A DNA stretch of 32,000 nucleotides. Source: Candidatus Poseidoniaceae archaeon. GTDB taxonomy: Archaea > Thermoplasmatota > Poseidoniia > Poseidoniales > Poseidoniaceae. The notes beneath the pieces are model-generated. The model was not told the origin of the DNA, did no database searches, and saw only the letters and a list, made by a program, of their open reading frames with translations. Each line of letters begins with the position of its first letter. Positions within the stretch are counted from its first letter, which is position 1. The stretch spans positions 360,001 through 392,000 of the forward strand of contig CALSTM010000002.1 in NCBI GenBank assembly GCA_943789275.1, written 5' to 3'. Position numbers and translations under genes: made by a program. Positions 1 through 32,000 of the stretch are shown here, one piece after another.

Positions 1-1811
1 CCCGCAGCACGTGATTGGGTGAGTTTGTTTAACGGCAAGAAGGTGGCACGGCCTGCCTTGTTTTGTGACAACCATTGGATGGCACGTGCTGCATCTTCAT
101 CGCTGTCAACAACCACGGACGTCATTCCACCACCGACGGCCGTAGCAAGGGCGTCGGTATGTGTGGGGTCTCTTGGTTGACACAGTTCCGCTACCGTACC
201 GATCACGCCGCGTAATTCTCCACGGTCTCGTGCGGCAATAATAGCAGCAGCACCACCAGCCATTCCTTTGGCTCCACTCTTGTTTTCCAATTCGTTCCTG
301 GCAGTATTGAGTCGGCGTTCTGTATCTCGGAGTCGATTTTCAATAGATTGTGATTCTTCAACCAGTTTCGCTTCAGAACGTTGGGCTGTAAACAATTCTT
401 CTGCGAGTTGTTTTCGATTCTGGTCTGGCGCGTCAGCACCGAGTTCTTCACCCGTAAGTTGTGATTCACCTAAAGCAAGACGAGCAGTCTCTGCGGCTTC
501 TTGAGCGGTTGAGATTTGTTCGTCCAACATCTCTGCTTGCGTTGCGACTCGGTTTACTTCCTCTTGAGCGGTGTTGAGGGCAGCAGAAGCTGTTTCAGTG
601 CCTTCAATCGCCTTCGAGAGAGCACGGGACAGTTCAGCGTTTGCCGTACCGGATGATTCAAGCAACCCTTGCACCTCAGATTCTTCTTTCTTAGCTTCTA
701 CAAGTGCTTTCTCAGATTCTTCCAAATCGATTCGCGCATTCGCCAGCCCAAGCTTAAATTCATCCAGTGAATCAATTGCTTTTTGCAGTGATTCTGCTAA
801 TTCAACCAATTCTGCTTTGTCCTCGATGTCTTTTTCTTCAGCCTCATCGATTCGGTCTCCGCTGGTAGCAATCCGAATCTGAAGTTGGTTGATAGCGGCA
901 AGCAAACCGTTCGAATCTCCTCCCATGAGGTCCTCAATTTGCTTCTGCAATACCCCTATTTGGTCTTCCAGCCCGAGTAAAACTTGGGCACCTTGCTTCA
1001 CGTCCGCCTCCATCTGCGCGGCTTCGGACTCAATTCGAGAACGCTCCTCAACCATGTAGGTACGCTCAGAAATCTGACTGGCCAACTTGGATTGGGCAGA
1101 TACGATGCGGGCTGTTTGAAGTTCCTTGACTAGGTCTTGGACCTTGAGTGCGAGGTTCTTCTCCTTGGTCAAATCTCGGAGTCGGACTTTTTGTTCCTCC
1201 TCAAGCAGCCCAATCCGTTCGATATAGCCCTCGACCATTTCCTTTTGTCGCTCTGCCTTTCGTATCTCATCGTCGTATGAAGTGACACCAGCGACGCCAT
1301 CCAGGACCTTACGGCGCTCTTTTGCAGTCATCTTAGCGAGTTTAGTAACGTCGCCTTGCAAGACAATATTGTAGCCGTCCGGACGTGCGTTTGCAGCACC
1401 TAGCAATCTATGGAATGTCTTTTGGCTGCTTTCCTCTCCATCAAGTAAGTAGTTTGTTACAATGTTGTTCGCCTTGGTCAGGCGCACGGCACGGGTCATT
1501 CGAACCTCGTCTTGTTCAAGAGGGAGTCTGCGGCGTCCATTGGTGAGCATTGGGTTCGCAAATACGAGTGTGACTTCGCACGAACGAGCAGGTTTGGAGT
1601 TCTTACCGCCGTTGAAAATAAGATCCTTTGCATTTTGAGCTCGAATCACCTTATTGCTCCTCGGACCAAGAACGAATTGAATGGCATCGCCACAATTCGA
1701 TTTACCTGAACCGTTCGGCCCGGTGATTGCTGTAAATCCTCGATCAAGTGGGACGGTAATTTCACCTTTGAACGATTTGAAGTTTGAAATTTCCAGTGCT
1801 TGAAGATACAT
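1..1811 (-). CDS. smc: SMC chromosome-segregation ATPase, N-terminal ~603 aa (gene continues beyond the window edge)
   Basis: My own minus-strand translation from the ATG (complement of cat 1809-1811) gives MYLQALEISNFKSFKG...ITGPNGSGKSN (Walker A). A long E/L/Q/A-rich coiled coil follows, then a hinge-like GVIGTVAELC...GGGMTSVVVDSDEDAARAIQWL...GRATFLPLNKL. It is absent from the ORF track because it is open at the edge. GGAGG lies ~9 nt upstream of the ATG. Confidence 0.9.
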   Translation of the reverse strand, partial: MYLQALEISNFKSFKGEITVPLDRGFTAITGPNGSGKSNCGDAIQFVLGPRSNKVIRAQNAKDLIFNGGKNSKPARSCEVTLVFANPMLTNGRRRLPLEQDEVRMTRAVRLTKANNIVTNYLLDGEESSQKTFHRLLGAANARPDGYNIVLQGDVTKLAKMTAKERRKVLDGVAGVTSYDDEIRKAERQKEMVEGYIERIGLLEEEQKVRLRDLTKEKNLALKVQDLVKELQTARIVSAQSKLASQISERTYMVEERSRIESEAAQMEADVKQGAQVLLGLEDQIGVLQKQIEDLMGGDSNGLLAAINQLQIRIATSGDRIDEAEEKDIEDKAELVELAESLQKAIDSLDEFKLGLANARIDLEESEKALVEAKKEESEVQGLLESSGTANAELSRALSKAIEGTETASAALNTAQEEVNRVATQAEMLDEQISTAQEAAETARLALGESQLTGEELGADAPDQNRKQLAEELFTAQRSEAKLVEESQSIENRLRDTERRLNTARNELENKSGAKGMAGGAAAIIAARDRGELRGVIGTVAELCQPRDPTHTDALATAVGGGMTSVVVDSDEDAARAIQWLSQNKAGRATFLPLNKLTQSRAA

Positions 1812-1957
1812 CCCTATCCCTCCAATCGAAGTATGTTCCCTCGACCTTATCCGCGACACCCATTCCCCACAGGTCTTAAACAATCCGAGTGATGAAGGGT
1901 CAGTCACGCGCTTTTGACCACGGTTGTTGAACAGCCGAAGAGGTCGTTTGGAGCATC

Positions 1958-1977
1958 AAAAAATGTGATAAAAAGAA
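1958..1977 (-). terminator. Candidate archaeal oligo-T terminator downstream of the 1978..2757 gene
   Basis: On the minus strand the stop codon (1978-1980) is followed by TTCTTTTTATCACATTTTTT, i.e. T5 (1970-1974) and T6 (1958-1963) runs. Archaeal RNAP is known to terminate at oligo-T tracts. Confidence 0.4.
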
Positions 1978-2757
1978 TCACAGTGTTCCGGTTTGGCCGC
2001 ACTCACTGCAGCCGCCACCCTTGCAATATGGACAGGTTGCAAGGACTTTGATACTTTTTGAAGTTGTACGGCGCATGTGAAGCTGTGAATCTTTCTTCAG
2101 TAAATTGGAACGAGCGATTCTTTGAGTGGTCCCGCTACGAGAGCCAAGCGACATTTTGACTGAACCAAAAGTACCCCGGAAAGTGTCTGCAACGTTCCTT
2201 CTCTTGCTCAAACGTTCACGAGCCTGTTCAATCCCCTCTGCTTCCCAGTATTTTGGACCTGCCATCAGGAAAGCCCCAATAACGGCGATGATGCATTGGA
2301 CAATGAAAGGCGAAACGGCGAATGGAAATAACTCGGCCATTCCGGTGGAACTAGCGGCAGTAGGGAGAAAGTTGAGACGGTCGAGAATGGCGATGCTGAA
2401 AAGCACTGCACCCGAAGCGAATAAAACATGATAACTGCGCTGGCTTCTGCGGCCAACACGAGTGAACCCCACACGGCCATAAAGCAAGACAAATAAGCCA
2501 AGACAAAGAAACAGAATATCGATGCCATCCCACATCCCCGTAGCCTGAAGACAATACGATTCATCACCGTTCGCAATTTCCGCCTCAATCGTAGGAATTG
2601 CACAATGCGGCTCAAACATTCGGGTAATGACCATTTTCGAATCGGGGGCACCTTCGATGAAATAAGGTGCCATTTTACCCATTCCAGCATTCCCTATCGA
2701 AAAACCAACCAGCGAAGTCCCAAAGAGGATACCGATGATGTCACGGATGCTCGCCAT
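1978..2757 (-). CDS. Polytopic membrane protein with a C-terminal DnaJ-type CxxCxGxG zinc knuckle; function unknown
   Basis: ORF 1978..2835. I prefer the ATG at 2757 (MASIRDIIGILFGTSLVGF...) because the GTG-extended form would overlap divergent nadB. About 4 hydrophobic segments are followed by a basic tail ending ATCPYCKGGGCSECGQTGTL. Confidence 0.6.
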   Translation of the reverse strand: MASIRDIIGILFGTSLVGFSIGNAGMGKMAPYFIEGAPDSKMVITRMFEPHCAIPTIEAEIANGDESYCLQATGMWDGIDILFLCLGLFVLLYGRVGFTRVGRRSQRSYHVLFASGAVLFSIAILDRLNFLPTAASSTGMAELFPFAVSPFIVQCIIAVIGAFLMAGPKYWEAEGIEQARERLSKRRNVADTFRGTFGSVKMSLGSRSGTTQRIARSNLLKKDSQLHMRRTTSKSIKVLATCPYCKGGGCSECGQTGTL

Positions 2758-2847
2758 AGCACCTGTAGAACAGGACCGAACATAGCCGTTTCGCTGCCGA
2801 TGGGGTGAAATGTGGCAGCATGTACCCCACACCACGGAGGGCCCACT

Positions 2848-4479
2848 ATGGCGAAGATAGTCATCATCGGAAGCGGAATTGCTGGCCTTTTTGCGGCTTT
2901 ACGATTGGCCGATGCCAAACATACAGTGACCGTCATAACCAAACAACGCCCCATCGATTCATCGACCAATTGGGCCCAAGGTGGAATTGCTGCCATTCTC
3001 GACAAAACCGATGGTGCTGGCTTAGAATCTCACATCCATGACACGCTTGCCAGTGGAGACGGTTTGTGCAACGAACGCATCGTTCGAAAAGTCATCGAAG
3101 AATCGGGTGAACGTATCCACGACTTGCTCAACATCGGAGTACGGTTTGAAACCGATGAAAACGGAGGGTTCCACTATGCAAAGGAAGGAGGACATTCTGA
3201 ACGCCGAATCCTCCATGCGAAAGATGCGACCGGAAAAGAAATTGAGCGAGCATTGAACGATGCAGCAAGTTCCCATCCCAACATCATCCTCAAACCAAAT
3301 ACCCTGGCAATGGATTTGATTCAAAGGGAACATCAGAATCCAGAGAAGGGGATTGCAGGCGTATGGTGCTTAGACCAAGAGCGGAACTCAGTCTTCACTG
3401 AACCTGCCGACATACTGATGCTTGCCACCGGCGGAGTGGGCCAACTCTGGTCGCAAACGACCAACCCGCCGGTCGCCACAGGAGACGGTTTGGCAATGGC
3501 ATACAGAGCAGGCGCTGCGGTCAAAGACATGGCGTTCATCCAATTCCATCCGACGGCTTTAGCCGTTCAATCGGACCGACCTTTCCTCATCACTGAAGCC
3601 GTACGAGGCGAGGGTGGCGTCATTTTGGATGAAGAAGGGTTGCGGTCATGGCAATCCGATGTTGAAACAACAAACGGTGAGAACACGCCGCTGTTGCCTC
3701 ACGCCTACTCTTTCACGCTCAACCACTCGCCTTTGGGTTCCATGGCAACACGAGACATTGTAGCTCGAGCGATTGACCAACGGCTAAAAGAAACGGGGGG
3801 AAATCATGTCTACTTGGTGACGTCCCACATGAATCAAGAGCATTTGGAGGATCATTTTCCCACGATTCAAAAACGACTCAACAGACATGGTTTGAAGTTG
3901 GGAAGAGACCCTTTACCGGTATCTCCAGCGGCACATTACATCGTTGGAGGGCTTGCAGTCGATGAATACGGGCGCCCTCACAGCAGAGAGACTGGAAACC
4001 CATTGCCCTCTTTGTATGCAATAGGCGAAGTCGCTTGCACGGGGATGCATGGTGCGAACCGGTTAGCGTCAAACAGCCTTCTTGAAGCAGTAGTTTACGC
4101 AGCTCGAGCGGCGAATCACATCATTGATTCCGAGCCAGAAAGTAACGATACGCCGTTACCAGAATGGCGTGCAGACGGTCTTGAAGTTCTTACTGAACAC
4201 GTATCAGTGGCAAACGATCGAGAGGCTTTGACAAACACGATGTCAAGAGAAGTGGGCATCGTTCGGAGGTTTAACCGACTTCACAGGGCCAAACGCCGAT
4301 TGCAACTACTCTCTAAAGAAGTGGATTTTATTTGGAGAAGTGCATTACCATCACGGGAAATCGTCGAATTACGCAACCTTATCCTCGTTGGACAATTGGT
4401 AACCGAAGATTCACTTGGACGAAAAGAAAACCGAGGACTTCATTTCAATACAGACCTCATTGGGCATGAAGGGCAGTAA
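2848..4479 (+). CDS. nadB: L-aspartate oxidase (NAD de novo synthesis, FAD-dependent)
   Basis: MAKIVIIGSGIAGLFAALRLA is a GxGxxG FAD fold. WAQGGIAA, HYIVGGL and the GEVACTGMHGANRLASNSLLE signature are typical of the NadB/succinate dehydrogenase flavoprotein family at NadB length. GGAGG lies 7 nt upstream of ATG 2848; the track start at 2812 is a GTG extension. Confidence 0.9.
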   Translation: MAKIVIIGSGIAGLFAALRLADAKHTVTVITKQRPIDSSTNWAQGGIAAILDKTDGAGLESHIHDTLASGDGLCNERIVRKVIEESGERIHDLLNIGVRFETDENGGFHYAKEGGHSERRILHAKDATGKEIERALNDAASSHPNIILKPNTLAMDLIQREHQNPEKGIAGVWCLDQERNSVFTEPADILMLATGGVGQLWSQTTNPPVATGDGLAMAYRAGAAVKDMAFIQFHPTALAVQSDRPFLITEAVRGEGGVILDEEGLRSWQSDVETTNGENTPLLPHAYSFTLNHSPLGSMATRDIVARAIDQRLKETGGNHVYLVTSHMNQEHLEDHFPTIQKRLNRHGLKLGRDPLPVSPAAHYIVGGLAVDEYGRPHSRETGNPLPSLYAIGEVACTGMHGANRLASNSLLEAVVYAARAANHIIDSEPESNDTPLPEWRADGLEVLTEHVSVANDREALTNTMSREVGIVRRFNRLHRAKRRLQLLSKEVDFIWRSALPSREIVELRNLILVGQLVTEDSLGRKENRGLHFNTDLIGHEGQ

Positions 4480-5392
4480 TCATAGCCACCAACATCTGAT
4501 TCAACGGGGTTGCAAGACCTGCTCGCTCTCCGCGTTCAACGATGGCTTGATTCAGTACAGAAATCTCTGTCTTACGACCGTTCCGCAGGTCCTGTAACAT
4601 ACTGCACATGTTGCTTGAAGTTGCCAGAAGTACTTGGCGAAGTTGCTCTTCTAATTCGGCGTCTGATGGAAGTACCACTCGTTCTTGACGGGCCACTGAA
4701 GCACCTTCAAGCATGGTCGAAAAGGCTGATGAGAAGAGGTCTGGCCGTAGTAATTCTCCGTTTTCGACTCCGGCTAACGCAGCTATTGGATTGATTGCAA
4801 TATTGAGTAAAACCTTCCGCCAAACGGAGGCAACACCATCCGATGACCACCTCGGAGACAGGCCAGCCTGCTCGAAAACATCCAGTAGAGGTTGAGCCTC
4901 GGATTGACCTGGACCACCTGGAAGGGCCCCAATCACAGTTTCACCCCTTCCAGCCCAGTGGACAGTTCCTGCAGATGGCCTCCAAGCACCGTGGGTGGAA
5001 GTCGCTGCAAATACACGGTGAGGACCAAGTGAATCTTGACATTTCTCAGCGTGTCCAAGTCCATTACTCAAACACAAAGCATAACCATCTGCCGTGAGAA
5101 GTTGTCGGGCAAGAGAGGCTAGAAATGGTGTCTGATCTGCCTTCCCAGTCAGGATCACATAGTCCATTGTACCTCTTGCAACGGGTGGCAGTCCGACTTC
5201 GTCGAGTGAAAAAAAGACATCTCCATTCGAAACAAAACCTTCCGATTCACCCACCAGACGAAGCCCTTCAGCCGCCATGTGAGCGCCATGTGAACCCCTT
5301 CCATGAACCAAAAGTTCGATGCTCTTAATGCGGGAGAGCAGTGCTGCGTAAAGGGAGCCAAGCGAACCTGACCCTAAAATAGCGACTCGCAT
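4457..5392 (-). CDS. panE: 2-dehydropantoate 2-reductase (ketopantoate reductase, ApbA/PanE family)
   Basis: MRVAILGSGSLGSLYAALL is a Rossmann N-terminus. Also present: LSNGLGH, WRKVLLNIAINPIAAL, and SSNMCSMLQDLRNGRKTEISVLNQAIV (PanE C-terminal signature). It overlaps nadB convergently by 23 bp. Confidence 0.8.
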   Translation of the reverse strand: MRVAILGSGSLGSLYAALLSRIKSIELLVHGRGSHGAHMAAEGLRLVGESEGFVSNGDVFFSLDEVGLPPVARGTMDYVILTGKADQTPFLASLARQLLTADGYALCLSNGLGHAEKCQDSLGPHRVFAATSTHGAWRPSAGTVHWAGRGETVIGALPGGPGQSEAQPLLDVFEQAGLSPRWSSDGVASVWRKVLLNIAINPIAALAGVENGELLRPDLFSSAFSTMLEGASVARQERVVLPSDAELEEQLRQVLLATSSNMCSMLQDLRNGRKTEISVLNQAIVERGERAGLATPLNQMLVAMITALHAQ

Positions 5393-5401
5393 GACAAGAC
5401 C

Positions 5402-7954
5402 TCAGACATAACTCGCCAAATGAATGACAATCGATTCGTCTTGATGTTCAAACCAGAGCGTCGAAAGGGTTGAATCAGACGGTGCAAACTCAAACGAGTT
5501 CCACCCGTTTGAAAGCGAACTTACGGAACGAACGGTCGTCCACTGTTCTCCGTTACCTTGGTAATTTATTTGAACAGGTATGGTTTGGTTGCTTGAACTA
5601 TAGAATGAAAAGTTGGCGCCTTCGGATTGTAAAAGAGTGCCGTTGTAAGCTGCCATCCACATGTTCGACCACATTCGGTGAGAGGTGTTGTATCTTTGGA
5701 AAATCAATTCAGGCCCTTCTTCGACAGTAAAGTTGAATTTAGCCTCGACCGATAAATGAGGAGAGCAGACGTGCATGCTTGCGCCATCTGACATCCGTAC
5801 AGTAAGCGAACGATTCTCATCTTGAACAGCCGGGATGTTCGAAATCTTCCTCACGTCCAAATCCCAAATCCATTCCCCTACTGTCGGCGTTGAAGGGATC
5901 GAAAGAGCAGGATTCAAAGGGCAAGGGGCATCAATTGAACTGAGAATACCACTGGAATTCAGTTCAAAGCCCCAGCCAAGTTCAGCATCGCTGCTGATGT
6001 TCCAGCCATGAGAAGGTACGACTGCAATCAGTGGCAGTTCTGGCATTCCACCATCAAACAATTCGTTGTTCAATTGTATTGTATTGAGTTCGGATGTTCG
6101 AAGGACAACTGGGTCTAAGCCTCTCAAACAGAGTTGTTCAGGGGCAGACTCGTATTGGGCTTCAAGGTTATTTTGACCTTCGATCCATTGCAAACGTGAT
6201 TGGATGTCTAACGATTGGTCAGCATAGGGAAAGCTCACATTGAGTGGTTCCTCGGAGAACGAAATAAAGGACATACATCGCTTAAGTTCACCTTCGGAGA
6301 GAACCATTTCCCATGACGAATCAGGATAAAAGGAAAGGTCAGGATGTACGGAAATAGGATGACTGCCGTAATCATCGTCGGCTAATGTAAGAAGGGAGAA
6401 ATTGGTAAGTGAGGGTGAGTGCTCTAAATCGGTCCAAGTCAAGTTGAGAACAACGGTTGTTTGAGTCCGAGGAGGTAAAACACTTCCACAGCCAAAGCCA
6501 TTGATTGTCTCCTCATCTTCTCCATCGCATTCCCATACCTTTGCCCAGTTCTCAAGCCCTTCCGCAAACTGGTCATAATCTACCGCCCAATCCTTGTTCA
6601 CTGATGACGGATTGACAACGTGAAGGGAAATCTTTGCATTCCATCGCTCATCGACCTTTTCAGCGCCGAAAACTGTTTCCAATTCAAACATGACATCAGC
6701 ATTCCAGTCGTCGTCTCTTTCAAACGGAACTTGGCTTGGAAGAGCGAACAATATAGCCACGAGCATTACAATCCCAATGTTTTTCATCGCCGACAAATCG
6801 AGACCTTTCGGTTCATTGAGAAGGACCGGAGAAGAGCGGTCTGCACCCATGAACAGCAACAAAGGCAGAATGAGCGTCAGGACAAGAATCCAAATTGTGA
6901 AACCGTTAAACGCCTCAAACATCCAAGCAAAAGCGAGAATAAGGAAAAACAAAAACATTTGATTCGAGCTGCTTCGAGCCTCCATGTGCCCGGAACGAGC
7001 AACCATAATCCGACCACCAGGGAACGTTGGAATAGGGAGTAATGAAATCCAACCGAAGAAAGTGAGCAAAGCACCAGCCTTGACAAACGGATGCGACCAA
7101 ATGAGCCGTGTGAGGTAATCATCAAGCAACCACTGACCTAGAATTTCGATGAGGAACGGCCCTTGTGGCACATTCTGAGCCTGCGTAATTGCCACGTAAT
7201 CAGGCGTCAGCCACAAGCCGATTCCCCAAAGTGCAAGACCAAAGGTAATCAGCGCAGCAGGTACAGAAATGGCGACCCAACCCAACACCTTGCGGTCCTC
7301 CCAAAGTCGAGCATCCATTCGAGGCAGTGTAGGAATGAGGAAGAGACCAAAAGGCCAAATCAGTGCAGTTTGCGAAAATAAGCCAAGGCTCCACAACGAA
7401 ATCGTTGGTTCAGGAAGAGGTGTAATATGCCCAACGCGATGGTTGAAATGAGACGCTGTACGCTTTTGAATGAGGGAGGCAAGGAATAAGCTGCCGAGCA
7501 CAGGGAGTGTATATCCAACAACAACATCCCAAAAAGACGACTGCAAAAACCAGCCACCTTCGGGTCGCGAGCCTTCCATCCAATACGCACCTGCAAGAGT
7601 CAGCGTGAGTGCAGAAACCGACCACATGATGAGAGTCAGACGAGAAGAAGGGAAAGGTCGTTCAGGAAGCGGAATCATTTGAATAATCCATTCATCGGTA
7701 CGTGAAAGTTTAGCAGCCCACCCGAGTTTTTTGAGGTATTTATTCGCTTCAGCAAGCGATTTGTCGATGTCTTTTCCATCTTTAGGAGAAACAACCCATG
7801 TCGGTAAGAAGCCACCCGACATATGCGAAGCAACGTAGAAATACCGACGCAAAATTGCAGCGAGAAGATCGTGTTGTTTCCAATCTTTACGGTGGCTGAC
7901 CATCGATTCAAGTGCTGAATCTTTAGCAGTCAAGTCTTCCGTATCACTTGGCAT
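5402..7954 (-). CDS. Site-2-protease (peptidase M50)-like polytopic membrane protein lacking catalytic motifs, with a ~440-aa extracellular C-terminal domain
   Basis: 850 aa, with GAGGAG 5 nt upstream of the ATG. The N-terminal soluble segment plus multi-TM core resembles archaeal M50 proteins (SLLPIPTFPGGRIM versus the canonical NLLPxxPLDGG). There is no HExxH anywhere; the equivalent region reads LIQKRTASHFNHRVGH. The C-terminal half is non-hydrophobic with about 11 NxS/T sequons. Confidence 0.6.
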   Translation of the reverse strand: MPSDTEDLTAKDSALESMVSHRKDWKQHDLLAAILRRYFYVASHMSGGFLPTWVVSPKDGKDIDKSLAEANKYLKKLGWAAKLSRTDEWIIQMIPLPERPFPSSRLTLIMWSVSALTLTLAGAYWMEGSRPEGGWFLQSSFWDVVVGYTLPVLGSLFLASLIQKRTASHFNHRVGHITPLPEPTISLWSLGLFSQTALIWPFGLFLIPTLPRMDARLWEDRKVLGWVAISVPAALITFGLALWGIGLWLTPDYVAITQAQNVPQGPFLIEILGQWLLDDYLTRLIWSHPFVKAGALLTFFGWISLLPIPTFPGGRIMVARSGHMEARSSSNQMFLFFLILAFAWMFEAFNGFTIWILVLTLILPLLLFMGADRSSPVLLNEPKGLDLSAMKNIGIVMLVAILFALPSQVPFERDDDWNADVMFELETVFGAEKVDERWNAKISLHVVNPSSVNKDWAVDYDQFAEGLENWAKVWECDGEDEETINGFGCGSVLPPRTQTTVVLNLTWTDLEHSPSLTNFSLLTLADDDYGSHPISVHPDLSFYPDSSWEMVLSEGELKRCMSFISFSEEPLNVSFPYADQSLDIQSRLQWIEGQNNLEAQYESAPEQLCLRGLDPVVLRTSELNTIQLNNELFDGGMPELPLIAVVPSHGWNISSDAELGWGFELNSSGILSSIDAPCPLNPALSIPSTPTVGEWIWDLDVRKISNIPAVQDENRSLTVRMSDGASMHVCSPHLSVEAKFNFTVEEGPELIFQRYNTSHRMWSNMWMAAYNGTLLQSEGANFSFYSSSNQTIPVQINYQGNGEQWTTVRSVSSLSNGWNSFEFAPSDSTLSTLWFEHQDESIVIHLASYV

Positions 7955-8022
7955 ACTTTCTCCTCAACCCTTTGTAATCCTGCTTCCCCTTTGAAGGAAT
8001 CCCTCAGCCTGCTCGGCACGAG

Positions 8023-8028
8023 AAAAAA
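8023..8028 (-). terminator. Oligo-T tract immediately after the atpD stop (possible end of the atp operon)
   Basis: The minus strand reads TGA TTTTTT directly after the last atp gene. The next gene starts 74 nt further on with its own SD. Confidence 0.35.
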
Positions 8029-8652
8029 TCACTTGTTCTTGAAACGCTTGAGACGGAAGGTTTCTTCGCGTTCCATCTCTTCAAGTCGCAGTTGGATAAA
8101 CACCCGTGCTTCTTCCAATTCTGGAATAACTTTGTACTCCAAAGCATTGACACGTCGCTTGGTTGCTTCAATCTCTTGCAAAAGGCGCTTTAGTGTAGCT
8201 TCCATTTCAGATGCCTTGACAATCTTCTCAATGAGATTGCCAAATGACTCGCCGGCCTCATCGATGTATGGGGACGAACCGATAAATCCGACACCACGTT
8301 CTTTGAATGTAGATTTGAGGTTCGTTCCGCTGACGCTTGGGACGACGACACCCATAATGTTGCGTCGCTCAACTTCAACTTCGGGATGGCCGGTGTTTGC
8401 AATGGCTGCTGCACGCACAGCAAGACCACCTTCGATTGCGTTTGCAAGGTCGATACGTTGCTTAGCCATACGGTAGGTTGCGGTCAAGTCGCGCTTAGCT
8501 TCAATCATGTCGGAGAGCAATGAACGGAATTCGTGAAACAAACCGTCTCTCTTCATTTTCAGCAATTTGTAACCGTTCTTGGTTTGCTTAATCCGACCTT
8601 TGAGTTTAATCAACTCGCTTCGGGTTGGTTTGATATCGAGTGCCATGTTCAT
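8029..8652 (-). CDS. atpD: A-type ATP synthase subunit D (central stalk)
   Basis: MNMALDIKPTRSELIKLKGRIKQTKNGYKLLKMKRDGL... has a typical AtpD/NtpD N-terminus and coiled-coil ends. It is the last gene of the HIKECFABD order. Confidence 0.92.
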   Translation of the reverse strand: MNMALDIKPTRSELIKLKGRIKQTKNGYKLLKMKRDGLFHEFRSLLSDMIEAKRDLTATYRMAKQRIDLANAIEGGLAVRAAAIANTGHPEVEVERRNIMGVVVPSVSGTNLKSTFKERGVGFIGSSPYIDEAGESFGNLIEKIVKASEMEATLKRLLQEIEATKRRVNALEYKVIPELEEARVFIQLRLEEMEREETFRLKRFKNK

Positions 8653-8682
8653 TCACCTCCTTTTCAGTTGTAACGAAGTTGT

Positions 8683-10062
8683 TCAAGCTCGGTTGTCAGG
8701 ATGGTACTTGTCAATCCACTTCTGGTCAAGACGGACCAGGTACTTTGTATCGATTGCAGACATGAGATTCCAGCACAAATCGAGTGTTTCTTCAATGGAA
8801 CGGTCTTCATCACGGGTTTGGCGAAGGAACTTGTCTTCAAACACTCCGGAGAAGTCGAGCAATTGCTTGTCTCGCTCGTTCAATGCATCTTCACCGACAA
8901 TGGCGACAAGTCCACGAAGTTCGCGACCTTGTGCGTATGCAGCATACATTTGGTCCGAAACAGACTTGTGATCTTCACGAGTGGTCTTTTCACCAATACA
9001 TGAACCCATCAATCGTGAAAGAGACGGTAGAACATTGATTGGCGGATAGATACCCTGTTGGTGCAATTCACGTGAAATAACGATTTGTCCTTCAGTAATG
9101 TATCCAGACAAGTCAGGAATTGGGTGCGTGATATCGTCACCAGGCATGGTAAGAATCGGGAATTGAGTGATTGAACCCTTCTTGTTCTTGATAATTCCAG
9201 CACGTTCGTAGAGCATAGCCAAATCGGTATACATGTAACCGGGATATCCACGTCGTCCTGGAACTTCTTCACGAGCAGCACCAATTTGACGAAGAGCGTC
9301 ACAGTAGTTGGTCATGTCCGTGTAGATAACCAGAACGTGGTAATCTTTCTCGAAGGCAAGGTATTCTGCAGCGGTCAAAGCAAGACGAGGCGTAATGATA
9401 CGCTCGACAGCCGGGTCGTCAGCAAGGTTAACGAACAGAACCGCATTTTCGAGAGCACCTGTTCGCTCCAAATCGGAACGGAAGAAATTGTATTCTTCAG
9501 CGGTGATACCCATAGCACAAAAGACAACAATAAATTCTTCATCGGAATCCTTGAGCTTTGCTTGACGAGCAATTTGCAGTGCAATATCGTTGTGCGGTAG
9601 ACCGGATGCAGAGAAAATCGGCAACTTCTGTCCACGAACAAGACTTGTACAAAGGTCAATTGCAGAGACACCAGTTTGGATGAAATCGTTTGGACTCTGT
9701 CGGCTGTATGGGTTAATTGCAGCACCAATGATGTCTGCCTTTTCTTCAGCAACAATCTCTGGTCCGCCGTCACGAGGACGGCCTGCACCGTCGAGAATTC
9801 GACCGACGAGATCGGTGCTTACAGGGAGTTTGAAAACATCTCCCATGAAAGTTACACCGGATTCTCGGTCAATCTTGGAGGTTCCTTCGAAAACTTGGAC
9901 AATCACAAGGTCATCCGAGGTGTCGAGAACTTGTCCGTTCTTGATGGTTCCATTGGAGAGTCGTAGGGTAACGATTTCACCAAATGCTACGGGTTCTGTT
10001 TTGTTCAAAAAGACCAGAGGTCCTTTCACGTCAGTAATGGTTCGGTATTCTTTTCCAGTCAT
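8683..10062 (-). CDS. atpB: A-type ATP synthase subunit B (non-catalytic)
   Basis: [19 protein letters not shown]..., [44 protein letters not shown] chose the ATG at 10062 (GAGGAGAGG upstream) rather than the track start at 10107, which would overlap atpA. Confidence 0.95.
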
Positions 10063-10075
10063 GATATTCCTCTCC

Positions 10076-11815
10076 TCAGTTTTCCTCCACCGTTTCGGCG
10101 ATTTCATCGGTCATTTTCTTGACCATTCCATCGATAATGTCGATGTATCCCTTCTCGAAACGACCACGCATGAGGTCGGAACGAGCTGGAACGTTGACAA
10201 CATCGTTGAGTAGAGCACCGCCTGCCATAGCAGACTTTGCAGCTTCTTGGAACGATAGGATTGCTTTGGCCATTTGGTATTGAAGGTGAATGTCACAGTA
10301 AGCATCGACTTCGTGGAATCCATTTTGTTGCAAAAAGAATTCACGAATCATTCGAGCGACTTCAAGAGTCAGTTGTTGGTCGGTTGGTAGAGCATCCGAA
10401 CCGACCAATTGGACAATTTCTTGCAACTCAGATTCAATCTGAAGCAAACCGCTGATTTGAGTTCGGATTTCAGGGAAATCTTGAGCAATGTTGTCGCGGA
10501 ACCATTGATCCAGACTTTGCGGATACAATGAGTACGAGTTCAGCCAGTTGATCGCAGGGAAGTGCCGTTGTCGGGCAAGACCAGCATCCAATCCCCAGAA
10601 AACCTTGACAATACGAAGTGTTCCTTGGGATACAGGTTCAGAAATATCTCCACCGGGTGGAGAAACAGCGCCAATCACAGTGACTGAGCCGTCATCGCCG
10701 TTCAAAGTCTCGACACGGCCGGCACGTTCATAGAACTCAGCAATTCGAGATGAAAGGTAAGCAGGATATCCTTCTTCACCAGGCATTTCTTCAAGTCGAG
10801 ACGAAATTTCACGCATTGCTTCAGCCCAGCGAGAGGTCGAGTCAGCCATCAAAGCAACGTCATAACCCATATCTCGGAAGTATTCCGCAATGGTAATTCC
10901 TGTGTACACAGATGCTTCACGAGCTGCAACAGGCATGTTTGAGGTGTTTGCAATCATGACGGTTCGTTCCATCAAAGGCTTGCCAGTGTTCGGGTCAATC
11001 AAGTGAGGGAATTCGTCCAAAACTTCGGTCATTTCGTTTCCACGCTCACCGCATCCAATGTAAACAACGAGTTGTGCATCGGAATACTTTGCCAAAGACT
11101 GTTGAGTAACTGTCTTTCCAGAACCGAACGGTCCAGGAATACCTGCTGCACCACCCTTAGCAAGAGGGAACAAGAAATCAAGAATTCGCATTCCGGTAAT
11201 GAGAGGTGTTTCTGGTGCGTACTTCTGTTGGAAAGGTCGAGGGGTACGGACTGGCCACTTCTGCATCATCTGCATTTCAGTGCCGTTATCGAGCACACAG
11301 ACGGTTTGAGTGACGTTGAAGTCACCTGATTCAATCGATTTCACAACACCACTGACGGTAGGAGGTACCATGATTTTGTGAACGATTGTTTCGGTTTCTT
11401 GGACGTGCCCAATAACTTGGCCACCGACGACGGAGTCGCCAACTGCGACTTGAGGTTCAAAAGTCCAAATCTTTTCGAGGTCGAATGCATCTGCGTCAAC
11501 ACCACGGGTGATGAAAACGCCCATTTCCTCTTCCAGAGTAGGGAGAGGTCGCTGAATACCGTCGTAAATTTGAGTCAAGAGACCGGGTCCCAAAGAAACT
11601 GAAAGTGTTTCTTGAGTGTTCAACACAGGTTCACCCGGTCGAATACCAGAGGTATCTTCGTACACTTGGATGACGGCTTTGTCGCCGTGCAGTTCAATCA
11701 CTTCACCCATCAAACCTTCTTCGCCCACGCGAACAACGTCGTACATTGCAGCTTTCATTCCAGTTGCGGTTACAACCGGCCCCGATATTCGGTAAATTAC
11801 TCCTTCATTACTCAT
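10076..11815 (-). CDS. atpA: A-type ATP synthase catalytic subunit A
   Basis: Walker [41 protein letters not shown], and the A-subunit-specific non-homologous region. I chose the ATG at 11815 (GGAGG 8 nt upstream); the track start is 11830. Normal length, no intein. Confidence 0.95.
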
Positions 11816-11843
11816 TTTTATTTCCTCCATTTGGTTTGGAATC

Positions 11844-12143
11844 TTACTTCCACAGGTCGACTCCTATTGCCTTACGAATTGTGTCACGCAAGGTGGTGTC
11901 TTCTTCCGTACCGATGCCAAGAACGGTAGGAGAGACGGATGCCGAGAGTTGGTCACGAAGACGCTCCGGCAGCGTTGATAGGATTGTGGAGTCGACCACA
12001 ACAATCCCAACGCTCTTTGAATTGAGTAGAGATTTGAAGACAGAGATCATTGCCTCTTCGCCTTCGGGGTTAAACAGGGTATCAATACCAGCAAGTTGGA
12101 ATCCAAGGGTGAATTCTGGTGTTCCTACGATTGCGATATCCAT
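11844..12143 (-). CDS. atpF: A-type ATP synthase subunit F
   Basis: 99 aa, [20 protein letters not shown]...; typical AtpF size, sequence and operon position. Confidence 0.9.
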
Positions 12144-12153
12144 TTATTTCACC

Positions 12154-13197
12154 TCACAGTATGTGTGCCTCGATGACTTCGTTCGATAGACCTGCCAAGC
12201 GGCCACGGACAATAAAGCGCAGGTCATTCACTTCTTGGACCTTCATGGCCACGTAATGAATAACCGGTAGTGCAGAGACTGGGTGGAGATAGCTCATGCG
12301 CTTCATGATGTTGTGTTCACGTTCTTTGAACCAAGTAACGACTGGGTCAAGACTGTTCATTTCTTTCGACTGGGAGAGGACTGCTTCAAATGCTGGGAAA
12401 TCAAAACGGTTTGAGCCACGTAGTAAATCCATAGCAGCATCACTGCCGCCAGCCGCAATCGAAGAGAATGCTCGTGTAGGTATTAATCGTCCACCTGGAA
12501 TCAACAAAGGTACAACATCATCAGTCGAGATGCCAACGTGTTGAGCCTCAAGTATGTTCATGAGGTTACGGTGGTCGATTTCAGCACCAATCAGTTCCTT
12601 GAGGAAACGGTTCACTGGGCCTTTTCCTTCAATGGACTTCAAAGCCTGTTTGAAGTAATGACGATCAAGAGCATCTTCATAGTCACTTAATCGCCCATCT
12701 TCTGAAACGGCGTTCAAGTCGGAACCAAAGGATTTGCGACGCATCTGAACGACTGCAGAGCGCAAATCATCAGCGTTTTCAATAATTTTCAACCATGGAG
12801 TGTTGATGTCATTTAATTCGGGAAGAATCGAATGAGCAACTTTTTCCAATTCCACTTCGTTAACAACCGAACGTAGGACAACTTTGGCGTTGTAGTACTC
12901 AAATCTTGAAGTGTATGTCTCGACAATACCCCGGATTTTACCATTACACAGCGAAAGCATCTTTTCAAGTTCGTGCTCTAAGTTGTGAGTGAGGGCTGCT
13001 TCAACCAAATCTCCGCCTTTCATTTGACCTGCGTACAAGTCAATTTCTGTACGGTAACCGATTTCTCCGACTGCAACAGTCAGTTGTTCGGGTGATTGGC
13101 TGATCAGTTGGCGTAGCCTGGCACGGTCCGCGAGTTTCTGCCGACGTGATTTCGCACGGGCAGCAACATAAGGTGTGTTTCCAAGCATTACCATCAT
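12154..13197 (-). CDS. atpC: A-type ATP synthase subunit C (V-type d homolog)
   Basis: 347 aa and helical, N-terminus YVAARAKSRRQKL..; its position between atpE and atpF matches archaeal operons. Confidence 0.85.
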   Translation of the reverse strand: MMVMLGNTPYVAARAKSRRQKLADRARLRQLISQSPEQLTVAVGEIGYRTEIDLYAGQMKGGDLVEAALTHNLEHELEKMLSLCNGKIRGIVETYTSRFEYYNAKVVLRSVVNEVELEKVAHSILPELNDINTPWLKIIENADDLRSAVVQMRRKSFGSDLNAVSEDGRLSDYEDALDRHYFKQALKSIEGKGPVNRFLKELIGAEIDHRNLMNILEAQHVGISTDDVVPLLIPGGRLIPTRAFSSIAAGGSDAAMDLLRGSNRFDFPAFEAVLSQSKEMNSLDPVVTWFKEREHNIMKRMSYLHPVSALPVIHYVAMKVQEVNDLRFIVRGRLAGLSNEVIEAHIL

Positions 13198-13203
13198 TAT
13201 CCC

Positions 13204-13767
13204 TCAGTCAAAAAGTATTGAATTTATTTCAGCGAGTTGATCGTTCCAAGAAGATTCAAGGAGCGTATCAAAGCGCATGTCGTACGATACCGAACCATCT
13301 GGTGATTCAAGTACAAAGCCACCGAGTCCGTCAATAGCGTCACCAACCTTTCGCTTCCCAGAAAGTTCTGAGAGTGCTTTGCGGTCAACTTCGACTGGAC
13401 GGATCGAGTAGTCATCGCCACCAATCTTGTCTGCCTTGGCCATCAAGGACTTGAGCAAACTTGCTCGTCCAGAGAGTTTGGGGCTTCCAAGTGTATCGCT
13501 GGCCGATTGCAAGGTCTCATCGAGAACCTTGCGCCGAGCAACGAGTATTTCTTTTTGGTTCGCTTGGCGAGCGCTGGCAACGACTTCACGGGCAATTTGA
13601 CTTGCTTCACGTTCAGTTCGAGCTGATGCTTCCGAGCGAATGGCGTCAGACTTCGAGGTTGCTTCGGCAAGAATTGCCTTGGCTTCCTCATTGGCTGCTT
13701 TGACCATAGCCGAGGCCTCAGCCTCAGCAGATTTTGCGATATCCTTTGCGAGTGTTTCAAGCGTCAT
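13204..13767 (-). CDS. atpE: A-type ATP synthase subunit E (peripheral stalk)
   Basis: 187 aa with a long A/E/K-rich N-terminal helix and a globular C-terminal domain (GGFVLESPDGSVSYDMRFDTLL). Confidence 0.88.
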   Translation of the reverse strand: MTLETLAKDIAKSAEAEASAMVKAANEEAKAILAEATSKSDAIRSEASARTEREASQIAREVVASARQANQKEILVARRKVLDETLQSASDTLGSPKLSGRASLLKSLMAKADKIGGDDYSIRPVEVDRKALSELSGKRKVGDAIDGLGGFVLESPDGSVSYDMRFDTLLESSWNDQLAEINSILFD

Positions 13768-13830
13768 ATGTATTCCTCTTTGTGTTTATTTTTCACTTAC
13801 TGGGTTGCCCCAGAATTGTTGCCTTCTTCC

Positions 13831-14142
13831 TCACAGGAAGAGAGGCAATGCACCGAGAATCACGATGGATTCCGGCAACGCAGTGAAAATGAGTGCAACA
13901 CCGAATTTGCTTCCGTCTTCAGCAAGCATGCCGACAGCTGCGCTGCCAATGGCTGCTTGAGAGAGACCTGCACCAATAGCTGCAAGTCCTAGGGCAATTC
14001 CAGCGCCGATAGCAGCGTAGCCCGATCCGTCGGATTGGGTTAGTTCTGCATCTTCAGCTGCTGCGACACCTTGAGCAACCATGGTGATGGCTGCCAAAAG
14101 GATCAATGTTCTTAGGCTCATTTTTAGGGTATTTACGTTCAT
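13831..14142 (-). CDS. atpK: A-type ATP synthase proteolipid subunit K (c), two-helix type with an N-terminal signal-peptide-like extension
   Basis: A G/A-rich hairpin AAIGAGIALGLAAIGAGLSQAAIGSAAVGMLAE plus FGVALIFTALPESIVILGALPLFL with a carboxylate E in helix 2. About 30 residues precede it (MSLRTLILLAAITMVAQGVAAAEDAEL). Confidence 0.88.
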   Translation of the reverse strand: MNVNTLKMSLRTLILLAAITMVAQGVAAAEDAELTQSDGSGYAAIGAGIALGLAAIGAGLSQAAIGSAAVGMLAEDGSKFGVALIFTALPESIVILGALPLFL

Positions 14143-14172
14143 ATTTACTACCTCCGTTTTTTGTCCGTTGGA

Positions 14173-16527
14173 CTATGATTTATTCTCCACATGGAGATTA
14201 CGGCCACCGAGCGGTGCAAAAGCACGGCCGGACCCGTCGTAGAATTTGCCCATCCATTCCACAAAGTGGAGACGGGCAGCGTGAATCGTTGGGGAAAGAA
14301 TTCCCAGTGCGATTGCAAACACTTGAATGAAGAGGAACAAGACCAAGCAGAGCAGTCCAACAAGAATACCGGAGATTCCACCGCTTGTGAATGCGTCAAC
14401 CATTGGCTCAAAGCCCATAGTGATGGACACTTCTGCAATTTTAACGCCGGCAACACCGACTGCCATGATACGCAGATAAGAGAGTGTGTTGGCAAGCAAT
14501 CCAAATGTTTCGATTGGGCCCATGATGAGGCCGCCTGCCCATCCGAACTTCTCGAAGATAGCCAAACCGATGATGAGGCTGATTATGCCAACAATGAGCA
14601 GGACCGTCCATATTTGGAAGTCGAACAAATCATTGTAACCTGAAACCATGTTTCGGCACTGCATGAAACCGCCGATAAGGATGAGGAGCCAAGAGCCCTT
14701 TTCGAAGTATGCTGCTGCTGCACCGTGTGCCTTGTAGACGTTGATCAAGCCGAGCATGTATCCGATGAAGATGTGAATTGCACCAAGGTAGATTGAGAGG
14801 ATGACATATTCTTGCAATCCGTGCCCTGCAGATGCTCGGTGGAACGGCATGTGAAGGCCTCCAAGGTTGAGCAGGTCTGCAAGTGCCTTTGGAACGTGGA
14901 CGTTGTGATAGGTCCAGTCATAGAAGGCAAAGAAAGGTGAATCAGCGCCCATTTGCCCTGTTTCGTCCCAAACGAAACCAAAACCTTCGGCGAAAATGAT
15001 ACCCCAAATGACACACCATACGCCCATCCAACGAAGGATAGTAAGTCCTTTTTGTGCCATTGGGTCAACGGCAAATGCCTTACTGCCGAGCCATCCAGCG
15101 AGGAGAAGAAGAACAATTCCATATCCCCAATCTCCCAAAATCATTCCGTAAATGAATGGGAAGGTCATCATAATGAGCGTCGTTGGGTCAAACGTGCCGT
15201 ACTTCGGGCGTCCGACCAAATCAACCATCAGTTCGAACGGTTCAGAAGTTGAGCCGTTCGTGTACTGGATAGGTGGCTCGATGTCGTGGCCTCCGTCATC
15301 GTGAGCAGGAGCGTTACGAATACGCGTCAATGTAATGTCGAGTTCTGGGAGATTGATTTTCCCGTCACCGTCGAGGTCAACAGCCGAAACGAGTTTACCC
15401 ATTTCCCATGGAGGGAGATTTGCGATGTTTGCGTTCTTGAGCGCCGTTTGGAACTCATAGCAGTCAATAAGCCCGGAGTCATCCAAGTCTATCGCATTGA
15501 AAAATTGGAACACAGTCTGATTTGACTTGTTCAAATAGTTCGAGAGCATCATGAGTTCTTCGGGGTCCGAAGAGCCGACGTCTTCATGTTCACCGTGGTC
15601 GTGATGATGATGGCCACCTTCGTAGGCTTCAACGGTGACGTGAGAGGCAACCTTTGCGAGTTCAGCCTCGACCATAGATGCCTGGTCGGTTGGGACCCAT
15701 CCGTCAAGAGCAAATGCCTGGTTACTGACCGCAACCAATGTTGGTGCTGTAAAAACGGCAGCCTCACGAGTAAGGTATTCTTTGGCAGCGACCAGCTTCC
15801 GCCCGTTTCGAAGCGTCCATGCATCAAGTGCAGACTGTGTGTCCGTGATTTTCGATTCCAAGAGAGAAATTTCTGAGAGGAGTTTTTTCGACATCTCAGC
15901 AGGTGAGCCCTCTCCGGAAGGGATTTGAACTGGTTTCGAGCCCAACTCTGCCATGCAGATTTGAACTTCAGCGGAGTGTTCTGAACGGCATGCAACGGCG
16001 ACAAGTCCACCAGCAGCATGCAGTTCAATCTCGCTAAGAATGTCCGCAAAAACTTCCTTTGCCTTCGAAGCACGACGAGTTTCACCTACGAATACTTCGA
16101 GACCTTCGTATCCTGCCATCAATTCGAGAGGTATGTCCAAAGGAGCGAGACGATCCAAAACTTGGAATTGCTCTTCGGAGGATGAAATTTGGGCTTCAGC
16201 ATCACGGATGGTATCGATGTATTCGAGGGCTGTAGTAATTTTCTCCTCAAAACCAGCAATCATCTTAGCCACTTCCTTGTGAGGCATTGGCCCATCGGAG
16301 TTTACGGCCTGAACGGCCGAAGAAACTGCTTGCACCTTGACAAGTAGGCTGCTGATTGCGTTGGCTTCATCGGAACTCATCGAAGAACCGACGCCGATGC
16401 CGTCTTCAAATCGCCCATACTCTTCAATGTGGATGCACGAAAGGTCGGTGCAAAGGCGGAGAATTTCTTCGAGCTTCTCTACAGGAGCCGCTACTGTAAG
16501 ACGGGACATGTCAGAAGTAGCAAACAT
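14173..16527 (-). CDS. atpI: A-type ATP synthase subunit I (stator a-subunit) carrying a His-rich plus double EF-hand insertion
   Basis: 784 aa. The N-terminal cytoplasmic domain is followed by PFELMVDLVGRPKYGTFDPT and a multi-TM C-terminal domain with LSYLRIMAVGVAG (conserved Arg helix). The insert at aa ~304-417 contains GGHHHHDHGEHED, DLDDSGLIDCYE and DLDGDGKINLPE. Confidence 0.92.
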   Translation of the reverse strand: MFATSDMSRLTVAAPVEKLEEILRLCTDLSCIHIEEYGRFEDGIGVGSSMSSDEANAISSLLVKVQAVSSAVQAVNSDGPMPHKEVAKMIAGFEEKITTALEYIDTIRDAEAQISSSEEQFQVLDRLAPLDIPLELMAGYEGLEVFVGETRRASKAKEVFADILSEIELHAAGGLVAVACRSEHSAEVQICMAELGSKPVQIPSGEGSPAEMSKKLLSEISLLESKITDTQSALDAWTLRNGRKLVAAKEYLTREAAVFTAPTLVAVSNQAFALDGWVPTDQASMVEAELAKVASHVTVEAYEGGHHHHDHGEHEDVGSSDPEELMMLSNYLNKSNQTVFQFFNAIDLDDSGLIDCYEFQTALKNANIANLPPWEMGKLVSAVDLDGDGKINLPELDITLTRIRNAPAHDDGGHDIEPPIQYTNGSTSEPFELMVDLVGRPKYGTFDPTTLIMMTFPFIYGMILGDWGYGIVLLLLAGWLGSKAFAVDPMAQKGLTILRWMGVWCVIWGIIFAEGFGFVWDETGQMGADSPFFAFYDWTYHNVHVPKALADLLNLGGLHMPFHRASAGHGLQEYVILSIYLGAIHIFIGYMLGLINVYKAHGAAAAYFEKGSWLLILIGGFMQCRNMVSGYNDLFDFQIWTVLLIVGIISLIIGLAIFEKFGWAGGLIMGPIETFGLLANTLSYLRIMAVGVAGVKIAEVSITMGFEPMVDAFTSGGISGILVGLLCLVLFLFIQVFAIALGILSPTIHAARLHFVEWMGKFYDGSGRAFAPLGGRNLHVENKS

Positions 16528-16537
16528 TGGGAACGCC

Positions 16538-16909
16538 TCACTTTGAAGTTACTGAATCAAGTAGACTCTTGACTGCTTTTTCTTTTCGACTGGATGCAGA
16601 CGATTCAATGCTTTCGACAATCGATGCACCGTCTTTGAGGACTGCATCTGCTTCTTTGCCTGCTTTTGAGCGAGCTGCATCGAGTGTAGCCTGAGTTTCG
16701 CTTACTGAATCTTCAGTAGCGCCAGTAACAAGTGCTGCGGCCTCACGTCGGGCATCGGCAGTGATTTTGTTGGACTCTGTTTGAGCGGAAGAAAGTCGCT
16801 TTTCAGCAGACTGCTCAGCTTCTTTGATTTTTCGGAGGACATCTTTCATACCCAAGTAAATCACCAGTGTTCCGCCGAATAGAAAGAGGTTTATGAGGCT
16901 AATGGGCAT
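16538..16909 (-). CDS. atpH: A-type ATP synthase subunit H (peripheral stalk), possibly with an N-terminal hydrophobic helix
   Basis: MKDVLRKIKEAEQSAEKRLSSAQTES... is a typical AtpH helix and starts at internal Met21 (16849). The open frame continues upstream to ATG 16909, adding MPISLINLFLFGGTLVIYLG. The start is ambiguous. Confidence 0.8.
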   Translation of the reverse strand: MPISLINLFLFGGTLVIYLGMKDVLRKIKEAEQSAEKRLSSAQTESNKITADARREAAALVTGATEDSVSETQATLDAARSKAGKEADAVLKDGASIVESIESSASSRKEKAVKSLLDSVTSK

Positions 16910-16940
16910 TAAGAATGGAGTTCTCGGAGCAAGAACGCCT

Positions 16941-17690
16941 TTATTCGGCCTTAGGCTTTGTAGCCCTGAAGCGAGTTGACATCATGAATGGGAGCAAAAG
17001 TCGACCCTGAACATCGTCAAAACCAACGTCCTTCATCATGGCACGATAGTAGCCGTTCGTACCGTATTGAGTGTATGTGTTCGCTAGGCCTTTCCAGGGA
17101 TGATTTTTCTCCTTGGTCACATACCTGGCAATCCATTGAACAACAGTTGCCATCCAAATGCGACCACCAAGGCCATGGAACCAATTGGCTTTACCGGCAT
17201 CGCAAATGACCAAACGCCCGCCGGGTTTTAGAACGCGATAAATCTCACCTAATCCCTTTTTCTTGTCCTGGAAATCGCGGAAAGAAAAGAGACAGAACAC
17301 CATATCAAATGTATTGTCTTCCAAAGGTATTGATTCTGCAATTGCTTCGACGTATTGAGCCGGTGACTCGCCGCGTGATTCTCGAGCGGAATCGACGCGC
17401 TTTTTGGCTACCTTAAGCATCTCAGCAGAGGGGTCAAGGCACGTCACATCAAGCCCAACAAGGTCTTCTGCAAAGGAACCTGGACCGCATCCGACTTCGA
17501 GGATTTTCATCCCTGGAGTGGCGTGATTGCGTACATTACGCCTCCATCTTTTGTCTTGGCCGAAGGTCATTAATCGGTTCACTCGATCGTAATTAGGAAT
17601 GGTTTCTTCAAGTTGTAACTCAAGTTTTTCCCATGCATCGATATCGATGCCGGAAGGATCGTAACCACCTGTAGCTGAACGGTCGCCCAT
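16941..17690 (-). CDS. ubiE: UbiE/MenG (COQ5)-family SAM-dependent quinone C-methyltransferase
   Basis: YDRVNRLMTFGQDKRWRRNV (compare the UbiE YDxMNDxxSFGxHRxWK motif), SAM motif I ILEVGCGPGSF, and LKPGGRLVICD. Confidence 0.75.
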   Translation of the reverse strand: MGDRSATGGYDPSGIDIDAWEKLELQLEETIPNYDRVNRLMTFGQDKRWRRNVRNHATPGMKILEVGCGPGSFAEDLVGLDVTCLDPSAEMLKVAKKRVDSARESRGESPAQYVEAIAESIPLEDNTFDMVFCLFSFRDFQDKKKGLGEIYRVLKPGGRLVICDAGKANWFHGLGGRIWMATVVQWIARYVTKEKNHPWKGLANTYTQYGTNGYYRAMMKDVGFDDVQGRLLLPFMMSTRFRATKPKAE

Positions 17691-17775
17691 GGCCGTTCCT
17701 CACGCCCGACCTCTTTGGATATGTCGCCCTGAACAGACCGGGAAAGGAACCCGAAAAGAGGTCGTAAAAACGCTC

Positions 17776-18579
17776 TCAAGCGATACGTTCGACGGTCTCT
17801 GGAGTGATTCCTTCTTCGGGAGTCACACGGAACACGAGAATTTTGAGATTCTCTGGAGCGTTTCGGAATTTCGATACAATCATCGAGGTTTCAAAGTCCG
17901 TACCGATGGTTCGGACTTGGAACGAGAGAACCATATCAGCAATCGATGCGAGTTCTTGTTTGACCGTGGGGTCAAGACCGTTGGTTGAAACAGAGACAAG
18001 AAGCAATCCTCGATTCAACTGTGCATGCGCTTGCAGCATACGGACCATAGCGATAACTCGCGCTGGATCTTCACGTTGCAAGAAGAAATCGAGACTGTCA
18101 ATAACGGCTCTAAAGTAAGGTCCCAGAGCCATGATTTCATTGGTGACTTCGGTAAGATAGTCCTGCGTGTTGTCATCAACGAAACGTGTCTGAGCAAGCC
18201 GGCGGATATCGTCAAGACGGAACCCTTCCAAACGATATCGGCTGGCAAGAAGCTCTCGCTCAAGGACGGTCGAATTGTATTCTTCCCCAATGGTGCGGAC
18301 GTTGATGTCAAGCGGCCAGTCGTATTTTTGGAAGATACGAATGATTTCTTGTTGACCTTCATTGGTCGAGATGTAGATGGTGTTTTCTGCTTCTTCAGCA
18401 GGAGATGTAAACTGTTTAGCAAACAATTCGCTGCCAGAACCGGTATCGGTAAAGGCTACCATCATGAATCCACGCGGAACTCCTCCGTGCATTTCATTGT
18501 CGAACTTCGGGACACCAAAGGAGCCAACTTTACCGAAGAACTCTTCGTCTTCTGGGTCGAATTCAATTTTTCTTGCCAT
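17776..18579 (-). CDS. KaiC/RecA-fold paralog with a degenerate Walker A (predicted non-catalytic)
   Basis: FGVPKFDNEMHGGVPRGFMMVAFTDTGSGSELFAKQF aligns by eye to the KaiC-like gene at 19198..19995, but GSGKT is replaced by GSGSE. A Walker-B-like RAVIDSLDFF and the C-terminal ADMVLSF...SKFRN block are retained. Confidence 0.7.
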   Translation of the reverse strand: MARKIEFDPEDEEFFGKVGSFGVPKFDNEMHGGVPRGFMMVAFTDTGSGSELFAKQFTSPAEEAENTIYISTNEGQQEIIRIFQKYDWPLDINVRTIGEEYNSTVLERELLASRYRLEGFRLDDIRRLAQTRFVDDNTQDYLTEVTNEIMALGPYFRAVIDSLDFFLQREDPARVIAMVRMLQAHAQLNRGLLLVSVSTNGLDPTVKQELASIADMVLSFQVRTIGTDFETSMIVSKFRNAPENLKILVFRVTPEEGITPETVERIA

Positions 18580-18589
18580 AACAATAACC

Positions 18590-19201
18590 TCAGTTGATGA
18601 GTACTTGACCTCGGTCGATTAGATCTGTACAGTAAAGATCAAGATTCGCCAACACAAGCGGTGGAGTTTGGTCCGGTACATTGAGAATTACCGACAGAAC
18701 TTCTCTCTGTCTGAAGGTGTTAATGAAGGTATGAAGATATTCCGCAAGCATCCGGTCATCGTTGTAAATTGCGAGGGCATTGACGCTGTCCAAGAACACG
18801 AAATTGCGAGCAGAGGTGGTCATTCGAAGGATATACAAGGTTCGTAAAAGTACGGATTCAAGCATAATCGGACTGTCGACGAAGTGGATGTTGGTGTAGG
18901 CAACATCGGTACCTCCAAGAATACCGGAGGAGACTAAATCCACGAATTGGATGCGAGAAATATCCTCATCAGTTAGACCAATGGCTTTGAATTCTTCAAT
19001 TCGTTCAGCAGCGCCGACACTGGCGCAAATGTATACGCCACCCATCTCAAACATCTGCATCAAAGGAATAAGAGTACTCGCAGTGACGTTGAATGCGTTG
19101 GAATTGCCGCATCGGACTTGGATGGAACTGTTGAGGCTAACATCCGCTGCAAGTTGCTCAGCAATGCGGTCATCGAGTACGAGATTCGTGTACATTATCA
19201 T
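18590..19201 (-). CDS. Short RecA/KaiC-fold-like protein lacking a P-loop
   Basis: 203 aa. LDDRIAEQLAADVSLNSSIQVRCGNSNAFNVT sits where KaiC-like proteins have LD..L.GG...GS..L..G..GSGKT. A Walker-B-like NFVFLDSVNALAIY is present. Its start overlaps the upstream gene's stop by 4 bp (ATGA). Confidence 0.55.
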   Translation of the reverse strand: MIMYTNLVLDDRIAEQLAADVSLNSSIQVRCGNSNAFNVTASTLIPLMQMFEMGGVYICASVGAAERIEEFKAIGLTDEDISRIQFVDLVSSGILGGTDVAYTNIHFVDSPIMLESVLLRTLYILRMTTSARNFVFLDSVNALAIYNDDRMLAEYLHTFINTFRQREVLSVILNVPDQTPPLVLANLDLYCTDLIDRGQVLIN

Positions 19202-19995
19202 CCACCTACCTTGTTTGTTTTGTCATGTTGAGCACCCCATTTGAGCATAGGTGTCAGCATAACGCCGAGAGGCGTCAATTCAATAGCGTGCTTTGCACGG
19301 CTGTGAGAAGTACCTCGCATCTTCACGACTTGTAGGAACCTTAGAAGGTGGCCCATACGCTCGACGTCACCCATGACAATAATGCCGTCTGCAATCGCTT
19401 CTTCGACCCCAAAGGAAGACCAATGAGCGTTTTCAGTCGCTGAAGTGATTTCAGAGATAAGAATGGTCGTACAGCCCAAAGAAGCAAGCTTCTTCCCGAG
19501 CGTGAAGAGGAAGTCACGAATCAATTGTTCCGACTTAATCTTGTAACAAAGAGTGGTGACTGAATCGATAACCAGGCGAGTAGCACCAATTTCGTGAACG
19601 ATGTTAATGATGGCTTTAATCAAGGCGTGAACGTCATCCAAGTCGAACGATGCTTTATCCAGACCAAGCCATGAATACAGCACATCCATATCGAAAACGT
19701 TGATTTTTCCAGAGTCAACCATTTTCATATCAAAAAAGGCATACTGGCGAATATTCTCAAGCAACTTGATCGAAGGTTCGGTTGCAGTAAAGTGTGCACA
19801 CGATTCTGGGAACTTAGCGAGCGCACCCCTTACGAGGAACTCCATAGCCAATGTGGTCTTACCAGAACCGCACGTACCTGCAGCGAGAACTGTAGAACCG
19901 TGAGGGATTCCACCTCGAAGGATTTCGTCCAAGCCATGAATACCCGTAACGCAGCGGTCACGAGTGTAATTAGATGTTGACTGCATGGGATTCAA
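19198..19995 (-). CDS. Single-domain KaiC-like (RecA-superfamily) ATPase with intact motifs
   Basis: GIHGLDEILRGGIPHGSTVLAAGTCGSGKTTLAMEFLVRGA (Walker A at 19855-19878), Walker B RLVIDSVTTL, and LQVVKMRGTSHS (KaiC-family KMRG block). Confidence 0.85.
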   Translation of the reverse strand: MNPMQSTSNYTRDRCVTGIHGLDEILRGGIPHGSTVLAAGTCGSGKTTLAMEFLVRGALAKFPESCAHFTATEPSIKLLENIRQYAFFDMKMVDSGKINVFDMDVLYSWLGLDKASFDLDDVHALIKAIINIVHEIGATRLVIDSVTTLCYKIKSEQLIRDFLFTLGKKLASLGCTTILISEITSATENAHWSSFGVEEAIADGIIVMGDVERMGHLLRFLQVVKMRGTSHSRAKHAIELTPLGVMLTPMLKWGAQHDKTNKVGG

Positions 19996-20059
19996 TACAC
20001 ACCAGCGGCTTTGGGTTCATGAAGCATCCGCTGATTAGCGTTCAAATGAGCACCTATGC

Positions 20060-21142
20060 TCATGCACTTGAGATTGACCCTGGAGTGGGGGAGGTCTGCA
20101 CAGCCCATGAGGCCTGAGTTCCGTTGAAGGTGGCCTCTAGAGATTGACCTAGAGAAGTGAAAAGGTCGCTTTGAGCCCCCCATTCCACAGTCATAACATC
20201 ATACGGCCGGGCTTGGTCGAGTTGCGTGTAACGAAGAGAAAGAACACCGTTACCATCATTAAGCAAATTAATCGACCCTACGCCAAGGAATGATTCTTGA
20301 GACAAGTCAAAGACTTGGGAGGCATTTCCACTGGATTGTGATGTTGCATCTCCTGTAAATAAGACGGTTGAATGTCCCGAGATAACCCCTTCCTGGAAAA
20401 GCAAGTTACTTGCACCGTTGGTCGAGGTGTGATTAAGAGACCAACCTCGCAAAGAGAGGGCGAAGTCATTCGGATTATAGATTTCCACCCATTCAGGGCC
20501 AAAGGAGGTTGGGCGGAGCATTACCTCACTCAAATACAGGTCGTTGTCTTTTTGACCACCTCGATGAACTTCAAGTATGACCCGCAATATTTCTCCGTTT
20601 TGGGAGAATTGGCGGTTGGCTGAAGAAGAGGCAGTCGCTGTAGAACGGTCGGTGCCTCCAGTGAACAACTTCACCCCAACACGTGAGGCGTTTTCAGACT
20701 CGATAACTGATATGGACAAATAGAGCGTGTATCCAACATCCAATCCAAGCCCAAGCGCCATGTTTTCTTCGGACACGTTCCGCAACGCTTCAATGCGTTG
20801 TTCATCCAGTATACCTTCACTGACAAGGCCGGTTTGAACACGTCCATTGTCAAGAGAGACGGCATCCAACAGGTGCCATTCAGAAGTGGAATTGTTGAAA
20901 TCCAGACCTGTGGAGCCCATCGGAACAAACCACCCACCGTCCGAAGTTAGACGATCCATTCCTTGTACTGCGGCACGGTCTATACGGTCAACATCAGGGT
21001 CATTCGAACCCATTTGGAGCTGTGCAAGAGATAAAAATGCGGTGAGAATCATGAGAAACAACGCAAACGCAGAAAGAAATTCAATGACGGCCGTGAGGGC
21101 ATTGTTGTCTCTTTCCAGAGAGCAAACCTCTACACCGCGCAT
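20060..21142 (-). CDS. Archaeal type-IV-pilin-like (class III signal peptide) protein with a C-terminal lamin-tail domain (LTD)
   Basis: The N-terminus MRGVEVCSLERDNNA|LTAVIEFLSAFALFLMILTAFLSL has a short charged leader followed by about 24 hydrophobic residues. The C-terminal LYLSEVMLRPTSFGPEWVEIYNPNDFALSLRGWSLNHTS...LLFQEGVISGHSTVLFTGD...LLNDGNGVLSL matches the LTD pattern (EfvElyNp...dLsGWsL...f.fp.g..l.pg). Confidence 0.7.
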   Translation of the reverse strand: MRGVEVCSLERDNNALTAVIEFLSAFALFLMILTAFLSLAQLQMGSNDPDVDRIDRAAVQGMDRLTSDGGWFVPMGSTGLDFNNSTSEWHLLDAVSLDNGRVQTGLVSEGILDEQRIEALRNVSEENMALGLGLDVGYTLYLSISVIESENASRVGVKLFTGGTDRSTATASSSANRQFSQNGEILRVILEVHRGGQKDNDLYLSEVMLRPTSFGPEWVEIYNPNDFALSLRGWSLNHTSTNGASNLLFQEGVISGHSTVLFTGDATSQSSGNASQVFDLSQESFLGVGSINLLNDGNGVLSLRYTQLDQARPYDVMTVEWGAQSDLFTSLGQSLEATFNGTQASWAVQTSPTPGSISSA

Positions 21143-21269
21143 GAACTGTCGTACCGTTCGGCGATTGAAGAGGTTGCCGCATGGAGTCTGTTCAAATCGT
21201 CGAATTATCGCATCAATGCCCCCTTCGGGGGCGATGAGTCTTTGAAGCCCCGCTGTGAGGCACCTGTCA

Positions 21270-24221
21270 ATGTCGCGCCGCGCTGTTCATGAATCTGGTC
21301 GCAAAAGCGGAAGCATCTGCTTTGTTCTCATCCTTCTCTTGGCATCATTGTCCGGAGTGATATCCCTTCCAGGCGTATCTGCGAGCGAAAGTGGTGACCT
21401 TGGACTGGTGGCTACCAATTCACCGGTTGAAGATTCATGGAGTTCATCTTGGGAGAACATCAGGTTCAATGCGACCATCACCAACGAGGGTTTGCAATCC
21501 ATCGCCAGCAGAGGCCTTTGGTGGCATGTATGTGAAGGGGAAATCGATGCGACCAATTGTAAATCAAATTACGATGACCGAGGAAGTTTTTCTCTCCCAA
21601 CAATATATCCAGGCACAACGTTGGATTTTGAATCCCCGAATGTGTGGAATCCGTCGGGTGATGAAGGGGTTTTTACCATCGTTTACGCGTTTACCCTCAC
21701 CGACCAAGACCCATCCGATGATGTCTTGATGTTTCGAATCAATGTGACGCAATCGTTTGTAGACCTGAGCGTTGATTCAACCTATGAACCAACCAGTACC
21801 TTACTCAATCTCGGTTACGACGGCAATCAAGCGATTTTGAATACCGGTACAAATTACGACATGAACGCTAAAGGAACCGTAACTGCCTGCGGCACATGTA
21901 ACTTCGTTGCCCAGATTGGATGGCAGCTGTGGTCCAGTGACGGACTCATCCTCATTTCTGAAGCATCGACCAGTGTTACGAATTTGCCCTCATGGGGCGG
22001 CATTTCTCCGTTCACACAAGCCATGCCTGCCTTCAGCCACAACGATCAAGGGAACTTCCTTCTAAAGTGGGGGCTGATTGAGAGTTCAGGAACGCCTTAC
22101 GGCGACCTTGTCCCCTCAAACGACCTCTCTGAAACCCTTATCGTTCTTGACGACACAATTGATATTCAAGCCACTTCGATGGCACCAAACCATGACCCAA
22201 CATCGGTGAACTATTTCTACGGAGAGAACATGGTTCGTTCAATCATAACAAACAACGGATATGTCACCGTCTCCTCGACGCTCGCCACCTTCCAAGTGTA
22301 CGACCAACTTGGCGAAATAGAAGATGAAGCGCAATGCCCAATCAATGATTTACATCCGGGTGATGAGCAGATTTGTTTGTTCAACATCACCCTCATCGGC
22401 TCTCTCAAAACACTCACAATCAACATACCCTCTGTCTTTGCCGAGGGCAGTGACTCCAAAGCAGGAGATAACGTTTTGACTGAAAATGTAGACCTTATTG
22501 CTGGTAATATCGACGCTTCAATCACTCAAAGCAACTCGCAAGGAATTTACACGACCGGTGATGACATCATCATGATTGCGCGTACCGGCGATACTGCTGC
22601 CGCTCCACTCAACTTTTCCTGGTTCAGAGCAGGGATCATCCCTCTTGGACACGGCCAAGTTCTGAACCTTTCCGGCTCAGTATTTGGTCTCGGCGACCAC
22701 AAGGTGACCCTACGGGTAACCGACGCATTTGGTGAATTAGAGTCCGTGCACAAAGAAATTACGCTGTTCAACTATGTTTCACTCGATAACGGGGATTTAT
22801 TCACTGGAGAAGCAGTCACCCGCTCCCTTTCGTATTTCGAACATGAATCAATTTTACCGGTACTGGGTACTCAATACGGTATCGGAGAAGGAAGAGAACC
22901 TCTCCTCTTGCTCTCGTTCAATGTACTGTCCAGTGCTGATAATTCCAATAACACGGGCATGGATCGTATGAACATACATCTGAACACTTCAAATCTCTTA
23001 CCGAGTAACATCCCGTTGGATTCTGTTGATGTACGATTCTTAACCTCGCTTGATGATAATATATGGACATTTATTGACGATTACTCGAAAAACATGGATA
23101 ACTCATTCGACATCACTCTGTATCAAAATGGAGTTGTCCTCATTATTGGCAATGCCCCACCTGCAAACATATCCAGTGGGGAACTTGAAAGAAGCCAACT
23201 CCAAGGCGGTAGTCTTGAATTGCAATGGTCGCCTGTGGGAGACATTGACAACCCCTATATTGGCTCCTGGAACATCTACAAACTTACCGTATCAAACAGT
23301 GCAGGCACCGTATTCCCAAATCCTTATCCAGATTTCAACCCCATAGTTTGGGGGCAACTCACTTCGACCACATTGGTTGCTTCAATCCCCCCAAACTCGA
23401 ATTCATGGATTGACCCTTCACCTCTGCCGACCGGAATTTGTGCATCCTACGCCATCATGCCTGCCGACAGAGAAGGTTCACCAGATTTCCTCCACATCGA
23501 AATTACACGCGACGATGATGGACAACCTGTAGCCTTCTGTGGTGATGCTGTGGCGCCGGATAAAGTGGTCACGAACATGCAAGTTACAACTTCCTTCACC
23601 AACAACTCTGATTGTTACAAAATCATGAACGATTGGTCCATGTGCTACGACGTCAACATGTCGTGGGTATGGCCAGATCATGAAACAACTGGAAATGTCT
23701 CATGGAACCTCTATCGTACCGACCAACGCCCCGATGAAATTGATATTTCCTTCCTCACACCTGTTGAAGAAGGACTTACCGGTATTGCTGGGGAGAAGGG
23801 ATACTACAACCAAAGCGGAATTAACGATGAAAACATTCGCCCATACCGCACATTTTACTACATTCTCGCTCCTGTCGATTCTGTAGGAAATCAGTTGAAT
23901 GAAGCTGACTATCCGACCAACTCGATACGAGTAACAATCGATGATCAATGGTGGGACTACAACCAGCACCTCATCCCTGAGCCTGAACCTGAACCTGAAC
24001 CACCGCTTGGCGTAGAATGGCTCGGAACACTCAAAGATTACACAGAAGTGGAAGAGTTCCAGTTGACGGGTGCTGTTGCATTGATGACGCTGGTGGTCAG
24101 CATGATTTTCTTACCGCTTATCATCAAGAAGAGAAAGCGATTGGCAAGGGTCATGAAGGCTCGTAAAAACCGAACAAATTCACAATTAACCGCGCAGGAT
24201 CTTGAAGACTTCTTTGACTGA
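21270..24221 (+). CDS. Large secreted surface protein (~984 aa) with a signal peptide, CARDB/Ig-like and FN3-like repeats, a PE-repeat stalk, a C-terminal TM anchor and a basic tail
   Basis: MSRRAVHESGRKSGSICFVLILLLASLSGVISLPGVSASE is a signal peptide. Repeated beta-rich segments include NATITNEGLQSIAS and SIITNNGYVTVSSTLATFQVYD. At least 12 NxS/T sequons. The C-terminus reads PEPEPEPEPP...LTGAVALMTLVVSMIFLPLIIKKRKRLARVMKARKNR. I prefer ATG 21270 to the track's GTG at 21255. Confidence 0.8.
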   Translation: MSRRAVHESGRKSGSICFVLILLLASLSGVISLPGVSASESGDLGLVATNSPVEDSWSSSWENIRFNATITNEGLQSIASRGLWWHVCEGEIDATNCKSNYDDRGSFSLPTIYPGTTLDFESPNVWNPSGDEGVFTIVYAFTLTDQDPSDDVLMFRINVTQSFVDLSVDSTYEPTSTLLNLGYDGNQAILNTGTNYDMNAKGTVTACGTCNFVAQIGWQLWSSDGLILISEASTSVTNLPSWGGISPFTQAMPAFSHNDQGNFLLKWGLIESSGTPYGDLVPSNDLSETLIVLDDTIDIQATSMAPNHDPTSVNYFYGENMVRSIITNNGYVTVSSTLATFQVYDQLGEIEDEAQCPINDLHPGDEQICLFNITLIGSLKTLTINIPSVFAEGSDSKAGDNVLTENVDLIAGNIDASITQSNSQGIYTTGDDIIMIARTGDTAAAPLNFSWFRAGIIPLGHGQVLNLSGSVFGLGDHKVTLRVTDAFGELESVHKEITLFNYVSLDNGDLFTGEAVTRSLSYFEHESILPVLGTQYGIGEGREPLLLLSFNVLSSADNSNNTGMDRMNIHLNTSNLLPSNIPLDSVDVRFLTSLDDNIWTFIDDYSKNMDNSFDITLYQNGVVLIIGNAPPANISSGELERSQLQGGSLELQWSPVGDIDNPYIGSWNIYKLTVSNSAGTVFPNPYPDFNPIVWGQLTSTTLVASIPPNSNSWIDPSPLPTGICASYAIMPADREGSPDFLHIEITRDDDGQPVAFCGDAVAPDKVVTNMQVTTSFTNNSDCYKIMNDWSMCYDVNMSWVWPDHETTGNVSWNLYRTDQRPDEIDISFLTPVEEGLTGIAGEKGYYNQSGINDENIRPYRTFYYILAPVDSVGNQLNEADYPTNSIRVTIDDQWWDYNQHLIPEPEPEPEPPLGVEWLGTLKDYTEVEEFQLTGAVALMTLVVSMIFLPLIIKKRKRLARVMKARKNRTNSQLTAQDLEDFFD
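23976..24005 (+). repeat. Hexanucleotide (CCTGAR)n tandem repeat encoding PEPEPEPEPP
   Basis: cct gag cct gaa cct gaa cct gaa cca ccg, read directly from the sequence. It lies inside the surface-protein CDS just before the TM anchor. Confidence 0.85.
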
Positions 24222-24227
24222 AGAATG

Positions 24228-24314
24228 TGGCGCGGCAGGGGAGATTCGAACTCCCGAGGTGAGACACCACTGGATTAGCAATCCAGCGCAATGGCCAGGC
24301 TATGCGACTGCCGC
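24228..24314 (-). tRNA. tRNA-Ser (anticodon GCU), type II with a long variable arm and encoded 3' CCA
   Basis: The reverse complement folds by hand. Acceptor stem GCGGCAG/CUGCCGC. Anticodon stem CUGGA/UCCAG with loop UUGCUAA. Variable arm UGGUGUCUCACCUC. T arm GGGAG-UUCGAAU-CUCCC. Discriminator G followed by CCA. Confidence 0.93.
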
Positions 24315-24392
24315 AGTAACTCGGCGACCGTCGAAGCAGTCATGAACATGACGGTTGAAGCCGCACTCTACATCGTGATGAAAACGCTATAC

Positions 24393-25415
24393 TCAACCGA
24401 GTGGTCCCAAGAAACCAAGCCATTTTGGAGGGACGATGCATACAGCCACGAGAGCTACATGCATCCAACCGAGATAATACAATGAGCGGAAGAATGAAGT
24501 TGCGGCCTTCGGCATCCTTTCGTTTTCATCAAGTTCTTCCAATGGGTCAATGTCCCACACGGATTTTGCATACCAAACGGTGAGACCACTGGCCAGGAAA
24601 GCCCAAAGCAGAGGTAAACCGCTTTCAGGCCAAAACACTGGAACAAGCCCAAGCAATAAGAGAAGCACACAGTATACTTTCGATTCCAAAACGGTTCGTT
24701 CAGGCCCCTTTACTTCATTGAGCATGGGGATGTTGACTTTACCATATTCACCTGACCGATAGAGTGCCAACGCCCAAAAATGGGGTGGAGTCCAAAGGAA
24801 AATCAGCATGAAAAAGACCCATGGAATTGGAGAGCCAAGGTCAAGTGGATTGATGGAATCAATCGATGAGGAAGCCGCAGCGGCCCAACCAATCAAAGGC
24901 GGTGTGGACCCAGCTATACCCCCGATGACAATGTTTTGTGGCGTTCGACGTTTCAGCCATATTGAATAGATGAGCACGTAGAAAGCGACTGAGAAGAACG
25001 ACCAGAACGCTGCTTTCCAGTGTACCAAGAAAAACAGAGATGAACCGAGCGTAGCAATCAATAAGCCGAACACAAGGGCTCCTCGGGCGGAAATATGCCC
25101 TTGGGGGACAGGCCTGTTCTTGGTGCGACGCATGTGGGGGTCGATATCTGCATCGTACCACATGTTGATGGAATTTGAACCACCTGCAGACAACGTACCG
25201 GCAACCACCGTCAAACCGATGGTATACATCGTATCGGTCCAAGAGCGTTGAGCATCAAGAAGGCCGTGACGGGCAAGCAGGTCGTGAACCAAAATTGCAC
25301 ACACGGCCGTTACTTGAAGTAAAACAATGACTCGAAGTTTCATCAAGCGCATGAATACCTTGAGCCACCCAGGGTGCGGAAGAGGATCCTCAACGACTTG
25401 CTCGGCCACATTCAT
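24393..25415 (-). CDS. ctaB: Protoheme IX farnesyltransferase (heme O synthase, UbiA superfamily)
   Basis: NMWYDADIDPHMRRTKNRPVPQGHIS (CtaB/COX10 motif), about 8-9 TM segments, and PPHFWALAL. Its start overlaps the ctaA stop (ATGA, 25412-25415). Confidence 0.9.
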   Translation of the reverse strand: MNVAEQVVEDPLPHPGWLKVFMRLMKLRVIVLLQVTAVCAILVHDLLARHGLLDAQRSWTDTMYTIGLTVVAGTLSAGGSNSINMWYDADIDPHMRRTKNRPVPQGHISARGALVFGLLIATLGSSLFFLVHWKAAFWSFFSVAFYVLIYSIWLKRRTPQNIVIGGIAGSTPPLIGWAAAASSSIDSINPLDLGSPIPWVFFMLIFLWTPPHFWALALYRSGEYGKVNIPMLNEVKGPERTVLESKVYCVLLLLLGLVPVFWPESGLPLLWAFLASGLTVWYAKSVWDIDPLEELDENERMPKAATSFFRSLYYLGWMHVALVAVCIVPPKWLGFLGPLG

Positions 25416-26515
25416 TCCTCCTCATGTGACGGGGGTGGACTGGAATGAAGACGCATGAAGAACGATGCAGAAACGGCGACTAAGAAACAACAGACACCAA
25501 ACATAAGGTGCAGAAGAGACACCCACTCCGGGAACTCTTCCATGTCTGCCAGAACAATGTAAGAACCGCCAACAAGAACATTGAGGATCCACAGCCCAGC
25601 AGCGAAATCAGTGATCCGACCTAACACCGGTGTCACTTCATGTTCACGTGCATCTTGACGCAGACGCGCTGAGCCGGAAACCAAAATGAGGCCAACCAAA
25701 ACTGCTCCGAAACGGTGAATCATTTGGATAATGACTCCCGGGCCGTCAAAGGAAGGTAAAAGTGAGCCGTTACACTTGGGCCAACCGTTTGGGAATCCTA
25801 CCGAACAACCCTGATTGTATTGGCCTCCTGCTGTCGAGGAAACCCATGCTCCAAGGATGAGAAGTGTGAAAACTGCGCCGACCATTGAATCGACTCGGGT
25901 TTTGTTTGCGGCTACAAACTCGGGGTTCATCGAAAATAATTCCCATCTCGATTGTTCTTGACGACGCATGGCAAAATGTTGGAACAAGAAAGAGGAAGTG
26001 AAAATACTTGCAAGGGAAAGATGCAACGCTACGGACCAGTCGACGTTGTCAAAAGAAACGGTAAGAGCGCCCACAAGGGCCTGAATAATCAGTAAAATCC
26101 CTGAGAAAAGTGTTGTCCTAAAGACCGTTTTTCCATATGTTTCAATCATCTTGTAAGCAATGATGGCGTTTAACAGCACGGGAAGAGCAATGATTCCGAC
26201 GAGAAGACGATGGAACCATTCGGAAAAGATTTCGAACGTCGTGTAACGGTGATCAATTCCGCGTGAATCTATTTCATCGGGGTTCTCATCCCAGTAAACG
26301 CCTTGCTCTTCTTCCGAGATATCAAAGCCCCAAGTTCCGAAGCATTGGGGCCAGTCTGGGCAAGATTCACCTGCGTCGTTGATTCGGATTGTGCCGCCTG
26401 CAACGATAATGCATAGCGCCATCCCAAGGAGAACCAAAGGAAGAGTCGACGGTCGCCGCCACCACACCTGCCCCATGTGTAATGGTGAGAGCAGACCCCT
26501 TTTGAACACATTCAT
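25412..26515 (-). CDS. ctaA: Heme A synthase (CtaA/COX15)
   Basis: Two Cys pairs, GESCPDWPQCFG and CSVGFPNGWPKC, conserved His-bearing helices (WFHRLLVG, MIHRFGAVLVG) and 8 TM segments. The start is uncertain (ATG 26515 or Met14 at 26476). Confidence 0.85.
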   Translation of the reverse strand: MNVFKRGLLSPLHMGQVWWRRPSTLPLVLLGMALCIIVAGGTIRINDAGESCPDWPQCFGTWGFDISEEEQGVYWDENPDEIDSRGIDHRYTTFEIFSEWFHRLLVGIIALPVLLNAIIAYKMIETYGKTVFRTTLFSGILLIIQALVGALTVSFDNVDWSVALHLSLASIFTSSFLFQHFAMRRQEQSRWELFSMNPEFVAANKTRVDSMVGAVFTLLILGAWVSSTAGGQYNQGCSVGFPNGWPKCNGSLLPSFDGPGVIIQMIHRFGAVLVGLILVSGSARLRQDAREHEVTPVLGRITDFAAGLWILNVLVGGSYIVLADMEEFPEWVSLLHLMFGVCCFLVAVSASFFMRLHSSPPPSHEEE

Positions 26516-26527
26516 GCACCCGTAACT

Positions 26528-27430
26528 GTGTCGAGAACCCGTGTCTACCTTATCTCGATGCTTCTCGTTGTATTGGTGATGGCGTCTACTCTACCTCATG
26601 CGACCTCTTCGTCTATCGATGATGACGAATTTGCAACGCTACTTGATGTGATTATTTTTGATGCGGAGTGTACGCATTCCAACACGCCATGCGAAGGTCA
26701 GCGAATTCAGCATCTTGTCGAATATTACGGTGCAGATTGGTGTGAACCATGCGAGTTGATTGAAAACGAGATGGATCAGATGAACCGAAGCGATACCTTC
26801 GTTCTGCAGCATCACCCTTCAGTCGTCGATGAATCCTTCTTGAGCGCTTCAAAATTGAGATTTGAGACTGAGCATCGACTTTTGTTCATACCAAGTATCG
26901 TTATTGACGGCCAGGGTCTTCTCACCGGTTCGAGTCAAGGATTAGAGCTCTCAAACGCATTGAGTCTTCGCAGTACAAACTTCACTGGTCTCTCAAATGT
27001 ATCTCTGTTGGACGGCAACCTCACATGGGATGCTTTTGGGGGAGATACCGTCAGCGTTTGGATCACAGAAGCCACATCCCATCCTACCCGAAATCGAACG
27101 CACCCGAACTTGGCGACGGGTATGATGGCGTTTAACTCCACAGCACAATACGGAAATATTTCTTCAATGATGAGTGGAAATGAAGAATCAATTGTCGTTA
27201 TTTTAGAGAAGACTGGGACGTATCGTCTGGTGACCGATTCTCAAAACCCCACAGGAGGGTTTGATGTTTACGACGGCAATACATCGAATGCTGACCAAAA
27301 CACGAATCAACGCTCACCAGGGCTTGAAGCATCGGTTTGGACTGTCATTCTAATCCTATCTCTTCTCCCAGCAATCTACATGCGATGGTCGATTTCAAAA
27401 CAAACCCATCCTGCTCAAGAAGAGGAGTAA
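26528..27430 (+). CDS. Secreted, C-terminally anchored thioredoxin-fold protein (WCEPC active site)
   Basis: Signal peptide MSRTRVYLISMLLVVLVMASTLPHATSS, then LVEYYGADWCEPCELIENEM (WCxPC at 26738-26752), and a C-terminal TM helix VWTVILILSLLPAIYM. The GTG start at 26528 is only 12 bp from the ctaA ATG; an alternative ATG lies at 26558. Confidence 0.65.
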   Translation: MSRTRVYLISMLLVVLVMASTLPHATSSSIDDDEFATLLDVIIFDAECTHSNTPCEGQRIQHLVEYYGADWCEPCELIENEMDQMNRSDTFVLQHHPSVVDESFLSASKLRFETEHRLLFIPSIVIDGQGLLTGSSQGLELSNALSLRSTNFTGLSNVSLLDGNLTWDAFGGDTVSVWITEATSHPTRNRTHPNLATGMMAFNSTAQYGNISSMMSGNEESIVVILEKTGTYRLVTDSQNPTGGFDVYDGNTSNADQNTNQRSPGLEASVWTVILILSLLPAIYMRWSISKQTHPAQEEE

Positions 27431-27438
27431 TTCTTTGG

Positions 27439-27460
27439 TTGAACCTTGGGGTAGGTTCAA
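27439..27460 (+). terminator. Perfect 8-bp stem-loop 9 nt after the stop codon (candidate terminator or RNA-stability element)
   Basis: TTGAACCT-tggggt-AGGTTCAA read directly, preceded by the T-rich ttctttggtt. A terminator function is only inferred. Confidence 0.3.
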
Positions 27461-27509
27461 GAAGAGTAGGCAGGTCGCCAAACTGCGGGTGTTCCCGTAA
27501 GTGAATCTC

Positions 27510-27764
27510 ATGGTTAAGCCAGCACGACTCCACACACGATTTGAAAGAGCTCGAATTATCGGTGCACGCGCACTCCAAATTGGAATGGGAGCACCACTTT
27601 ACGCAAACGAAGAAGTCCTGCGTGAGGCTTTTAGAGAAGAACTCATTTCTCTCTATGGTCTTGAAGAAGCATCGGTACGCTTCGTTCTCGACCCTCTTAA
27701 GATTGCGTTGTATGAGTACGAACACGAACTCATCCCAATCGATATTGACCCTCACGAAGACTAA
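27510..27764 (+). CDS. rpoK: DNA-directed RNA polymerase subunit K (Rpo6, omega homolog)
   Basis: [22 protein letters not shown] ... [17 protein letters not shown] is the canonical Rpo6 core, with about 25 extra residues between the two conserved blocks. ATG at 27510. Confidence 0.85.
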
Positions 27765-28861
27765 TTGTCCTTAGGAGTCGCAAAGCCGTAAAATTCGGCT
27801 TGCTTGATATCTGGCAATGCCTCTCTTTTCACAAGCAGCGTGCGCACAGCCCACAAATCGACAAAAACTCTGTACTTTGTCGTAGCATCGAGATAATCAA
27901 CGCCACTGGAACCACCGGTGCCCATTCGACGTCCTATCATTCGCTCAACCATTCGAGCATGTGCGGAACGGAACAAAATCATCGATTGTTCAAGTCCAAC
28001 AAAAGAATCAATGAGTTTTCGAGGCCATGAGAGCAATGGAAGTTCTCTGTACGATTCGATGAACAAAAGACCAGCTCGAGAACGTGAAATCACACCGTCG
28101 GGACGAAGGAAGTTTTCGGCTTGTTCCGTTGATGCCTCAATTCGAGCACGAACAGGCGCTTCTTCTCCGTGACCAATAGCCACGATGTGAGCAATGACCT
28201 CCTCACCGTGAGACCTCATAGCGTCCAGATGTTGGTCAACAAAGGCAGTGAGCACCTCAGGGTCCTCTTTGGAGCCAGGCAATGAACCGTTGATTGGTGT
28301 ACGTGCGAGCCAAGCCGACAGCGCAGCGCATAACGATGGTTGATTGGAGGTTTCTTCAAATTCAGCGAGAACTTTGGCAGTAACCTTACCTTCTTGAGCT
28401 AACTTCTTCATGTGAAGTAATGGGTCCATGCCGCCCATGCGCTGAGCATTATCCAGGCCAAGTAGTACCTCAAGTTCCCTCATTTGCCATGACTCAAATC
28501 CAGAAGAAGTTCCAAGTTTATCGCGGAAAGCCAAGAAGCCTTGAGGGGTCAAAGTTTCCATCACTTTCCATTGGTTCGAAAGCAAACGGAATATTTCAGT
28601 CACTCGGTCCAAGTGGTGAACCATTTGCGGTAATTTCTCTTCAGGAACATGCTCTTGGTTGAGCAGAAGGTGAGTTTCTTTCAACTCACGAAGAATGAGT
28701 TTGAACCATAATTCAAACGCTTGGTGAACCACAATAAAATGCTGCTCGTCGTTCGAAGGTGCTGGACTGTATCCCTCAGGGCCGTCTTGAAGAGTGAGCA
28801 ACTCGTTAAGTCGAAGATAGCCTCCGTAAGTCATGCGGTGGGATGGAGCGCCTTCGGTCAT
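27761..28861 (-). CDS. kynA: Tryptophan 2,3-dioxygenase (heme-dependent; first step of the kynurenine pathway)
   Basis: [37 protein letters not shown] (distal His region), and [28 protein letters not shown] (proximal His plus the GTGGSSG motif). Confidence 0.88.
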
Positions 28862-28923
28862 GGTTTAGGATAGGGGTCAAGCCCTTGAACTCTTCAGTCT
28901 ATTCAAATTGAATATTCCACTCC

Positions 28924-29280
28924 TTAAGATGACGAGACTTCGCCAGAGTAAAAGTATAGCCCGAACAAATAAGCGGCTACGGTCAAGAACAGTGCAATAC
29001 CAAGTGAAGGCCAAAACTCCAAACCTCTTCGAAGAAGAAGAGGTAAAGTCACGAAAAACAGGAGAGAAGGGATCACGAGCCAAAAAATACTCTGGCTAAA
29101 AATGGCCACTTTCCCAGCATCTCCCGTATCATAATACAACCAAAGAAGGGCAGCAATGGAAAGAATTGGGAGTGAGGCTACAAGTGCTCCAAAGACTTCG
29201 TTTTTCTTCGCAAGTTCACTGACGCCTACGACCAACCCACCTGAAAGAAGAATACGCAGTGAAAGTGTAAGCCATGCCAT
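28924..29280 (-). CDS. Small 4-TM membrane protein (DUF3147-like by recollection)
   Basis: MAWLTLSLRILLSGGLVVGVSELAKKNEVFGALVASLPILSIAALLWLY... I chose the ATG at 29280; the track ORF extends to 29364 with a non-hydrophobic, low-quality N-terminus. Confidence 0.55.
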   Translation of the reverse strand: MAWLTLSLRILLSGGLVVGVSELAKKNEVFGALVASLPILSIAALLWLYYDTGDAGKVAIFSQSIFWLVIPSLLFFVTLPLLLRRGLEFWPSLGIALFLTVAAYLFGLYFYSGEVSSS

Positions 29281-29426
29281 AAGAGCCAATTTATACTGGA
29301 GGTTTGTCTTTTTTTGGAGTGATATACCGATTGAGTAAAAATGAAGCGGGTTTCGAAAACCCAAATTATTGCTCTACAACAGAATCACATGATAACACTC
29401 ATATCACACATACTTGACCCCTCGAC

Positions 29427-30539
29427 ATGGGCGTAGATTCGGATACACTGGCGGGATGGCTCGCAGACTACGACCGTGACAACATCACCATTGGTGTCGT
29501 TGCATCTCACTCCTCCTTGCAAATCTTGCACGGAGCCCGCATGGAAGGTTTCCGTACGCTAGGAATTGCTGTAGGGGAAAACCGCAGACGGTTTTACAAA
29601 GCATTCCCTGGGGCCGAACCTGACGAATGGTTGATGCTTGAAAACTATCGAGAAATGCTCGATCATGCTGAATGGTTCCGAGAGCGCAATGTGGTCATTA
29701 TTCCTCACGGCTCACTTGTGGAATACCTCGGCTCATCGAATTTCCGTGAACTCCAAGTACCAACTTTTGGCAACAGAGGAATCTTGCATTGGGAAAGCAG
29801 CAGAGAACGCCAACGCCAATGGCTTGAAGCCGGAGGTTGCACGATGCCTAAGGTCCTTGAAGACCCTCACGATATCGACGGCCCGGTTATTGTCAAATAC
29901 GCTGGCGCTAAAGGTGGGCGTGGATACTTTATTGCTCGAAATTACCGAGACTTCCGACGAAACGTCGACATTGAAGAAGAATTCACAATTCAAGAATACG
30001 TCCTCGGTTGCAGATACTATCTGCACTTCTTTTTCGACCCTACAGCCACTGACGGCTTCCAAGTACAAGGCAAAGGTAGTCATGCAGGAAAGAATCTAGG
30101 CCGGTTGGAATTGCTTTCAATGGACCGAAGAGATGAATCCAATGTCGATGAATTTTACAAACTCGGTTCGCTACGTGATTTGCGAGAAATGTCACTAGAG
30201 CCGTCTTTTGTGGTCACCGGTAACCAACCGGTGGTCATTCGAGAATCACTGCTCCCCCGGGCCTTTGAGATGGCAGAAGGGACGGTTGCTGAATCGTTTG
30301 AACTTGAGGAAGGAAGCCGTGGTATGATTGGACCGTTCTGTCTTGAGACCATCGTGACCGATGCTCTCGAGTTCAAGGTGTTTGAAATCAGCGCACGTAT
30401 TGTCGCCGGGTCGAACCCGTTTGTGGGAGGTTCTCCTTATTCAGATATCAATGAAGAAAGAATGTCCACCGGCCGCCGTATTGCTCGTTCAATCCGTAAA
30501 GCAAGTGACAACGATTGCTTGGGCGACATTCTTTCTTGA
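29427..30539 (+). CDS. purP: 5-formaminoimidazole-4-carboxamide ribotide (FAICAR) synthetase, archaeal PurP (ATP-grasp)
   Basis: ITIGVVASHSSLQILHGARMEGFRTLGI, IIPHGSLVEYLG, IVKYAGAKGGRGYFIA, FCLETIVTDALEFKVFEISARIVAG; this matches the PurP family architecture. Confidence 0.85.
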   Translation: MGVDSDTLAGWLADYDRDNITIGVVASHSSLQILHGARMEGFRTLGIAVGENRRRFYKAFPGAEPDEWLMLENYREMLDHAEWFRERNVVIIPHGSLVEYLGSSNFRELQVPTFGNRGILHWESSRERQRQWLEAGGCTMPKVLEDPHDIDGPVIVKYAGAKGGRGYFIARNYRDFRRNVDIEEEFTIQEYVLGCRYYLHFFFDPTATDGFQVQGKGSHAGKNLGRLELLSMDRRDESNVDEFYKLGSLRDLREMSLEPSFVVTGNQPVVIRESLLPRAFEMAEGTVAESFELEEGSRGMIGPFCLETIVTDALEFKVFEISARIVAGSNPFVGGSPYSDINEERMSTGRRIARSIRKASDNDCLGDILS

Positions 30540-30598
30540 GAACAATGTTTCCGTATATGGAACGACACAGGCACCAAAGTCCGCTCAAAGCGAACGGT

Positions 30599-31843
30599 TC
30601 AGTCAGAATCACTGTTCGATAGCGATTCTAAATCAGGGGCGTTCGGAAGACTGTTAACCGTTGCCAAGTACTCCTCGAGGGAGACTGCTCCGTCACCGTC
30701 TTTGTCAGCCTTCTTGTGAATAACTTTGGCCTCTTCTACCGACATTCCGGTAGCAGTTGCGAGTTCTTCAACTGAAAGAAGAGCACTGCCATCAATATCT
30801 GCGGAATCAAAACTGTTCTTGAGTGAATCAAGTTGGGATTCTAGTTCACGCTTAAGGCGTTCTCTTTCAGCTTCCGAGGCGACCTCGAAGGAACAAACTT
30901 GCATAATCGGATCGCCGGCAGTCAACTCTGCAGAGAATTCTGTTAATTCTCCACCGTTGCTCACCATGATTTGGAACTTGGTTGGGTCTTTGGAACGTCG
31001 CTTCTTGTGCTTCTTGTAATAGTGGACATAGACGTGATATTGGCCACCAGGTGCTGTACCTTCCGGCCAAAACACGTTCTCAACAGGCTTACGAGTTTCT
31101 GCTCGGACGTTGGCATCAACATCCAATTCACCACCGCAGGCTGAGATTTTGTTTCCACCGTGAATACGCTCACCGGAAGGACATACAATGTGCAAATCAA
31201 GGTCATTGTAATTGTTCCACATAAGTGAAACCTGAACATCGGAAGATTTCGCACCTTCTCGCTCAAGTCGTGCTTGTAATTCCTTGATTGCCTTTGAGTT
31301 GGCGTTGTTCGATGCCACTTGCTCTTGTTGAGCATTTGCAATCTCCGCGAGGCGAGCCTCTTCGGCTGCCAAGAGATCTTCTTGCCGTTGTAACTCACGT
31401 TCTGCAGCAAGACGAGCCTCTTCTTGTTCTCTACGACGAGCTTCATCCTCTTCGTCACGAACTTTTTGAGCCGCTTCGTTTGCGAGGCGTGCCTCTTCCA
31501 AGGCTGCATTTCGAGCGTCTTCAGCGATTTGCTTGCGTTCTGCTTCTTGTTGGGCACGTGTCTGATTAAGTTGTTCTCGTGCTTGGCGTTCTGCATCTTC
31601 AAGAGCCAATCGACTTGATATGGTTTCTTGACGTCGACGACGGTTTTCAACGATGGCCAGTTTCCGATCAATCTCTTTCTTAGCGTTCCCAAAACCTGGA
31701 GCCTTGGTACCGTAACGTAGGCCTTCTGGATTCATACCTTGACGCACTGAAACAGTGATGTCTTTTCGAGTATAAATGTACCACAGACCGTAACAGAAAC
31801 CTCCACCTAGAGCGAAGGAAGCCACCAGATATGTTATCTCCAT
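30599..31843 (-). CDS. Membrane-anchored coiled-coil protein with a DLDLH/LDVD beta-type domain and a C-terminal EF-hand pair
   Basis: N-terminal TM helix MEITYLVASFALGGGFCYGLWYIY. An E/R/A/Q-rich helix covers aa ~60-200 with three EEARLA repeats. Then VQVSLMWNNYNDLDLHIVCPSGERIHGGNKISACGGELDVDANV...PVENVFWPEG..GGQYHVYVHYY. EF-hand loops DIDGSALLSVEE and DKDGDGAVSLEE follow. Confidence 0.75.
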   Translation of the reverse strand: MEITYLVASFALGGGFCYGLWYIYTRKDITVSVRQGMNPEGLRYGTKAPGFGNAKKEIDRKLAIVENRRRRQETISSRLALEDAERQAREQLNQTRAQQEAERKQIAEDARNAALEEARLANEAAQKVRDEEDEARRREQEEARLAAERELQRQEDLLAAEEARLAEIANAQQEQVASNNANSKAIKELQARLEREGAKSSDVQVSLMWNNYNDLDLHIVCPSGERIHGGNKISACGGELDVDANVRAETRKPVENVFWPEGTAPGGQYHVYVHYYKKHKKRRSKDPTKFQIMVSNGGELTEFSAELTAGDPIMQVCSFEVASEAERERLKRELESQLDSLKNSFDSADIDGSALLSVEELATATGMSVEEAKVIHKKADKDGDGAVSLEEYLATVNSLPNAPDLESLSNSDSD

Positions 31844-32000
31844 TGTATCACCCTAGGGAGTGCTAGTCTTTGGTAGCATCGGTTGATTGTCATTGGAATT
31901 AATTTCTTGACTGTTCTTGAATACTTTCTGGGACGTCGTACATTCATGGTTGCCTGTTTATAATCTCCCCGCCCTTAGGAGGTTCGTGCGAGAAATACAT

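What the first reader, a model, noticed from the sequence alone, without database searches (positions are those of the whole stretch)
15277..15618. His-rich tract plus two canonical EF-hand loops inserted into ATP synthase stator subunit I
AtpI here is 784 aa. A ~115-aa insert sits between the end of the cytoplasmic N-terminal domain (..ASHVTVEAYEGG) and the conserved pre-TM1 block (EPPIQY..PFELMVDLVGRPKYGTFDPT). It contains GGHHHHDHGEHEDVGSSDPEE. It also contains two 12-residue loops that fit the EF-hand consensus at positions 1, 3, 5, 6, 8 and 12: DLDDSGLIDCYE (15454-15489) and DLDGDGKINLPE (15343-15378). Each loop is flanked by helix-like segments, and a further HDDGGHD follows. The N-terminal domain of subunit I/a is the collar that holds the E-H peripheral stalks, and in V-ATPases it is a regulatory hub. 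A Ca2+ or metal sensor grafted there could couple ion signals to ATPase assembly or activity. I do not know of a described A/V-type a-subunit with an EF-hand insertion.
Basis: partly seen in the sequence, partly recalled or inferred. Interest (0 to 1): 0.72.

Follow-up and report, generated by a model that had tools for sequence, protein, structure and literature searches.

The report
Calcium-binding module in archaeal ATP synthase stator
One sub-lineage of the abundant ocean archaea called Marine Group II has a well-conserved pair of calcium-binding EF-hand motifs spliced into the flexible hinge of its ATP synthase stator subunit, which suggests, but does not prove, that calcium acts directly on this enzyme.

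Summary
AtpI (14173-16527, minus strand, 784 aa) carries two canonical EF-hand loops. They score above Pfam cut-offs and fold in AlphaFold2 as a classic EF-hand pair.

The His/Asp-rich tract is not part of the insert. It is an older, disordered hinge linker that is also present in orthologs without EF-hands and in more distant outgroups. A module of about 97 aa (a conserved helix plus two EF-hands) was inserted into that linker.

The insert is not an assembly artefact. It occurs in 31 species-level genomes and more than 120 protein clusters from independent sources. EF-bearing AtpI forms one monophyletic clade inside Poseidoniaceae (bootstrap 100/100), consistent with a single gain and no loss among the sampled genomes.

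All Ca-ligand positions are invariant or conservatively substituted in 145 sequences. dN/dS is 0.04, as low as in the membrane domain.

I found no published description. A second membrane-anchored protein 14 kb away gained an EF pair in the same lineage.

The most likely role is a cytoplasmic Ca2+-responsive element at the stator hinge. Ca2+ binding and any regulatory effect remain untested.

The parts
14173..16527 (-). atpI, subunit I/a of an A-type (A1AO) ATP synthase, 784 aa
   Evidence: ORF. Pfam V_ATPase_I 3.9e-28. PDB subunit I/a matches, including the essential-Arg motif LSYLRIMAVG aligned to E. hirae VSYTRLMALG. R686 is invariant in a 90-sequence alignment.
15625..16527 (-). N-terminal cytoplasmic domain (a_sol, residues 1-301). 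It ends with beta-strand 296-301.
   Evidence: AF2 secondary structure with pLDDT about 80-95. Its role as the collar for the peripheral stalks is established knowledge, summarised in bioRxiv 10.1101/2020.02.13.946640.
15565..15618 (-). N-side His/Asp/Glu/Gly-rich tether (residues 304-321), predicted disordered. This is the ancestral hinge linker, not inserted material.
   Evidence: pLDDT below 50 at 306-319. It is present in EF-less orthologs and outgroups. dN/dS is 0.16, with composition conserved.
15304..15594 (-). Inferred inserted segment (about residues 312-408, about 97 aa). The boundaries are uncertain by a few residues because the flanks are low-complexity.
   Evidence: It appears as a single clean gap in all EF-less orthologs, with no other gaps around it.
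15523..15561 (-). Conserved helix preceding the EF pair (residues 323-335, ELMMLSNYLNKSN)
   Evidence: AF2 helix 323-335. E324, L325, L328 and L332 are 145/145; M327 and Y331 are 144/145.
15433..15513 (-). EF-hand 1 (residues 339-365). Ca loop DLDDSGLIDCYE = residues 347-358 = window 15454-15489.
   Evidence: Pfam EF-hand_1/6/7. Loop positions 1, 3, 5, 6 and 12 are invariant and position 9 is D/E in 145 sequences. AF2 shows helix, beta-bridge 353-355, helix.
15313..15402 (-). EF-hand 2 (residues 376-405). Ca loop DLDGDGKINLPE = residues 384-395 = window 15343-15378.
   Evidence: Pfam EF-hand_5/7. Loop positions 1, 5, 6, 9, 10, 11 and 12 are invariant and position 3 is D/N. AF2 shows helix, beta-bridge 390-392, helix.
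15280..15312 (-). C-side tether (residues 406-416, including HDDGGHD). This is the remainder of the ancestral His/Asp linker.
   Evidence: pLDDT below 50 at 407-414. It aligns with the C-terminal half of the His tract of EF-less orthologs.
14173..15279 (-). Membrane domain (residues 417-784), starting with the conserved pre-TM1 block PPIQY..PFELMVDLVGRPKYGTFDPT
   Evidence: Aligns from residue 417-419 to E. hirae subunit I residue 335 and Thermus subunit I residue 318. dN/dS is 0.039.
8029..16909 (-). A-type ATP synthase operon atpH-I-K-E-C-(F)-A-B-D that contains the gene
   Evidence: Pfam hits for G/H, C-ring, E, AC39, A, B and D subunits. The same order, with atpF, is seen in syntenic loci.

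Best explanation
A compact EF-hand pair, preceded by a conserved helix (residues 323-405), was inserted once into the pre-existing disordered His/Asp-rich hinge linker of AtpI. The event happened in the ancestor of a sub-lineage of Poseidoniaceae (Marine Group II-a archaea). That linker joins the cytoplasmic stator arm (a_sol) to the membrane-embedded ion-channel domain. The module is cytoplasmic, sits close to the membrane, and hangs on two flexible tethers of roughly 12-21 residues.

Shown here: it is a genuine EF-hand pair with every Ca-ligand position intact, a single ancient gain, retained in all sampled descendants, and under purifying selection as strong as the membrane domain.

Inferred: it binds Ca2+ in the sub-micromolar to micromolar range typical of canonical loops. 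On binding, it changes conformation, possibly capturing or releasing its own conserved upstream helix. That would alter the effective length or posture of the hinge, or contacts with nearby rotor and stator parts (subunit C/d, the c-ring, the proximal E-H stalk). The result would be that cytoplasmic Ca2+ modulates coupling or rotation of the ATP synthase. One plausible use is as a brake against wasteful ATP hydrolysis, because in Ca-rich seawater cytoplasmic Ca2+ should rise when the membrane is de-energised.

My confidence that it is a functional, Ca-binding-competent EF domain fixed by selection is about 0.9. My confidence that its role is regulatory Ca2+ sensing of the enzyme is about 0.4.
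For: - EF-hand HMMs score above gathering cut-offs. Profile hits go to CDPK, calmodulin and centrin sensor EF pairs at E=1e-12 to 1e-8.
- The AF2 full-length and insert-only models show a folded helix-loop-helix pair with the diagnostic paired beta-bridges (pLDDT 80-92) between disordered tethers. Foldseek hits are exclusively EF-hand proteins.
- Loop ligands are invariant in 145 distinct sequences, and the upstream helix and the PP inter-hand linker are invariant too.
- dN/dS is 0.037 for the EF pair, against 0.073 for a_sol, 0.039 for the membrane domain and 0.16 for the tethers.
- The indel is clean. The EF+ clade is monophyletic at 100/100 bootstrap and nested in EF- lineages. Only one of the best 150 representatives at 50% identity (5,911 hits in all) has the insert.
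- The insertion point aligns to the start of the membrane domain of solved Thermus and E. hirae subunits. In those enzymes a_sol pivots on its proximal lobe, and a_sol-d contact can mechanically block the rotor.
- A fused EF-hand domain with an adjacent helix is known to gate another bioenergetic membrane protein, the ATP-Mg/Pi carrier.
- A second membrane-anchored protein in the same window gained an EF pair in the same lineage, which argues for real cytoplasmic Ca2+ use in this clade.
Against: - There are no binding or activity data, and the organisms are uncultured.
- AF2 gives no confident placement of the module relative to the rest of the enzyme, and no coordinates were available to test contacts.
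- The neighbouring subunits H, K, E and C show no co-gained insert in EF+ genomes, so no partner surface is identified.
- A conserved helix next to an EF pair can also be a permanent cap, as in parvalbumin, which would make the module a structural or buffering element rather than a switch (parvalbumin hits).
- Sister lineages do without the module, so it is not needed for basic function.
- The physiological rationale (Ca2+ as a read-out of de-energisation) is my inference.
Confidence: 0.55

Rival explanations
1. Structural or buffering module. The EF pair binds Ca2+ constitutively, and its hydrophobic face is permanently capped by the conserved upstream helix, as the AB domain does in parvalbumin. 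It would act as a rigid spacer or brace that stabilises the hinge, or as a local Ca2+ buffer, with no signalling role.
For: Parvalbumin and oncomodulin are among the sequence and fold matches. The upstream helix is as conserved as the loops. The only EF-hand-like domain previously seen on a V-ATPase, in mEAK-7, turned out to be structural rather than Ca-sensing. The hinge linker varies widely in length across lineages (11-58 aa), so extra mass is tolerated there.
Against: Unlike mEAK-7, all Ca ligands here are intact and invariant. The best profile matches are sensor-type EF pairs such as CDPK and calmodulin. The module is held by disordered tethers rather than packed into the stator. A plain spacer would not need dN/dS of 0.04.
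Confidence: 0.25
2. Ca2+-dependent docking site. The EF pair recruits another protein to the ATP synthase, for example a regulator, a scaffold, or a second ATP synthase to form dimers, rather than acting on the enzyme itself.
For: EF pairs classically bind target helices. There is a weak dockerin-like signal (Dockerin_1 21.4 bits on the insert). The flexible tethers suit a capture function. A second EF-bearing membrane-anchored coiled-coil protein exists in the same lineage.
Against: The Dockerin score is below its cut-off (22.9) and dockerins are extracellular. No candidate partner gene is gained together with the insert in the operon. Two of five EF+ loci examined lack the second EF protein at the syntenic slot.
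Confidence: 0.12
3. The functionally important element is the His/Asp-rich linker, acting in metal binding or pH sensing. The EF pair would be a tolerated passenger.
For: The His-rich linker is much more widespread than the EF pair and conserved in composition.
Against: The EF pair evolves about four times more slowly than the His tethers (dN/dS 0.037 against 0.16). It was not lost in any of 31 species-level genomes or 145 distinct sequences. A passenger would decay.
Confidence: 0.04
4. Assembly chimera or annotation artefact.
For: None found.
Against: The same architecture appears in more than 120 protein clusters from ENA, JGI, NCBI, TARA and Logan. It also appears in 31 GTDB species representatives, including a single-cell genome (L004) and the 2.06-Mb MG-II chromosome CM001443 (L011). 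The reading frame is continuous, codon-level purifying selection is clear and composition is normal.
Confidence: 0.01

Closest known systems
Canonical A/V-type ATPase subunit I/a (Thermus thermophilus, Enterococcus hirae NtpI, eukaryotic Vph1/a1-a4)
   Same: It has the same two-domain plan: a cytoplasmic a_sol arm that holds the peripheral stalks, plus a C-terminal membrane domain with the essential Arg. It has the same operon context. Sequence homology is clear across both domains.
   Different: Solved and typical subunits join the two domains by a short linker of about 11-30 residues. Here the linker is 123 residues and contains a folded EF-hand pair. None of the best 150 representatives outside this clade has it.
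Regulation of V-type enzymes through a_sol (auto-inhibition of isolated Vo by a_sol-d contact; reversible disassembly in eukaryotes)
   Same: The insert sits at the base of the same mobile arm, whose posture decides whether the rotor is free.
   Different: Known triggers are V1 binding or release, lipids and partner proteins. None is an intrinsic Ca2+-binding domain. No such regulation is described for archaeal A-type synthases in the papers I could search.
Mitochondrial ATP-Mg/Pi carrier (APC/SCaMC), and the aspartate/glutamate carrier
   Same: A calmodulin-like EF-hand domain is fused in the same polypeptide to a bioenergetic membrane protein. An adjacent amphipathic helix is captured by the Ca-bound EF pair, the 'locking pin'. 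That is a plausible working analogy for helix 323-335 plus the EF pair.
   Different: It is an unrelated membrane protein, eukaryotic, with four EF-hands at the N-terminus rather than two inserted internally. There is no homology beyond the generic EF-hand fold. Helix capture here is conjecture.
Calmodulin lobes and the CDPK calmodulin-like domain
   Same: These are the best sequence-profile matches (CDPK 1e-12, calmodulin about 1e-8). They share canonical 12-residue loops, a paired beta-bridge and a four-helix lobe.
   Different: Here there is only one lobe (two EF-hands). Identity is about 25-30%. The module is embedded in a membrane protein and is archaeal.
mEAK-7 EF-hand-like domain on mammalian V-ATPase
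   Same: It is an EF-hand-type fold physically associated with a rotary V-type ATPase.
   Different: mEAK-7 is a separate protein that binds the B, E and A subunits. Its EF-like domain lacks the Ca ligands, does not respond to Ca2+ and is poorly conserved. Here the ligands are invariant and the domain is part of subunit I.

Membership tests
EF-hand (Pfam PF00036 / PF13499 pair) | Family HMM score above the curated gathering cut-off | tested here: met
   EF-hand_1 scores 29.7 bits on the full protein and 36.2 on the insert (cut-off 25.4). EF-hand_7 pair scores 33.8 on the insert (cut-off 30). EF-hand_6 scores 33.3 (cut-off 25).
EF-hand (Pfam PF00036 / PF13499 pair) | 12-residue loop with oxygen ligands at positions 1, 3, 5 and 12 (Glu), Gly at 6 and a hydrophobic residue at 8 | tested here: met
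   Loop 1 has D-D-S-G-(I/L/V)-E and loop 2 has D-(D/N)-D-G-I-E at positions 1, 3, 5, 6, 8 and 12. All are invariant or conservative in 145 sequences.
EF-hand (Pfam PF00036 / PF13499 pair) | Helix-loop-helix units paired through a short antiparallel beta-bridge | tested here: met
   AF2 prediction only: helices 339-345/356-365 and 376-383/393-405, with bridges at 353-355 and 390-392, pLDDT 80-92. Foldseek top hits are EF pairs with TM about 0.55, but none reaches E<=1e-3.
EF-hand (Pfam PF00036 / PF13499 pair) | Actual Ca2+ binding | not testable with these tools
   This needs ITC, 45Ca overlay or Tb3+ luminescence on recombinant residues about 318-410.
A/V-type ATPase subunit I/a (PF01496 V_ATPase_I) | Family HMM above cut-off, with homology over both the N-terminal and membrane domains | tested here: met
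   98.3 bits against a cut-off of 30.7. PDB subunit I/a hits reach 7e-24. A full-length alignment with 89 homologs was built.
A/V-type ATPase subunit I/a (PF01496 V_ATPase_I) | Essential Arg in the conserved S-Y-x-R-(L/I) motif of the membrane domain | tested here: met
   LSYLRIMAVG aligns to E. hirae VSYTRLMALG. S683 and R686 are invariant in 90 sequences.
A/V-type ATPase subunit I/a (PF01496 V_ATPase_I) | Encoded within an A/V-type ATPase operon | tested here: met
   atpH-I-K-E-C-(F)-A-B-D. The order is conserved in eight syntenic loci.
Dockerin type I | Family HMM above cut-off, duplicated F-hand segments, extracellular cellulosome context | tested here: not met
   It scores 21.4 bits on the insert and 14.6 on the full protein, below the cut-off of 22.9. 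The module has full E- and F-helices and lies on the cytoplasmic side by topology.
Calmodulin-type four-EF-hand sensor | Two lobes, four EF-hands | tested here: not met
   Only two loops and one lobe are present.
Self-sequestering EF-hand regulators (ATP-Mg/Pi carrier type); a works-like comparison only | EF domain and a target amphipathic helix in the same chain, with Ca-dependent capture of the helix | tested here: inconclusive
   A conserved helix (323-335) directly precedes the EF pair. Whether it binds the EF cleft, and whether that depends on Ca2+, could not be tested because no model coordinates were available.

The most novel reading that the evidence does not exclude
[quoted passage not shown] This would be part of a lineage-specific cytoplasmic Ca2+-signalling system in which EF pairs were grafted onto at least two unrelated membrane-associated proteins. 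If so, it would be the first intrinsic Ca2+-sensing domain in any rotary ATPase, and evidence for calmodulin-style second-messenger logic in an archaeon's core bioenergetics.
Probability: 0.3. Interest if true: 0.82.

Novelty: new variant of a known kind. Interest (0 to 1): 0.62.

Why it matters
Rotary ATP synthases are among the most conserved machines in biology. Their known regulators (the epsilon subunit, IF1, the zeta subunit, MgADP inhibition, V1-Vo disassembly) do not include an intrinsic Ca2+-binding domain. A-type archaeal enzymes have no well-established regulatory switch at all.

Here a canonical, strongly constrained EF-hand pair sits exactly at the hinge whose posture controls rotor freedom in related enzymes. 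The organisms make up a large share of surface-ocean archaea. If it senses Ca2+, it links prokaryotic Ca2+ signalling, whose effectors are still poorly defined, directly to energy conversion.

Nature also provides a control: sister Poseidoniaceae lack the module but are otherwise collinear. The 97-aa module is small enough to express, titrate and graft into tractable A/V-type enzymes. A second EF-pair gain in the same lineage suggests a broader and datable adoption of Ca2+-binding modules.

Tried and rejected
- **Misassembly.** Rejected, because many independent assemblies show the same architecture.
- **His tract as part of the insertion.** Rejected by alignment with EF-less orthologs and outgroups.
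- **Loss in other lineages rather than gain.** Disfavoured. EF+ is one clade nested within EF- lineages, all outgroups are EF-, and the sister group L030-32 shows no loop remnants.
- **Dockerin.** The score is below the cut-off.
- **A co-gained insert in a partner subunit.** AtpH, K, E and C have the same lengths in EF+ and EF- genomes.
- **Donor of the module.** No other EF ORF matched an insert-derived HMM in 590 kb of Poseidoniales DNA, and the insert's GC and GC3 are unremarkable. That HMM was too narrow: it missed the second EF protein that Pfam later found. That protein is only 31% identical over 65 aa, so it is not an evident donor. I did not run a database search with the insert alone, because only the best 120 hits are listed and AtpI orthologs would fill them.
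- **Fold search.** All hits are EF-hand proteins but none reaches E<=1e-3, as expected for a 93-residue domain. I treat it as corroboration only.
- **Docking of the module on the enzyme.** This could not be assessed. The structure tool returns confidence and secondary structure only, and only single chains can be modelled.
- **The 'N-terminal TM helix' of the 123-aa AtpH ORF.** This is probably a start-codon artefact, since the ortholog median is 103 aa.
- **Literature.** Five full-text searches and four papers read found no description of an EF-hand in an A/V-type subunit I/a. Subscription-only literature was not covered.
Full report
**1. Observation**

The window encodes a 784-aa ORF on the minus strand at 14173-16527.
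- GGHHHHDHGEHEDVGSSDPEE = residues 304-324 = 15556-15618.
- DLDDSGLIDCYE = residues 347-358 = 15454-15489.
- DLDGDGKINLPE = residues 384-395 = 15343-15378.
- HDDGGHD = residues 409-415.
- EPPIQY = residues 417-422.

Pfam calls the protein V_ATPase_I (3.9e-28). The 114-aa segment taken alone matches EF-hand_1 (3e-9, 36.2 bits, cut-off 25.4), EF-hand_6, EF-hand_7 pair (33.8 bits, cut-off 30), EF-hand_8 and EF-hand_5. PDB calmodulins match residues 306-400 at 4e-8.

**2. Context**

The gene lies in a standard A-type ATP synthase operon, atpH-I-K-E-C-(F)-A-B-D, at 8029-16909 on the minus strand. The closest homologs are labelled Candidatus Poseidoniales, Poseidoniaceae or 'Euryarchaeota archaeon', that is, Marine Group II. 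The c-subunit carries the LPESxxI motif that Tully 2019 (PMC6336850) reports as diagnostic of MGIIa.

**3. What was inserted, and into what**

I extracted AtpI from 75 of the 79 loci retrieved from GTDB species-representative genomes. They fall into two clean classes:
- About 780-805 aa with both EF loops: 31 genomes. These include a single-cell genome (L004) and the 2.06-Mb MG-II chromosome CM001443 (L011).
- About 676-699 aa with no EF loop. These include Poseidonia spp. and Ca. Poseidonia alphae.

In the alignment the two classes differ by one gap of about 97 residues, query residues about 312-408. Everything else is collinear.

Both classes carry a His/Asp/Glu/Gly-rich tract at this position, for example VDDHHHHGDHDDHHHEPE-PP in EF-less proteins. 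The EF module splits that tract into GGHHHHDHGEHED on one side and HDDGGHD on the other. The same His-rich junction occurs in outgroup representatives down to about 30% identity. Most other subunit I proteins have a short acidic linker of 11-30 residues there.

So the His tract is the ancestral hinge linker. It is compositionally conserved and variable in sequence. The true novelty is the EF module.

**4. Distribution and polarity**

All 120 best database clusters (98-60% identity; ENA, JGI, NCBI, TARA and Logan sources) have EF-hand Pfam hits.

An exhaustive phmmer search against 1.84 billion representatives at 50% identity found 5,911 subunit I homologs. Among the best 150, only one representative (P0091) matches the query end to end. 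All the others break at residue about 409-418, and none of them has a canonical EF loop apart from a fragment of the same clade.

I built a neighbour-joining tree on the insert-masked alignment (652 columns, with outgroups). It places all EF+ sequences in one clade nested within EF- Poseidoniaceae, with an EF- sister group (L030-32). Bootstrap support is 100/100 for EF+ monophyly and 98/100 for the sister relationship. The outgroups at 36-56% identity are also Poseidoniales or Euryarchaeota by source names.

The simplest history is one insertion with no later loss in the sampled genomes. Misassembly is excluded.

**5. Constraint**

Across 145 distinct EF+ sequences:
- Loop 1 positions 1, 3, 5, 6 and 12 (D, D, S, G, E) are invariant, and position 9 is E or D.
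- Loop 2 positions 1, 5, 6, 9, 10, 11 and 12 are invariant, and position 3 is N or D.
- A helix just upstream is (near-)invariant: E324, L325, M327, L328, Y331, L332.
- F340, F342 and F343, and the inter-hand P372-P373, are (near-)invariant too.

Pairwise dN/dS (NG86, unsaturated pairs) is 0.037 for the EF pair. It is 0.073 for the N-terminal domain, 0.039 for the membrane domain and 0.16-0.17 for the His tethers. The module is as constrained as the ion-translocating core.

**6. Structure**

AlphaFold2 on a 90-sequence alignment gave mean pLDDT 81.5 and pTM 0.65. The predicted elements around the hinge are:
- the expected a_sol fold, ending in strand 296-301;
- a disordered stretch at 306-319 (pLDDT below 50);
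- a folded module: helices 323-335, 339-345, 356-365, 376-383 and 393-405, with beta-bridges at 353-355 and 390-392 (pLDDT about 80-88);
- a second disordered stretch at 407-414;
- then the membrane domain.

The insert modelled alone gives pLDDT 84.9 and pTM 0.75 with the same elements. A profile search of the PDB ranks radial spoke protein 7, CDPK calmodulin-like domains, calmodulin, centrin and parvalbumin. Foldseek returns only EF-hand proteins, led by ACF7 EF1-EF2 and calmodulin lobes at TM about 0.55, but no hit reaches E<=1e-3.

The module is therefore a single EF lobe plus one extra helix, tethered on both sides.

**7. Place in the machine and likely mechanism**

Query residues 417-419 align to residue 318 of Thermus subunit I and residue 335 of E. 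hirae NtpI, the beginning of their membrane domains. By the established topology of A/V-type enzymes, the module is cytoplasmic and membrane-proximal. It sits at the junction between the a_sol arm and the channel domain.

In Thermus, a_sol pivots on its proximal subdomain, and its contact with rotor subunit d mechanically blocks ion conduction in isolated Vo (bioRxiv 10.1101/2020.02.13.946640).

From this I infer that the module most likely acts as a Ca2+-responsive element. It would change hinge geometry or engage a nearby stator or rotor surface. It could serve as a brake when cytoplasmic Ca2+ rises, which in 10 mM-Ca seawater should accompany de-energisation. That physiological rationale is my own reasoning.

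Steps shown: identity, location, single origin and selection. Steps inferred: Ca2+ binding, conformational switching, the target and the physiological logic.

**8. A second EF gain in the same lineage**

Scanning the rest of the window revealed a 414-aa protein at 30599-31843 (minus strand). It has an N-terminal membrane anchor, a long charged coiled coil, a DUF2135/YfaP-like domain and a C-terminal EF-hand pair (EF-hand_7 33.7 bits, cut-off 30; second loop DKDGDGAVSLEE).

Its close homologs (72-99% identity) all have the EF pair. Homologs at 52-57% identity are about 570-690 aa, carry DUF2135 and have no EF hit.

I then used orthologs of the intervening 988-aa gene to fetch syntenic loci of ±10 kb:

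| Locus | AtpI | Gene at the syntenic slot |
|---|---|---|
| window | 784 aa, EF+ | 414 aa, EF+ |
| L084 | 781 aa, EF+ | 414 aa, EF+ |
| L085 | 801 aa, EF+ | 423 aa, EF+ |
| L080 | 800 aa, EF+ | RCC1-repeat gene, 1845 aa |
| L086 | 787 aa, EF+ | 183-aa ORF, then RCC1-repeat gene, 1849 aa |
| L082 | 679 aa, EF- | YfaP-like, 612 aa, EF- |
| L083 | 679 aa, EF- | YfaP-like, 622 aa, EF- |
| L087 | 680 aa, EF- | YfaP-like, 618 aa, EF- |

No mixed state was seen among these eight loci. In the EF- version the C-terminal tail is acidic and loop-free between the same conserved flanks. That again looks like an EF pair placed into a disordered acidic segment.

The two EF pairs are only 31% identical, so neither is an obvious donor of the other. 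This supports a lineage-level adoption of cytoplasmic Ca2+-binding modules, but the sample is small.

**9. Comparison with the known**

The protein is a member of the V_ATPase_I family and its insert is a member of the EF-hand family. All sequence-testable defining features are met, and Ca2+ binding itself is untestable here. It is not a dockerin (below cut-off) and not a four-EF calmodulin.

The only EF-like domain reported on a V-type ATPase in the papers I could search is in the separate protein mEAK-7. That domain lacks Ca ligands and does not respond to Ca2+ (PMC9263379). Here the ligands are invariant and the domain is intrinsic to subunit I.

Full-text searches combining EF-hand with Marine Group II, Poseidoniales, archaea, V-ATPase subunit a and A1AO found no description. 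The main MGII genomics paper discusses only the Na+ motif of AtpK and never mentions calcium. Subscription-only literature and database domain-architecture listings were not checked.

**10. Limits**

- There is no biochemical evidence.
- No model coordinates or multimer modelling were available, so no partner surface is identified.
- Subunits H, K, E and C show no co-gained insert.
- The trees are neighbour-joining trees on one gene.
- Genome sampling was capped at 80 loci.
- The origin of the module is unresolved.

**11. Verdict**

This is a genuine, selectively maintained EF-hand pair. It was gained once inside the His-rich hinge linker of the stator subunit I in a sub-lineage of Marine Group II-a archaea, and it appears to be undescribed.

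It is a new variant of a known machine, not a new kind of system. The regulatory reading is plausible and testable but unproven.

Interest is 0.62. The most novel reading my evidence leaves open is direct Ca2+ control of a rotary ATP synthase as part of a lineage-specific archaeal Ca2+ system, with a probability of about 0.3.

Noticed in passing
window 30599-31843 (-): A second EF-hand protein, 414 aa. It has an N-terminal membrane anchor, a long E/R/A-rich coiled coil, a DUF2135/YfaP-like Cys-containing domain and a C-terminal EF-hand pair (EF-hand_7 33.7 bits, above the cut-off of 30; loops DIDGSALLSVEE and DKDGDGAVSLEE). It is only 31% identical to the AtpI EF pair.
   Followed up: partly
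loci L080-L087 (syntenic with window about 11-32 kb): The EF states of AtpI and of the YfaP-like gene co-vary. Three loci (the window, L084 and L085) are EF+/EF+, and three (L082, L083, L087) are EF-/EF-, with a 612-622 aa YfaP that has two tandem modules and an acidic tail. In two EF+ AtpI genomes (L080, L086) the slot is replaced by a roughly 1,850-aa RCC1-repeat gene. No mixed state was seen.
   Followed up: partly
window 15565-15618 and 15280-15312; outgroups P0121-P0132, P0158, P0165, P0221, P0235: A His/Asp-rich, predicted-disordered linker between a_sol and TM1 is widespread in Poseidoniales subunit I and in some more distant lineages, independent of the EF pair. Its function (metal binding, pH sensing or proton handling near the cytoplasmic half-channel) is unknown.
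   Followed up: partly
window 13831-14142 (-): The c-subunit AtpK carries a Gln in helix 1 (GLSQAAIGS) and LPESIVI in helix 2. This is the putative Na+-binding signature that Tully 2019 reports for MGIIa.
   Followed up: no
window 16538-16909 (-): The 123-aa AtpH ORF begins with a hydrophobic 20-residue extension (MPISLINLFLFGGTLVIYLG). The ortholog median length is 103 aa, so the true start is probably the internal Met at about 16849.
   Followed up: partly
window 21255-24221 (+): A 988-aa protein with no Pfam hit even at E<=1. It has 73 homologs, 97% to 27% identical; the few that carry source names are Poseidoniaceae/Poseidoniales, and every locus fetched for one is Poseidoniales-like. It always sits between the LTD-domain gene and UbiA/CtaA in conserved synteny.
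   Followed up: no
window 5402-7954 (-): An 850-aa ORF with no Pfam match at E<=1.
   Followed up: no
window 17776-18579 and 19198-19995 (-): Two KaiC/RecA-like ATPase genes flank a 203-aa gene with no Pfam hit, directly upstream of the ATP synthase operon. The arrangement is conserved in all syntenic loci examined.
   Followed up: no
locus L014 (CALKHD010000188.1): A contig in a MAG labelled 'uncultured Flavobacteriales bacterium' encodes an EF+ archaeal AtpI 65% identical to the query. This is probably a binning contaminant from a Poseidoniaceae genome.
   Followed up: no
AtpI residues 513-561 (window about 14845-14991): A loop in the membrane domain has lower model confidence (pLDDT 58-74). 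Its length varies widely among subunit I homologs (22-74 residues; 49 here). It is not specific to the EF+ clade.
   Followed up: partly

Follow-up and report, generated by a model that had tools for sequence, protein, structure and literature searches.

The window, i.e. the whole 32,000-nucleotide stretch of DNA analysed here, carries on its minus strand a compact cassette of three genes whose products, each a single domain of 203-267 aa, we term P1, P2 and P3. Their open reading frames occupy positions 19198-19995 (P1), 18590-19201 (P2) and 17776-18579 (P3), confirming the coordinates originally assigned to them. The block begins with a gene for a 360-aa membrane protein with a lamin-tail domain (LTD; 20060-21142, minus strand; Pfam LTD E=4e-11), and divergently from the cassette lies a gene for a 988-aa secreted protein with a C-terminal anchor and no Pfam domain (21255-24221, plus strand). 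A methyltransferase gene and ATP synthase genes are found nearby.

P1 ends and P2 begins within a shared ATGA (19198-19201, minus strand) in which stop and start overlap, as the original prediction had stated and as the junction GGTGGATGATAATG verifies, with a GGTGG Shine-Dalgarno-like site located within the 3′ end of P1. The 10-nt gap proposed between P2 and P3 (18580-18589, minus strand) likewise reads as GGTTATTGTT, and here a GAGGT Shine-Dalgarno-like site spans the P2 stop codon. P1 itself probably starts at the ATG at 19986 (MQSTS...) instead of the TTG at 19995, because its orthologues align from residue 3 or 4 onwards. Of 143 P1-P2 junctions in relatives, nearly all had spacers between -13 and +4 nt, and 125 of 126 P2-P3 junctions had spacers between -11 and +14 nt; P1 and P2 overlapped or lay 1-4 nt apart even in lineages in which P2 identity drops to ~30%. 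The co-translation that had been suggested from the tight spacing fits these junctions, which stay tight across deep divergence and would also be consistent with a stoichiometric complex.

Motif states and folds of the three proteins

P1 scored 175.4 bits (E=1.5e-51) against Pfam KaiC (PF06745; COG0467 KaiC/GvpD/RAD55), a model with a gathering cut-off of 26.6 bits, and its best PDB matches were KaiC CI domains (E=3e-46). Translation returned the expected motifs, namely the Walker A element GTCGSGKT at aa 40-47 (19855-19878, minus strand), LVIDS at aa 141-145 and KMRGT at aa 225-229. Throughout the P1 family (n=118) the Walker A element was invariant (118/118 sequences; GxxGxGKT), as were E73, D144 and K225, with R227 present in 116. 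When an active KaiC-like ATPase is defined by a Walker A of the form GxxxxGK[TS], a catalytic Glu, a Walker B Asp and a Lys/Arg finger, P1 alone among the three trio proteins carries the complete set. From these motifs, P1 is predicted to be a catalytically competent, single-domain CI-type KaiC-like ATPase. A defence system was considered and rejected, PADLOC having returned only a weak mad8 match, for P1.

P3 (267 aa), judged by sequence, is a clear paralogue of P1, as seen in pairwise comparison (BLASTP E=7e-6) as well as between family profiles (hhalign, 98.6% probability, E=6.6e-16). It is recognised by Pfam KaiC (63.1 bits, E=3e-17) and by DUF7125, and is predicted to be a pseudo-ATPase. 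Its P-loop is degenerate (TDTGSGSE, aa 44-51; 18427-18450, minus strand), yet VIDSLDFF is retained at aa 159-166, both as claimed from the first reading of the sequence. Alignment of the P3 family (n=102) revealed a patterned loss: the P-loop Lys position is occupied by Ser in 39 sequences, Ala in 29, Thr in 14, Leu in 12, Met and Val in three each and Lys in one, and the P-loop Thr position is always acidic (Glu in 95, Asp in 7). Both glycines of the loop are retained, and the AKQ right after it is invariant. The Walker B D161, the catalytic E74 and K237 are conserved in 100% of the family and R239 in 100 of 102 sequences. By alignment to KaiC CI, the P3 element SKFRN (17860-17874, minus strand) is the equivalent of the K224/R226 trans-acting finger of KaiC, and of KMRG in P1. 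Why a protein whose P-loop Lys varies freely should keep an invariant Lys/Arg finger is difficult to see unless an active site lies next to it.

P2 (203 aa), as originally described, has CGNSNAFNVT where a P-loop would stand, and these residues (aa 31-40) occupy the beta1-loop-alpha1 position in the AlphaFold2 (AF2) model. Its C-terminal truncation is real, since the protein stops directly past the 'CTDL' strand, and the KMRG finger hairpin is thereby missing. BLASTP of P2 gave E=45 with P1 and E=3.2 with P3, neither of them significant, its score against Pfam KaiC (E=0.065, 13 bits) lies below the gathering cut-off, and hhalign of the family profiles paired P1 with P2 at E=6e-4 and a mere 28% probability and P2 with P3 not significantly. 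The notion that all three proteins can be aligned by eye is hence borne out statistically for P1 and P3 but not for P2 with either of them. Because these pairwise and family-profile comparisons were null or weak, the homology of P2 was settled by structure. Its AF2 model (pLDDT 91.9) retrieved from the PDB, using Foldseek, ArlH (4yds) as the top match along with PH0284 (2dr3) and KaiC, at a probability of 1.00, TM scores of 0.6-0.7 and E-values down to 4e-7; a second ArlH structure (4wia) was also among the matches. Given these matches, and given that Pfam KaiC recognises 36 of 45 members of the P2 family (E<=0.01), P2 is by its predicted structure a RecA/KaiC-fold protein and a fold-level member of the KaiC family. 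The central claim of the original prediction, i.e. KaiC/RecA-fold paralogues of which one is intact and two lack a working P-loop, is upheld by motifs, profiles and the P2 model.

Relatives of P2 form 264 clusters at 50% identity, and six positions (F86, D88, P111, L114, D138 and N147) are invariant in the P2 family (n=140). DUF7504 (cut-off 27 bits) was matched by 28 of 45 family members (best E 6e-14) and DUF7090 likewise by 28 of 45; the P2 of the window matched none of DUF7504, DUF7090, DUF7125 and DUF835 at E<=1. A Rosetta-stone search for P1-P2 fusions found none, the longer P2-like proteins combining DUF7504 with TPR, SNAP or unknown N-terminal domains. Two apparent multi-match relatives (P0122 and P0158) were discarded as tandem-repeat junk proteins with spurious matches, and three others (P0157, P0192 and P0217) sit on contigs of just 1-2 kb whose context is uninformative.

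Conservation of the cassette and its linkage to pilin genes

All three genes evolve under very strong purifying constraint, with dN/dS of 0.008 for P1, 0.008 for P2 and 0.018 for P3 at saturated dS. Stop codons were absent from the P2 and P3 orthologue alignments (about 80 species) and occurred in one of 78 P1 alignments. No genome examined lacks the cassette, and its constraint equals that of core metabolism (dN/dS about 0.01), so it must matter to the cell.

Gene order and spacing mark the cassette as an operon conserved in Poseidoniales (Marine Group II, MGII), with relatives in other Thermoplasmatota. The order P1-P2-P3 is common to all Poseidoniaceae species loci (80/80), and the LTD gene precedes P1 in 77 of these, the remaining three being cut by contig ends. 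The LTD gene is upstream of P1 in MGIIb too, where a gene adjoining the cassette resembles an A24 prepilin peptidase, and Thalassarchaeaceae keep the order LTD-P1-P2-P3 but in a different neighbourhood. Conservation of the trio as a unit with its upstream pilin-like gene, posed as a check at the outset, was found in all relatives examined.

Either the trio or a P1-P2 pair is also encoded in metagenome-assembled genomes annotated as Methanomassiliicoccales and on many soil and sediment contigs. In these environmental loci (n=65) P1 always adjoins P2, with spacers of -13 to +14 nt; 38 are trios and 27 are pairs. L084 and L090 carry trios, and Methanomassiliicoccales-type loci carry pairs. The arrangement of three genes, originally called fixed, is so in Poseidoniaceae (80/80) but not at the non-marine loci: because ~40% of the non-marine loci carry P1-P2 only, the three-gene set is one of two variants.

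The N-terminus of the LTD protein resembles a class III (prepilin-type) signal (...NNA followed by LTAVIEFLSAFALFLMILTAFLSL). An archaeal type IV pilin would be expected to have such a signal (a charged residue, Gly or Ala at -1 and a hydrophobic helix), a match to Pilin_N, and an N-terminal helix topped by a beta-rich head. In all 65 orthologues parsed, the residue preceding the conserved hydrophobic LTAVIEF/VVAVVEF helix is Gly or Ala, and the -2 residue meets the FlaFind rule in just 24 of the 65. The protein has no match to Pfam Pilin_N. Its AF2 model consists of an N-terminal helix of 32 residues (aa 13-44), an alpha/beta domain and the LTD beta-sandwich; with this model, Foldseek retrieved lamin Ig folds only and no pilin head. 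At 57 of 62 environmental loci, the cassette is followed on its own strand, at a distance of no more than 1.5 kb, by a Pilin_N-type archaeal type IV pilin gene, a count obtained with a pattern suited to 'AVSPVIA'-type signals (the strict FlaFind pattern without Pro gives 0/62). The census of neighbours at these loci showed no recurrent T2SSE/PilB/ArlI-type ATPase, TadC platform or A24 peptidase. As to its position, the pilin-like gene is upstream of the cassette in MGII and downstream elsewhere.

Relation to described KaiC-like systems

The archaeal KaiC 'hubs' resemble the trio in being expanded single-domain paralogues, some of them inactivated, which often reside beside type IV pilus genes and are predicted regulators. 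Makarova, Galperin and Koonin reportedly described such 'signal transduction hub' ATPases, together with inactivated homologues, in mBio in 2017. The literature searched, outside of which that study falls, held no earlier description of this cassette; the MGII literature covered by the search does not mention KaiC, and the metatranscriptome paper searched names none of KaiC, lamin, pilin or RAD55. The existence of inactivated archaeal KaiC homologues and the link of the KaiC family to type IV pilus loci are already known. Makarova 2016 (PMC4858521) reports a strong association of KaiC arCOGs with such loci; a P1-P2(-P3)-pilin cassette with these motif states is absent from the text searched, whose coverage is of lineages other than Poseidoniales. 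DUF7504, DUF7090, DUF7125 and DUF835 are P-loop-less KaiC-like domains, too, and carry neither a functional annotation nor a described operon context.

Closest in structure to P2 is ArlH (FlaH) of the archaellum motor. Like the trio proteins, ArlH is a single RecA/KaiC-fold domain; it is tied to a type IV filament system and acts by nucleotide-dependent protein binding, not as a motor. However, against NCBIfam ArlH (cut-off 215 bits) P1 scored 34.4 bits, P3 59.8 bits and P2 not at all, which places the trio outside the ArlH family. Moreover, no arlI, arlJ or archaellin gene adjoins the cassette, and in place of one protein there are three paralogues, two of them predicted to be unable to bind ATP canonically.

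A second comparison is with CirA of Haloferax volcanii, also a single-domain KaiC-like protein, which takes part in a pathway where membrane pilins control motility (PMC10983859). Unlike the trio, CirA has an intact Walker A and is encoded by a lone gene inside the arl cluster, with no degenerate partners (PMC3941300, PMC10983859). The Haloferax cirA-D genes were also considered as a precedent for a KaiC operon and rejected, since they are dispersed and form no operon.

A candidate pilin-linked ATPase/pseudo-ATPase switch

The reading we favour, at a probability of roughly 0.55, is that the trio is a translationally coupled ATPase/pseudo-ATPase module serving as a pilin-linked, nucleotide-dependent switch; in more general terms, the three proteins probably make up a regulatory complex, so far uncharacterised, that serves a cell-surface structure. 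P1 should form rings, by analogy with KaiC, PH0284 and ArlH. P2 and P3 would be non-catalytic, would be made in a fixed ratio to P1 via translational coupling and would most likely associate with it. For P3, the best explanation is a place next to P1 in the ring, where its Lys/Arg finger would complete the P1 active site in trans; P2 would more likely serve as a scaffold or adaptor, within the ring or stacked upon it. Such co-assembly is suggested indirectly by the overlapping or 1-14 nt junctions, by the universal co-occurrence and by the conserved P3 finger. Because P2 has no finger and ~40% of the non-marine loci encode only P1 and P2, P2 may be an adaptor or stacked partner and not a ring subunit, and for the same reasons a 1:1:1 mixed ring would not be obligatory. 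The target or input of the switch would be a type IV pilin-like membrane protein: in MGII the LTD protein, in other lineages a canonical Pilin_N pilin. The module would then regulate, much as ArlH or CirA does, either a surface structure built on pilins or signalling that depends on them. Points that count against this reading are the failure to find a P1-P2 fusion, the missing Pilin_N match and poor FlaFind fit of the LTD protein, the differing side on which the pilin-like gene lies, and the lack of recurrent PilB/ArlI, TadC or peptidase genes among the neighbours.

A bolder form of this reading, which we put forward only tentatively and would sooner bet against, takes P1-P2-P3 to be an obligate hetero-oligomeric machine, with catalytic, finger-donor and scaffold roles, for stand-alone type IV pilin-like membrane proteins. 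It would be Thermoplasmatota-wide, would operate without neighbouring PilB/PilC and would be a counterpart of Elp456 and the Rad51-paralogue complexes. The Elp4/5/6 and Rad51-paralogue complexes are hetero-oligomers of RecA-fold paralogues with degenerate sites; only by analogy with them are the trio proteins, whose nucleotide sites are in part lost or incomplete, proposed to act as one assembly. Pfam returned faint Elong_Iki1 matches in 6 of 45 P2 relatives, and PAXNEB ones as well; compared with these Elp-type matches, the KaiC scores of the trio are much higher.

The alternative that survives best, although we consider it unlikely, keeps P2 and P3 as pseudo-enzyme adaptors that never assemble with P1 and instead serve separate partners, for instance an ArlI/PilB-type ATPase or a transcription factor, the operon reflecting co-regulation only. 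P2-like DUF7504 domains are fused to TPR and other partners, as free-standing interaction modules typically are, the finger is missing from P2, P3 is dispensable in 27 of 65 loci, and ArlH itself functions through binding to ArlI (PMC8978795). Against this reading, P1-P2 adjacency is universal, by overlap or 1-4 nt, despite the ~30% P2 identity; P3 holds on to its finger while its P-loop Lys is free to change; and a secretion ATPase that could act as a partner is never a recurrent neighbour at the environmental loci.

Far less probable is that the trio consists of recombination-mediator RadA paralogues of the aRadC or Rad55-Rad57 type with a function in DNA repair. Rad51-paralogue complexes do combine active and degenerate subunits, the RadA paralogue SSO2452 (2w0m) is matched by P1 (E=1.4e-16) and P3 (E=3.7e-7), and databases name P3 orthologues 'RAD55 family ATPase' or 'KaiC/GvpD/RAD55'. 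These names, however, derive from the generic COG0467 label. The NCBIfam RadB and RadA models gave 19.5 and 17.9 bits against cut-offs of 172 and 259, with KaiC scoring far more strongly, and the only neighbours conserved with the cassette are genes for pilins or pilin-like proteins and for a surface protein, repair genes being absent nearby.

More improbable still is a KaiC-type timing oscillator with P1 as its clock ATPase and with P2 and P3 standing in for KaiB and KaiA or for the CII ring. MGII are photoheterotrophs under strong diel forcing, and the best matches of P1 are cyanobacterial KaiC proteins, whose CI domain aligns with P1 end to end, including Walker A/B, catalytic Glu and the Lys/Arg finger. 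Circadian KaiC, though, comprises tandem CI and CII domains (about 500 aa) and works with KaiB (and KaiA) as partners. By contrast, all three trio proteins are single domains, the NCBIfam KaiC equivalog scores (140 and 110 bits) fall below their cut-offs (408 and 546), and no kaiA- or kaiB-like gene accompanies the cassette in the window. P1 further resembles the non-phosphorylated CI in that the CII phospho-site positions, mapped by reading the alignment, hold not Ser/Thr but a pair of Glu residues ('GVEEAIADG'), and the same cassette is carried by soil and sediment archaea.

That P2 and P3 are functionless, decaying duplicates of P1 has next to no likelihood: residues of the P-loop are indeed lost in both, but the purifying selection (dN/dS of 0.008 and 0.018), reading frames intact in about 80 species, the many invariant positions and the 264 clusters of P2 relatives speak against pseudogenes, and the decay that the initial analysis had asked about is absent.

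Poseidoniales, which have not been cultured, rank among the most abundant archaea in surface oceans, and their surface and adhesion biology has been inferred almost wholly from genomes. The cassette offers a concrete, testable case of dead paralogues being used by archaeal KaiC-like 'hubs'. Genetic study of the KaiC-pilin link has just begun in haloarchaea, and the near-universal adjacency of a pilin gene in the relatives described here extends this link well beyond that group. If the complex is real, it would allow hetero-oligomeric assemblies of RecA-fold pseudo-ATPases to be studied in a simple prokaryotic model; should the obligate machine prove true, it would amount to a previously unrecognised pilin-sensing or pilin-handling system in those planktonic archaea that are most abundant in the surface ocean.

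The 988-aa surface protein is a conserved neighbour of the cassette and possibly a functional partner. Wherever a Poseidoniaceae locus has enough flanking sequence, its gene is found upstream of the LTD gene and on the other strand (36-91% identity), and a counterpart with 27% identity is present in MGIIb.

Gene order and fold of the three KaiC-like proteins

The window derives from Marine Group II archaea (MGII; Poseidoniales), with near-identical loci in Candidatus Poseidoniaceae MAGs; its genes include an A-type ATP synthase operon, heme A/O synthase and PurP. On the minus strand, a 360-aa lamin-tail-domain membrane protein (LTD protein; 21142-20060) is followed by three consecutive KaiC-like genes, P1 (19995-19198), P2 (19201-18590) and P3 (18579-17776), and then by a UbiE-type methyltransferase and the ATP synthase genes. 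The ATG at 19986 is a more likely P1 start than the TTG at 19995. Translation recovered every motif quoted for the trio in the original prediction, and the tight spacing it described is present: the P1 stop and P2 start share an ATGA overlap, P2 and P3 lie 10 nt apart, and the junctions carry Shine-Dalgarno-like sites (GGTGG and GAGGT).

P1 is a clear KaiC-family member (175 bits against Pfam KaiC) with cyanobacterial KaiC CI domains as its best PDB matches (E=3e-46) and PH0186 and PH0284 ranking next. P3 exceeds the Pfam KaiC cut-off (63 bits) and aligns with the P1 family over 222 columns (hhalign probability 98.6%, E=6.6e-16), bearing out this part of the by-eye alignment of the trio; the part concerning P2 found no statistical support. 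BLASTP similarity of P2 to P1 or P3 was not significant, P2 reached E=0.065 against Pfam KaiC, and family-level hhalign matched it weakly to the P1 family (E=6e-4, 28% probability) and without significance to the P3 family. Since its own pairwise and profile similarity is so weak, the P2 fold was assigned from a structure model and from relatives. An exhaustive search returned P2 relatives in 264 clusters at 50% identity, from a match list inflated by P0122 and P0158, two very high-scoring but spurious 'relatives' (11-38 matched stretches) that are tandem-repeat translations (SLAIAFSREKRLLQFY...). Aligned P2-family members matched Pfam KaiC (36/45), DUF7504 (28/45) and DUF7090 (28/45). The AF2 model, built on an alignment of P2 relatives, was confident (pLDDT 91.9, pTM 0.89), with ArlH/FlaH (4yds), PH0284 (2dr3) and KaiC as best PDB matches (Foldseek probability 1.00, TM 0.6-0.7). 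Together with the profile matches of P1 and P3, these results place all three proteins in the KaiC/RecA fold, P2 included, as had been proposed.

Conservation, motif states and selection

Scanning GTDB with one genome per species identified a P2 relative in 269 stretches. Among the best 80 of these 269 loci, all from Poseidoniaceae, the P1-P2-P3 order was identical in 80/80, and the LTD gene, the presumed pilin-like gene whose synteny was in question, lay upstream in 77, the other 3 being contig ends. Thalassarchaeaceae (MGIIb) keep LTD-P1-P2-P3 and a divergent large protein amid different surrounding genes. In the window, this divergent neighbour of the LTD gene is a 988-aa surface protein (21255-24221, plus strand) that has a signal-like region at its N-terminus, a TM helix at its C-terminus and a basic tail, and in which no Pfam domain was found; it is kept in every Poseidoniaceae locus with enough flank (36-91% identity) and MGIIb (27%). 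A tRNA-Ser(GCT) (24228-24314, minus strand) separates its gene from the heme O/A synthase genes (UbiA, COX15). In one Poseidoniaceae subgroup (loci L064-L069, L073, L075, L077), the methyltransferase gene is inverted and parted from P3 by an insert of ~0.8-4 kb, beyond which the ATP synthase operon resumes.

Outside MGII, P2 relatives are ~30% identical and reside in a trio (L084 and L090, individually inspected contigs) or in a P1-P2 pair, the latter on contigs with proteins named Methanomassiliicoccales by NCBI. With non-marine P2 sequences as seeds, a metagenome scan added 80 loci from soil, sediment and groundwater, and P1 directly precedes P2 in every environmental locus having upstream sequence. 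With 38 trios and 27 pairs among the 65 loci with room 3′ of P2 (three individually inspected ones included), the fixed three-gene unit of the original prediction, kept in the 80 Poseidoniaceae loci and in MGIIb, is one of two variants elsewhere. P1-P2 spacers run from -13 to +4 nt in nearly all of the 143 junctions measured, and P2-P3 spacers from -11 to +14 nt in 125/126; close, frequently overlapping junctions have been retained over very deep divergence. Large divergently transcribed proteins (~1435-1528 aa) are likewise encoded ahead of the trio in L090 and L091. Only one other gene recurs beside the non-marine cassettes, an OMP-decarboxylase/RraA-like fusion (~430 aa, opposite strand) upstream of P1, seen in 6/104 neighbour ORFs scanned across L088-L170.

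Motif states were surveyed in 118 P1, 140 P2 and 102 P3 non-identical sequences. The P1 family has lost nothing: GxxGxGKT, the catalytic Glu (TE), the Walker-B Asp and K225 are kept in 118/118, and R227 in 116/118. P3 retains two P-loop glycines, an invariant AKQ, T72, E74, D161 and K237 at 100%, and R239 at 98%. No constraint is seen on its Walker-A Lys position (S39, A29, T14, L12, M3, V3, K1), and the next residue, Thr in P1, is Glu in 95 and Asp in 7 sequences. In P2, a two-residue loop replaces the P-loop and the protein ends immediately past the strand that precedes the finger, the trans-acting Lys/Arg hairpin of KaiC; F86, D88, P111, L114, D138 and N147 occur in 140/140.

Pseudogenisation of P2 and P3 is refuted by dN/dS and the intact frames. 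Nei-Gojobori dN/dS between the window and Poseidoniaceae orthologues, for pairs with unsaturated dS, was 0.008 (P1), 0.008 (P2) and 0.018 (P3), the LTD protein and the methyltransferase giving 0.046 and 0.016, respectively; synonymous sites are saturated in most pairs, yet the proteins are 66-100% identical. No stops occur in the Poseidoniaceae P2 and P3 alignments, and one of 78 P1 alignments has a stop. In L083 (5589-6991), a long-read 'pilon' lagoon contig, P1 and P2 are broken into several short ORFs next to an intact P3, most likely through assembly indels rather than genuine pseudogenisation.

Pilin neighbours and a candidate mechanism

Of 62 environmental loci that extend 700 nt or more downstream, 57 have a same-strand ORF that starts at most 1.5 kb past the last KaiC-like gene and whose class III signal is of the canonical archaeal kind ('...E.AVSPVIATILMVAITVVLAAVLYVMV', Pfam Pilin_N). 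In a Pfam census of the other neighbours at the environmental loci, neither a PilB/ArlI ATPase nor a TadC platform nor a peptidase recurred, which leaves the KaiC-like pair or trio and a stand-alone pilin as the conserved unit. In MGIIb locus L081, a 338-aa polytopic protein directly after P3 (7825-8841, minus strand) is probably an A24 prepilin peptidase, judging by its GGADAK motif and an Arc_PepC_II match just under cut-off (E=8.5e-6). In the window, the LTD protein alone has a class-III-like signal. All parsed orthologues show G or A, then LTAVIEFLSAF or VVAVVEFLSAF and a hydrophobic helix, and its AF2 model has a helix of 32 residues at the N-terminus, besides an alpha/beta domain and the LTD sandwich. 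The FlaFind rule at the -2 residue, however, holds in just 24/65 orthologues, and Foldseek recognises the LTD domain alone; we consider the LTD protein a plausible but only putative pilin.

The best-supported reading of the cassette is a translationally coupled ATPase/pseudo-ATPase module. From its motifs, P1 would be the sole nucleotide-hydrolysing subunit. The free Lys position, always-acidic Thr position and invariant K/R finger of P3 form the pattern expected of a non-catalytic ring neighbour, which may complete another subunit's site in trans. P2, with neither nucleotide site nor finger, looks like a scaffold or adaptor; its DUF7504-like domain family elsewhere occurs in fusions with interaction domains, TPR among them. 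The module probably acts on, or responds to, the adjacent pilin-like protein or a structure built from it. We infer complex formation, a ring geometry and a regulatory role for the three proteins, among which no natural fusion was found.

It is possible that P1, P2 and P3 are instead independent adaptors, as ArlH binds ArlI. That they are recombination mediators, as implied by the database name 'RAD55 family ATPase', is very improbable, with much weaker profile scores and no contextual support. A clock of the Kai type is unlikely, given single-domain, CI-like proteins, no KaiB-like gene in the cassette, and the presence of this cassette in archaea of the subsurface too. At the presumed CII phospho-site, by our own mapping from the PDB alignment, the CI-like P1 has 'GVEEAIADG', so canonical KaiC autophosphorylation would not be expected. 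A defence system was considered and rejected.

Makarova 2017 reportedly described archaeal KaiC-like expansions, inactivated homologues and their T4P association. In the literature searched, we found no account of a P1-P2(-P3) cassette of fixed order and with these particular motif losses, of a coupling between it and stand-alone pilin genes or of its universality in Poseidoniales. The expansions and inactivated KaiC homologues are already covered in one paper, where KaiC arCOGs associate strongly with archaeal T4P loci as predicted regulators (PMC4858521); Haloferax CirA, which is KaiC-like, takes part in pilin-mediated motility control (PMC10983859). Both fit the cassette-pilin link.

EF-hand motifs in other MGII proteins

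Subunit I of the A-type ATP synthase (14173-16527, minus strand) contains an internal EF-hand pair (Pfam EF-hand_7/1/6, ~aa 320-400) adjoining a His-rich run, HHHHDHGEHED, an unusual insertion for a rotary ATPase stator subunit; more distant Poseidoniaceae loci align well only from ~residue 417 on. A second EF-hand protein of 414 aa lies at 30599-31843 (minus strand), and a gyrase A homologue in L081 (1-891) has a weak EF-hand_5 match. Unexpected MGII proteins seem to carry calcium-binding motifs repeatedly.
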